DNA from: Octopus vulgaris
Lineage: Eukaryota
DNA length: 64,000 nt
Assembly: GCA_951406725.2 (NCBI GenBank)
Contig: OX597837.1
Span: 7,130,001-7,194,000 of the forward strand
Direction of reading: 5' to 3'
Shown here piece by piece: positions 1 through 64,000 of this stretch. Numbering within the stretch: the stretch's first letter is position 1; the number at the start of each line of letters is the position of its first letter. A model generated the notes under the pieces. The model was given only the letters and a program-made list of their open reading frames with translations. It did not search any database and was not told the origin of the DNA. The position numbers and the translations under genes were made by a program.

Positions 1-268
1 GACACAATAGGTAAACTGTTCTATGATTCTAAACCTGTTCGAATTAAATAAACAAAAAAAGCTGGGGATGAACAAACCTGAAAAAGGCCACAGAGGTAAT
101 CTATGGAATACTTATTACAAATTAACTTGCAGTACATTAAATTATTTCACCTGATTCTTCCTTCGACCGATATTAATTTCCAGGGGTTCGAGAAGAACAT
201 TGGCATCGATCTTATCAATCTAAGAGGATCGGCGAAGGCCCATATACTTGTCATTTCTTAGCGAGTAA

Positions 269-318
<50 letters not shown>

Positions 319-326
319 GATATATA

Positions 327-698
327 TTCTTGTTTCAATTAATTTCACTGCGGCCATGCTGGAGAACCAGCTTTAGTCGAACAAATCAACCCCGGGGCTT
401 ATAAGCTTAGTACTTATTTTATCGAGCTCTTTCGCCGAACCGATGTTTTACGGGGATGCAAACACAGCAACATTGGTTGTCAAGCGATGGTGGGAAGACA
501 AACACAGACACAAAAATCGATATGTGTGTGTGTGTGATGGGCTTCTTTCAGTTTCCGTTTACTAAACCCACTCACAAGACTTTCATCGGCCCGAGGCTAT
601 AGTAGAAGGCACTTGCCCAAGGCTCCACACAATGGGACTGAACCCGGAACCATGTGGTTGAGAAGCAAACTTTTTTACCACAGAGCCACTCTTGCGCC
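327..698 (-). mobile_element. tRNA-derived CORE-type SINE (family A), full length
   Basis: Reverse complement of the family A consensus seen at 11709, 52301 and 54655: tRNA-like head with A box (tggctgtgtgg) and B box (ggttcagtccc), CORE-like ccttgggcaagtg, internal (TG)n and tail ...gcatggccgcagt...gaaacaag. Confidence 0.85.
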
Positions 699-739
<41 letters not shown>

Positions 740-1046
740 ATCGTGATAGAGTAATAATTATAATATAATAATAATATTTATCCAACGTTATGTAGGCACA
801 GCGCGGTACAATCCCATAAAATTTCTGTTGCAGGTTCGAATCAGTAGAAAGTAGCCAACATCATAAAATAGCTTTTATATACCTGTAAACGAACGTGAAT
901 ATATATACATATATAAATTTCGATGGGTGAAGTAAATCGGTTGAACTCGAAGTAGAAAAGCTTTTAATTATAGAATTTTATCTTTTGTCTATAATATCTA
1001 CAACAGAAAACATGTCAAAGGCAGAAGGATGTCCATTCCTACGCGG

Positions 1047-1104
<58 letters not shown>

Positions 1105-1194
1105 ATAAATAGATGAGTGTATTTTTATTCATATATATATATATAAAACACTTCATGAACAACTTAATACAATTTTACTGACATATATATATAT

Positions 1195-1439
1195 ATCGAT
1201 GGGTGAATGAATTATCCTATATTTACCGTCAACATGGAAAATTCGATGAACCGATACCAGGGTAGCAAATTCACGTCAGAAACACCGTTGAAGCGACCTA
1301 TCCAAAGGTAGAAACTCCGGGTTCATGTGCAGAAATTTGTGTGTTATATATGAATAAATAAATAAATGGAGTTGAACGAGGATGTTAATAAAATTTATTA
1401 ACATCTTCGTTGAACTCCATTTATTTATTTATTTATTTA
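1195..1439. repeat. (TA)n-embedded repeat with a terminal fold-back palindrome (1353-1439)
   Basis: aaatggagttgaacgaggatgttaataaa / tttattaacatcttcgttgaactccattt form an inverted repeat; the body (accgataccagggtagcaaa) resembles the minus strand of 37210-37340. Confidence 0.6.
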
Positions 1440-1444
1440 TTATA

Positions 1445-1492
<48 letters not shown>

Positions 1493-1495
<3 letters not shown>

Positions 1496-1800
1496 AGGCA
1501 CATGGCCTAGTGGTCAGAGCAGCGGACTCGCGGTCGAGGGATCGCGGGTGCGAATCTCAGACCGGGCGATGTGTGTGTTTATGAGCGAAACAGCTAAGCT
1601 CCACGCTGCTCCGGCGGAAGGTAATGGCGAAGTTCTGCTCACTCTTTCGTCACATCTTTCCCTCGCTCTTTCCTCCTGCATCTAACAGTTCACTTGCGGC
1701 GGACAGGCGTCCCATCCAAGTGGGGGACCTATGCGGCAATGAGATCGGGAAACCGGCCCTTACGAGCCAGATATGGCTCGAGAAGGAACAAACGACAACA
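1493..1800 (+). mobile_element. tRNA-derived SINE (family C1)
   Basis: Head ggaggcacatggcctagtggtcagagcagcggactcgcggtc...gcgaatctcagaccggg with A/B boxes, shared with the 3570 copy; different 3' body ending in an aca-rich tail. Confidence 0.75.
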
Positions 1801-2589
1801 TATATACGACGTCGTGCTTGAGTGAATTTAAATTGTACGATATACGTGGACTGATCAATAAGTATCCGGACTGTTACCATAGTAACGGCGCTAAAGCACG
1901 CAGTGAAGCTGCTTGTCACAAACTGACTTTGAACGCTGCTGTGTATGCGCACTAAGTTTTAACGTTCTAGCTCCTTTCTGTTGTTTACTGCAGTGCTTGG
2001 AAGGAACGTGTGTAGCGTGAGATCATCGCATTGAGCAAAGAATCTGCACCAAATTTTTATTTTATTTTATTTATTCTTTTTTTTTTTGTTTCCGTATAAA
2101 GGAGTAGTTACCTCAATCCTATAAAATATTACCAAAAATGAAGTAGATTGACAAGTTCATTTTTTGAACCAGTAGATGGCACGCTAGATGCCGAAATATC
2201 GTACACTTGATTGCAATGGCACTCTTTTTGTTCTGCTTTAATAATAATAATAATGTAACGTATATTTGCCATGTAAATATGGCTAACCCCTAAGGGTGGA
2301 TGCTACTGTAGTTTGTAGCCCCAGGAGGACACCTCCTCCAGCTGGCTATTGAAGCATTATCTGTGCCCTATCAGTGTTTGCAAAGGGAAGCCATCTTCCC
2401 CGTCTTCAACTTATGATACACACGGACTCGAGTTTCTGTGTATTGACCCGTCATCGGCGTGTGACAATCACAGTTGTCGATGAGAAGTAGGTTCCCTTCA
2501 CAAATACTTAAACCTTTTTCCAGTATCGATAGACACTGATATCGAAAAAGTGTAAAGAAGCAATAATAATATTATTAAAAAATACCATA

Positions 2590-2760
2590 AGAATGAGAAC
2601 CCAGGTACGAAATTTTCCCCAAGACACCTGATGAAGGTTGGAGAATATATCAGTCGAAACGTTGTGTTAACAACAAACAAGATGAGGACAAATACCCGTC
2701 AGATGTAAGTAATGTAAATACTGTACGTAATTCCTCATCTCTTAAATATAGAACTGAAAG
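2590..2760 (+). mobile_element. Penelope-like element pseudo-LTR fragment
   Basis: Contains the cctgatgaagg...cgaaacgttg signature typical of Penelope pLTRs. Confidence 0.55.
2623..2668 (+). ncRNA. Minimal type I hammerhead ribozyme
   Basis: gacac-CTGATGA-a-ggttg(gagaatatat)cagtc-GAAA-CG-TT-gtgtt: stem I, core, stem II, palindromic ACGT stem III and GUU triplet. Confidence 0.65.
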
Positions 2761-3569
2761 CGGTGTATTTCAACACCAAAATATGATAACGAAAGCTTTA
2801 AGAGAATGATCGAGATATATTATTCTTCTGTGTCCCCGGTTGAATGAATAATATATAAACATCAACCATTCTCTTGCGTAGAACAAATGATGTGATATTG
2901 CTTGTTATCGTAATTGTTTTGTGGTGAAATATTTTAGTGCTAGGTGAATTCGTCCTTCTAGCTTCGTTCTATTTTAGTCAACAGAAGGTTCTTTTCTATT
3001 TCGCCATTTTATAGCAATTTTATTGCAATTAAATTATTCATTATTGAATTTATAACTCAAGTAAATGTGCTTTATGGCCTCGGTTCCTTCTATAACAACG
3101 ACTAAAAATATTATTTGCTTTTCGCAGTGTTGGTGATTTTGGTTTCCTTCGGTTCTTCAACAGCGCTGTTGTTGATATTGTCGTGTCGTGTCGGCCATGT
3201 TGTTTTTAAAAGAAATCTCTGTTTAGCGAAATCAAGTTTAGTTTCAATATCACTCGGAGCTTGAATAAAACAAACATAAAGGAATCTCTCTTCAATAAAT
3301 GTAACGAGTAGAATAACAAGGCAGTGAACAAGACTGAGTTTTAGAATTAATAGTGGGGGAACTGGCACCCAATGCGAATCTCAGGAAGTAGTGTCACACG
3401 CCAAAACGACATTGCTCACGCCATCTCTGTAAGCAGGTATGTATGTGTGCGCTTGTATGTATATCGATATGTATGTGCGTTTGTGTGTGTGCATCTGTGT
3501 GACTAGGAGTCTGTATAGGATTGTGTTTATATGTGCCTCTGTATATATCTATCGCCATATTTATCCATC

Positions 3570-3962
3570 GTGGAGGCGCAATGGCCCAGTGGTTAGGGCA
3601 GCGGACTCGCGGTCATAGGATCGCGGTTTCGATTCCCAGACCGGGCGTTGTGAGTGTTTATTGAGCGAAAACACCTAAAGCTCCACGAGGCTCCGGCAGG
3701 GGGTGGTGGTGATCCCTGCTGTACTCTTTCACCACAACTTTCTCTCACTCTTACTTTCTGTTTCTGTTGTACCTGTATTTCAAAGGGCCGGCCTTGTCAC
3801 TCTCTGTGTCACGCTGAATATCCCCGAGAACTACGTTAAGGGTACACGTGTCTGTGGAGTGCTCAGCCACTTACACGTTAATTTCACGAGCAGGCTGTTC
3901 CGTTGATTCGGATCAACCGGAACCCTCGTCGTCGTAACCGACGGAGTGCTTCCATAATAATT
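3570..3962 (+). mobile_element. tRNA-derived SINE (family C2), full length, 15-bp TSD
   Basis: tRNA head ggaggcgcaatggcccagtggttagggcagcgg...gtttcgattccc; TSD ccatatttatccatc at 3555-3569 and 3963-3977. Confidence 0.85.
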
Positions 3963-4284
3963 CCATATTTATCCATCTGTCTATCGCCATCTTTATCCAT
4001 TTGTCTATCGCCATCTTTATTCATCTGTCTATCTCCATCTTAATCCATCTATCGCCATCTTTATCTATCTCAGTCAATCAATGATATGGTTATAAATCCT
4101 ATATACGTGTTTTTCTAAGTGTGTTTTGTGTGTCTACATATCAGTTTGTGTATTTATATTTTATGAAAGTGTTCCTGTGTGTTTATGTGTCTGTGTATAT
4201 ATATGTGGATGGACGTATGCGTATGTGTGCATATATTCGTAAATGCGCATATGCAATGTTTATATTCGTGTATAATATTTTATT

Positions 4285-4462
4285 TTGAATTTGTCGAATC
4301 CGATAAACAAGAACAAACACTGGTTGCTTTGAGATAAAATAGAATTATCGATGATATTGTATCCATAATACAATATCATCGATACAGTGTTATTGATCTG
4401 GTTAAAATGGTTGTTTACTTTGAAGTCTAAAAATAAACTAGAATAATTGTCACGTGAGCTGC
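4285..4462 (+). repeat. Left arm of ~180-bp inverted repeat (partner 6911-7095)
   Basis: ggttgtttactttgaagtctaaaaata...tgtcacgtga matches the reverse complement of tcacatgaca...tatttttggacttcaaagtaaacaacc. Confidence 0.8.
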
Positions 4463-4582
4463 GTTATCATTTAAATCTATTGCTGAAATATCTGCCATCC
4501 GAGTTGTCTCCGTTTCCCTCACACCCTGTCTGTGTATTTTTCTGTTGATGTGTATATTTTTGTATTTATATATGCATTTATT

Positions 4583-4628
<46 letters not shown>

Positions 4629-4879
4629 CCCTTGTCCTGTTTTTGCTGCGTCTTTTTTCTTTTTTTTTTTTGTAGTTATTGCATAGATGGGTCACATTTG
4701 GTTTGGATTTGAAAGGAATTCTATTCATATGCATGAGTGTATCGCAAAATATCTGCCATCCATATTCGTGCGTGCGTATGGATGTTTATAAATTGTATAT
4801 ATTTATTGTGTATACATATTTTGCATGTGTGTGTGTGTGTACACACACATACACACACACTTCATTAAAGCAGAGAACT

Positions 4880-5100
4880 GACAGGAGCATTAGCACGCTG
4901 AACAAGTTGTTTCGCGGCATCTTCCCAGGTTTTGCGTTCTGCGTTCAAATTCCGCCGTAGTCGGCCTTGGCTTTCATCCTTTTCAAAGGTTAGCAAAATA
5001 CCTACCAATTGAGCATTGGGATCGATGTAATCGATTACTCCCCTCCTCAAAAATTTCAGGTTTTATGCCTTTAGTAGGAAGGACTATTGTTATTGTCATT
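4880..5100 (+). mobile_element. Degenerate family B SINE (Nin/Deu-like domain, ATT-tail type)
   Basis: gttcaaattccgccg...ctttcatcct...gggatcgatgtaatcgat...aaaatttcagg...gaaggactattgttatt. Confidence 0.7.
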
Positions 5101-5763
5101 AGATGCGTGTACAATCATGTAACACGTTCGAGTAAACTTGGACGTGGAAAGACCCATCACTGCGGAAATAATCTATGGAAATCGATCCATAGAATATGCG
5201 TTGAAACACATAATTAGGCTATAAATGATACTTGGGGGTTTCAGAACAAAAATTATTTTTCCTGTATATTTTATCATTCATTTATTACCGATTCATTTAA
5301 CACGGCATTTCTTTGAAACCAAACACCCTTGATAATTTAATTTGCATCCTTATTCATTTTGTACATCAGGTATTTTTGTGACTTCCTGTTCCTGAACTAC
5401 AAAACCATATCTTACAAGCAGAGAGCTAATATCTTGGTTGTTAGTTCAAAATAAAACTGCTTTGGTTATCTGTGTAGCTGTCTCTTGCGCCAATGACTCA
5501 AGTGTTATGTACACATTTTCGTCATAAGAGAAGCTGTGTTCCTGTGATGTGTGCAACAGCGATTTGCATATTTGTATTCGAATCGGTCAAGACATATAAA
5601 GAAAAAATATGCAAATCATCGTATCAGATCTCACTGTTCACAACGCAAAAAATAATTATCGGTTGAAAGGTGTCAGCACTGAACAGCAAACAGTTTTTTC
5701 ACTGAATTTATAACAAAGCCACTGGCTCTTGTTTAAACTCAGTGGTCCGTGGAGAAGGTGCTC

Positions 5764-5802
5764 CTGTCTGACGAGACACATGTCGAAACCCCGATGTCCC
5801 AG
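5764..5802 (+). ncRNA. Type I hammerhead ribozyme, copy 1
   Basis: ctgt-CTGACGA-GAC(acat)GTC-GAAA-C(cccgat)G-TC-ccag; predicted cleavage after C5798; the first stem I pair is mismatched. Confidence 0.7.
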
Positions 5803-6080
5803 AATCCCTTTCACCACTGAGTCGAGTGTGTTGTAAAGACAGCCATAGTAAAAAGTTGTTCTGCTGTGACGTACACAACAGCGATTAGCATGTTCGCGTT
5901 CGAATTTACCGAAACGTAATATGAATAAATATGCAAGTCATCGTTTCAGTGCAAACAGCGGTTTATTATCGGTTGACAGATTTAGAACTGATCAGCAAAC
6001 AGCTTGTTCGCTAAAATTATAAACAAAGCCACAGGCAGTTGTTTAAACTCAATGGCCCGTGGGAATGGTGAGGATGATTC

Positions 6081-6123
6081 CTGACTGACGAGACACAAGC
6101 ATGTCGAAACACCGATGTCGCAG
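6081..6123 (+). ncRNA. Type I hammerhead ribozyme, copy 2
   Basis: ctga-CTGACGA-GACA(caagca)TGTC-GAAA-CA(ccga)TG-TC-gcag; intact core, GUC triplet, predicted cleavage after C6119. Confidence 0.75.
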
Positions 6124-6166
6124 ACTGAGTCGAGTGTGTTGAGAACACAGTCATCGTAGAAAGTTG

Positions 6167-6592
6167 GGATCTTCTCGGTTTGAACGGCAGTTTTTTTCTA
6201 GCGGTGTCATATGAAATTGTCACCCATAATTATGACCCTAGAATCGATCTATTGCATTTCAATCTCTTTTAGGATTAGGGTTAGTTAGGCTTAGGGGTGG
6301 GGATGGGTATCTTTTTTTCTTCACAAATGTAAATAAACCCAATCTGTTTCTTAAACAAGGGACATATTCATACGGCACAGAATGCTTTTTAACTCAATAG
6401 ACGTCACTGATTGGTTGAAATTGCAGAAATTGAAGAAAAATAACAACAAATATCTTACAAACTATAGAATGTTCTCAATAAAGCCAAGAGAAAAAGATGT
6501 TTTATAAACACATTCTACCTGTATACGAAGTTCAAAATTTTTTAGTTACCTAGAAATTATGTTAAAAACTGCTGTTCAAACCGAAAAGATCC
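6167..6592. mobile_element. Non-autonomous DNA transposon (MITE) with 28-bp TIRs and 8-bp TSD; possibly Merlin-like
   Basis: TIRs ggatcttctcggtttgaacggcagtttt / aaaactgctgttcaaaccgaaaagatcc; flanks gaaagttg / aaaacttg; internal ttaggg-like repeats; interrupts the tandem repeat. Confidence 0.8.
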
Positions 6593-6910
6593 AAAACTTG
6601 TCTTATTGTGACGTTAACAACAGTGAATAGAATGTTTGCGTTCGAATTTGCCGGAACTTAGGTATACTTCAAATTAAACACCGCTCGGCTTATTATAGTC
6701 GTAAAAAGTTGTTTTCCTTTGACGTACAAAACAACGATTAGCATATCTGAGTTCGAATCCGCCAGAGCGTATTAAAAATAAATAGGCAGTTCATCGTGTT
6801 ATTTTGAAGTTTTCTAACACCATTGGCTTGAATGACATTCCATACATAAGTATACAAACATTCATCTGATGTCCTTGTTCTTGTGGAGCAGTGAATCTGT
6901 CTTAGCGTTT

Positions 6911-7095
6911 GTAGGTCACATGACAAGTGTTCCAGCTATTTTTGGACTTCAAAGTAAACAACCGTTTTAACTAAATCAATAATGTCATATCGATGATACT
7001 GTATCTATAATACTGCGCCAATAATATATCGATAATTCTATTTTCTTTCAAACACCCATGTTTATTTTGGTTTATTGAATTTAACAAATTGACAA
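6911..7095 (-). repeat. Right arm of ~180-bp inverted repeat (partner 4285-4462)
   Basis: Reverse-complement similarity to 4285-4462. Confidence 0.8.
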
Positions 7096-7290
7096 CAAAC
7101 CATTACACACACACACACACACATCTACATATCTAAATACAAACACATATAAAATTCATTCAATCCACTTATCTAGATATACACACAAACACATATACAT
7201 CACAAATAAATAGACACATTCATGCTACATACATGTAAATGTACACATACACACATACACACACACACACACATACACACATACACACAT

Positions 7291-7321
<31 letters not shown>

Positions 7322-7396
7322 CATGCATACACACATTCATGCTACATACATGTAAGAACACAAACATAAAATTCATTCAATCCACATCTAGATATG

Positions 7397-7466
<70 letters not shown>

Positions 7467-7699
7467 CACATCACACATATATACAGACACATTCATACTA
7501 TATGCATGTAAATATACACATACACACATTCATGCTACATGCATGTAAATGCACACACACATACAGACACATACATATACGCACAAACATGTACAAATCC
7601 GCGTCCATGCATACATATGCATATCTCGAAGCACTTACGTATATCTATGCACATTCATGCATATATACACATTGTATACACGTTCATACATACACTTAT

Positions 7700-8250
7700 A
7701 TGGTGGCTGCCCCCTCGTTATCGAGTATGGCCATTGCACGAAGCTTAATCAATGTTGTTATCGTGCAATGCCTGTGCAAGAAGATTTTTTTAAAGTGAGG
7801 AAATACTGTGCACTGAGTCAATCCCACTCACTAAGCAACAGCAGCCATAATCCGAAAAGAAGAGCAAGTCAACATCATCGGTAACCACTGAGCCGCAGGT
7901 TTTATGTCGGAGTTATCCCAGTTACCTGAGTTACCTTCTCTTAGAAGGATGCCCTAACAAAGGCTAGGAGTCCTTCACTCCCAATGATTTAACCGCGCGA
8001 ACGGGTATTCAGTCCGATTATTTCTATGTCCCCGCGCATGATACATCCTTAAGACATTTATTGGATGGCCGTTGGCTCTCAAGAGTTCCTCCGCCCTTTG
8101 ATGGGTTTTGTTTTTCAGTCCGCAGGGTGTCCAATAAACACCCTCCTCACCAAGCAAGCTTGGTGTGGTTGTCAGTTTAGTCGCTGACGACCCGACCATG
8201 CAACAGGTTGTACAGGGTTAGATGTTACCAGTAGCACTCGAAAGTGACCT
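7700..8250 (-). mobile_element. Unclassified interspersed repeat fragment, possibly the 5' region of an RTE-type LINE
   Basis: GC-richer non-microsatellite block with a ccttctcttagaaggatgccctaacaaaggctaggag motif reminiscent of RTE-associated repeats; no ORF support. Confidence 0.3.
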
Positions 8251-8594
8251 GACATAAATACACTTATATACATATAAATACACTTATATACATATACACA
8301 TTCATGCGTATATTCACATACATCCACACATTCATATTTACATTTATACACATGCATATACACATATACATAACCAACGTAAAAAAAAACTTTATATATG
8401 GCATAAACATTCGCATATCTAATATGAGACTTAAATACGCTTCGCACACCGTCTCGCCACTAAAACCACTACTATCGACCTTGATCAAATTCTCGTCCTA
8501 GAATTATTCATTGAAGAATCCGTTTGTCCTAACGATATTCTACACAATCTTTAATTCCCAAGGTAGATATTTGTTTTTTAACAACATGACCAGT

Positions 8595-8672
8595 CAGGAG
8601 TGGCTGTGTTGTAAGTAGCTTGCTTACCAACTACATGGTTCCGGGTTCAGTCCCACTACGGGGCACCTTGCT
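8595..8672 (+). mobile_element. Family A SINE 5' fragment
   Basis: ggagtggctgtgttgtaagtagcttgcttacc...gggttcagtcccactacggggcaccttg. Confidence 0.75.
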
Positions 8673-9743
8673 TGTGATCTACACCTTTTGCACAAATTTG
8701 GCAACGAGAGATTCCTCTTACAACAGATATTCACAGAAAGGACACCCCAACGCTGACACATGCCTTTATTCTTTTATGGAACTTTTCATTGAATTGAGTA
8801 TTGAGTAATGGATCGGTTTATTCGACTAACCCTCTTCCCTATTTCATTTTGTGGAATACTGAGGTTGTTTCACATATTTTTCATATAATCTTTTATGTTT
8901 TCAGTTAGAGAAAAATAAATTCATACTTAAATTTATGGTAATCTCTTAAAATATGTTCAAATCTGTGTCGCGTCACTAATTTATTTTCAATAATTTTAAA
9001 TTTACATCATGGTATTTCACAAGGTACAAGTCTAAAATAAAAAAAGAACCATCGTCTCTGTATATACCTCATCGCAAGGTAAACAATATTTTAATTAAAA
9101 ACTCCAAAATAAACCTGATAACAATTTTGTATAATTAAGTCCCATTGTGTGGTCCCATTAAAATATCAAATAATTATTCTGCTTCATTTGAACCCAGATT
9201 GAGTTATCAATAACAAAGGATTGCCTTGTAAACATAATCTTAATGTCAAATTACTCGCTTATTAATACGATAATGTTGGCGAAATTATTTTTGATGAGAA
9301 AAGGTTTAGTTGTGGAAAGACAGAATTTTATAATACCAAGTAAAGTAAATTTGAAGTATTTTTTGTCCTTAATGCCACTAAACGATTCTATAACAGACGT
9401 ACTATTGTTCCGTAATGTCTGCGAAATTCTAATGGAGTCTAGAAAATCGTCACTGGCTCTACTTCACTCCACTTTGTTGAGTAGATTAACCTTAAAACTA
9501 GGGTGGGATACTGTAGATCTGGCAGCTAAAGCAATAATAGCCACGTAGTATTAGTAGTAGTGGTGGTGGTTGTAGTAGTAATAGTAGTAGTGGTTGTAGT
9601 ATAAACAAATATGATAGGTTACCCATTAATATTTCACTATATAATAAAATCGATAATCTATTACATCTAATTACGTTTAAAAAATAACATTTATTGATTT
9701 CTGGTTGTTTGTTTCACTATGAAATAGAGGCAGATAGATACAT

Positions 9744-9784
<41 letters not shown>

Positions 9785-10578
9785 GATAGATACATAGATA
9801 GAAAGATAGATAGAAACAGCGATAGATGTGTTGAATAATGGATGGGGGGAAAGATAGACAGGTTTAACTCTAATATAATACCAAACGGGAAAGAAATTGT
9901 TCATATAAAAAAAAAAAAATAATAATAATAATAAGCAACGGCAACACTGATAACAAAAATGGTAAAAATAAAGTTTTAAAAAATGAGTGTCTTTGAAAAT
10001 AACATTGATGCAATCATAAAATAGATCGATAGCTTTCGAATAAATTGTGATCGGTAAAGTAGAAATCAATGAATTTTGTAGCATCTAAAATTGTAGCAAT
10101 TTATTAAATCATTGCTCCATCCTCGAGAGAGAGAGAGATTACGATAAACGTGGCGTCTTGGAACCGCAACGTTACACGGCATTGAGTAAGGTGTGTATAT
10201 GTATGTATACACACATATAAATATATATACATATGTGAATATATATACACACACACACACATATATATATACACGTATGTTTGTGTGTGTATGTATATCT
10301 ATATATATATCTCAGTGGGTTGTTTGTGTGTGTGTATGTGTATATAAATATCATGAATAGATATTAGGTTATTATGCGTGTGTGTATGTATATATGTGTA
10401 TATAAATATATATACATCATGAATAGGTTGTGTGTGTATATATGTGTGTGTGTATGTATATATGTGTATATAAATATATATACATCATGAATAGGTTGTG
10501 TGTGTATATATGTGTGTGTGTATGTATGTATATATGTGTATATAAATATACATCATGACTAGGTTGTGTGTGTGTGTA

Positions 10579-11325
10579 GGGTCATCCCATAAATAATGCA
10601 GTTTTTTCAATTGCATAAACTAAAGTATCAACTTGCTATAAAAGCAGGTAGTAATTTTACCTTGTATTTATTCCTAGTGAAAGTTTTGAAGAGTGCACTT
10701 CGATTTAAGTAGTTATTTTTTTCAAAACTATAAGGGAAGTGACAAAGGAACATATTTTGCTTTATGAGTTCAATATACAGCATATTTTGTTTTATGAGTT
10801 CAGTAAAACAACAACGCAACAGAATGTGCGAGGCACATTAATGCAGTATATGGGGATCGGACAATAAACGTAAGCCAGTGTCAACGGCGGTTCCAGAAAT
10901 TCCGAGCTGGAAACTACATCCTAGAAGACAAGCCCCGTCCTGGAAAATCTGTAGAGCTCGACGAGGACGTCCAGCAAAAGTTGGTGGAACAAAATCTCAT
11001 CGTAACTGTTGAGAAACTCGCAGAGAAGCTTGGATTTGGTCATTCAACCATTCATCGACACATGCGGGCCATCGGGAAAGTCAGAAAATTGGGTCAATGG
11101 GTTCCTCACAAATGGGTTCTGAGTCTTTAGTGTCACGTCTCACGAATGAACCTTTTTTGGACCGAGAAATGGGTTCTCTATGAAAATGTCAAGCGCCGAA
11201 GACAGTGGGTAGGGAAACGAGAAACAGCGGTACCTTCGCCCACGAAAGGTGCTGTTATTTATTTGGAATATGAAAGGTTTAGTCCAATTTTAACTTTTAG
11301 ACCCAAACCAAACGATAAGAAAGAC
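10579..11325 (+). pseudogene. Mariner (Tc1/mariner) transposase remnant with left end
   Basis: Manual translation of ~10807-11112 gives NATECARHINAVYGD..QRRFQKFRAGNYILEDKPRPGKS..GHSTIHRHMRAIGKVRKLGQWVPHK (HTH region and WVPH motif), then EKWVLYENVKRRRQW; stops and deletions present; begins after TA. Confidence 0.85.
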
Positions 11326-11326
11326 T

Positions 11327-11628
11327 ACGAAAGGATGAAAGGCAAAATCGACCTCGGCGGAATTTGAACTCAGAACGTAGCGGCAGACGAAATACCTATT
11401 TCTTTACTACCCACAAGGGGCTAAACACAGAGTGGACAAACAAGGACAGACAACCGGATTAAGTCGATTACATCGACCCCAGTGTGCAACTGGTACTTAA
11501 TTTATCGACCCCGAAAGGATGAAAGGCAAGGTCGACCTCGGCGGAATTTGAACTCAGAACGTAACGGCAGACAAAATACGGTTAAGCATTTCGTCCGGTG
11601 TGCTAACAGCTCTGCCAGCTCGCAGCCT
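11327..11628 (-). mobile_element. Family B SINE dimer (Tx1-tail unit joined to a truncated unit)
   Basis: Junction gaaata|ggtatttcgtctgccg at 11396/11397. Confidence 0.85.
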
Positions 11629-11708
11629 TATGGCTGCTCTAATAATATTAGGAAGAAAATGGATTTCTTGCATAAATAAAACGCCCTGAAATTTGGAAAG
11701 AGTAAATA

Positions 11709-12077
11709 GGCGTAGCAATGGCTGTGTGGTAAGTAACTTACTTACCAACCACATGGTTCCGGGTTCAGTCCCACTGTGTGGCACCTTGGGCAAGTGTCTT
11801 CTACTATAGTGAGTGGATTTGGTAGACGGAAACTGTATGTGTGTGTGTGCGCGCGTGTATACGTTTGTGTGTGTGTGTGTGTTTGTCCCCCCAACATCGC
11901 TAGACAACTGATGCTGGTGTGTTTACGTCCCCGTAACTTAGCGGTTCGGCAAAAGAGACCGTTAGAATAAGTATTAGGCTTACAAAGAATAAGTCCTGGG
12001 GTCGATTTGCTCGACTAAAGGCGGTGCTCCAGCATGGCCGCAGTCAAATGACTGAAACAAGTAAAAGAGTAAAAGAG
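11709..12077 (+). mobile_element. Family A CORE-type SINE, near full length
   Basis: Matches family A consensus, with internal (TG)n and an agtaaaag tail repeat. Confidence 0.85.
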
Positions 12078-12524
12078 TTGATTAAATATACCCCAAGTAT
12101 AAAACTGGTACTGCATTTAATAATAAGCAGATTAGATAATCAAATAGTTAAATATAGTAACCGTTCCACTTGATACTGTGTGGTACATTTCTATTACCAA
12201 AATGGATGGGTGTGAAGATGACGTTTATTGTGGTGGGGGTGATGATTTAGCTGTGTGATTTTGGTCGTGCTTGTGGCCGTCTTCACTAAGTTTCAATATT
12301 TTTAACACCTTACAATTATTTCTACCAGGTGAATATAGCAGCAGAGAATCTCAGCATTGGCTCATCAATTTCTTTTTTTTTTTTTTTTTTCGAAAAGAAA
12401 ATTAAAAGGTGTTTCACTGCTTGCGTTCTTTGCCTTGATTCTAACCAGTTTCAAAGACATTTTTCAGAAGCACCGAGTCATCATTTCTGTATTTTCCTTT
12501 TCATTCCTGTTTTCCCTCTTGAGC

Positions 12525-12709
12525 AATAATAATGCAATAATAATAATAATAATGATAATAATAATAATGGTAATGATAATAATAGTAATGATAATCATGA
12601 CAATGATAATAATACTATAGTATTAGTAGTAGTAATAAAATAGTAATAGTAATAACATTGATAGACAGCAACAGCAATAGTAATAATAATAATAGTAATA
12701 ATAATAACA

Positions 12710-12764
<55 letters not shown>

Positions 12765-12785
12765 GTAATAATAATAATGAAATGA
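12525..12785. repeat. (AAT)n microsatellite
   Basis: Direct inspection. Confidence 0.9.
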
Positions 12786-14469
12786 TTGACAATAAAAATT
12801 AAAAGAATAAATTTATTAGAACGTGTAAAAAATATTAAGACTGATAAGAGATGAGTTTTAATATTTTCCACACGTTCTTACCATTTTCTCGTTTTTTCTT
12901 CTTTTTTTAGTTTCTCCGTCAATCTTTAATTCTTTTTAATATTTTTTTATTATTTGCATTTTTAATTTGCTTTGTTTTACCTTTTTTATGATAATTTATT
13001 GATTGCTTTATAGCCTAAACATCTTTTTTTATACTAGTATTTTTTTGGTTGCTATTAATTTTTGTTTTTCATTTGGTTCTTTTTTTTTTTCTTTGGATTT
13101 TTTTTCCAAGACATTTTCATCTTAGAATTGGGGATTTTAATGCCACACAAGACTACAGCAAATTAGTTCTGTACTAAAATATTCAAAACCAAACATTAGA
13201 TTCTCGTGATTAATTCAAATTTTATTTTTTTTAATTACTATTAATTTCTAATAGTTTTAAAGCAATTCCTCACCGATTGCTGTTGTTGATGATGATTTAG
13301 CTTCAGGTCAACCCTGACTGAACAGAAAATTCAAAAACTTCCAATCATGACCATCCTGTCTTTAGGTAAAAACCTGACACCACATTGTTCAACGTGTTCA
13401 GTTTTTTTAAGACTGCAATTTGTTGGATTTAAAGGAGATTTAGTTGCTGTTTCTATCAGATCAAATGATCAAGACGAGGCTCACATCATTTGACGATTTG
13501 TCAGTCTCTTTTATCTGAGGATGCTTTTCTCGTTAATGTTTTTTTTTTTTTGCGTTTCTGAAATAATTGCTTTGACGGCCATTTTAAGGATTATATTTTG
13601 GCAGGAAGGTAATTCAAAGTTTTGTATGTAGAACACGTATTCAATCAGATAAACCTAAATAGTTTGTTGCGATATGGAATCCCTTTTGCTTTCCTTGTTT
13701 TTGTCTTTTTAAGGGGAAAAAAAGCCAGCATAAAACACAGGATCTTAAAAATAGATGATTGATATGTGTGTGTTTTGTATATGTGAGAGAGGGAGACCGT
13801 GAAAGAGTCTGTGAGAGAAAAAGTGTGTGTGTGTGTGTGTGTGTAGAAGCATGTGTGTGAATGTATGTGTTTTGTGTGCTTTGTATGTGTATTCATTGTC
13901 CTGCATGTGTGTGTGTGTGTGTGTATGAGAGAGAGAGAAGGTCCTGTGTATAAAATCTAAACCCAGGAGGAAGACATGGTACAAAGTGGTGAAAAGAGAC
14001 TTTCGGATGTCTCACTTAGGTAACAAAGGACCAAGATCGTTGGTGGTTCGCAGTACTTGCGAAGACCCTAAAATAAAATTGAGACCCTAAAGACAGGTCG
14101 TTTATGCCTTTACCCCTCTCTCCTCCACAACTTGTCTTCCTTACACCTCTCTCTACTGCTACCACCACTCACTGTATTCTCCTTCCCTCCACATCTCGTT
14201 CTCCTTTGGCACTCTCACCAACTTACCTTCTCACTCACCCTATACAATCCTCTGTATCACTTCCCTTATCTACTCTTCTCTGTAACTTGAGGGTGAGCCT
14301 CCACTCATCTTTACCATCTTCTTAATCTCCTCTCTCCTTTTACAAGTGGGGTAGCCATGTATCTCCCCTACCGAAAGATACTCGTTTCTGTCCCCTATTA
14401 ACTCCAGTCTTTCATCACCCGGCACAAAACCATCTCCTTTAATACTACTCTCAGTTTCAATTGCTGCTT

Positions 14470-14667
14470 ACTTGGTAACCTTACCGATGCTGGTGCCACG
14501 TAAAAGGCACCCGCATACTCTAAAGTGGTTGGTGTTGGGAAGGGCATCCAGCCATAGGAACCATGCCGAAACAGGCAAACCTTCCCGAAGTTCGCTGGCC
14601 TGCTTACTCCTGCCAAACCGCCCGACCCTTGCCATCTTGAAAACCAGGCGTTAAACGATGATGATGA
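14470..14667 (+). mobile_element. SINE/LINE 3' fragment with (GAT)n tail, probably RTE-related
   Basis: ggtgccacgtaaaaggcacc...ggaagggcatccagcc...gcgttaaacgatgatgatga. Confidence 0.5.
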
Positions 14668-14729
14668 ACATATTACACACACAAACACACACACATATTT
14701 TAATTGTGTGGTGATATATACCGTGTGTA

Positions 14730-15250
14730 CATATGAAATGTTTGCGATCATGTATATCCTGCCTTTTTATGAAATGTGTACGATCATGTATATCCTGCCT
14801 TTTTATGAAATGCGTGCGATCATAAATATCCTGCTTTTTTATGAAATGTGTGCGATCATATATATCCTGCCTTTTTATGAAATGTATGCGATCCTGTCTT
14901 CCTGTGAAATGTGTTCGATCCTGTGTATCCTGCCTTTTTATGAAATGTGTGCGATCCTGTATATCCTGTCTTTTTATGAAATGTGTGCGATTCTGTATAT
15001 CCTACCTATTTATGGAATGTGTGCGATCCTGTATATCCTGCCTTTTTATGAAATGTATTCGATTCTGTATATCCTGCCTTTTCAAGAAATGTGTACGATC
15101 CTGTCTTCCTGTGAAATATGTGCGATCATGTATATCTTGTCTTCCTATGAAATGTATGCGACCGTATATCTCCTGTCTTTCTACGAAATGTGTTTTATCT
15201 TGTATCTCCTGTCTTCCAATGAAATGTATGCGATCATGTATATCTTGTCA
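14730..15250 (+). repeat. 36-bp minisatellite with 27-bp variants
   Basis: Unit tatgaaatgtgtgcgatcctgtatatcctgcctttt, ~15 copies; explains ORFs 14708 and 14841. Confidence 0.9.
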
Positions 15251-15257
15251 CTTGTAA

Positions 15258-15665
15258 AGGCGGCGAGCTGGCAGAAACGTTAGCACGCCGGGCGAAGTAC
15301 TTCGCGGTATTTCGCCCGTTGCTACGTTCTGAGTTCAAATTCCACCGAGGTCGACTTCACATTTCATCCTTTCGGGGTCGATAAATTAAGTACCAGTTGC
15401 GTACTGGGGTCGATCAAATCTACTGCTGCCCTCCCCCCAAATTTCAGGCCTTGTACCTTGAGTACAAAGAAAAGAAACGCAAGAGTACCGGAAAAATTAT
15501 GCCTTGCGCTATTTCTTCTGACTCTCTACGTTCCGAGTTCAAATTCTGCCAGGGCCAACTTTGACTTTCTTCCACATCCCTGGTTCTGATGAATCCAAAC
15601 GCCAGTCGATTAACCCCACATTCCCTCAAAATTCCAATCCTTTTTTGCCAAATTAAAAACCATTA
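15258..15665 (+). mobile_element. Two family B SINE copies (ATT-tail type), second degenerate
   Basis: aggcggcgagctggcagaaacgttagcacgccggg...tttcatcctttcggggtcgataaattaagtacc...aaatttcaggccttgt. Confidence 0.8.
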
Positions 15666-15754
15666 TTCTCTCTGCTGATTTAGCAATTCTTTAATTTGAT
15701 CAGTTAAGAAGAAAATTGGTCTTTTTGTGATTCTTTAAGGTACCAAATAAACTA

Positions 15755-16112
15755 TGGTCTTTAACGTGCCATAAGTATGAGTCTTTAACGCACCACGGGT
15801 GCGGGTCTTTAACGCGTCACGGGTGCGTGTGGCTTCAACGCTCCACACGTACGTCTATCTTTAAAGCTCCACGGGTGAGTGTATCTTTAACGCGTCACAG
15901 GTGCGTGTGTCCTTAACACGCCACAGGTGCGTGTGTCCTTAACACGCCACAGGTGCGTGTGTCCTTAACGCGCCACAGGTGCGTGTGTCCTTAACGCGCC
16001 ACAGGTGCATGTGTCTTTAACGCGTCACGGGTGCGCGTGTCTTTAAAGCGCTACGGGTGCGCGTGTCTTTAACGGATAACGGTTGCGAGCGTCTTTAACG
16101 CGCCACGGGTGC
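15755..16112 (+). repeat. ~26-bp GC-rich minisatellite
   Basis: Unit gtgtccttaacgcgccacaggtgcgt, ~13 copies, most homogeneous in the centre. Confidence 0.9.
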
Positions 16113-16689
16113 TTACGAATATACCATACTATAAACTATAGAATGTTTAAGGTACCACAGATGAGTCTTTAAAGTACCGTAGATAGGCTCAGTTCATTCA
16201 GCTTCTAAATATCCGAACGGATCTCATCTGTGTGTGTGCTTACAACAGTATTTGAAATATCTAATTTTAATTCTTAGTTACGCCGTGCTGTGTTTCCCAA
16301 TTCCGACGCTTGCTGTTATTATATTAATATATTTTTGATCTTACAAATATATTCTTCTTTGTTAACAATAACAAACATATTTGCTCCTAATGGTGTTTCA
16401 TATTACAATTTTATCGTTGTTTTTCAAATCATGCAGAGCTAGTTTTTTACACGTTCTTGTTAAATACGTATTTCCTGTCTTGTTTACATGATGGTTTTTT
16501 TTTTCTTTTATTGTTACCTTCACACCTGAAGAAGTCTTGCAGGTTTCGAAAACGTTAATAGACTTCGAAATATTATTGTTCCGAACTGAAGATAAAAGAA
16601 AAAGACGTTTAGAAAAATTTCAATAAAAATAATTAAATTTCAAAACAGTTGTGTCTATGATACATGTTTTAAAAAGAAGAGCTACCTCT

Positions 16690-16757
16690 GCGTGTGTGTG
16701 TGTGTGTGTACATAAAAGCGTATACTCGCAAACGCGTGCGCGAGACACAGTGCGTCA

Positions 16758-16789
<32 letters not shown>

Positions 16790-16832
16790 ATGTGTGTCTA
16801 TATATATGTGCGTATGTCTGTGTGTGTGTATG

Positions 16833-16880
<48 letters not shown>

Positions 16881-16996
16881 AATATATATATATATATGTG
16901 TGTGTGTGTATATATGTGTGTGTGTGTGAATATATATATATATGTGTGTGTGTGTATATATATATATGTGTGTGTGTATATATATATATGTGTGTG

Positions 16997-17027
<31 letters not shown>

Positions 17028-17064
17028 ATATATATGTGTGTGTGTGTATATATATATGTGTGTG

Positions 17065-17097
<33 letters not shown>

Positions 17098-18010
17098 ATA
17101 TATATATATATATATGTGTGTGTGTATATATATATATACATGTTTATATGTGTGTGTATATATATATACATGTTTATGTGTGTGTGTATATATATATATA
17201 CATGTTTATGTGTGTGTGTATATATATATATACATGTTTATGTGTGTGTGTATATATATATATACATGTTTATGTGTGTGTGTATATATATATATACATG
17301 TTTATGTGTGTATATATATATATATACATGTTTATGTGTGTGTGTATATATATATATATACATGTTTATGTGTGTGTGTATATATATATATACATGTTTA
17401 TATGTGTGTATATATATATATATATACATGTTTATATGTGTGTGTATATATATATACATGTTTATATGTGTGTGTATATATATATACATGTTTATATGTG
17501 TGTGTATATATATATACATGTTTATATGTGTGTGTATATATATATATACATGTTTATATGTGTGTGTGTATATATATATACATGTTTATATGTGTATGTA
17601 TATATACATATATGTGTATATGTGTGTGTATATACATATATGTGTATATGTGTGTGTATATACATATATGTGTATATGTGTGTGTATATACATATATGTG
17701 TATATGTGTGTGTATATACATATATGCGTATATGTGTGTATATATACATATATGTGTATATGTGTGTGTGTATATACATGTTTATATCTGTATGTATATA
17801 TAGATATGTGTGTGTATATATGTATGTATGTGTGTGTATATATACTTGAGTGTATGTGTGTGCGTATGTGCGTCTATATGCATGTGTGTACATGTGTGTG
17901 TCTATATACATATGTGTGTGTTTGTATAGATATGTGTGTATGTGTGCATATTTACATAATTGTGTGTTTGTGTGTGTGTATATATATGTGTGTGTGTGAG
18001 AGAGTGAGAG
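16690..18010. repeat. Compound (TA)n/(TG)n microsatellite with an acatgttt higher-order unit
   Basis: Direct inspection. Confidence 0.9.
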
Positions 18011-18320
18011 AATGAAAGGGAGATGTTTATAGAATACATAAATCTACATACTTAAAGTCTTATATTAAAACATATATACATTTCTATTTTCACACACACA
18101 CACACACACACTCAGACTTGTAGTGAATAAACATAATAAGAAAATAAACAGATTGGGGCAGAGACTAAGCGTATAGAGAAAGAATGTAGAACGTATTTCT
18201 GCGCATGCGCACACACTAGAATAAAAGAATGTAAGTTAATCACAACACTTGTTCTATTATCATTTTAATTTTTATATTACTCTACATTTTTACCTTAGTT
18301 CCTCTCAATAACATTGTTTA

Positions 18321-18323
<3 letters not shown>

Positions 18324-18376
<53 letters not shown>

Positions 18377-18930
18377 GTGTTACATTTGTAAGTATACGTA
18401 TATATTATAGGTAAATGCGTATATTGGTCCATGATATATGTGTGTGTCTGCGACATTAGTAAGTATGGTGTGTGTGTGTGTATGGTGTGTGTGTATTGTG
18501 TGTGTATTTTGTGTGTGTGTGTGTATTGTGTGTGTGTGTATTATGTGTGTGTGTATTGTGTGTATTGTGTGTGTGTGTAGTGTGTGTGCGTGTAGTGTGT
18601 GTGCGTGTAGTCTGTGTGCGTGTAGTGTGTGTATGTATTTTTTGTGTGTAGTGTGTGTGTGTGTGCGTGTAGTGTGTAGTGTGTGTGTGTATTTTTTGTG
18701 TGTAGTGTGTGTGTATTTATTGTGTGCGTGTATGTATTGTGTGTGTGTATTGTCTGTGTGTGTATTGTGTCTGTGTCTGTATTTGTATACCACATGTGTG
18801 TATGTGTGTGTGTATTGTCTGTGTGTGTATTGTGTCTGTGTCTGTATTTGTATACCACATGTGTGTATGTGTGTGTGTATTGTGTCTGTACTATAAGTAT
18901 ATGTGTATATATATGTGTGTGTGTGTGTTA
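18324..18930. repeat. Degenerate (TG)n microsatellite
   Basis: Direct inspection. Confidence 0.9.
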
Positions 18931-19099
18931 ACCTTTGTGTCAGGTGTGTAATTTTATTCTGTTTATGAAAATTCAAATCAAAAGAAAATAATCTTAAATA
19001 TAAAGATTCTTGTTAAATAAAAACAATTGTTTTTATTTCCAGTGAGATAAATAAACACTGCAACGAAAAAACGATGACGACTGAAATTGATAGTGTTAG

Positions 19100-20012
19100 G
19101 GTAAGTTGATCGAAGCGACCCCTGTGCACAACGGGTACTTATTTTACCGAGTCCGGAAGGACGAAAGGTTAAGGTCTAAAATGACAGAATTTGTGCTCAG
19201 AACACAAAGACAGAAGAAATACCGCTAAGCATTATGTCGTCCGTTGTTAACGATTCTGCCAGTTTACCGCCTTAATAATAACAATGATAATCCTTTCGAC
19301 CATAGGCACATGACCTGAAATTTGTGGGGAGGGGGTCTAGTCGATTAGATTGATCCCAGCACGTAACTTGTATTTGATTTATCGACCCTAAATGGATGAA
19401 AAGCCCAGTTGAGCTCGGTAGAGTGGAATTTCAACCAAGAGTCTAATGGCGGACAAAATGCCGCTGAGCATTTTAACCGGCGCACTAACGATTCTGCCAA
19501 TTCGTAACTCTAATAAAAATATAAATAATAATTTTTAGTTTTTAGCCCAAGATCAGCAATTGTGAGGAGAGGTGGCCAATTGATTGCATCGACCACCGGC
19601 GTTCCACTGGTACTGAGAGGCTGGGACTATAGGAATTCAGACTTGCATTGTCGACCTGCTTAAAAGGCCTGAAATTTGTGGGAAGGGGCAAGTCAATCAC
19701 ACTGACACCCCAGTATGCAACTGGTACTTAATTTTTCAATCCCGAAAGGAATTTGAATTCAGAACGTAGCGGCAGACGAAATACCTATTTCTTTACTACC
19801 CACAAGGGGCTAAACACAGAGAGAACAAACAAGGACAGAAAAACGGATTAAGTCGATTACATCGATTCCAGTGCGTAACTGGTACTTAATTTATCGACTC
19901 CGAAAGGATGAAAGGCAAAGTCGACCTCGGCGAAATTTGAACTCAGAACGTAGCGGCAGACGAAATGCCGCTAAGCATTTCTCCCGGTGTGCTAACGATT
20001 CCGCTCATCATC

Positions 20013-20044
<32 letters not shown>

Positions 20045-20232
20045 CTTTCCTACTATGAGCACAAGGCCTGAAATTTACGGTGAGGTGGCTATTCGATTGC
20101 ATCGACCCCAGTATTTCACACTTATGAAAGCCAAAGTCAACCTTGGCGGAATTTGAACTCAGAATGTAACGGCAGACGAAATACTGCTAAGCATTTAGCT
20201 CGACGTGCTAACGATTCGGCCAGCTCACCGCC

Positions 20233-20264
<32 letters not shown>

Positions 20265-20652
20265 CCTTTCTACTATAGGCACAAGGCCTGAAATTTTGGG
20301 GGAGATGGCCAGTCGATTATATCGGCCCCAGTACGCAACTGGTATTTAATTTATCGACCCCGAAAGGATGAAAAGTAAAGATGACCTTCGCAGAATTTGA
20401 ACTCGGAATGTAACCGCAGACGAAATACCTATTTCTTTACTACCCACAAGGGGCTAAACACAGATAGGACAAACAAGGACAGACAAACGGATTACAGCGA
20501 CCCCAGTGCGTAACTAGTACTTAATTAATCGACTCCTAAAGGATGAAAGGTAAAGTTGACCTCGGCAGAATTTGAACTCAGAATGTAACGGCAGACGAAA
20601 TGTCGCTAAACATTTAGCTCGGCGTGCTAACGATTCGGCCAGTTCACTACCT
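19100..20652 (-). mobile_element. Head-to-tail cluster of ~8 family B SINE units, mostly separated by (AAT)n
   Basis: Repeated gaatttgaactcagaacgta..gacgaaat..ctaagcattt..gctaacgattc blocks; nesting junctions at 19785/6 and 20429/30. Confidence 0.85.
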
Positions 20653-21656
20653 TAATGGTGATGATGATGAAGCCTTGCAAATACAGTTTTTTTTTCATAA
20701 AATTTAAAAAATCCGAATTAAACAATCAAAACTCAACGCACCAATAACAACAAAAATAAATATTTAAGATATAGTGTGTATGTGTGTGTTTGTTTGTTTG
20801 TGTTTGTTTGTGTATGTGCGTACATATACTTCTCTATGAACATCAGTATGGCTATGTGTTCACTGGGAATTTCTATCATTGTCTTTCCTCTGAGATATTC
20901 CTGTCTTATTCTACAGTCGAATCAATAACCGAAACATTTCTAATCAAATTAAGAATTCTAAAGAAAAAAAAAAAACTATTTGTTTATGTTTACTTAATAC
21001 AATGTGTTTGTTTGCTATATTTGTTTGTTTGTTTGGATTTTTGTTTGTTTGGGTTTTTTTTCTGATCTATTGTGTGGTTTCAAAATATAAACAGAGAAAA
21101 AAATATACGCAAAAATAGTTCCTTTGTTCATGACATGAACTGTATAACAACGAAGATTGGTACGCAGCCACATAGTTCTGAGTTCGATTTCACTATAATT
21201 CACCTTGGATAAATGTTTTTAGCCATATCCTCAGATTGACCAATCAAATGCTGCGTTGTGCTTGCAAGGTGGTGTCATAAAATTCCGACTGTATTGTTTG
21301 TTGAAGCTGGTTAACAATGAAAGTTGTGCACACCGTTTGCAGAAACGGAGCATGTCCCAGTTGATTTCAAATGTGTTTGATGTACTGTTGTGTCTGGGGA
21401 GAGTCATTTTCTTTTTGTGCCTTATAATGTAACACACTCACCGGTAAAATTTCCACTTATTTTTATTTTCCTAAAATTTTCGTTGCGTCTTGCAGCCTTT
21501 TCAATGAGATTTTAAAATTTGCTTCCTATTTATGATGCAAATCAATGATGTAGCTCCAAGTTTACATTGTTATAGGTTTATTCCACACTTTTGTAATATT
21601 ATGCTTCTTATAAGATCTGTTACTATTGTGTTGAATGCGTAAGTCTAAATTATATA

Positions 21657-21892
21657 CAGCAATCCCTTGACTATCGCGGGTGTTACGTTCCCAAACATCC
21701 CACAGAAATAATTAAAATCTAAAAAAATATAAATACCTCTCGACCGCAGAAACTCGTGATATACTGAGGAGTCCACGATATAAATTTATATATAGTGGCC
21801 AGAAAAATCCGCGATGTACTCAGTGCGCAGTAAGTGAACCGCGATGTACTGAGTGTACGATAGATGAATCGCGATATGGCGAGGGGTTACTG
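21657..21892. mobile_element. Tigger/pogo-like MITE (Tc1/mariner superfamily)
   Basis: TIRs cagcaatcccttgactatcgcg / cgcgatatggcgaggggttactg, flanked by TA on both sides. Confidence 0.75.
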
Positions 21893-22017
21893 TATATAGT
21901 AAGGGGGTAGCAAAAAAAGGTCAAAATAATATTGATCAGGAAAAAAGCAAACAGACGACAGACAGACGTAATCATGTGCACGCCCTTCATCACCTGTCAA
22001 CAGAATATTATTGCAAT

Positions 22018-22607
22018 AAGGCGGCGAGCTGGCAGAAACGTTAGCACGCCGGGTGAAATGCTTAGCGGTATTTCGTCTGCCGTTACGTTGTGAGTTCAAA
22101 TTCCGCCAAGGTCGACTTTGCCTTTCATCCTCTCGGGGTCGATAAATTAAGGACCAATTACGCACTAGGGTCGTTGTAATCGACTTAATCCGTTTGTCTG
22201 TCCTTGTTTGTCCCCTCTGTGTTTAGCCCCTTGTGGGTAGTAAAGAAACAGGTATTTCGTCTGCCGCTACGTTCTGAGTTCAAATTCTCCGAGGTCAACT
22301 TTGCCTTTGATCCTCTCAGGATAGATTAAATAAGTATCAGTTATGCACTGGGGTCGATGTAATCGGCTTAATCCGTGTGTCTATCCTTGTTTGTCCTCTC
22401 TGCGTTTAGCCTCTTGTGGGTAGTAACGAAATAGGTATTTCGTCTGCCGTTACGTTCTAAGTTCAAATTCCGCCGAGGTCGACTCTGCCTTTCATCCTTT
22501 CGGGGTCGATAAATTAAGTAGCAGTTACACACTGGGGTCGACGTAATCGACTTAATCCCTTTGTTTGTCTCCTCTATGTTTAGCCCCTTGTGGGCAATAA
22601 AGAAATA
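22018..22607 (+). mobile_element. Family B SINE trimer (Tx1-tail type) with 16-bp TSD
   Basis: TSD agaatattattgcaat at 22002-22017 and 22608-22623; internal junctions at 22250/1 and 22433/4. Confidence 0.9.
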
Positions 22608-22813
22608 AGAATATTATTGCAATTTTGGCGATATACAACAGAATTGCTGAAATTCAGTGGTAACGATAGTATGTGCACATACATGTTTGTATGGTGGGAG
22701 TATTTTACATATTGTAAGGCGGTGAGCTAGGGGCTCTGCTTTGAAGGATTCAGCTGAATTAATCGACACCAGAACTTATTTCTACGGAAACTGCTATATT
22801 ACAGGTGGTGGCA

Positions 22814-22844
<31 letters not shown>

Positions 22845-22847
<3 letters not shown>

Positions 22848-23009
22848 CAGACTTCTTTCTGTTTCCTTCTGCCAGATCCACTCACAAGACTTTGGTCGGC
22901 CTGGAGCTATAGTAGAAAACACTCAGTCCCACTGTGCCACACGATGGGACTGAACCTGAAACCACGTGGTTGGGAAACCAACTTCTTATTCCATAGCTAC
23001 ATCTGCGCC
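22845..23009 (-). mobile_element. Family A SINE 5' half
   Basis: Reverse complement of the head and CORE segment. Confidence 0.7.
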
Positions 23010-23719
23010 TATACGTATTGGTGTGTATAGATTTGCAGCTATATATCCGCACACACGCACATACATACATACATACATACATACATACATACATACATAC
23101 ATACACACACGTGTCTTTGTATGTGTGTGTGAGTGTGTGTGTGTATGTTTGCATGTGTATACGTCCAGAGGAGGCTGTTTGTTTTAAGGCACTGTGTGTG
23201 TATGCGTGTGTATGGAGTGTGTGTGTGTGTGGTGTGTGTGTGTGTGTATGCGTGTGTGTGGAGTGTGTGTGTATGCATGTGTGTGTGGAGTGTGTGCGTG
23301 GTGTGTGGAGTGTGTGTGTGTGTATGCATGTGTGTGTGTGCATGCGTGTGTGCGTGCGTGTGTGTGCATACGTGTGTGTGCATACGTGTGTGTGCATACG
23401 TGTGTGTGTGTATGCGAGTGTGTGGAGTGTGTGTGTTGTGTGTGTGTGTGTGTTGTGTGTGTGTGTGTGTCCCTCTCTGGAGCTTGGTATGTTTAAATAC
23501 AGAAACGCATGTAGCAACGTATATTTAGTTGTAATTTTGAGGCCTTTAATGAGAGCCTAAGGCGGTCTGCCGAAACCTGCGATGTTAACAGGAAATATAC
23601 TACAACAGTAGCTACTACTGCAACAACAACAACAATACTATTTTTAGCAGTATTCATTCTACTTATTACTGATACTAGTAGAATATTTGTGTGTGTATGT
23701 GTGTGTGTAATATCAGTAA

Positions 23720-24338
23720 GGCTCTGAGCTGTGAAAATCGTTCGAGCGTCGAACAAAATGCTTAGTATTTTTTTCCTGCTCTTCACCCTCCGAGATCTAC
23801 TTTACTTTTCATCCTTTGAGGTCGATAAAATAAATCCAAATTAATCGGAATCGATGTAATCGAATTATCTTCCCTCGTCCCTCCCCCCACCTTCCCCGAC
23901 TCCTTCTAAAATTACTGGCCCTGTTTTGTCAAAAAGAGATTATTCTAAGGCAACGCTCTGGCAGAGTCGTAAGCGCGCCAGACAAAATGCTTTGCGGTAT
24001 TTCGTCTGCTGCTACGTTCTGAGTTCAAATTCCTCCTTTCTGGGTCGATAAATTAAGTACCTGTTACGCACTGGAGTCGATGTAATCGACATAATCCTTT
24101 TGACTGTCCGTGTTTGTCCTCTCTGTGTTTAACCCTTTGTGGGTAGTTAAGAAATAGGTATTTCGTTTGCTGCTACGTTCTGAGTTCAAATTCCTCTGAG
24201 GTCGACCTGGCCTTTCATTCTTTCAGGTGTCAATAAAATAAGAACTAGTTGTACACTAAGGTCGATGTAATCGTCTTAACCCCTCCTCTAAGATTGCTGC
24301 CCTTGTGGCAAAATTTGAAATAACATTATTATTATTTA
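23720..24338 (+). mobile_element. Family B SINE copies, including a nested dimer (23948-24335)
   Basis: Junction gaaata|ggtatttcgtttgc at 24156/7; the downstream unit ends in the ATT-type tail. Confidence 0.75.
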
Positions 24339-24469
24339 TTGAGACGGATGGATGTCTGTATTACACATATATGGACACTACTTAGTCTGCTTCTGAGCAA
24401 AACAAGTTCAACAATAAGAAGAGCGATAAGGAATAATAATAATTAATAATAATTCATTCATTAGAATTA

Positions 24470-24507
24470 TGTATGTGTATTCGCGTGTATATATGTATGC
24501 ATGTGCT

Positions 24508-24553
<46 letters not shown>

Positions 24554-24782
24554 TATGTGTGTATATATATATATATATATGCGTATGTGTGTATATATAT
24601 ATATATATATGCGTATGTGTGTATATATATATATGCGTATGTGTGTATATATATATATATATGCGTATGTGTGTATATATATATATATATATATGCGTAT
24701 GTGTGTATATATATATATGAGTATGTGTGTGTGTATATATATATATATATATGCGTATGTGTATATATATCTATATATATGC

Positions 24783-24839
<57 letters not shown>

Positions 24840-25591
24840 TATGTGTATATATATATATATATATATATGCGTATGTGTGTATATATATATATATATATGC
24901 GTGTGTGTATATATATATATATATATATGCGTATGTGTGTATATATATATATATATATGCGTATGTGTGTATATATATATATATATATGCGTATGTGTGT
25001 ATATATATATATATATGCGTATGTGTATATATATATGCGTATGTGTATATATATATGCGTATGTATATATATATATATATATACATATATGCGTATGTAT
25101 ATATATATGCATATGCGTATGTATATATATATGCATATGCGTATGTATATATATATGCATATGCGTATGTATATATATATGCGTATGCGTATGTATATAT
25201 ATATGCGTATGCGTATGTATATATATATGCGTATGTATATGTATATATATATGCGTATGTGTATATATATATATATATACATATATGCGTATGTATATAT
25301 ATATGCGTATGTATATATATATATATATATGCGTATGTATATATATATGCGTATGTATATGTATATATATATGCGTATGTGTATATATATATATATACAT
25401 ATATGCGTATGTATATATATATGCGTATATATATATATATATATGCGTATGTATATATATATGCGTATGTATATATATATATATATATATATATGCGTAT
25501 GTATATATATATGCGTATATATATATATATATATATATATATGCGTATGTATATATATATGCGTATGTATATATATATATATATATATGCG

Positions 25592-25622
<31 letters not shown>

Positions 25623-25691
25623 GCGTATGTGTATATATATATGCGTATGTGTATATATATATGCGTATGTGTGTGTATATATATATGCGTA

Positions 25692-25724
<33 letters not shown>

Positions 25725-25880
25725 GCGTATGTGTTGTATGTATATATGTGTGTGTGTATCTGTGCGCGTGTATATATGCATATGCTTGTGTGTACATATA
25801 TGTGTATGCATTTGTGTGTGTATATGCGAATGTACATACATGTGTATATGCGTGCGCCCGTATATATATATATATACTCT
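24470..25880. repeat. 1.4-kb compound microsatellite (TA)n-GCGTATGT
   Basis: Direct inspection; source of the 380-500 aa Y/I ORFs. Confidence 0.95.
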
Positions 25881-26141
25881 TTTCCACTGATGCTTCAAAC
25901 TTACCACTGAGTGTGTCTGTATACTTGAGTGAGTGTATATTTATTTGTGCGTCAGGTCGAAGGAATAATTGGAAGGAATAGATAGAATTCTAATTAAGTT
26001 AATTTTCGAAGTGTTGAAGTAACAAATTCTATGAATATTTCGACATTGTTGCCATGTTTGACTGGAGGGCAAATGTGTTTAAAGTTGTTTGTCTTTAATA
26101 CAAGGTTCAATAACTCGGCATCTATTGTAGTCGGCGCCAGC

Positions 26142-26190
<49 letters not shown>

Positions 26191-26594
26191 GCACGTATGT
26201 GTGTATGGAATAAGAAAGCGCCCATATATATATATATATATATATATATTAGTTTCATGTGTGCGTATGAATATTATTCGTTTATCAGTGTGTAATACGC
26301 AAGCACGTATATCTGCGCATTCGTGTTTATGCGTATGCATTTGTGTATGTGTGGGCATATATATTTGTTTCTACACAAACAAAAGCGAGTGAATGAATTG
26401 ATTCGAGCGGACGGGCGAACCAGTACCAAAAGAGTGCAGCACAACAGAACAGTGGTCACAGTGCGTTTAAAAATGTTGTGGATGAATTTTGTCATCGAAA
26501 TATTTAAGCCAAATGGGTACCTACCAGTTGACATCCCCCACCTCATACCCCACCTCCGATCTCAAGGAAAGAAGTGTGGGCACCAGCACTGAGT

Positions 26595-26912
26595 TTGCTG
26601 GAAGTGTTTCAAAGACGGAAGAAATGCCGCTAAGCATTTTGTCCGGCGTGCTAACGATTCTGCTAGCATACCGCCTTTTTCATCTTGTTTAAATTGGTTT
26701 CAAATGTTGGCACAAGGCCAGCAATTTCGTTGGAGGGATTAAGTCGATACGCCAACTCCAGTGTTCGACTGGTACTTATTTTATCGACCCCCAAAAAACA
26801 TGAAATGCATAGTGGACCTCGGTGGAATTTAAATTCGGATCGTAAAGACAAACGAACTGCCTTTTGCTAAACATTTTGTCCTGCGAGCTCGCAATTCTGC
26901 CAGCTCGCCACT
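26595..26912 (-). mobile_element. Degenerate family B SINE copies
   Basis: gaaatgccgctaagcatttt..gctaacgattctgc and ggcacaaggcc..ggtacttattttatcgaccc. Confidence 0.7.
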
Positions 26913-26981
26913 TTAAATATGAACTCCGAAGAGTCATACATACCCCGGTTGAGAACCAATGTTGTAGAAAGTGGCTATGCC

Positions 26982-27197
26982 TATTTCTTTACTATCCACA
27001 AGGGGCTAAACACAGAGGGGACAAACAAGGACAGACAAACGGACTAAGTTGATTATATCGAATCCAGTGCATAACTGGTACTTAATATATCGACCCGAAA
27101 GGCAAAGTCGACCTCGGCGGAATTTGAACTCAGAACGTAACAGCAGACGAAATACCGCTGAGCATTTCGCCCGGCGTGCTAACGATTCTGCTAGCTC
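26982..27197 (-). mobile_element. Family B SINE (Tx1-tail type) monomer with ~21-bp TSD
   Basis: TSD gttgtagaaagtggctatgcc (26961-26981) / gttgtagaaagtgactatacc (27198-27218). Confidence 0.85.
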
Positions 27198-27699
27198 GTT
27201 GTAGAAAGTGACTATACCGTGAACAGCGGGTGGTTGATTGAGACATTAACGAAAACATTTAGAACAGCCCTTAAACCTCTTGGGTCACCCAGACCGATTC
27301 ATCGACCCATGTGATACAGGCTGAGAGGATTTTGACGCCGATCCATCGGCCCAAATGACACAAGCTGAAATGACATTGAGACCGATCCATCGGCCCGATG
27401 AAACAAATGTGAAATGGTTGGTTTTGAAGTGTTATAGCTAATCAGAGATCGTCTATCAGTCGATTTATCTGAATAGATAAAAAAAAATTGGGGTTTTTTG
27501 GCTATACTTAACAAAACATTGTGTCTCAAAAGAGTTAGCAAGAAGGGGCAGAATAAGAATCTGTAAATGACCCTCATTCACAATGATAATGTCGAAGTAC
27601 ATAAAGATTTGGCAGCAAATCAGGAAAACGACATATTGGACTTGTCAGTGGTTCCACCGTACAATCTGCTCCGATTTCCACCTGTTTGGTTCAGTGAAA

Positions 27700-27845
27700 G
27701 GCAATCTTTAGAGACTGGCAACCAGTCGGTTTCGACGACGCGGGTCCCAGTTGATTCGACCAACGGAACGACTTGTTCGTGACCTTGACGTGCGAGTGGC
27801 TGAAGCACTCAGCAGACACGCGTACGCTTCACGTACTTCTCACAA
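27700..27845 (-). mobile_element. Family C SINE 3' fragment
   Basis: Reverse-complement similarity to 3825-3950; another fragment lies at ~57030-57140. Confidence 0.65.
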
Positions 27846-28089
27846 CGTTAGAAAGCCGATCTGAGAGAAAAATTGGCTGTTATTTCTTGCATGTATAACG
27901 GCCTGCTACAGTTGTTTGCTCGGCGGGTCATGGTTTTCTAGCGTTATTGTATGCTGCGTTTTATTTTGACGATTAAAACGTGGAAACAATGGTGATTGAT
28001 TCGATGAGATTTATTTGAAACAATTAGGAACAATGAATTAATCTACAATGCACAGCACTCTAAAAACAGCCTGCCCCCGCATTTAAATA

Positions 28090-29270
28090 AATGTGTGTGT
28101 GAGAGAGAAAAACAGATTGTATATGTATGTATATATGTGTACATATATATATATGTAAATATGTGTGTATGAATGTGTGTATATAGATATGTGTGTGTAT
28201 ATATATATATATGTATATATATGTGTGTATATATGTGTGTATATATACGTATATGTGTGTATATATATATGTATATATGTGTGTATATATATATATGTAT
28301 ATATGTATGTGTGTATATATATGTACATATGTGTATATACGTGTGTGTATATCTATATAAGTATATATATATGTGTTTGTGTATATGTGTGTGTATATCT
28401 ATATAAGTATATATATGTTTGTGCGTATATGTGTATATATATATAAATATATATATATATGTTTATATATATTACTAGATATATCAATATGTAAATATAT
28501 ATATACATGTATATATGTATGTTTATGTATATATATATATGTATGTTTATGTATATATATATATGTATATGTATGTTTATGTATATATGTATTTGTATAT
28601 GTAAGTATATGTGTACATACATTTGCTTAAACGCAAACACGCATACACACATATACATATATATATATAAGTATATTTTCTTGTAAACAAATATATAAAC
28701 ATATGTATATACGACGAAGACAGAAGGAAAGACTCTGTGTATGTGTTTGAGTGAATAAATGTGAATAAATAATAGACAAAATTCCGAAAATGTCGGCCAA
28801 AAAATATAAAAAGAAGCCGAAATGTTTCTTCCTTATAATTGATGTTTTACTGTTGTTTTTGCCGCTTAAAGTACTCCACTACAGGAGACAAATAAAAGCA
28901 TCTTGATATCCAACAGTCTCACACATCGCAGCCACGCAACCAAAGAATATATATATACATACATACATACAGAAACAGGCGGCTATACAGCGTTATTCTA
29001 ATTCCATAGACATACGGATGGGGATGACGAAGACACACATTCCTCCCATGGACACATTGAAATTATATGCACTGTACACATTTATAAACAAACATACGCA
29101 AACATAACTCAGACGTGGGCATGAACATACATACATCCATGTGTGTGTGTGTGCATGTAAGTAGAAATACAAATATATACACACACACATACATAGATAT
29201 ATATATATACACACTTATATATACATATATATATATACACACATATATACGCATATATATATACATACAT

Positions 29271-29301
<31 letters not shown>

Positions 29302-29516
29302 CACACACATATATATGTACACACACACACATAGATATATATATACACACACTTATATATACATATATATATACACACATATATATACGCATATATATAT
29401 ACACACACACATATATATATGAATAAGTTAATGTGTGTATGTATGTATATTTATACATTTATATAGGTATCTCTATATATTTAGGCGTGTACACACACAC
29501 AAACACATATATCTAC

Positions 29517-29550
<34 letters not shown>

Positions 29551-29615
29551 GTAGGTATGCACTTACATTAATACTAATACGTATATACATACACACAACG
29601 AGAGAGAGAAAGAAA

Positions 29616-29652
<37 letters not shown>

Positions 29653-29690
29653 CGTGTAAATATATATGTATACACACACACATGAATATT
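28090..29690. repeat. (TA)/(TG)/(CA) low-complexity tracts
   Basis: Direct inspection. Confidence 0.85.
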
Positions 29691-30211
29691 CAAAATGTCA
29701 GCCACAATAATAATAATAATAAATAACAATAATAATATAGCAGCGTTGACGAAAACAATGAAAAACATGAAGAAGAAAAAAAAACCCAATTTCCAACGAT
29801 AACATAAATAAATACATTCTCTCCTCTCTTCAATACTTTAATTGTTAAATCAACAATGTATAAATCTAATATTTGGTTTGTCAACGTAAAACTCTGTTGG
29901 CTGTCGTCCTCCCCATCGTTTTCTAAATTAATATATATTAGTTTTATTTTAAATAATGAATTTCTATAATTCGCAGAAGTAATTCACATGTAAAGCAATA
30001 GGTAGGTTACTATTAACATACATAATTCTGTGTGTGTAGGTGTGTGAGGGAGAGAGAGAGGGGGTGTATATTTATGAACACAATGAATATAAATATATAT
30101 ATAAGTACACATATACACATACACGTATGCATGCGTATTTTCGCTTGCGTACATCGTGTATATTCTTGTATATATTTTCCCCTGTGTGAGCGTATTTAAA
30201 TATCTATGGTA

Positions 30212-30275
<64 letters not shown>

Positions 30276-30278
<3 letters not shown>

Positions 30279-30442
30279 GAGAATTCACAAATAGCAAAAG
30301 ACGAAGTCAGATGGTGTAGGCAACAAAGAGATGTATTAATATAACGCTCGGGAAGTGAACAAGTCTTTAACGTTTCGAGCCGACGCTCTTCCACAGAAAG
30401 GAACACAGAAAAGAGGAGAAAAAAATAAAGAGAGAAAATACC

Positions 30443-30473
<31 letters not shown>

Positions 30474-30625
30474 TAAAGACAGGTGGTGTAGACAACAAAC
30501 AGATGTATTAGTTTAACGCTCAGGAAGTGAAAAGGTCTTTAACGTTTCGAGCCTACGCTCCTTCACAGAAAGGAAACAAGGAGAGAAAATAAAGAATGTG
30601 TAGTGACTAGCGATCTATCATGGCG
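30276..30625 (-). mobile_element. Two tandem Penelope-pLTR-like repeats, each with a hammerhead-like motif (third copy ~61622-61810)
   Basis: Minus strand cttt-CTGTGGA-a-GAGC(gtcg)GCTC-GAAA-CG-TT-aaag at 30365-30400; variant copy at 30537-30572. Confidence 0.6.
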
Positions 30626-30659
30626 AATATATTGTTGTATTTAGGGACGGTCATATTGC

Positions 30660-31272
30660 CAATTTGGCCATTGAGAACACATGCACTATATATTTGGTGT
30701 TCACTTGCTTCAGCTTTATTCCATATTAATTGTATTTCGTAACACTTCTGTGGCCTCATCAGTGGTCCTTTACTTCCTTCTTTCTTTATTTTTTGTGTCT
30801 CTCCTTCCTAATGACCTGCCATTTTGTATTCCTGTTGTATGTCTTTATTTGCGCATGCGTATACCCCTCTGTGTGTTTCTATGTTTAGTAAGTATGTGGG
30901 GGGGGCGAATGTGTATGGTACCTGCATTATCAGTATCCCCTGTTTATTCACGTTCGTTTAATTTCTTTTAAACTTAATTTATTATATTTTGTTTATGTAC
31001 ATAATTAATGAATTCCATTTATTTATCTGTCTATAGTATTAGTTTATTATTATTAATTCATGGGATTTTATTCTGTCGTAGGTTGTGGTGTATGTGGAGA
31101 GGGGTGCTAGTGTTCCATTCTAGTTTTCTATTTAGGCTAGATTTATCTTCTATTATGCGTGTAGCTTCCTTAATTTGTCTAAGCGTTGCGTCCGTTCTTG
31201 TGATGCCTCCGTTAGATTTTGTTTTATGTATGAATGAGCTACTCCACGTCGGACACCGGAGTGGTATTTGAT
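30660..31272 (-). pseudogene. Penelope-like retroelement 3' remnant (GIY-YIG endonuclease C-terminus plus 3' repeat)
   Basis: Minus-strand translation of ~31207-31080 gives TDATLRQIKEATRIIEDKSSLNRKLEWN, matching the R-x-I-x-EA-xx-I...LN-x-K-x-EW tail of PLE GIY-YIG domains; degenerate hammerhead at ~30721-30768. Confidence 0.7.
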
Positions 31273-31280
31273 CACTATAG

Positions 31281-31863
31281 GGCGGCGAGCTGCAGAATTG
31301 TTAGCACGTCGGGCGAAACGCTTAGTGGTATTTCGTCTGTCTTTATGTTCTGAGTTCAAATTCCGCCGAAGTCGACTTTGCCTTTCATCCTTTCGGGGTC
31401 GATAAATTAAGTACCAGTTACGCACTGGGGTCGATATAATCGACTTAATCCGTTTGTCTGTCCTTGTTTGTCCTCTCTGCGTTTAGCCCCTTGTGGGTTG
31501 TAAAGAAATAGGTATTTCGTCTGCCGCTACGTTCTGAGTTCAAATTCCGCCGAGGTCGACTTTGCTTTTCATCCTTTCGGGGACGATTAAATACATACCA
31601 GTTACGCATTGGGGTCGATATAATCGACTTAATCCGTTTGTCTGTCCCCTCTGTGTTTAGCCCCTTGTGGGTTGTAAAGAAATAGGTATTTCGTCTGCCG
31701 CTACGTTCTGAGTTCAAACTCCGCCGAGGTCGACTTTGCCTTTCATCCTTTCGAGCTCGATAAATTAAGTACCAGTTACGCATTGTGGTCGATATAATCG
31801 ACTTAATCTGTTTGTCTGTCCTTGTTTGTCCCCTCTGTGTTTAGCCCCTTGTGGGTAGTAAAG
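31281..31863 (+). mobile_element. Family B SINE trimer (Tx1-tail type)
   Basis: Junctions gaaata|ggtatttcgtctgccg at 31510/1 and 31684/5. Confidence 0.9.
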
Positions 31864-32252
31864 ATTAAAAATTCTTTGAGAATATGTAAGAGTTCAAACC
31901 ATGCCTCTATTTTATTATTTTTTATCTCAAAACATTAACATTATTTCTATTATACTTTATCCTGGTAAATCTTCTTCACCGATGATATCATATTGCGCCC
32001 GTGGGACATTTACACACCAGTTGTCGCAAACCAAGCGATCAAGTACTAGATTTCTTTTTAGCTATTTTTTTAAATTTAGAACCTTTACTTAAAAACATTC
32101 TTATAAAATGTTTTCTGTTGTTACAGAATAAAAGCACGATATTTAATTCCATTTTATAACACCAAAAATATTTGGCACTTTACGTTTCTATTGGCGAATC
32201 ATCCGATTTTGCCTCCCACTTCTCTCTCTCTCTGTTGTTCTTCTTCAGTCTT

Positions 32253-32300
32253 TTATTATTATTATTATTATTATCATTATTATTATTATTATCATTATTA

Positions 32301-32343
<43 letters not shown>

Positions 32344-32462
32344 TATTATTATTATCATTATTATTATTATTATCATTATTATTATTATTATTATTACTAT
32401 TATTATTATTACTATTATTATTATCATTATTATTATTATTATTATCATTATTATCATTATTA

Positions 32463-32505
<43 letters not shown>

Positions 32506-32624
32506 TATTATTATTACTGTTATTATTATCATTATTATTATCATTATTATCATTATTATTATCATTATTATTATTATTATTATCATTATTATTATTATTA
32601 TTATCATTATTATTATTATTATCA

Positions 32625-32655
<31 letters not shown>

Positions 32656-32753
32656 TATCATTATTATTATTATTATCATTATTATTATTATTATTATTAT
32701 CATTATTATCATTATTATCATTATTATTATTATCATTATTATCATTATTATTA

Positions 32754-32810
<57 letters not shown>

Positions 32811-32868
32811 CTATTATTATTATTACTATTATTATTATCATTATTATTATTATTATTATTATTATTAC
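32253..32868. repeat. (ATT/ATC)n microsatellite, ~615 bp
   Basis: Direct inspection; explains the poly-L/Y/I ORFs. Confidence 0.95.
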
Positions 32869-33095
32869 ATTAAATCTCGTGATTTAATAAAATTCATAAC
32901 GACTGAACGATGACTACAGACAAAGACAAGCAAATAGACGGATATCTTCTGGCTCTGACATGTTTTCTTAATTTAAGAATAGGACTTGTTTTAGAATTCC
33001 GGAACTACTTGGATGTAAACACGATTTTTATTTTACAGAAATTTGAAATATTTTAAAAAACATAGGAATACTCTTTATGATGAATAGCTATGCGT

Positions 33096-33260
33096 AGGCG
33101 CAGTCATGGCTGTGTGGTAAGAAGCTTGCTTCCCAACCACATGGTTCCGCGTTCAGTCCCACTGCGTGGCACCTTAGATAAGAATCTTCTACTATAACCT
33201 CGGGCCGACCAAAGCCTTGTGAGCGGATTTGGAAGGTGGAAACTGAAAGAAATCCATGCC

Positions 33261-33302
<42 letters not shown>

Positions 33303-33455
33303 TGTGTGTGTGTATTTGTTCCCCACCAGAGCTTGACAACCGATGTTGGTGTGTTTACATCCCCGCCACTAGCGGTTCGGAAAAAGTACGGGGCTTTTAG
33401 AAAAGAGTACTGGGGTCGATTCCTTCGACTACAAATTCTTCAAAGCGGTGCCCTC
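33096..33455 (+). mobile_element. Family A SINE
   Basis: Head, CORE, internal (CA)n(TG)n and ggggtcgattccttcgact. Confidence 0.8.
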
Positions 33456-33789
33456 TAATTACTAAAGCAAAGTAAACTATACACCTAGAAACTCCGCACG
33501 TGCGTGAGCATTCCTAGATATGTATGTATAGATGTATACATCGGCACAAAAGTAGAATGCACACTGTCGGATATGCAGCCTAGCATCATGGCCAGTACAG
33601 TTTCATCAGGGCTCCCACACTCTGACGTTTCGAAGTAAAACTGAAGGAGTCCGCAAACTGAATGAAGTGTTTTGTATGAGGGGCTGCTCTTCGTAGGAGT
33701 CTTGACCTAGTGTTCACCTTTACTAAATGTGGGGGTGTCACGCGAAAGGATCCTAAAAATAGGTCATGGTTGGAATGAAGGTTTCGTCT

Positions 33790-33956
33790 TTTATTCTTAT
33801 TTGCTTCAGGCATTTCACTGCGACCATGCTGGAGCACTGCCTTTAGTCGAACAAATTGATCTTAGGGCTTATTCTATGTAAGTCTAGTACTTATTCTTTC
33901 GTTCTCTTTTGCCGAACCGCTAAGTTACGGGGACCTAAACCGCTAAGTTACGGGGA
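33790..33956 (-). mobile_element. Family A SINE 3' fragment
   Basis: Reverse-complement tail; ends in a local duplication of ccgctaagttacgggga. Confidence 0.75.
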
Positions 33957-34945
33957 TCTCACTTCGAGCCCTATCGATGGTGCCTTCTCACTTCGACCCC
34001 TACCGATGGTGCCTTCTCACTTCGAACCCTACCGATGGTACCTTCTCACTTCGACCCCTACGGATGGTGCCTTCTCACTTCGACCCCTACGGATGGTGCC
34101 TTCTCACTTCGACCCCTACCGATGGTACCTTCTCACTTCGACCCCTACGGATGGTGCCTTCTCACTTCGACCCCTACCGATGGCGCCTTCTCACTTCGAC
34201 CCTTACCGATGGCGCCTTCTCACTTCGATCCCCACCAATGGCGTCTTCTGATTCGAGCCCCACCAATGGCGCCTTCTCACTTCGACCCCTACCGATGGCG
34301 CCTTCTCACTTCGACCCCTACAGATGGTACCTTCTCACTTCGAACCCTACCGATGGTACCTTCTCACTTCGACCCCTACGGATGGTGCCTTCTCACTTCG
34401 AACCCTACCAATGGCGCCTTCTCACTTCGACCCTTACCGATGGCGCCTTCTCACTTCGAGCCCCACCAATGGCGTCTTCTGATTCGAGCCCCACCAATGG
34501 CGCCTTCTCACTTTGACCCCTACCGATGGCGTCTTCTGATTCGAGCCCCACCAATGGCGCCTTCTCACTTCGACCCCCACCAATGGCGCCTTCTCACTTC
34601 GACCCTTACCGATGGCGCCTTCTCACTTCGACCCCTACCGATGGCGTCTTCTGATTCAAGCCCCACCAATGGCGCCTTCTCACTTCGACCCCTACCGATG
34701 GCGCCTTCTCACTTCGACCCCTACCGATGGCGCCTTCTCACTTCGACCCCTACGGATGGTGCCTTCTCACTTCGAACCCTACCGACGGCGCCTTCTCACT
34801 TCGAGCCCCACCGACGGCGCCTTCTCACTTCGAGCCCCACCGACGGCGCCTTCTCACTTTGACCCCCACCGATAGCGCCTTCTCACTTCGACCCCTACCG
34901 TTGTCGCCGTCTCACTTAGGGCCTCACAGATGACGCCTTCTCGCT
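33957..34945 (+). repeat. 29-bp GC-rich minisatellite, ~33 copies
   Basis: Unit cttctcacttcgacccctaccgatggcgc with interspersed variant units and no unique spacers. Confidence 0.95.
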
Positions 34946-35682
34946 CTGAATCCCGGCGGCAACGTCCCCTATCTCTCACAAATGGATCACTGATCTACAA
35001 TGTACCAATCAATCACTCATATAAGGATTCATATAAACTATTGTTTCCCCACCTCTCTCCGCATAACAACATTTAGCCTGGTATTTATCGCGCCAATATA
35101 TCTAACATTTCATCAACTTTCAGAAAATTAATATGAATTTTTTTTTTTAAATACACGAAAGAAAAATGAGTTCTTTATTTCTGCGTTTTTCGTTCTTTTG
35201 TCGTTCTTCTTTCTCTTTACAAGATATATCATAGTCTCATAGTTTCTCAAATTGAAATATAAACCTAAATTGTGTTTCGAGTTTGATCTTGGCGCAAGAC
35301 AAATTTGTCGAATGCTATTCCAACACGGCATTACACTATCCAAACATATTGAAATCATTAAATGGAAGAACAGTGCCAAGATTTTATTTGCACTGGTCTT
35401 TCTTCAGTACTTCCAACAATTTCTCTTCGAGACAAAGACAAATATCTTCATACGTCTTAGTACATAACAACTATAAACGTAAGATCTGAAAGAGAATGGG
35501 GGCGTTGCTTTTACATTGTTTTATTTAGAATTTTTTTCTTTCTTTTTAGTGGCGGTGATTTTTTTTTTTTTTTCCTTTTATTTTGGCGCGGATGATGGCG
35601 TATTGTTTGCCAAATATATTTTCATTTTTTTTTCCTTCTGAATTCTGTTCTCTATAATTCACAAACCAATATTTACTCCAGA

Positions 35683-35750
<68 letters not shown>

Positions 35751-35879
35751 GCACACAAACTCACACAAACTGTGTATTAGGTATGAAAGACTTTTATATC
35801 TTGCACATTACGTAAATGTACAGGTGTCCGCGGGTGTGACAGTATAAACACGTCAAGACATAGTTAAGCATATACGTAC

Positions 35880-36562
35880 GTGTGTGTGTATGTGTATGTA
35901 TATATATATATATATATGTATGTATATGTCTGTGTATGTATGCATATATATGTATGTATGTATATGTCTGTATGTATGCATATATATATGTATGTATGTA
36001 TATGTGTGTGCATGTATGTAGGTATATGTGTGTATGCATGCATGTATGTATGTATATGTGTGTATGTATGTCTGTATGTATGTATATGTGTGTATGTATG
36101 CATATATGTATGTGTGTGTATTTATATATGTATGTGTGTGTGTGTATGCATATATGTATGTATGTGTGTGTGTATGTATGCATATATGTGTGTGTGTGTA
36201 TGTATGCATATATGTATGTGTGTGTGTATGTATGCATATATGTATGTGTGTGTATTTATATATGTATGTGTGTGTATTTATATATGTATGTGTGTGTATG
36301 CATATATGTATGTATGTGTGTGTATGCATATATGTATGTATGTGTGTGTATGTATGTATATATGTATGTATGTGTGTGTATGTATGCATATATGTATGTA
36401 TGTGTGTGTGTATGTATGCATATATGTATGTATGTGTGTGTATGTACGCATATATGTATGTGTGTGTATATATGTGTGTGTATATATGTGTATGTACATA
36501 TATGTGGTGTGTGTATGTATGTATGTGTGTATATATATATATGTGTGTGTGTGCGTGCGTGT
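35880..36562. repeat. (TATG/TG)n compound microsatellite
   Basis: Direct inspection. Confidence 0.9.
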
Positions 36563-36988
36563 GAAGGAAAGAGAGGGAGCTACATCGAAACCAGACATAC
36601 ATTTATACGTACGTATGTCTGTGTTCCCAAAACCATCCTACTCGCCGAGCTGACTCTGTGGGGGAGGTCACTGATTTTGTCGCTGATGGCTCGTCATTGT
36701 GCGAAAAGCTTCCGATGAATTTCAGCACCTGACACACATACTACCTTCAAAGCTAAAAGATTATTGTTCCTGAACGTTGTTTCTTCTTTTTTATTTTTTT
36801 GTCTACCACAGACTGCTCGAAACTTACAAACTTCCGACCCCTGTCCTTATTTTTCGTTAAGCCTGGTTCTTATTCCATCGGTCTATTTTACCGAACAGCT
36901 ATGTTTCGGGGAAGTAAACACGCCAGCATCGGTTGTCAAGCGATGTTGGGGAGACACAGAGAAACATATACATATATATATATATATA

Positions 36989-37360
36989 TATAATTAGTGA
37001 ATGGAAGAAATGGAGTTGAACGAAGATTGTACAGAATTCCTTTTATTACATTCTACACATGTTTCAAAGGCCACAATTTTCCAAATTCTGATTAAATAAG
37101 GATTCTGAAAATTGGAAATTGTGGCCTTTGAAACATGTGTAGAATGTAATATAAGGAATTCTGTACAATCTTCGTTCAACTCCATTTCTTCCATTCACTA
37201 ATTATATTAAACTTCAATTATCCGCACCAACGCACGGTTGCAACACCATATGGTCATATCTCCAACCGTGTTTTTTCTGCTGTGATTTTTGCTACCCAGG
37301 TATCGGTTAAACTTTTGAATAATCCATAACAAGATAATTCATCTTTCCATTTCAACAAAT
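36989..37360. repeat. (TA)n-embedded element with ~218-bp near-perfect palindrome (36989-37206)
   Basis: Arms of ~98 bp: tataattagtgaatggaagaaatggagttgaacgaag... / ...cttcgttcaactccatttcttccattcactaattata; non-folded relative at 61310-61550. Confidence 0.8.
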
Positions 37361-37428
37361 ATATATATATATATATTAATAATTTTGGTGTGATATTAAT
37401 TATATTTTTTTAATAATTTTGTCTCTAA

Positions 37429-37528
<100 letters not shown>

Positions 37529-37829
37529 GTTGTATACTGTCAATCTAACACGAATGTGACAGTAGGGGGGTACACCACCGCTGTATAGCCCTAGGAAGCA
37601 TCGACGCCTCCTGATGGCTATGACACATTTTTCCTGCGTCCTTATATACATATACGAAGGGGAGACAAATACCCCCGGCCGCCCGGGCTGCATCTAGGGA
37701 CACGTGTTTCAGGATGATTGTCCTTCGTCGGCCTAGACTAGCAGACACCGGTCAGCTGGTGATATTTGTCTCGACTCGCAGTGTATATATCTAAATTTCA
37801 GTGAAGTCTAAATCTAAATCTAATCTATT

Positions 37830-37879
<50 letters not shown>

Positions 37880-37883
<4 letters not shown>

Positions 37884-38045
37884 GACGGGCTTCTTTCAGT
37901 TTCTGTCTACCAAATCCACTCACAAGGCTTTGGTCGACCCGATAATATAGTAGAAGACACTTGCCCAAGGTGCCACGCAGTAGGACTGAACGCTGAACCA
38001 CGTGGTTGGTAAGCAAGCCACTTACCACACAGCCACTCTTGCGCC
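37880..38045 (-). mobile_element. Family A SINE 5' half
   Basis: Reverse complement of head and CORE ending in (TA)n. Confidence 0.8.
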
Positions 38046-38139
38046 TAATGTGTATATATATATATATGTATTTGTATGTATATATATATATATATATCAA
38101 ATGAAATAAAATGAAAAACAGGACACAAAGGATGTTGCA

Positions 38140-38196
<57 letters not shown>

Positions 38197-38492
38197 TGTG
38201 TGCGTTGGGCTTGGGCACATTTCCCGTCTGCCCGATTTCATTCCCGAAACTCTTTGTTGGAAGTTGAGTAAAAGATCACGTCCAACAGATCGAACAACCA
38301 CATATACGGCATCGGTGTCACCCTCCAATGCACTTACTCTCACTATACACACACACACAAACACACACTCACTCACGTCAAAAATTAATACTAAACGGTC
38401 AGGATCAAAAATGGTTTGAAGGATTATATATATATATGTATACATACATATATACATATCTGCATCGATTTATATATATATATATGTGTATT

Positions 38493-39030
38493 ATAGACAC
38501 ACACATATATACATCATTTTATATATATAGGCACACATATATGCATCATTTTATATATATAGACACACATATATACATCATTTTATATATATAGACACAC
38601 ATATATACATCATTTTATATATATAGACACACATATATACATCATTTTATATATATAGACACACATATATGCATCATTTTATATATATAGGCACACATAT
38701 ATACATCATTTTATATATATAGACACACATATATACATCATTTTATATATATAGACACACATATATACATCATTTTATATATATAGACACACATATATAC
38801 ATCATTTTATATATATAGACACACATATATACATCATTTTATATATATAGACACACATATATACATCATTTTATATATATAGACACACATATATACATCA
38901 TTTTATATATATAGACACACATATATACATCATTTTATATATATAGACACACATATATACATCATTTTATATATATAGACACACATATATACATCATTTT
39001 ATATATATAGACACACACATATACATTATT
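38493..39030 (+). repeat. 32-bp AT-rich minisatellite, ~16 near-identical copies
   Basis: Unit tagacacacatatatacatcattttatatata. Confidence 0.95.
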
Positions 39031-39052
39031 TTATGTACATATATATACATCA

Positions 39053-39089
<37 letters not shown>

Positions 39090-39834
39090 TATATAAATAT
39101 ACATACATATACATCAATTTATATATATATACATGTATATACATCAATTTGTATATATACATATTCATCAATTTACATATATATACATACATATATACAT
39201 CAGTTTATAAATACATATACATATATCAATTCATATATATATATATATGTATATACACATATATATACATCAATTTGTTTTCCTAATATCGTTTATCTTA
39301 ATATTTTTAGAAGTCTATTTATGAGATCAGTTTGATTCGGGTTTTATTTTCTCATGGGTTATATTTTTTTATATTTTTTATTTTAATATAGTTGATTTTT
39401 TTTTTCACTGTATATATGTATGTATGTGTGATATCATCTATTTGATATTTTATACAAAATTATATTTTATTATTATGATATCCTCCATCTGATATGTTTT
39501 TTTGTAGTTTCGTCTATGAAATCGTTTGTACAATACTATTAACATAAATTTATTATTATTATTATTATTATTATCATCATCATCATATTTTCGTAATATT
39601 GACCATGTGATATTTCTGTTATCACATATTGGATGTTTTCATAATATTATCCATGAGATGAGGTATTTTCGTTTTCTGTTTGTTAATTTTAATTTAATTT
39701 TTTATTTATTTATTTATTTTGTCTTTCGTTTTAATTTCTTTTTTGGCGTTTTCAACAATATTTATGAAATGGTTTGTATTGTAATCCAAGTGATCTTTCT
39801 TTTCTTGTAATCTCGAATGTTTTATATATATATA

Positions 39835-39872
39835 GGCGTAGGAGTAGCTGTGTGGTAAGTAGCTTGCTAACC
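39835..39872 (+). mobile_element. Family A SINE 5' end, split by the Tx1 LINE
   Basis: ggcgtaggagtagctgtgtggtaagtagcttgctaacc; continues at 45308. Confidence 0.85.
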
Positions 39873-40261
39873 TCACTGACAGAAGAGTGACTTTGCCTAC
39901 CGTACTACGGTTTGGACGCGTTTTCTTCCCGGTAAGAGTTTTGCTGTGTTGTTAATTGTTGAATTCCTACTACTGAAAATTTGCCTTTAAACGTTGCTGA
40001 ACTGTCTTGTTCTCCGGTTTTACCGGGAAATAATTGAATAATTTCTTACCGTTGAACTGTTAGCCACTGTGGCTTTTTATTTACGTGACTATATATAGTC
40101 CTGCCAGACTATTTTCGTGCCCCTCCCCCGAATGGGGGTGGGAATTGGAATTTTTGAACTGCTTTTTTGAACTACTTTGGAAGAAAAACTTTCTATAGGT
40201 TTCCCAGTTTCGTGGGAAACCAATATTCGTAATTTTTGTGTTGTCTAATTTCAACAGAATA

Positions 40262-41658
40262 ATGTCTGTTGAAATTATTCACGAAAGTAGTGCTCTTGAG
40301 GAGAGCAATGTTAAAAAATTTTCTGAGGTAGCCGCAGTGGCTACCGAGAAGATTGACATCGATGTCAACCAGCTCGTCGAGCTATTTAAAAGAATGCAAG
40401 AGGAGGGTGGTGATGTTAAAATATCACCCTCCGCCAGTATCGTGGAGACCGAGAAGCGGACCGTAGTGTTTAAAACTTTCTGTCCACAAAGCAGAAGGTT
40501 CAAACACTTTGAAAAAAGCACCATCGAGAAATGCCTGTCCCCGATTTGGAAGGACATCGTGTACGTCGCCAGGGGACGGGCATATGGCACTGTGGATGTC
40601 CGCTTCTCGGGGGAAGAAATGGCCCGCGGGCATTCTGTGAACCCCCTAAAAACCAAGGAGGTGGTACTTTTTCCAAGCTATAGGGGACGCAGGTCGTCCC
40701 GGGTCAGGATTGTAGAAGCCCCGCCGGACGTAGATCCGGTAGAGGTAGTGGCCGCCCTGTTATATAAAAGGGCGGACAAAATAAAAATACTAGAAGTAAC
40801 ATGCTCTACCCCTCGATTTTGGCTCGGGCGTAACATTAATATATTAATTCAAGGAACAGCGGAGGACCTGCAGCTCCTTCCTGAGAGGGTGCTCGTGGGC
40901 GAGAACGTAGCCCTCAGGGTACAGGTCGAAGGCCGAAAACCCACCTGTTACGCCTGCAACAAAAAGGGCCACATTCGTGTAGACTGTCCAGACAAGCAAA
41001 AGAAACCGCAGACACCAGGCCCCTCAGATAATAAAAAAGTCCCTACCCTTGCAAACACACCTACCCCTACAAAAACAAAAAATCCCACTCCTGCTGTTAC
41101 GGTGCCAACCCCAAAACAGACTGAAGAAAAAACCCAGCCCTCGCACTCACAAACCCCTACACTATTAAAACCTCCCACCCCCTAAAAACTGCGGCGCCTA
41201 CCGAACAAACTATTGCTACCACAGACGATACCATGGAGGTATCAGAGGGGGGATTTACACCAGTTCGTAAAAGAATTCGTGCAGCATCCCCGTCCACATC
41301 CCCTACAAAAAATAATAAAAACAAAGACACACCACAGACACGGAAAAAAAAATCCCGCTCAACTGGCCCAGAAAAAGAAGACAAAAAAGAAAATGAACTC
41401 ATATTAATTGAATTCGACACACAAGACAAATACATAAACGATATTGTGGTTCAGCATCAGTCAGCAAGACTGTACAACAAATACAAAGATCGAAATAGAC
41501 ACGCGTGGATTGCGGAAACAACGTTCAAACAATTAAGACAGACACCCAAACGCCATCCGGCATATCGCGAACTTGCCGGACTATCTGAAGAAAGAGGAGA
41601 AAGAAGGGGCCCACAAACGTGTGGTGAGGTCGGCCCCCACCTCTCCAACGAAATGTAA
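40262..41658 (+). CDS. LINE ORF1 (gag-like nucleic-acid-binding protein), one frameshift near 41180
   Basis: CCHC knuckle CYACNKKGHIRVDC followed by a Pro/Thr/Lys-rich linker; ORF 40238-41185 continues in the frame of 41233-41658 across a C-run. Confidence 0.8.
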
Positions 41659-41678
41659 GTAGAACCTTTACTTTTGTA

Positions 41679-44600
41679 ATGGCTTCGCTTAACCTTGGTT
41701 GTTTAAATGTGCGTGGTCTGAGTTCGAAGTGGAAGCAGGCTTGTTTCCTCGACGACCTCAGATCACATGATATACATGTGATGGTTGCTACAGAGACCAA
41801 GCTGGACAGCCTACAAACCTTCTCGCCTCTCCTGAATGGCTACGAGAAAATCATGTCTCCTGGCCAGACCGGAGGGCGAGGGGGCGTAGTGGTACTGATC
41901 CGTAAAGACTTGGCTCTACAGACAAGTACAGTCTATGTAGACCCAGAAGGTGGGCTGGTCGTCCTTGATGTGACATACAGCAGTAAGGCCTTCAGGTTAA
42001 TCGGACTCTATGCACCTTGTGCTAGAGGTTTCCAAACTGATTTTTATCGGCGCCTAGAGGGCTTTCTCGTGACGTCGAAGACTTTAGTGATATTAGGGGA
42101 CTTTAATGCTATCGTTGACGTACACATCGATAGCGTTGGCTCGATCTATAGGAAAGTGAACTCACGTCTCGTGGATCTGCTTAAGCGGTTTCAGCTAGCA
42201 GATCGTTACAGACTTGACCATCCGAACGTCCCAGAGTGGACCTGGATGAGTGGCGACGGAAGGTTCAAGTCTTATCTAGACAGGATAGTGATAAGAACTA
42301 GAGATAAGTCTAGTTTTAGTTGTCCACAGCTCGTCCAGGTGCCCTATACTGACCATAGAATGGTCACGTGTAGGCTGGACATAGATAGCACACTTAAGAT
42401 AGGAACCGGCTACTGGAAGCTGAACAAGTCTATTTTGACACGCGAGGCATACCGTAGCCGGATTAAGGTGTTAGTGCAGAGGGCGTTAACCGGAGCCGTG
42501 GTTAATAACCGGTGGTGGTTCACCCTCAAAAGAGCCATTCGATTCGAGTCCATTAGATTTAGTAAACAACTAAGACTAGATAGGGCTAGAATAGAAGGGC
42601 AACTAGTTAAGAACTTAGAGGAGGCGTTGAGGTTGGGCTCTGCATCTCACATTTTAGCGGCGAGAACGGCATTAGACCGTCACCTCAAAACCAAACATGA
42701 GGGATGTAGAGTCCGGGCTAAAGTACGAGCATTGGGCCGTGAGGGAATTAATGTTGCCGGATGGGCCCGTACGATAGAAACACAGCGTGGAAACGATGCC
42801 ACAATTGGGTCTCTTGTTGATGAAAACGGATGCACGATCAAGAAGCAGGACGAGATGTGTGAGGCACTCCACAAGCACTTCGCCGAGTTGTTCGGGAGGT
42901 GCGGGACGCTGGATCATGGTGAGGCCCTTAGGGACTTCCTGTCTGGTGGCCCGCGCCTCTCGACACGAGAGGCTGAGTGCTGTGAAGGGCCAATCACAGC
43001 CGAGGAAGTAATCGAGGTGTTGGGCAAGTGCCCCGGGGAGAAGTCGCCGGGTCTCGATGGTCTGCCCTATGAATTTTATAGAAGTATGCCAAACTTGTTC
43101 GGGCACCTGCTGGCTAGCGTCTACGCCAACTGGCAGCAGAATGGGAGAATTCCCAAGTCTGCGAGCCGGGGGGCGGTGACCTTGATCAGGAAGGACCCGA
43201 ACAAGGGGGACGAGATAGGGAACTTCAGGCCCATAACTCTGTTAAACACAGAGTTAAAGATTCTGGCCAAGGTGCTAGCAAAAAGGTTGGCGCGGGTCGT
43301 GGACAAACTTGTCGGGGAAGCGCAAACGTGCGCTATCCCCGGCAGAACGATCCACGACAATCTTCACCTTATACGCTACTCCTTAGAGAGGGTGGGGAAG
43401 CTTTCTGGCGCAGGGGGAGCACTGGTACATTTAGACCAGTCCAAAGCATTTGATAGGGTCGACCATCGGTACCTGGCGGCGGTCCTCGGAGAGGCTGGCC
43501 TAGGCCCGACCTTTCGAGGTTGGATCGCTGCTTTGTATAGCGACATCGAGTCTGTAGTCAAGGTGAACGGTTCCTTTTCGAAGCCGTTCAGGATCGAGCG
43601 TTCAGTTCGTCAAGGGTGTCCCCTGTCCTCGCTCCTATACGTATTGGCTCTTGAGCCTTTGCTGCGGAAGTTGGAGGCACTAGGGGGCGCGCGCATGATC
43701 TATGGTGTGGAAGAGGAGCTACGGCGTATGCGGATGACACCTCCATCATCGTGGCAGACGAAGGCCAGCTTCCAGTGGTGGAAGAGGCCATAAAAAGCTA
43801 CGAGGCGGTGGCAGGAGCAAAGGTTAACAAGGACAAGTCGGTCGGTTTGCAACTCGGCACCTGGAGGGGCAAGCCGATGCCGTCCAATAACGTCGTAGGG
43901 CGTTGGACGGAAGGTCCTGTTAAGCTGCTCGGAGTCTGGTTCGGGCCAGACCTCCAGATTGAGAAAAATTGGAGTGAGGTGGCCAACAAGGTGACCGCTC
44001 TAACCCAGACCTGGTCTGGGCGGGCGTTATCCCTGCTAGGGAAGGCGGAGGTGGTGCAGATGTTTATAGCATCAGTAATCACCTACCGTCTGACCGTGGT
44101 GCCTTGCCCCGATTTGTGGCTGAACAAGTTGGAGAGAATCCTTTTCCGATTTTTGTGGAAAGGAGGAAAGCCACTTGTAAAGCGCTCTGTCTGCTGCCAG
44201 AAACCGCTAAAGGGTGGGCTAGGGATGCCTTGGCTGAGGATGCGAAAACTCGCGTTAAGGTTGAGGCACCTCTGGCTTTACCTGGATGGAGAGCAGGTGT
44301 GGTCGCCGCACGTCCGGTTCTACCTTCCCCAGTTAACATCCCTAACGGACATCGGTGCATGGATCAAGCGGAGACCTAAACTGAGTGAATGGCATTTGGA
44401 GTGCCGTCAGGCGCTCCAGCTACTATCTCGGGTGGGCAACGCCGGCAACAGGAGTTCCACCACGGATTTCTATAGCGGGTTAGTGGAGATTAAGTCCGAA
44501 GACGCCTTGGGGGAGACCCTGGGCTACGATGAAAATCAGTTGATCAACCTGTTCCGGAGGACGTTCGGGCCGGGGTATCTGGATAATTACCAGAAATCCC

Positions 44601-45079
44601 TAGCCTGGCAGTGTTTCCGTGCGGCTTTACCTGTTCGCGACAAGCTGTCAAGGCACGGTAGTGCCGTCTCGCCGACATGCCCGCGATGTGAGCAGGATAG
44701 GGAGACCGTCTTGCACGCATTCGTGGAGTGTCCGGAGTTATCGGGACTTATAGCTTTTGTAGAACAACTGTTGTCAGTGATGGGAAGAGTACAGCTATCA
44801 GCTGAGTCTATCATCGAGATTGTGCCGCCCCCTTTCCTTAACAGGGAAAGAAAGGCTTGTTTTTTCTGTGTAGTAGCCATACTGAAAGAAACAGTATGGA
44901 AGACGCGTACGAAAGGTATAGTGACAGGCACCTTTGTCTCCGGCCAGGGGTTGATTAACTTTTTTAGTTACCACCTCAGTAGCAAAATCAGGCTGGAGAA
45001 GAGGTGTCTGTCACGAGATATGTTTGTGAAAAGATGGAAGCCTGTGGCATACAAGATGGGTATGTTTGGCACCAGGTAA
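41679..45079 (+). CDS. LINE ORF2: AP endonuclease + reverse transcriptase + C-terminal Zn finger, one frameshift near 43685-43700
   Basis: APE motifs LNVRGL, ETK, GDFN, LDRI, TDH; RT motifs KSPGLDG, FRPITLLN, LDQSKAFD, RQGCPLS; AYADD encoded at ~43724-43738 in the downstream frame; GGLG and CPRC..ETVLHAFVEC. Confidence 0.92.
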
Positions 45080-45307
45080 GTGTGACCGGATCAGAAAGTA
45101 AAGGTTCTACCCGGATGGCTGGGTGTCCGTCCTTCGACATGATCATTAATATTTTTAAACATTGCCTTCGTAAAATTCATTGTTTATAATCTTATCCGTA
45201 ATTTCATTCGAAAATTGTAACTGTGTTAAGCTACTTCACCCTTTATATTTGTCTGTCCTTGTTTGTCCCCTCTTTGTAAATGCCTAAATGGCAAATTATA
45301 TGAAATA

Positions 45308-45456
45308 AAGTAGCTTGCTTACCAACCACATGGTTCCGGATTCAATCCCACTGCGTGGCAGCTTGAGTAAGTGTCTTCTACTATATCCTCTGGCCGACCA
45401 AAGCCTTGTGAGTGGATTTGGTAGACGGAAACTGAAAGAAGCCCGTCGAATATATG

Positions 45457-45487
<31 letters not shown>

Positions 45488-45690
45488 CTGTGCTTGTCCC
45501 CCCAACATCGCTTGACAACCGGTGTTGGTGTGTTTACGTCCCTGTAACTTAGCGGTTCAGCAAAAGAGTACGATAATATAAATACTAGGCTTACAAAAAA
45601 TAAGTCCTGGGGTTGATTTACTCGACTAAAGGTGGTACTCCAGCTTGGTCGCAGTCAAATGACTGAAACAAGTAAAAAAAAATAGAGTAA
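45308..45690 (+). mobile_element. Family A SINE remainder after the LINE insertion
   Basis: Resumes aagtagcttgcttaccaaccacatggttcc... through the tail gactgaaacaagtaaa. Confidence 0.9.
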
Positions 45691-45759
45691 AAAAGTACAT
45701 ACACACATACATACATATATATATGTAACCACACACATTCGCACAATGTGGGATAAAGA

Positions 45760-46068
45760 ATCCCTTCGGTCATGAATGATTGTACCTAGAATGTCCCCGT
45801 CCGGATAAGGTTATTTGTGGAAGACCAGCAAATTCCCATGCATACCGGTCTCCCTTCTCTACGCCATCGATGTTGTCCAAGGGAAAGGCAAAGGGGCCGA
45901 TACAGCTTGGCACCAGTGACATCACAACTCATTTCTACAGCTGAGTGAACTGGAGCAACGTGAAAATAAAGTGTCTTGCTCAGAAGCACAACACGCTGCT
46001 TGGTCTGGGAATCGAACTCACAAAACCACGATTGTAAGCCCGACGCTCTAACCAGTGAGCCATCCACC
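45760..46068 (-). mobile_element. tRNA-derived SINE (family D)
   Basis: Minus strand tggctcactggttagagcgtcgggc...gagttcgattccc...gagcaagacacttt...ccagttcactcagctgtagaaatg. Confidence 0.75.
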
Positions 46069-46647
46069 TATATATGTGTGTGTGTGTGTGTGTGTGTTTG
46101 TGTGTACATATATATCCACCATGCCCACCACCAATAATATCAGGAACAGTAATACTACAATTTGCACATTAACCTCACCATCGGCTCCACCGATTTCACA
46201 AGAAATACCCCAGAAATCATGACCACCACTAGCACCACCACCACCACCCTGATCAACATCACAACAACCAATATCAGCTTTATATTGACCACCTCCTAAA
46301 CTCAACAGCAACCACCAACAACTTACTGACCACCTCCAAAAAAGACCATCGCCATCTTCACAATCACCACCACCACTACTACCACCATTATTATCATTAT
46401 CATCACTCTTCCCGCCATCCCTAACATCATTTCACAACCACCACCTCTTTAACCACTACCGTCGCCACCACCACCACACTTAGACATATACACACACGAC
46501 AATGTCTCATAGATAGTCCAGACACGAAGGATTATTTCTATGAATGAGTTGTCATCCAACAGAGATTAGCAAATCTAATCGACCATTTTAGGTCGATATA
46601 TCACTTCAGTGTATGTGTATATATATATGTGTGTATATATATGTGTG

Positions 46648-46682
<35 letters not shown>

Positions 46683-47105
46683 GCACGCCGCACATACATA
46701 CGTGTATGACGGCTGTCATTTTGTATTCGTTCAATCAAATGACAGGTAACATTGTTTGCTAATCTGTTCTGCTGTCTGGCTTTATGCCTGTCTGTCTGTC
46801 TGTCAGTGTAGATATATGTACATATGTATATACATATGTATATACATATGTACGTAACTAGGTCTTGCTCTCTGGTTGTCTGTCAGAAGACGTGCAGGAA
46901 ACTAAGTGTAAGTATGCGTATGTATGTATGTATGTATGTATGTATGTATGTATACATTCTTCATCAGTGTGTGTGTGCGTATATATATTTAGGTATGTAT
47001 TGTCATCCATCTACAGGTATGTAGATGTGTCTTGAAGTAAAACTGGGCAGGTCGTTTTTTTTTCGATATACATACAAATTATCAATGTTTATATGTATAC
47101 ATGTA

Positions 47106-47149
<44 letters not shown>

Positions 47150-47252
47150 CAGATATATACTTATAACTCAAATGTATTGTGTATACAAACTATATATATA
47201 TATATCTTGTAGAGATATGGATATATATACACACACATAAATTTAGATAGAC

Positions 47253-47283
<31 letters not shown>

Positions 47284-47394
47284 AACATATATACACGCAC
47301 TCAAATTTAGACATATATATACATATACAAGCAAATTTAGGCATACACACATATTTAAATATATATACTTATATATATACACACACATATAAAC

Positions 47395-47605
47395 ACATTT
47401 AGACATACACACACACACTTAGACATACACACACACACACTTATACATGCACACACACATTTAGACATATACACACACACATTTAGACATATACACACAC
47501 ACATTTAGACATATACACACACACATTTAGACATATACACACACACACATTTAGACATATACACACACACACATTTAGACAAATACACACACAAACTTAG
47601 ACACA
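47395..47605 (+). repeat. ~22-bp minisatellite atttagacatatacacacacac
   Basis: Direct inspection. Confidence 0.85.
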
Positions 47606-47608
47606 TAT

Positions 47609-47640
<32 letters not shown>

Positions 47641-47709
47641 GCTCACACAGCTATGTTTATAGAGGGATGTTTATATCTTTATACGTATGTGTGCTTGTGT
47701 ATTGTATGA

Positions 47710-47777
<68 letters not shown>

Positions 47778-48024
47778 AAATTTCATTTGTGTATTTCTTT
47801 CTCGAAATTCTTGACGTGAGATGGCGTTGAAACAAAGGTGTCCTCGGAAGATAATTGAGCCAATGAACACTCTTCTAGTGTTCCTGACCTGTCACCAAGA
47901 ATACCCCGGGGGTACACATCAGTGATGAGGTGGCGATTGGCGACAAAAGAACACCGACAGGCCAAAATGATTGATTGATGATCAAACAAGTAATGAAGTA
48001 GTCGATTTGTTAATTACTTCATTT

Positions 48025-48166
48025 GCAACGTGGCTGTTTGGTAAGATTTCTTCCCTAGAGTTCAGTCCCGCAGCTCGGCATCTTGATCAAGAGTCTTCTA
48101 TTATAGTCTTGGGCCGACTAAACCCTTGGGAGTAGACTTGTTAGACGAAATCTGAAAGAAGCCTGG

Positions 48167-48207
<41 letters not shown>

Positions 48208-48256
48208 CCCGTCGTATATATGTATATATATATATATATATATATAGCCCGTCGTA

Positions 48257-48317
<61 letters not shown>

Positions 48318-48494
48318 TTGTATCCCCAATATCACTTGACAACCGATGCCGGTGTGTTTACATCCCCGGTACAGCAAAAGACACCGATAGAATAAGTACT
48401 AAGCTTACAAAGAATAAGTCCTAGGGTCGATTTGCTCGACTAAAGGCGGTGCTCCAGCATGGCCGCAGTCAAATGGCTGAAACGAGTAAAAGAG
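48025..48494 (+). mobile_element. Family A SINE with an expanded internal microsatellite
   Basis: gcccgtcg-(TA)n segment repeated internally; canonical tail. Confidence 0.8.
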
Positions 48495-48504
48495 TATATA
48501 TATA

Positions 48505-48555
<51 letters not shown>

Positions 48556-49467
48556 GTGGTATCAGAAAAGAGGAATTTCGATTATCCCCACGTGGTGGGT
48601 CGTAATGTATATAAGAAATGTATATAAGGTCTACTTGTGAAGTCATTCACTCGTGAATTTCATTACACACAACATGGACCAAATTTCTTCATAAGAAAAA
48701 AGATATATTCTAATAAATAAAATATAATATCATGAATAGCGATAGCAAAACCGGTCGATATATTAAAAATTATATTAAAACCATGTAAGTGTACGTATTT
48801 TCCTTTTTTAATTTCTTATATATATATATATATATATACATACGCACACATATGTATACACACGCAACCACACATACATATCTATTGGTTAGGGCTAACT
48901 ACTCACTATCGCGAGTTCGTGGTTTCGGTTCTCAGACCGGCAGTGCGTTGTGTTCTCGAGTTAACCATTTCATTCCACGACATTTCACATTGTTCCAGAC
49001 CCTTCAGCTCCGTTCGGGCGCAAAGTTGGCCTTCTCGCCTAACCAGCTGGGCGACATCCTATCGTCAGCTACAGTAATACGAGAAAGCACACGGTGACCT
49101 GCGATGTATAGCAACATCTAATAGTCAATTCCATACGGTGATAGGTATATATACATATATATGTATACATCAATGTGTGTGTAGTCGTGAAAAGCTATCT
49201 GTATTGATGTTCGATATATTTAAGCATGCACTTAACTTTCTGAAGAAGTAAATGTGAAAAGGAAGTCTAAGCTTATTCAGCAGTTTTCGTAATCCATTCT
49301 ATACAAAATTTATTTCATTGATTTTTCTTTGAATGCTAAGAAAAATGAGTGAAACTGAGATTCACGAAGAATATCACTTAAAGTGACGTCACAATCTATT
49401 TCATTTCAACTTCAGATCAAAATTTCACACGTCTGGAATATTTACCTATTGTATAAATTTATATATG

Positions 49468-49522
<55 letters not shown>

Positions 49523-49660
49523 GATATATGTATATTTCTCTTTATATGTATACGCATAGAAGATATATATCTATTTATATATTTATTTATCTATCTATTA
49601 TATATATATACATATACACGCACACACACACACACACACACACAGAGGATATATCTATAA

Positions 49661-49714
<54 letters not shown>

Positions 49715-49826
49715 ACACGCATACACACACAGAGGATATATCTATATTTCTCTATATATATATAAATGTACACACAGAGGATATATATCTATAACTCTCT
49801 CTCGCTATCTATCTCGCTTTCTCTCC

Positions 49827-49863
<37 letters not shown>

Positions 49864-50363
49864 ATATATACACACACACACACACACACACAGTTATTCT
49901 ACTACCATAAGATATCTCCCAGACAGCAATACTCCCAACTCACACAAGCAAAGAGAAAAAATAACGAATCCACTCGGCTTTGATTAACTATATACGCGTT
50001 TCTGGATTAAAGATATGTAAAATAACTCCTACCTTATTTCCGTCATCAGTATAGTATTACAATTATAAATTTAATATATATACGCAGAAACACAGGATAT
50101 ATCTGTATCTATCTATCTATTCATACAGATGACATATACATATGTTGAGCTTATTAAGAACCCTTCTACTACAAATAGCAGATAAGCCTGCCAATACAGG
50201 AAAATAAACTCCGACCTAATTAACTTGAATACCGGCCTTGGCCAGGAGCTTGTGTGAAGCCGGGTTCTACCATAGAATTTTCCAACCAGACCGGATTTCA
50301 GATTCAAACTAACCTCTCCTTGCTTCCTCCGGAACCCTAATCAATAAACATGGAAACCCGTTA

Positions 50364-50369
<6 letters not shown>

Positions 50370-50397
<28 letters not shown>

Positions 50398-50885
50398 GAC
50401 AAAGGGTGCTGACTTGCTTACCTCCCCGTGACTGAGCAGTTTGATGTAGGAAACTGATATAACATTGCCTGATTAAAGAAAAATGTAATGGGGCCGATTT
50501 GATGGACAGAGTCTTTCAAGGTGGTGCTCCAGTATGGCCATAGTCTAATAATAGCGTCATTGTAATCTCAAAGCTTTGAGTTTTAGTTTTATTTTAAGGT
50601 AATTTTTTTACTTTTTACCTGTTTCAGTCATTAGACTGCGGCCATTCTGGGGCACGCCTTCATGGATTTTAGTCGAATGAATCGACCCCTAGTACTTATT
50701 TTTTAAAGGTTGGTACTTATTCTATCGATCAGTTTCGCCGAGCCGCTAAGTAACGGGGACGTAAACACACCAGCACTGGTTGTCAAGCAGCGACGGGGGT
50801 GGAAAATAAACACAAAGACACACACACATACATGTATATACGACGGGTTTTTTCAGTTTCCGTCTACCAAATCCTCTCACAAGGC
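50370..50885. mobile_element. Two family A SINE 3' parts in tail-to-tail orientation
   Basis: Plus-strand degenerate copy to ~50545; minus-strand copy 50610-50885. Confidence 0.7.
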
Positions 50886-51794
50886 ATTTGAATCTTAAGT
50901 CTTCTGTGTTATTTATAAACTTCGTTTTTACCAAATGTATGACGTTTATGTAAGCGTGTAATTTATGATAAAGACTTTAGTTGTATCGAAGAGCGGTAAC
51001 GCAAAACTCATTTATATGGTGGTGTAAAATGTTAGTTTTAATTAATGTTTATACATATACGTATATACTTTCATGAACCCCATGTATATATATATATATA
51101 GTACAAAGTAAGATAGGGGTTATATATATATATATATACGCACACATCTACACACATATGCGCACATACACACACGCATACATATATACACATGTACGTG
51201 TGTACATACTTATGTACATATAGGCACATGTATACTCATATCCACACATATGTACACACTTGCATTGTGATTTATGTATACATAACGACTGTAAACCTAT
51301 GTATGCGTGTCTATACGTGTGTGTGTGTCTATACGTGTGTGTGTGTGTCTATACGTGTGTGTGTGTGTGTGTGTGTATTTTATGCTTCGATTGGTCGATT
51401 GATCTGATTAGAGGAAAATCAATAACAATAATGTTTACAATACATATTATCAATCTCAGAACCGATTCATTTTTCATCCTCATGTTGTTGTTGATGCTGT
51501 TGGTGGCTGGCGTTGCTGGTGGTAATGGCCGTGAACGTTGTTGTGGTTTTGTTAGTATAGACTGCAGTTTAGTGGTGTAGGTGGAAATAATAGTGCTGCA
51601 GGTAGTGGATACGGCCGTCGTTGTGGTTTTTGCTAGTATGGGTTCTAGATAAAGTAGTGCCGGTGGGAATAACGGTGCTGATGGTGTTGGTGTTGGTAGA
51701 GTCTGTCGTACTTTAAATGGCGGTTTTAGGATATCTTTGAACTTTGAAGCCAGAATGAATTTCGGTGCAAGATGTAACAGTGGTAGTGTTGGTG

Positions 51795-52135
51795 GTGGTG
51801 GTAAGGGTGATGGTCTTTTCAAGAATAAAATATTGGTGGACAGAGCGGTAGGGATGAGGTAGTAGTAGTAGTATTTGTAGAGAAGTGGTAGTGGTGTTAG
51901 TAGTAGGGGTGATGGTCCTTTCAAGATTAAAATATTGGATAAAGCGGTAGGGATGAGGTAGTGGTAGTAGTAGTAGTAGTGGTGGTAGTGGCGGTTGTAG
52001 TATTTGTGGAGAAGTGGTAGTGGTAGGGGTGATGGTCCTTTCAAGAATAAAATATTGGACAAAGCGGTAGCGATGAGGTGGTGGTGGTGGTAGTAGTAGT
52101 AGTAATAGAATTTATAGAGGAGTGGTGTTAGTGGT
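51795..52135 (+). repeat. Three-copy ~105-120-bp tandem repeat with (GTA/GTG)n
   Basis: ggtgatggtcctttcaagaataaaatattgg..gcggtagggatgagg repeated three times. Confidence 0.8.
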
Positions 52136-52300
52136 GGTGATAGTAGTGGCAATAGTAGTAATGGTGGTGGCGGCTAGTACTGGGAATACTGGTGGGGGTG
52201 GAGCAGTATCGGTAATAGTATTGTGATCGACTATCCTCCTCCTCACAAAATCCAGGCCTTGTGCCTATAGTAGGAAGCATTTATCATTATCATTATTATT

Positions 52301-52708
52301 TAGGAGTGGCTGTGTGGTAAGTAGCTTGCTTACCAACCACATGGTTCCGGGTTCAATCTCACTGCGTGGTAACTTGGGCAAGTGTCTTCTACTATAGCCT
52401 CGGGCCGACCAAAGCCTTATGAGTGGATTTGGTAGACAGAAACTGAAAGAAGCCCGTCGTATATATGTATATATATATATATCTGTGTGTGTGTGTGTGT
52501 GTGTGTGTGTAAGTGTGTGTGTCTGTGTTTGTCCCCCAACATCGCTTGACAACCGATGCTGGTGTGTTTTCGTAACTTAGCAGTTCGGCAAAAGAGACCG
52601 ATAGAATAAGTACTAGGCTTACAAAGAATAAGTCCTGGGGTCGATTTGCTCGACTAAAGGCGGTGCTCCAGCATGGCCACTGTCAAATAACTGAAACAAG
52701 TAAAAGAG
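52301..52708 (+). mobile_element. Family A SINE, full length
   Basis: Close to consensus. Confidence 0.9.
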
Positions 52709-53725
52709 TAGTAGTAGTAGTGGCGGTGGGTAACGCTGGCGGGTGCTAAGGGTTGGAACACTGGAGGGGGTACGGGTGAGGAAGGAACGGAATCGGGGCT
52801 TGCATAAGTAGTAGCAGCAGCGGTAATAGCAGCAGTAGTAGTAGTAGTTCTAGTAGTAGTAGTAGTAGTAGTAGTAGCAGCAGCAGTAGCAGCAATAGTA
52901 GCGGTGCTGGCGATGATGTTTACGTGTTCTTTTACAGTCGATTCTCAGAAGACAAAATTGTATTACATCTGCTTGGCCAGTTTTGCATTTCAATTTAGGT
53001 CGCCATATTGGCCATTTTCAGTGACCAGACAGGCACAGATAAATACAAATATTTAATGTATAAATATCTGGTTTCTGTTCTCAAGAGAGACTTTTCTGGC
53101 GCACATACTCAAACACACACACACATCTACACACATGCGCGGGCGTATGAGCTGATGAATACACGTAGCTATGCTCAAATACAAATACACACATACACAT
53201 TCACACACATGCACATATATATATATGTGTGTGTGTGTATGTTCATGTATAATGTTATATGCAAATACAAACATCCACTAACACAAATGTATCAACACAC
53301 ATTTACACACATTTGTCTACATGCTTATACGCTCACATATATGTATACACACTAATACATATACTTATGAGACAGAACGTACATATTCTTCATACATATA
53401 GACACACAAATATCTGTGCGTATGTATGTATATATATATATGCATTTATACATGTGTATGCATGTTCAAACATACATATACATATACACACATACCAACG
53501 TATATACATAAACATGTTTGTATAACCACACACACGCACACATACAAATACACATATGCACACGTCCATATTCATATACAAGCACATATACACGCATACA
53601 CACACACACACGTCATGTAACTATTTACATAATGTATACACACCTACACTCGTCTTGAATATTAAACCGAAGGGCAGCTTTCTTAAGACAGAAATCAAAT
53701 TCTTGGCCAACTACTTGAGAGAGAG

Positions 53726-53803
<78 letters not shown>

Positions 53804-54021
53804 TATAGCGGCTATCGTATATGTCAGATATCAAAGGAAGTGCTGGTCAGTGGTCAATTTCATGTCCATTTCAACTAATAATTAATATTACAGCAGTAAA
53901 GAATCGAAAACTCTTTCAATTTGGTTCTGTTTTCTAATGATCGTTTCGTAAAGACAAGATGGGAGGCAAGCGTTTGGGATACGCAGCTAACAGATCTATG
54001 AGTAATTGGCGCGTCTGTGTA

Positions 54022-54023
54022 CT

Positions 54024-54081
<58 letters not shown>

Positions 54082-54290
54082 TCTCTCTGTCTCTCTCTCT
54101 CTCTTTCTCTCTCTCTCTTTCTTTCTCTCTTTTTCTCTCTCTCTCTCACTCTTTCTTTCTCTCTCTCTCTCTTTCTTTCTCTCTCTCTCTCTCTCTTTCT
54201 TTCTCTCTCACTCTTTCTCTCTCTCACTCTTTCTCTCTCTCACTCTTTCTCTCTCTCACTCTCTCTCTCTTTTTCTCTCTCTCTCTCTCA
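54022..54290. repeat. (CT)n microsatellite
   Basis: Direct inspection. Confidence 0.95.
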
Positions 54291-54654
54291 CACACAATAT
54301 GTATGAGTGTAAGTGCGTCATATAATTGTGTTAGTCGTTAACGGTGGAACTCGAAATAGATAAAGCTATAAATGATAGTGCTTAAATATTGGGCGTTAGC
54401 ATGCTGGGCGAAATGTTTAGCGGTATTTCGTCTGCCGCAATGTTCTGAGTTCAAATTCGGGCCTTCGGTAAGAAAGTTATCCGACGGTTTCGGTCGCTTA
54501 CTGCACTTTACAATATTGAACCGTCAATATGGCCAAGTGCAATGGTCAGCGAGAAAACATCGGAAACATTCTGCCTGCAAACATGTACATGAGTATAACC
54601 GCTCGATTTCTCTTCTAGAGTATGTATTTTCTTGATTTATGGACAAATAGGCTC

Positions 54655-55262
54655 AGGCGTGGCTGTGTGGTAAGTAGCTTGCTTCCCAACCACATAGTTC
54701 TGGGTCCAGTTCCCCTGCGTGACACCTTGGGCAAGTGTCTTCTACTATAGCCTCAGTTTCGTGTTCAGTCTCACAACGTGGCACCAAAGCCTTTTAAGCG
54801 GATTTGGTTGACGGAAACTGAAAGAAGCCCGTTGTATATATATATATATATGTGTGTGTATGTGTGTTTGTCGCCCCATGGCTTGACAACCGATCTCGGT
54901 ATGCTTACGTCCCCATAACTTAGCGGTTCGGCAAAAGGAACCGATAAAATAAGTACCAGATTCACAAAAAATAAGTCCAGGGGTCGATTTCTTCGATTAG
55001 AAGGCGGTGCTCCAGTATGGCCGCAGTCCAGTGACTGAAACAAGTAAAAGAAGGACTATACCTATCTTAGTGGGTGTTCGTTTCTTACTGCTTGACAACC
55101 GATGCTTGTTTGTTTACGTTCCTGTAACTTAGTGGTTCGGCAAAAGATAAAAGTAGAATAAATACCAAACTTAAAAACAGGCAGTGGAGTCGATTTGTTC
55201 GACGCACCGTACAATGAAATGCTCCAGAATTGCCATAGTGCAATGGTTGAAACATGGAAGAA
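54655..55262 (+). mobile_element. Family A SINE plus a second 3' fragment
   Basis: Consensus match 54655-55052; fragment 55090-55262. Confidence 0.8.
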
Positions 55263-55437
55263 TAAAATTTATATCATTCGATCGGCTGCAGCTGGACTGT
55301 GACTCAAAGACGGTAAGGTTCGTGAATTCGCGCTTAGCCAACTCAAAGCAGTTTAATAAATGTCAGTACACGAAACTCTTGTCTTTTGAGTAATTTTCTA
55401 ACTTGTGCCGATTAAATGAAGACATGTGAGCAAGATT

Positions 55438-55732
55438 ATAAACCTGGAAAATTACAAGACAAGTTATTACACTTGGAAATGAGGACAACTTATTACATCT
55501 GCTAAAGTACAGGACGAGAAAATTTTACTTAAAATATTGCAGCTAACGATAAAATTTGAATATTGAATAATTTATTTGATTCTAATTTACAAAGTAACAT
55601 TATAAATATTCAAATTTTATCGTTAGTTGCAATATTTTAAGTAAACATTTTCTTGTTCTGTACTTTAGCAGATGTAATAAGTTGTCCTCATTTCCAAGTG
55701 TAATAACTTGTCTTGTAATTTTCCAGGTTTAT
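55438..55732. repeat. Long palindrome: ~127-bp arms, ~40-bp loop
   Basis: ataaacctggaaaattacaagacaagttattacacttgg... / ...ccaagtgtaataacttgtcttgtaattttccaggtttat. Confidence 0.9.
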
Positions 55733-57599
55733 CATCTGAAGAATATTATTTCTCTTGCTCGCATTTTTCCATGTAATCAACGTTTCTTCCAGGCTATGCT
55801 ATTATGCTAATTAATAATGTGTTAAATTAGCGGTGTCGTTGATAATTTTTTCCTTGCCTCAATGACGCCGTTGACATATATTAAAAGTCCCCTTATAGAA
55901 CTATATTCATAAAAAGTATAGAACTATATTATCCCCCTCAAATTTAAGAAACAAACACTCATAACATTTTTCTTCTAAAACTTCATTGCATGAGATTGAT
56001 ACGATGAAATTCCTCGAATTGAACTATATCATTTAAGCGTAATTAAAATATAGTTTATTTTTAAAATAAAAAGTTAATTATATTTAAATTCAAATTTTTG
56101 CCTAATATATTTTTTCATGATATCTTCCCTCACACCTTTTTGATACAAATTTTTGTTGCATGAGAACAAAACTATGAAATTCTAAGTTGTAATAATGAAG
56201 TCAAGCCAAATAGGAATATTTTGAAATCATTTAATATGTGTGTTTCAGGTCTGCATAATATATAACAGAAATGCATCGATTACGAAAGACCTTCCTCAGT
56301 TGTCATTGGCATTTTGCCTGTTTTCCCATGTAGACATGGGTTAGACAGATTTCAGTTTGTTATGCGTTGAGGTCCTTTTTTCATTTTACTCACCAACAGA
56401 GAAACTTTCTATATTTAGTTATATCATCTTTTGTAATCTTTGTATTGAATCATTAAGATGGTCTTCCTTTCATCAATAGGACTTAGATTGACTGCCTGCA
56501 TCAAAATGAAAATACATAAATTGTCCTGCATCAGTTTCTGCTCTCCAAAGTACAACTGAAACAAGATACACACACACACACACATATATAATATTAATAC
56601 GTAAACTTTTTTTATTTTTGTACGTACCTGTTGTGTGTGTAACACTTCAAAGAAGTGGCAAAACGAGAGGGAGAGGAGGACAGAGGAAGTAAGAGAGAAT
56701 GAGAGTGAAAGAGACAGTGAGTGGTGACGGCGTTCGTTTGACCATTTTAAATGTTTCTTAGAGGGCGTAAGATAGAAAGAGAGAGAGTGAAGGAGACAGT
56801 GAGTGGTGACGGAGGATCATCGCAAAAGAAGTAGATACATAGATACATATACACATTGTTAAATCAAAAACGGGAGAGAAGAGGGACACAAAGGAAGTGA
56901 AAGAAAGAGAGAAACTGAGAGAGACAGTAGATACATAACGCCAAAGAAATGTTCGTACATAGATACATACACACAGCAAATATTGGCTGTCAATTTCACT
57001 TTTCATTACCACACGAGGATAAAATTAACTCACAAATGGCTGAGTACTCTACAGACATGCATAACATTAACGTAGTTCTCTGGGAGATTCAACCTCACAT
57101 AGAATATGACAAGGCTGGCTCCTTTGAATTACAACTACAACTCGTGACATATATATGCGTGTGTGCATGTACTTGTGTGTGTGTGTGTGTGTTCGTGCCC
57201 ATGTACATGTACACATGTGGGTATGTATGGTGTGTGCATGTACATATACGCATGTTTGTGTGCGCGTACGGTTGTATATACTCGCGTGTGTGTGCGTGTG
57301 TGTGCTCGTGTATGCATGTGCGTGCGTATGTAAGAATACATGCCTATGTATCCGTATGCATGTGTGCATGTACATACATGCGCAATCACATGCATGTGTT
57401 TGTGATATTTGAACCTTGGGTCTTCACAAACATTGTTTCTATTTAAACTTCAACATACGGGTATTTCAGATGCTTTCAGATTCGGTTTTCTACTTTCTCG
57501 GTCTATTTATAGATTCATTCAAATCGTGTTCAATATTTCTTTCTTTTATCCATAAATACTTTATAAATTTTCTCGTCAGGCTGGGTTTGTTATTCAATG

Positions 57600-58380
57600 T
57601 AGATAGATAGTTATAGATAGATAGATAGATATAGATTGATTGATTGATTGATTGATAGGTAATTAGATAGATAGATAGATAGATATAGATTGATTGATAG
57701 GTAATTAGATAGATAAATAGATATAGATTAATTGATAGGTAATTAGATAGATAGATAGATATAGATTAATTGATAGGTAATTAGATAGATAGATAGATAG
57801 ATAGATATAGATTGATTGATAAGTAATTAGATAGATAGATATAGATTGATTGATAATTATATATAGATTGATTGATAAGTAATTAAATAGATAGATATAT
57901 AGATTGATCGATAAGTAATTAAATAGATAGATAGATAGATAGGTATAGATTGATTGATAAGTAATTAAATAGATAGATAGATAGATAGATAGGTATAGAT
58001 TGATTGATAGGTAATAGATAGATATAGATTGATTGATAGATAGATAGATAGATAGATATAGATTGATAGGTAATTAGGTAGATAGATATATAGATTGACA
58101 GGTAATTAGATAGATATATAGATTGATTGATAGGTAGATAGATAGGTAAGTAGACAGATAGATATAGTTAGGAAGATATAGATAGGTAGATATATATAGA
58201 TATAGTTAGTTAGATAGATAGATAGGTAGGTAGTTATAGATAGACATTGATGGAGATATACAGACAAAAACAGATAAAGAGATATTGAGACAGACTGATA
58301 CAGATATTGACAGAGATATAGATACTGATGAATAGAGACTGATAGATATGTAGATAGAGATTGATAGAGGTATATACAAA
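57600..58380. repeat. (AGAT/TGAT)n tetranucleotide tract
   Basis: Direct inspection. Confidence 0.9.
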
Positions 58381-58886
58381 TACACATAAAGAGAGATAGT
58401 GTATATGTGTGTGGGTGGCTATATATCTGTGCATATGGGTACACATCTATACGCATATGTACATATATGCATATATCTATATACATGCATATGCGTATAT
58501 CTGTCCATATATTTTTACACGTGCATGTTAGCGCGGATAAGTATGTACGCAGAAATAGATTCACTTTGTTTTTTTATCGCTTTTCCTTCTGTTTCTCCAT
58601 AAATAATGCTTATTAATATATTTTCCTTTTGGGTGCGCAGGTTGTGAAGATTCGGAAACATCGCTCGCTATTTATATACAAATTGTCTTAAAGCATGTTT
58701 GAAAATATCTGTTTATTACGGTACGAGTCTATGAAAGAATTCGATTCTTGCTAAGTCGAAGTATTTAACCGTTATGAGAATAGAAAACAAAATATGGAAT
58801 AGAAATAAAGCATAATTTAATAAATTTTTAAAATAGTACAATAGAATAAAATTACACACAAGCTTACACACACATATGTGTGTGTG

Positions 58887-58946
<60 letters not shown>

Positions 58947-59052
58947 CACACACACACACACACGTAATCTGTTTGGAAAGAGCAAAATTGGGGAACAGGG
59001 GGCGCGCGTGTTTATCAACAAATGTTGGTGAGTAGTAACTGTGGGGAGATTA

Positions 59053-59089
<37 letters not shown>

Positions 59090-59127
59090 TGTTGTTGTTG
59101 TTGTTATTATTATTGCTACTACTACTA

Positions 59128-59342
59128 AGGCGGCGAGCTGGCAGAATTTTTAGGATGCAGGACGAAATGCTTAGCGGTATTTCGCCGGTAGCTACGTTCT
59201 GAGTTCAAATTTCGCTGAGGTCGACTTTGCCTTTCATCCTTTCGGGGTCAATAAACTGAGTAGCAGTGAAACACTGGGGTCGATGTAATCGACTAAGTCC
59301 CCCCACCGCAAAATGTCAGGTCTTGTGCCTATAATAGAAAGA

Positions 59343-59375
<33 letters not shown>
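59128..59375 (+). mobile_element. Family B SINE (ATT-tail type) with (ATT)n tail
   Basis: Consensus match ending cttgtgcctataatagaaagaattattatt. Confidence 0.85.
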
Positions 59376-60612
59376 GCCTTTGTACAGCTTCTAACGATGG
59401 AGATGTACAACAGTGTCAGCTGTTCACTACCACTGAACTAAGGTAACACCTCTTATTTTTCGAGCACCTTCCGGAGTATTCGAGCGGTTCCAAGTAGTGC
59501 TGTTTTCTGCAAGTGCTCCGCCCTTATTGCAGCTCCTATTTGTTCCACGTACTTCTCGAGACTTTTGCTCACTGTTCCCAGGGCTCCGACAATTAATGGT
59601 ACTACTGCTACCTTTTTCATCGACCACAACTACTTAACTTCCCAAGCTAACCTGTCATATCTCTCAACTTTCCTTTCTTCCTTATCGCATATCTTGTTGC
59701 CGGCTGGACATGCTATATCTATGATCCAGCATAGTTTGTTTTCTTTCTCAATTAAGACTATGTCCGGCTTCCTATTCTCAATCTCATGGTCGCACTGAAT
59801 CATAAAATACCATAGGATCTTTGCATTTCTATTTTCGACAATGCCTTCAGGTTTGTGGTCGTACCAATTTTTTGCTCTGTCAAGTCCCATACTTATTGCA
59901 AAGTATCCAATGGACAAGCCTTGCTATTTTGTCATGGCGTCTCATATTAACTGGTAATATGCCATACGGTTTCACCGCTTTGTCCACATATTCTGCACTT
60001 ATCACTTTCTGCTGTGTTGTCTATTCTGTATTTTATGTAGCTTGTTCTTAGTGCTTGCTCTTGGGCAGCACAGATTATAACCTCCGTTTCCGGTTTTAAA
60101 TTACTTTTAGCTACCCACAGCCATCCTTTTTCTCTGTCTGTCTTATCTTCAGCATCCCTATGAAATTGTCCATGCGTTCTTTTCTTTACCCACCTATTTT
60201 CAGTTTCATTCAGTCTCAAGTGCTTGTACAGTGCTTTATCTTTGCAATCTTTCATCTTACACAAGCCTGACCTTCCTACTTCTAATATTAGCGGTTCTGT
60301 GGCATTTTTACGTACAATGCTATGTTGTTTTCTTCTGCTCTAATGCTGTGTTCGCATCCAATCAGTCCTCTTCCCCCTCTTTTTCTTGGTGCATACAGAC
60401 TGTATCACTTTTTGGGTGGAGTAACCCATATCTAGTTAACAACTCCCTTGTCTTTCTGTCTGAGCTGTTTAGTTCGTCTACTGTCCATGCAATTACTCCT
60501 GCTCCATATCTAAGGAGTGAAACCGCTCAGGTGTTGATAGCTTCGATCTTATTCCGTCGTTAAAATTTTGACTTAGGGATCTGTCTCAGTTTGCGTAAGT
60601 ACTCCACCTTAA
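59376..60612 (-). pseudogene. 5'-truncated R4/Dong-like non-LTR retrotransposon (RT C-terminus, CCHC finger, restriction-like endonuclease)
   Basis: AAQEQAL..CRICGQSGETVWHITS, RRHD, WYDHKP..ILW..IQCD..RKPDIVLI..IIDIACP..K.E.Y..L; frameshifts; 3' end abuts (AAT)n. Confidence 0.85.
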
Positions 60613-60633
60613 ATTTGTTTGTGTATGTATGTG

Positions 60634-60693
<60 letters not shown>

Positions 60694-61278
60694 TATGTAT
60701 GTATGTATGTATTTGTGTGTGTGCGTATATATGTATGTATGTATGTATGTATTTGTGTGTGTGCGTATATATGTATGTATGTATGTATGTATTTGTGTGT
60801 GTGCGTATATGTGTATGTATATATATATATACATATATATGTGTATTTGTGTGCGTATATATGTGTGTGTGTGTATGTATATATAAAAGTTTTTCTTTTC
60901 TTTTTTCAATATATTATTTTCAGTAATCAAACCAAAACTAAGAAAGGAGATATTAACGAATATTTAAGTAGACAAAGATATATTTCGAGTAAAAATTTAC
61001 AACTTGGTGTTCGTAGCTGCAAAAACTATTAAATTAAAATAGCCATCTTGTACTATACACGCCATCACTGATCGCATTCCGAAACGAAATTTGTCCCCTA
61101 CGGTATACACTAAACAATGAAAAATACAAACACCAACGGTACAAATGTACATAAAACAATAGGATTTTAACAAAGTTTAAAATTACGAAGTAGATATCGA
61201 ACAAGCATTTTTCAACGATCAAATGTTCACTTAAAATTCAATGAGTTTCACAAGGATAGATAATATCAAAGTAAATGT

Positions 61279-61309
<31 letters not shown>

Positions 61310-61314
<5 letters not shown>

Positions 61315-61550
61315 ATGGAAGAAATGGAGCTGAACGAAGATTCTACAGAATTCCTTTTATTACATTCTACACATGTTTTAAAGGCCACAAATTTCCAAAT
61401 TCTGATTGAATAAGGATACCATATTGCAGCTTTCTCTTCAGGAAAATCCAGGAATTACGATGTCCAAACAAAACAAAGGCGCAGCAAGCAACTCGGATAA
61501 ACTTTTGAATAATACGTAACAAGATAATTCATCTTTCCATTTCAACAAAT
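61310..61550. repeat. Relative of the 36989-37360 element without the fold-back
   Basis: gtgaatggaagaaatggagctgaacgaagatt... and aacaagataattcatctttccatttcaacaaat are shared; embedded in (TA)n. Confidence 0.7.
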
Positions 61551-61621
61551 ATATATATATATATATCACTGTATCGCACTAAATGTATATACACGTAGAA
61601 CAAATATATAAATACATATAT

Positions 61622-61809
61622 AGGGAGAGTTTTCGAAAAAAACAAAAGACGAAGACAGGTGGTGTACAAAACAAACAGATGTATTAGTATAACGCTCAGG
61701 AATAGAAAATGTCTTTTACGTTTCGAGCCTACTCTCTTCTACAGAAAGGTACACAGAAAAAACAAGGAGAGAAGAAAAATGTGTGTAGTGGCTAACGATC
61801 TATCATGGC

Positions 61810-61810
<1 letters not shown>
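61622..61810 (-). mobile_element. Penelope-pLTR-like repeat with hammerhead-like motif (61713-61748)
   Basis: Homologous to 30276-30625; minus strand cttt-CTGTAGA-a-gaga(gtag)gctc-GAAA-CG-TA-aaag. Confidence 0.6.
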
Positions 61811-61855
<45 letters not shown>

Positions 61856-61982
61856 TTTTATCTTCAACTTGTATCAGTTATTAGACTGCGGCTACGCTGG
61901 GGTATGACTTCATTTAGTCTATCACTCTCTTTTGCCAAGCTGCTATGTCACGGGGACATAAACGCACCTGCGAAAATTTCGC

Positions 61983-62090
<108 letters not shown>

Positions 62091-62332
62091 GACACTTGTG
62101 AACCATGTAATTAGGAACCAAGCTTCTTACCACAAAGCTACACACATCTATATCTGTACCTTTGTGCGTGTAGTATATTTTTGGTGTGTGTGCGTGTGTG
62201 TATATATATATATGGGTTTGTGTGTGTATGTATATCTCTCGCCCTTTCTCTCTGTTTCTGCATTTTATATACACACACATGTTCTGTCACTCTTTTCTCT
62301 TAATCTATGTGTGTATACACACACAAATATAT

Positions 62333-62383
<51 letters not shown>

Positions 62384-62859
62384 CCGACATATATATATAT
62401 ATAGACAGAGAGGGACCGACATAGAGAGAGAGAGAGAGACCGACATATATATAGACAGAGAGGGACCGACATAGAGAGAGAGAGAGATTGTTTGTGTGTG
62501 TATGTATGTATCGCTTGTGTATAGATGCGTCTGCATGAGAAAAACCAACGGAATCTCATCGATAAGATTTGTCTACGTTCACCCTGTTATTTTCCGCCAT
62601 CTTGGTAATGATGTCACCGTAAATTGTAATCTACGGACACCATTTTGTTTGGCTGCCTACTATTTTACAGAAGAACTGTCATCTAAACATGGTCTTTAGA
62701 CAGCGCTTCTATTGTTTTGGACCCACCCCTGACTAACCAGCCGACCAACCAGGAAGCCAACCTACTTCTGAAGCTAGCGCCGGAATCCCCCCTCCCCACA
62801 CCACCACCTCCTTTGTGAAACTGTGTAAAAATGTTTGTGTACAGCCATGTTTGTCAATG

Positions 62860-63885
62860 TCTGAATGTGTGTTCATATATGTATTATATGTGTGTGTCTT
62901 TATATACATATGTATGTGTGTATACATATGTGTATATATCTATGTATATATACATATGTATTTGTGTGTATATATACGTATTTGTGTGTTTATATACGTA
63001 TTTGTGTGTTTATATACGTATTTGTGTGTGTATATATATATGTATTTGTGTGTGTATATATACGTATTTGTGTGTGTATATATGTATTTGTGTGTATGTA
63101 TACATATATATATATATTTGTGTGTATATATATATATGTATATATGTGTGTACATATATGTATTTGTGAGTATGTATATATGTTGTGTGTGTACGTATAT
63201 GTATGTATATATGTATGTGTGTATATGTGTGCTTGTGTGTGTCTATATGTGCGTGTATGTGTCTATATATGCATGTATATATATATATATATATGCATAT
63301 GTGCGTGTATGTGTGTGTGTATATATATATATGTGTGTGTGCGTGTGTGCTTGCATATGAGAGAGGAGGGGGAGAGAGAATTAGATTAATAGATGTATAT
63401 ATTTGGAGAAAATGTATATAAATGGGACAATTCCATACGCATGTGTGTCTACGTGTATGTGTGTACGTTGGTACTTGTATGCATGTATATTTGTATATCT
63501 ATATATACACTGCAACTCTATGAATCGATGTCTTTGTGTATTGATGTATATGTGTGCTGCAACATGCATATGTATTTGTATACATTGATGTATATGCTTG
63601 TGTTTGTATAGACGAATGTGAAGCATGTGTATATATGTGTGCGTATATGTAAGTATACATATGTATATGTACATGTATGTATGCGCGTATATATATATAT
63701 ATATATTAGCATATATAAGCATATATAGGTATGTATGCGCGTATATATATATATATATAAGCATATATAGATATGTGTGCATATATATATATATATATAT
63801 ACACGCACACATGTATAATGTATATTTGTGCTCATATATATTGATATATTGAGAAATAAATTGATATCTTTGATTGATAGCGGTG

Positions 63886-63931
<46 letters not shown>

Positions 63932-63985
63932 CATACATATACACACACACACCGCTACATATATATATATATATATATATATATG
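62860..63985. repeat. (TA)/(TG) low-complexity tracts
   Basis: Direct inspection. Confidence 0.85.
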
Positions 63986-64000
63986 GTGTAAAAAATAATG

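Follow-up and report, generated by a model that had tools for sequence, protein, structure and literature searches.

An octopus SINE with a LINE-type tail, joined repeatedly at one nucleotide within heads of its own family: a case for self-targeted insertion

Zepp of Chlorella is a LINE that builds arrays by inserting into copies of itself; being an autonomous LINE, it differs from the short element that we consider here. In crocodilians, SINEU-3 (described together with Tx1-Mar), as presented by Kojima (2015, PMC4494074), is a SINE mobilised by target-preferring Tx1 LINEs, which occupies fixed sites in another transposon and the tandem copies of which are read as sequential insertions. Its target, however, is Mariner and not its own family, a TSD (target-site duplication) is visible between tandem copies and, in the same account, it combines an snRNA head with a poly(A) tail. 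The octopus repeat that we describe, a SINE with a LINE-type tail (hereafter T tail), would work like this Tx1-mobilised system, self-targeting being the new part. Tx1/Tx1D, Keno, Kibi and Koshi are likewise presented as AP-endonuclease LINEs that use fixed insertion sites in small-RNA genes or repeats, SINE heads not being among the targets named there (PMC4494074, PMC4640811); the LINE of our locus, located in a SINE head, shares their architecture and is a candidate member of the Tx1 clade. For R1 and R2 of Drosophila, Stage and Eickbush (2009, PMC2718515) describe joins made precise by target sequence carried in the RNA, which anneals at both the 3′ and the 5′ junction, those at the 5′ end arising via annealing of the cDNA to the cleaved target, with 14-bp TSDs from downstream top-strand cleavage. 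Their target is 28S rDNA, and the R1 cDNA, in that description, cannot anneal after downstream cleavage, whereas in our SINE the overhang would be part of the element itself. Mollusc SINE multimers that combine a single full head with head-truncated repeats inside one outer TSD are described in the blood clam (Martelossi 2024, PMC11481361), where inner tails are presented as truncated and unequal recombination is proposed; in the octopus, by contrast, each unit reaches its natural 3′ end and the hosts include copies with other tails. SINEs make up about 12% of the DNA of O. vulgaris (PMC13282606), and a search of the main texts of the literature (Repbase and Dfam being outside its scope) found no description of a SINE that targets the head of its own family.

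The T-tailed repeat has what defines a tRNA-derived SINE (SINE2), namely Pol III boxes, a tail shared with a LINE and TSDs. The full-length copy at 22020 carries an A-like box at nt 11 and a B-like box at nt 73 (by general box patterns), the T tail is identical to the LINE 3′ UTR at 29 of 30 positions in an ungapped register to the 3′ end, and TSDs of 16 and 21 bp were found at two of the four scanned T-type loci that have no ATT tail; ARAGORN and Rfam gave no match. In the window, by which we mean the whole 64-kb stretch of DNA analysed (Table 1), there are 11 family-B T tails, a twelfth match being the 3′ end of the LINE at 39873-45309. Eight of these tails stop at their natural last base and continue directly, within another copy, with the word that the family-B head has at nt 47 (nt 48 when counted in 22020, a full-length copy). 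Those at 22607 and 26982 stop at the same last base before a TSD, and that at 31864 has a degraded end. All eight junctions claimed in the earlier note were recovered at the coordinates given there, each with the T-tailed (Tx1-like) upstream unit that it had described and, as it had also stated for this window, none with a second head. Its account of the downstream tails was right for the T type at 22.2-22.6 and 31.5-31.9 kb (units 22251, 22434, 31511 and 31685), but its single ATT tail proves to be two, an ATT 'A' type at units 19785 and 20429 and a 'C' type at unit 24157; unit 11396 has no tail.

Table 1. Arrays, solo copies and neighbouring elements in the window
Feature	Coordinates	Strand	Remarks
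T-tailed unit 11627-11397, then a second unit from nt 47 that ends at nt 115	11328..11627	-	
Mariner fragment adjoining array 11328..11627	10807-11127		Mos1 HTH match
Mixed array: T-tailed unit 20004-19786, then A-tailed copy 19785-19655 from nt 47	19655..20004	-	
Solo A-tailed copy, two private non-CpG head variants in common with the head at 20651	20030..20232	-	
Mixed array: T-tailed unit 20651-20430, then an A-tailed copy from nt 47 with terminal (ATT)n	20255..20651	-	
Trimer of T-tailed units 22020-22250, 22251-22433, 22434-22607	22002..22623	+	One perfect 16-bp TSD (22002-22017, 22608-22623)
Mixed array: T-tailed unit 23949-24156, then a C-tailed copy from nt 47	23949..24335	+	
Monomeric T-tailed copy 27198-26982 at a non-SINE site	26961..27218	-	21-bp TSD, 19/21 identical, start GG(T/C)AT
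Trimer of T-tailed units 31281-31510, 31511-31684, 31685-31864	31263..31864	+	7-letter target word 18 nt upstream of head
Full-length L1-group (Tx1-like) LINE	39873..45309	+	
LINE ORF1 with zinc knuckle, two frames	40199-41658	+	Pfam
LINE ORF2 with AP endonuclease, RT and zf-RVT, two frames	41628-45079	+	Pfam
Family-A SINE interrupted by the LINE directly behind the A-box-like segment	39835..45677	+	TSD 39857-39872 / 45308-45323, 15/16 identical

Such a concentration, 8 of 11 tails and 6 of 7 loci in this window alone, exceeds the share by which target-specific SINEs are recognised (a single target next to over 20% of the copies, PMC4494074). With 18 such sites per 128,000 strand positions, the probability of at least eight hits among 11 tails is 3e-29 assuming independence and 5e-10 with only three independent events; these figures establish non-randomness and not recurrence, on which they are silent because inherited junctions would yield them too. 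A rolling-circle or template-jump origin was set aside, the upstream unit being T-tailed in 8/8 junctions while the downstream tails differ, and microhomology deletion at the shared GAAAT was ruled out, as free tails end at the identical base.

We hold it moderately probable that the T-tailed SINE owes its mobility to a Tx1-like LINE which targets GGTAT(TT) in the SINE's own head, the 5′ join being made by an annealed overhang. The preferred site of the LINE would start with GGTAT(TT), the word at nt 47 of the family head, between the A and B boxes. To judge from the junctions, the bottom strand of a resident copy, whatever its tail type, would be nicked before nt 47, and reverse transcription would start from the tail, probably aided by a read-through RNA carrying nt 47 onward, since the tail has no T4 terminator. 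The top strand would then be nicked 13-21 nt downstream, a distance suggested by TSD lengths at other sites, which would leave as overhang the SINE's own nt 47 to about 65. By analogy with R1/R2, this overhang may anneal inside the cDNA and prime the second strand, with the donor head discarded. The TSDs (16, 21 and up to 16 bp) bear on this point: with lengths of 16-21 bp, the overhang left by the stagger would correspond to cDNA of the SINE itself, and a seamless join would follow. The product would be made of the host head, a young core and tail and the remainder of the host, for a net gain of one 184-nt unit per insertion, promoter and target being rebuilt; some arrays may afterwards have been duplicated locally or moved as blocks. 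Read-through RNAs and local duplication probably contribute to the arrays.

At non-SINE sites the TSDs start with a word similar to the nt-47 target. That of the 27198 copy begins GGTAT, which has a frequency of 6e-4 in the window, and the target word ahead of the 31281 head has a frequency of 2.5e-4, whereas the TSD at 22002 begins AGAATAT, a poor match; a 3′ TSD of the trimer 31281-31864 was searched for and not found. These words argue against a reading that we consider unlikely, in which a dimeric master acquired the junction on one or a few occasions, so that nesting is real but its exact base is inherited and not cut, either by pairing of read-through RNA at an unspecific nick or by DNA-level conversion by a multimer donor. 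The read-through pairing described for R1 (PMC2718515) is a precedent for it, and the T4 terminator is missing from 7 of the 11 T units, as it would expect; it accords less well with run X22, where a repeat of tail + 13 nt looks like a truncated insertion that has its 13-nt TSD at this very base. The joint between T tail and nt 47 is present in all four sequencing runs searched, which carry three organism labels, and in run X4 it is the best supported among the 15 joints listed (at least 27 contigs, and 1078 loose-end records). Raw-read samples held 10 and 217 of 12.9 million records each, and neither an empty site nor unit-number polymorphism was seen in the runs, reads being few and the query a monomer with no array. 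Contigs from metagenomes, prokaryote genomes and viruses contained no exact match to the tail, and a scan for related loci returned one distant locus at 31% identity, which was set aside.

The age of the parts provides a further argument. When the five subfamily-diagnostic columns are removed and the 20015 head is stripped of 13 bases that are not homologous, the three mixed arrays show 19/122 differences in the head, 16/253 in the inserted core and 33/250 in the downstream core, the inserted core being less diverged than either head or downstream core (p 0.007 and 0.010), while head and downstream core compare with p 0.53. An old head, a young core and an old downstream unit therefore point to insertion into older hosts, as that model predicts; an inherited junction predicts the same pattern. 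The control copies 22020, 27198 and 31281 have 8/129 differences in the head and 14/267 in the core. With CpG sites excluded, the core comparison weakens to p 0.096, head versus core giving p 0.018, and array 20004 contributes little to the contrast (head 3/32). The comparison of upstream with downstream units that had been proposed beforehand favoured insertion in the mixed arrays but not in array 11627, where the head appears old (8/65) and the downstream unit young (2/69). This young unit, ending at nt 115, counts in favour of inheritance of the junction, as does the near-consensus state of nt 47-66 in the hosts that were hit (5/60 differences against 36/140 in solo copies, p 0.004), a state that speaks for self-targeting as well.

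Could the arrays have been amplified as blocks from several pre-formed multimeric masters (T-T, T-A and T-C), with little or no nesting now? We regard this as improbable, even though it would account for the trimer 22020-22607, which lacks an age gradient (cores 7/92, 11/91 and 4/92) and carries a single outer TSD, and for the ATT-like 5′ flanks of the mixed arrays, expected if a partner of the ATT tail moves blocks. The unit tree, built from 21 of the 22 units (11396 omitted as too short), is star-like with 0 starred branches, and a single clade of downstream units, the refuting condition set beforehand, was neither seen nor rejected, p-AU 0.21 being compatible with it. Block amplification is at odds with upstream cores that are younger than their own heads and than the downstream units, with two A-tailed downstream units that have zero derived variants in common once the diagnostic columns are out, and with two trimers of which the first units and the last units share none or under two variants; moreover, at least three masters with an identical junction would require a site-specific origin regardless.

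Shared variants make the picture less simple. C at nt 64 is found in 6/8 downstream units against 4/14 others (p 0.07), and the middle units of both trimers have three variants in common; both observations hint at inherited junctions. On the other side, insertion into hosts is favoured by the agreement of units one and two at this variable column in 3/3 mixed arrays. Units 20651 and 20429 carry the same host-like variants directly after nt 47 (four shared, three at CpG), which inheritance would not expect, sharing as strong being found in 8 of 231 unit pairs; the 20651 head also has private variants in common with the neighbouring solo A-tailed copy. In both trimers one private variant is common to the first and the middle unit, and unit 31511 is similar to 31685 over its 5′ part and to 31281 toward the 3′ end. 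Taken with a minisatellite derived from the tail in run X22, and with the unequal recombination proposed for bivalve SINE arrays (PMC11481361), these features recall DNA-level tandem duplication, through slippage or unequal exchange. As the builder of the arrays it is nevertheless very improbable, for it lengthens dimers but can neither create the first junction at the exact 3′ end of the element nor bring a T tail into the interior of copies with an A or a C tail. A purely endonuclease-driven model is weakened by the nt-64 enrichment, by the neighbours' private variants and by the p-AU value of the downstream clade. Insertion into pre-existing copies with a 5′ end resolved by homology, as the earlier note had it, retains the support of the old-young-old pattern, the three downstream tails, the TSD words at non-SINE sites and the tail-sharing LINE in a SINE head; growth unit by unit may not hold for every unit singly, neighbours sharing private variants and the trimer 22020-22607 having one TSD.

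The LINE of the window has human L1 ORF2p as its best solved match (6.6e-54, against 7e-19 for R2), and its domain content supports the L1 group; the Tx1 label is one that we presume, named Tx1 references being absent from the close matches of its RT. Its 3′ UTR has about 30 nt and a hairpin in common with the SINE T tail, the hairpin comprising 4 bp in register, with 2 pairs changed on both sides, and not standing out significantly from shuffled sequences (z -1.7 to +0.3). The true partner of the T-tailed SINE was not found in the window, since this LINE has a different target and a tail that matches only in part. It is possible, and we put it forward tentatively, that the SINE acquired its tail from a Tx1 LINE with an endonuclease target in the SINE's own promoter, establishing an autocatalytic and seamless self-targeting that would turn older SINEs bearing other tails into T-tailed templates. 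If true, this would be a natural case of a partner LINE aimed at the head of its own SINE, the stagger of the nicks yielding perfect 5′ joins, and would provide thousands of genomic replicates on second-strand priming in AP-endonuclease LINEs as well as a route for swapping tails between SINE families. Arrays would then be mosaics of old and young parts, calling for caution in repeat annotation and dating in SINE-rich genomes, and the whole would point toward an insertion system both compact and site-specific. In this genome, Tx1 lineages may also have divided up SINE heads as targets, a second LINE, with one copy in the window, sitting with its TSD in the head of another SINE family.

At nucleotide 47 of the head of family-B copies (tRNA-like SINEs with several tail types), the joining of other copies onto units bearing the LINE-type tail, or T tail, is a real feature of this DNA. 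The junction coordinates proposed in the earlier note hold: in eight of the eleven T tails the final base is followed immediately by nt 47 of another copy, exactly at those positions. Two others are free, ending at the same final base before a target-site duplication (TSD), which flanks the entire trimer 22020-22607 (16/16) in one case and the monomer 27198-26982 (19/21) in the other; the eleventh is degraded. Of the downstream units, four carry a T tail, two the ATT or A tail and one a third type, the C tail, while one stops early. A search with the 31281 unit found 27 family-B pieces in the window, 11 of them T-tailed, and one LINE match. Nt 47 lies between an A-like box at nt 11 and a B-like box at nt 73. 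The surrounding DNA is animal-type, rich in AT and in microsatellites, and no host gene could be identified among the window's long ORFs.

Insertion into an older host copy should leave an old head, a young core (the unit from nt 47 on) with its tail, and an old remainder. In the three mixed arrays, where a T unit is joined to an A- or C-tailed copy, differences from the T consensus, counted with five diagnostic columns removed, amount to 19/122 in the head, 16/253 in the inserted core and 33/250 in the downstream core (p 0.007 for head versus core and 0.010 for core versus downstream core; 0.018 and 0.096, respectively, without CpG sites). SINE heads are not inherently faster-changing, as is seen from head and core in solo copies (52/314 versus 107/619) and in T-only first units (8/129 versus 14/267). 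The 20651 head and its adjoining A-tailed copy have two private variants in common. Hit hosts stay near consensus at nt 47-66 (5/60 differences, versus 36/140 in solo copies), and such conservation would be needed whether the nt-47 word is cut or is paired with. The TSD of the 27198-26982 monomer opens with GGTAT, the 7-letter target word stands just upstream of the 31281 head, and the TSD at 22002 fits the word poorly. Nesting into older copies is likely, and we hold it quite probable that the arrays stem either from a partner LINE whose endonuclease targets the SINE's own head, our preferred explanation, or from a junction inherited from a dimeric master.

Several observations speak against insertion. 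A C at nt 64 is found in six of eight downstream units versus four of 14 others (p 0.07), the middle units of both trimers have three variants in common, and in each trimer one private variant is common to the first and middle units. The 11627 array has an old head yet a young downstream unit, and the trimer at 22020 has a single TSD and lacks an age gradient. The tree is unresolved, a single clade of downstream units not being rejected (p-AU 0.21). Seven of the eleven T units lack a T4 run, so that read-through multimer RNAs are to be expected. Whether the base-exactness has its source in the endonuclease or in an inherited junction is therefore less settled than the nesting.

For target-primed insertion by a partner endonuclease, the junctions, the TSD lengths, a tail common to an L1-group LINE and the age pattern are demonstrated. 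The bottom strand would be nicked before nt 47 and the top strand 13-21 nt downstream; the resulting overhang would anneal inside the cDNA and the donor head would be lost, which would explain the missing second head with no need of a special truncation point. The same annealing logic is described for R1 and R2 in PMC2718515. Every round would rebuild the A-box/B-box promoter together with the target. A switch of template, from LINE RNA to SINE RNA, may also have given rise to the founding T-tailed SINE at nt 47; the endonuclease and inherited-junction models would then overlap.

The 'Tx1-like' label that the earlier note gave to the tail now has a basis in sequence: the 3' UTR of the LINE tabulated below matches the T tail at 29/30 nt, gap-free to the end, with a hairpin (4 bp, 5-nt loop) in register, two pairs of which are altered on both sides; on its own, this hairpin is weak, below significance. 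Both ORFs of the LINE are split into two frames by frameshifts. Its closest relative of solved structure is L1 ORF2p, and its nearest named protein relative comes from a cuttlefish (47%, with 45% of the query covered). Since its distal tail and its target both differ, we reject it as the SINE's partner and regard it as a relative of that partner. As a single copy, it may represent a second lineage targeting SINE heads. There are no further ORF2 pieces elsewhere in the window.

Features of the window beside the nt-47 arrays
Feature	Position	Strand	Remarks
Mariner transposase fragment	10807-11327	+	Mos1-like HTH; abuts exactly the start of a truncated SINE unit at 11328; no TSD found
Chain of five family-B loci	19090-20651	-	One orientation; several begin inside the neighbour's (ATT)n tail; second, microsatellite-directed kind of clustering
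C-tailed copy	26611-26912	-	Followed directly by another family-B head ending after ~64 nt
Short GC-richer unit in tandem	33940-34875		Beside a family-A SINE piece; yields long repetitive open frames
Family-A SINE split by LINE	39835-45677	+	LINE just past A-box-like segment of head; TSD up to 16 bp
Full-length LINE, Tx1-like	39873-45309	+	ORF1 zinc knuckle; ORF2 AP endonuclease, RT and zf-RVT
Frames resembling a fragment of another LINE	59442-60563	-	Judged by eye

Related systems are known. Published work describes successive insertions of a Tx1-mobilised SINE, SINEU-3, at one set site within a Mariner element (PMC4494074), mollusc SINE multimers attributed to recombination (PMC11481361), satellites derived from SINEs (PMC10702118) and 13 L1-Tx1 families with recent activity in O. 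vulgaris (PMC13282606, where the term 'nest' does not occur in the text covered). Within the article text of the papers searched, none describes a SINE whose target is its own head.

The same junction is met in four sequencing runs, X21 and X22 from organism A, X4 from organism B and X6 from organism C, mapped to the monomer sequence, where it appears as a go-back joint that runs from 27154 to 26980 (two letters ambiguous) and so equals tail end to nt 47. It is present in one read of X21, two reads of X22, one contig of X6 and 27 contigs of X4, where it is the best supported among the 15 joints listed (298 more lie beyond the list); a further 15 and 1 contigs carry variants of the joint that are shorter by one or two bases. 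At nt 47, 1078 records of X4 exit the unit into the tail, versus 1167 at the head start, the X4 and X6 figures being contig records and not copy numbers. Among the six loose ends listed for X6, none is at nt 47. Run X22, mapped to 26981-27047, also holds a tandem repeat, about 80 nt, that combines the T tail with the 13 nt from nt 47 on (48 + 19 reads) and is a SINE-derived minisatellite; it is not listed for X21, with only 10 reads mapped there. Short internal deletions occur in SINE copies at 19748, 24030, 22561, 27097 and 31638, several between short direct repeats. At 27140/27198, X4 and X6 have an opposite-strand joint between SINE positions (13 and 9 contigs), which suggests a recurrent inverted arrangement.

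What the first reader, a model, noticed from the sequence alone, without database searches (positions are those of the whole stretch)
45248..45307. Tx1 LINE 3' end is shared with a SINE subfamily, including a covarying stem-loop
Seen: LINE 45248-45273 (tttgtctgtccttgtttgtcccctct) is identical over 26 bp to the SINE tail (22193-22218, 31811-31836). Seven nt later both form a 4-bp stem with a 5-nt loop of different sequence (LINE tgcc-taaat-ggca; SINE gccc-cttgt-ggg(c/t)). Both end in gaaata without poly(A). Established: stringent LINEs (L2, CR1, RTE) recognise a 3' stem-loop shared with partner SINEs, whereas mammalian L1 relies on poly(A). Inference: a stringent Tx1 LINE-SINE partnership, which I believe is rarely documented; the true partner may be a sister family of this LINE.
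Basis: partly seen in the sequence, partly recalled or inferred. Interest (0 to 1): 0.85.

Follow-up and report, generated by a model that had tools for sequence, protein, structure and literature searches.

The report
SINE-targeting LINE shares hairpin tail
A family of jumping genes that lands at one exact base inside one short repeat shares its hairpin-forming tail with many one-gene passengers and with a second short repeat, and the tail is likely the signal its enzyme reads, although that second repeat was likely moved by a sister family rather than by this one.

Summary
The 26-nt match is real and belongs to the whole LINE family (47 of 47 distinct copies), so it is not a stray SINE piece. 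The LINE (39873-45307, L1 group, Tx1-like) sits at one fixed base in the head of a different SINE (SINE-B): 30 of 30 5' flanks and 47 of 47 3' flanks. About 1,400 junctions genome-wide end in the same hairpin plus 'aaata' at that site; 20 of 30 sampled are ORF1-only passengers. Across these families the 4-bp stem shows compensatory changes. The tail-sharing SINE (SINE-A) mostly ignores the LINE's site (about 0.2% of tails), often follows its own head in tandem, and is older than this family. Its last 36 nt match a more distant, dispersed ORF2 lineage better (30 vs 23 identities). Best reading: stringent 3' recognition in an animal L1/Tx1 lineage, with SINE-A moved by a sister family. No transposition assay was run. 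This scan noted SINE-head targeting in other genomes before; shared L1-clade SINE tails are rare in print.

The parts
39835..39856 (+). 5' part of the host SINE-B head (A-box-like motif read by eye), cut by the LINE insertion
39857..39872 (+). 5' copy of the target sequence (aagtagcttgctaacc); about the first 9-12 nt are target duplication, and the last ones appear to be carried by the element's own 5' end
39873..40261 (+). LINE 5' UTR
40262..41658 (+). ORF1 with a CCHC zinc knuckle; split over two frames near 41.15 kb in this copy
41679..45079 (+). ORF2: APE endonuclease, reverse transcriptase, zf-RVT; one frameshift near 43.7 kb in this copy; other copies have open 1,140-1,150-aa frames
45248..45273 (+). 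26-nt pyrimidine-rich segment identical to the SINE-A tail
45281..45293 (+). 4-bp hairpin with 5-nt loop; the stem covaries across sister families
45302..45307 (+). LINE 3' terminus gaaata, no poly(A); with the first target bases it forms AATAAA
45308..45698 (+). 3' copy of the target and the rest of host SINE-B (body, TA/TG tract, a different hairpin-and-short-repeat tail)
22020..22607 (+). SINE-A tandem trimer (head, then three units with the shared tail) flanked by a 16-nt duplication starting agaat
31277..31868 (+). second SINE-A tandem trimer with the shared tail
26977..27198 (-). SINE-A copy with a third exact copy of the 26-mer

Best explanation
The last ~60 nt (pyrimidine tract, 4-bp hairpin, gaaata) are a conserved tail shared by a family of L1/Tx1-type LINEs, their ORF1-only passengers and SINE-A, and they are likely the RNA signal that this lineage's ORF2 protein binds to start target-primed reverse transcription, with SINE-A likely moved in trans by an older, less site-specific sister family. 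Shown: the window's family and its close sisters insert at one base in the SINE-B head; ORF1-only elements with unrelated UTRs keep the same terminal hairpin and the same site; the stem covaries; SINE-A carries the tail and has long target duplications. Inferred: that ORF2p binds the hairpin; that the endonuclease sets the site; that SINE-A took its tail from a member of this lineage and uses a sister's ORF2p that prefers short GGTAT/TATAT/AGAA starts, which also occur in SINE-A's own head and so build tandem arrays.
For: Family-wide tail: 47 of 47 distinct 3' ends; 19 of 20 diverged ORF2 hits (73-92% aa) keep the tail and run into the SINE-B site although their UTR bodies differ. Site specificity: 30 of 30 5' flanks from a query without flank (26 SINE-B heads, 4 tails of other elements). 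Hairpin plus aaata plus site: 1,443 genome hits vs 0 for the reversed control; of 30 examined, 6 have ORF2, 20 have ORF1-like sequence within 1.5 kb of the tail and no ORF2, 4 have neither; full ORF1-only elements are 1.9-2.3 kb. In 30 loci picked by the junction alone, 26 have a stem of 4 or more pairs, with T-A/C-G/G-C swaps at the outer pair and C-G to T-A at the third; 9 double-sided cells, reached by 0 of 500 shuffles. SINE-A solitary copies: duplication of 8 nt or more in 37 of 61 vs 2.2 in shuffled pairings, mostly 10-20 nt; truncated LINE-lineage copies have 6-15 nt. 357 SINE-A tails abut the SINE-B site, 20 of 30 examined with the SINE-B head upstream. A dispersed ORF2 lineage (L202, about 52% aa) ends like SINE-A: 30 identities with its last 36 nt vs 23 for the window LINE; related ends occur in contigs of public runs.
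Against: No LINE carrying the whole SINE-A tail was found: 30 of 58 hits, 28 of 28 and 30 of 94 were SINE variants or truncations, apart from one SINE-B-type LINE. L202 is one short, old copy and lacks the 26-mer. The hairpin is weak: folding z-scores -1.5 to +0.7; RNAalifold predicts no consensus pairs; only 2 of 4 pairs change on both sides, which 170 of 500 shuffles reach. The 33 rows of that alignment were 30 of 48 listed tails plus 3 window rows; many had been chosen by a pattern that fixes GCC/GGC, and the 18 left out include four with a broken pair (L126, L134, L300, L302), so 92% paired is inflated. SINE-A's use of the SINE-B site is only about 6-fold over what a shared AGAA start would give (rough: the denominator rests on 8 counts). 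No binding or transposition test was run.
Confidence: 0.65

Rival explanations
1. One machinery with RNA-guided landing: the same lineage's ORF2p would move the LINE, the ORF1-only elements and SINE-A, and the few read-through bases at each RNA's 3' end would pair with the nicked DNA and choose the site (aagtag for LINE transcripts, ggtat or agaa for SINE-A transcripts from arrays).
For: Each element's preferred target start equals what usually follows its own 3' end: old SINE-A AGAA in 16 of 33 non-self flanks, young SINE-A GGTA in 28 of 74; 39 of 75 background tails abut SINE-A's own head at two fixed points. The LINE end plus target forms AATAAA, so cleavage would fall inside the target (sequence; inference). 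The LINE 5' end carries target-like bases whatever the target allele. R1Bm is reported to need downstream target sequence for accurate reverse transcription (PMC7265360, passages). No LINE end was found at SINE-A's self sites.
Against: Truncated copies show the target's own allele on both sides (L338, L354, L331, L310). Dispersed lineages with a SINE-A-like end exist. Young SINE-A also uses TATA starts (13 of 74), which read-through would not explain. Those patterns required a LINE-type 'tgaaata' end and would miss a partner ending like the SINE.
Confidence: 0.15
2. The tail in SINE-A is a passenger: it was picked up once by template switch or recombination, and SINE-A is moved by an unrelated LINE clade that reads only its last few bases.
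For: The SINE-A body carries several other tails, so tail swaps are common. SINE-A uses the LINE's site in only about 0.2% of cases, and 0 junctions have the LINE's exact register. Long duplications with a biased first base are also described for RTE-moved SINEs (PMC6007223, abstract).
Against: The whole 58-nt tail, including hairpin and gaaata end, is kept in both SINE-A subfamilies and ends at the same base as the LINE lineage; an estimated 170,000 copies carry it; it is enriched at the LINE's exact site.
Confidence: 0.13
3. The match is chance, or a SINE fragment inserted in this one LINE copy.
For: The 26-mer is low in complexity (T/C/G only).
Against: 47 of 47 family copies and diverged subfamilies carry it; chance expectation about 1e-11.
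Confidence: 0.01

Closest known systems
Tx1-Mar LINEs and SINEU of crocodilians (Kojima 2015, PMC4494074; parts 1-4 of 5 read)
   Same: Tx1-type LINE that targets another transposon; tandem insertions around a duplication; a SINE with weak preference for the same target, inferred to be moved in trans.
   Different: SINEU end in poly(A) and no LINE sharing the SINEU-1 3' end was found; the target is a Mariner, not a SINE head; no hairpin and no ORF1-only riders were described in the parts read.
Target-specific Tx1 clade: Tx1 in Tx1D, Keno in U2 snRNA, Kibi/Koshi in microsatellites (as summarised in PMC4494074), Dewa in tRNA spacers (PMC3706591, passage)
   Same: APE-RT-zinc ORF2, CCHC ORF1, one fixed insertion site in a multicopy sequence.
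   Different: The target here is one base just after the A-box-like motif of a SINE head; shared by dozens of tail variants.
Stringent L1-clade LINE/SINE pairs: maize ZmSINE2/3 with LINE1-1_ZM, Chlamydomonas SINEX-3_CR with L1-1_CR (PMC3747384 section 1.4 and passages, PMC3472496 passages)
   Same: L1-clade LINE with a conserved 3' hairpin showing compensatory changes, shared with SINEs.
   Different: [quoted passage not shown] This case is in an animal, lacks poly(A) and is site-specific.
HAL1 (half-L1) ORF1-only elements (recalled; the paper was not held)
   Same: ORF1-only non-autonomous elements of about 2 kb related to L1-group LINEs.
   Different: Here they end in the hairpin tail without poly(A) and are site-specific, forming trains of up to four.
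Stringent L2/CR1 pairs such as eel UnaL2/UnaSINE (PMC4176376 search listing; PMC3747384 passages)
   Same: 3' stem-loop shared by LINE and SINE.
   Different: Different clade; function shown there by assay, only inferred here.

Membership tests
L1 group non-LTR retrotransposon | ORF2 with APE endonuclease, RT and C-terminal zinc domain | tested here: met
   Pfam PF03372, PF00078, PF13966
L1 group non-LTR retrotransposon | ORF2 closer to L1 than to R2-type elements | tested here: met
   Best solved-structure match is human L1 ORF2p, E 1e-65, vs R2 at 1e-19; L2, CR1 and RTE proteins are not among the hits, so they were not compared
Tx1 clade | RT groups with named Tx1 elements on a tree | not tested
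   No named Tx1 reference came back; no tree was built
Tx1 clade | ORF1 with CCHC zinc knuckle (recalled feature) | tested here: met
   PF00098 at ORF1 residues 228-243
Tx1 clade | Target specificity (over 20% of flanks in one repeat, criterion of PMC4494074) | tested here: met
   47 of 47 3' flanks and 30 of 30 5' flanks
Stringent LINE/SINE pair | Shared 3' terminal sequence | tested here: met
   46 identities over the 58-nt SINE tail, same end point
Stringent LINE/SINE pair | Conserved 3' stem-loop with compensatory changes | tested here: met
   Met across LINE and ORF1-only families; weak energy, no RNAalifold consensus; LINE-vs-SINE-A change depends on register
Stringent LINE/SINE pair | Same insertion signature and overlapping age for this LINE family and SINE-A | tested here: not met
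   About 0.2% of SINE-A tails at the LINE site; about 99% vs 90% copy identity
Stringent LINE/SINE pair | Tail needed for retrotransposition | not testable with these tools
   Needs a cell assay
tRNA-derived SINE (SINE-A, SINE-B) | [quoted passage not shown] | tested here: inconclusive
   No ARAGORN or Rfam tRNA hit; boxes read by eye against a recalled consensus
HAL1-like ORF1-only element | ORF1 related to L1-group ORF1, no ORF2, full length about 2 kb | tested here: met
   26% identity to window ORF1 over 145 aa including the CCHC motif, E 3e-13; no Pfam hit in two tested; 1.9-2.3 kb between junctions

The most novel reading that the evidence does not exclude
One Tx1-type enzyme reads a common hairpin tail but is steered to different landing pads by the last few read-through bases of each RNA: LINE and ORF1-only RNAs go to the SINE-B head, while SINE-A RNAs go to their own head and build tandem arrays. 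This would be natural RNA-programmed targeting in an APE-type LINE.
Probability: 0.15. Interest if true: 0.85.

Novelty: new variant of a known kind. Interest (0 to 1): 0.62.

Why it matters
Animal L1-group elements are mostly taken to read poly(A); a review counts only 3 SINEs with L1-clade tails (PMC3747384). Here an animal lineage has no poly(A) in its DNA copies, a covarying hairpin kept across autonomous LINEs and ORF1-only riders, and a SINE with the same tail. That bears on whether stringent recognition is ancestral in the L1 clade. Young copies with open ORF2 frames and a target present in roughly 200,000 copies make the system directly testable, and tail sharing without target sharing lets RNA recognition and site choice be studied apart. 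A compact site-specific LINE that carries cargo in trans is also of interest for gene insertion tools.

Tried and rejected
Tail as target-site remnant (LINE inserted inside SINE-A): rejected, since the flanks are SINE-B and the tail is internal to all copies. LINE plus SINE-B as one composite element: rejected, since SINE-B alleles vary between loci while the LINE is near-identical, outer flanks differ, and truncated copies have their own duplications. SINE-A arrays as local duplications: mostly rejected; adjacent units are 0.910 alike vs 0.899 for random pairs, though 5 of 22 pairs exceed the 95th percentile; amplification from multimeric masters or template jumps was not excluded. RNA-templated 3' junction: 3 of 30 5' flanks differ in the first 9 nt, too few to decide. 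Partner searches by pattern found no LINE with the full SINE-A tail. Expression: no RNA holder listed; contigs of four runs guessed to be RNA cover most of the LINE but show neither strand nor ends. ARAGORN and Rfam gave no tRNA match for either head. Protein searches gave no clade name. One row of alignment A2 was given in the wrong orientation and one was offset; both were ignored. L409 and L213 have SINE-A-like ends but no ORF2 match. Literature: nine searches that ran plus one on read-through listed no paper on this family, its SINE target or its tail; Repbase, Dfam, subscription papers and the supplements of PMC13282606, PMC3472496 and PMC4494074 were not seen and may hold these families.

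Full report
Observation. The 26-nt identity is exact at 45248-45273 vs 22193-22218 and 31811-31836, with a third copy at 27039 on the minus strand; the chance expectation is about 1e-11. The two cited SINE copies do not end in gaaata, though most copies do. The host is likely an octopod: the closest named ORF2 relative is from Argonauta hians, 64% over the RT region (inference).

The LINE. It spans 39873-45307, with a CCHC ORF1 and an APE-RT-zf ORF2, each frameshifted once in this copy. The best solved-structure match is human L1 ORF2p. No named Tx1 reference was returned, so Tx1 rests on anatomy and target specificity, not on a tree. The family is young: 40 of 40 scored 3' hits are about 100% identical, and several copies have open 1,140-1,150-aa frames.

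The LINE sits inside the head of a second SINE, SINE-B. With a query holding no flank, 30 of 30 5' ends follow the same site: 26 behind a SINE-B head, 4 behind the tail of another element. Of 47 distinct 3' flanks (only one search's query held 3 flank bases), 47 begin at that site; 44 run on into SINE-B and 3 into a tandem element. SINE-B alleles differ between loci, so these are separate insertions. In 18 paired ends the 5' side always ends in ctaacc whatever the 3' allele, so the element carries target-like bases at its 5' end and rebuilds the site. Truncated copies have duplications of 6-15 nt. Trains of three LINEs and of four shorter elements occur.

The tail is a lineage signal. Of 20 ORF2 hits at 73-92% aa identity, 19 keep the tail and the site while the UTR body varies. 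A pattern for hairpin, aaata and site gives 1,443 hits vs 0 for the control; of 30 examined, 6 carry ORF2, 20 are ORF1-only and 4 show neither. A pattern on the junction alone gives 1,001 hits; 26 of the 30 examined have a stem of 4 or more pairs and 29 have 3 or more, including CGCC/GGCG, TGTC/GACA and GGCT/AGCC. On a MAFFT alignment of 33 rows, 9 cells change on both sides (0 of 500 shuffles), but only 2 pairs do (170 of 500), the rows were selected (30 of 48 listed tails; four with broken pairs among those dropped), RNAalifold predicts nothing and folding z-scores are weak. The hairpin is small but conserved as a structure; that it binds ORF2p is inferred.

LINE versus SINE-A. In most sister subfamilies GCC lies in register with the SINE's GCC, so the SINE stem is the same stem with one more pair, not a covariant. 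SINE-A solitary copies have long duplications (37 of 61 at 8 nt or more; 2.2 when shuffled). In 664 kb of unselected DNA, 29 of 75 tails abut SINE-A's own head at one point, 10 at another, 36 elsewhere, one of these at the SINE-B site; a further 200 kb gave 8 self, 13 other, 0 SINE-B. Genome-wide, 0 tails join the site in the LINE's register and 357 join it one base shifted, mostly the older SINE-A subfamily and the aagaag allele (95 of the first 100 listed); 20 of 30 examined have the SINE-B head upstream. Against about 170,000 tails (scaled from 37 in 600 kb) this is about 0.2%, roughly 6-fold over a shared AGAA start. Non-self targets begin AGAA for the older subfamily (16 of 33) and GGTA or TATA for the younger (28 and 13 of 74). 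Adjacent array units are hardly more alike than random copies, which fits repeated insertion into the head. SINE-A copies are about 90% alike, so their spread predates the window's family.

The likely partner. Pattern searches found no LINE with the full SINE-A tail. One background locus, L202, holds a truncated ORF2 end at about 52% aa identity whose tail ends accc-ttat-gggt-aataaagaaata away from SINE-B. It matches 30 of SINE-A's last 36 nt; the window LINE matches 23. Against L202 the outer pair is A-U vs G-C or G-U in SINE-A, a plausible true covariation. Contigs of public runs show relatives with other flanks. L420 (44% aa) and L409 end similarly. SINE-A thus matches the site-specific branch in the first half of its tail and the dispersed branch in the second; the donor was probably a family not sampled here.

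Mechanism. Likely steps: ORF2p binds the tail hairpin, nicks the target, and starts cDNA at gaaata, leaving a 6-20 nt duplication and no poly(A); ORF1-only elements and SINE-A borrow it through the tail. Site choice by the endonuclease with different partners (0.65) is preferred over choice by RNA read-through pairing (0.15) and over a passenger tail (0.13).

Comparison. Tx1 elements that target other transposons, and a SINE moved by them, are known from crocodilians, but those SINEs end in poly(A) and SINEU-1 shares no 3' end with a LINE (PMC4494074, parts 1-4 of 5 read). Hairpin-tail L1/SINE pairs are known from grasses and an alga, 3 cases among over 800 L1-clade LINEs (PMC3747384 section 1.4 and passages; PMC3472496 passages). 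A 2026 octopus repeat annotation lists 13 recently active L1-Tx1 families and does not hold the words 'target' or 'nested' in its main text (PMC13282606, first third read and word search). Passages of PMC4758252, PMC5786205, PMC11481361 and PMC3706591 and the abstracts of PMC6007223 and PMC7265360 (plus passages of the latter) were also seen. Earlier notes of this scan describe LINEs targeting SINE heads in three other genomes, so that habit alone is not unique; none was on this genome or sequence. Verdict: a real feature and a new variant of a known kind; interest 0.62.

Noticed in passing
L321 (G000:C1:29271000-29280999): Four ORF1-only elements of about 2 kb in a head-to-tail train, each starting with a rebuilt target site.
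   Followed up: partly
L328-L329 (G000:C9:2663000-2682000, minus): Three full-length copies of the window's LINE family in tandem inside one SINE-B.
   Followed up: partly
window 24270-24335, 59294-59340 and others: The SINE-A body carries several other tails ending in (ATT)n whose hairpins share the loop cttgt with swapped stems (tgcc/ggca, tggc/gcca, aggc/gcct); their LINE partners are unknown.
   Followed up: no
window 22050-22080 and 22245-22258: SINE-A's self-insertion point lies on the 3' arm of a strong head hairpin, and the tail end gaaata is complementary to tatttc just after the junction.
   Followed up: no
L202:3087-3700 (G000:C29:20003087-20003700, minus): The truncated dispersed LINE lies about 100 nt downstream of a histone H4 gene in a histone cluster (H3, H4, H2B frames nearby).
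   Followed up: partly
L259, L313/L327: Elements at the SINE-B site whose upstream sequence matches neither ORF1 nor ORF2 queries and share only the hairpin end; possible further passengers.
   Followed up: no
L213:1990-2291; L409:4422-4700 (minus): Non-SINE-A sequences ending in agcc-loop-ggct and aataa(a/g)gaaa, with no ORF2 match; possible short passengers of the dispersed lineage.
   Followed up: partly
window 45440-45490 and SINE-B copies: SINE-B has an internal TA/TG tract and a different hairpin-and-short-repeat tail; SINE-A also inserts antisense into that TA tract (L221, L224).
   Followed up: no
window 33939-34862 and 14558-15283: Minisatellite-like tandem repeats that give long open frames.
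   Followed up: no
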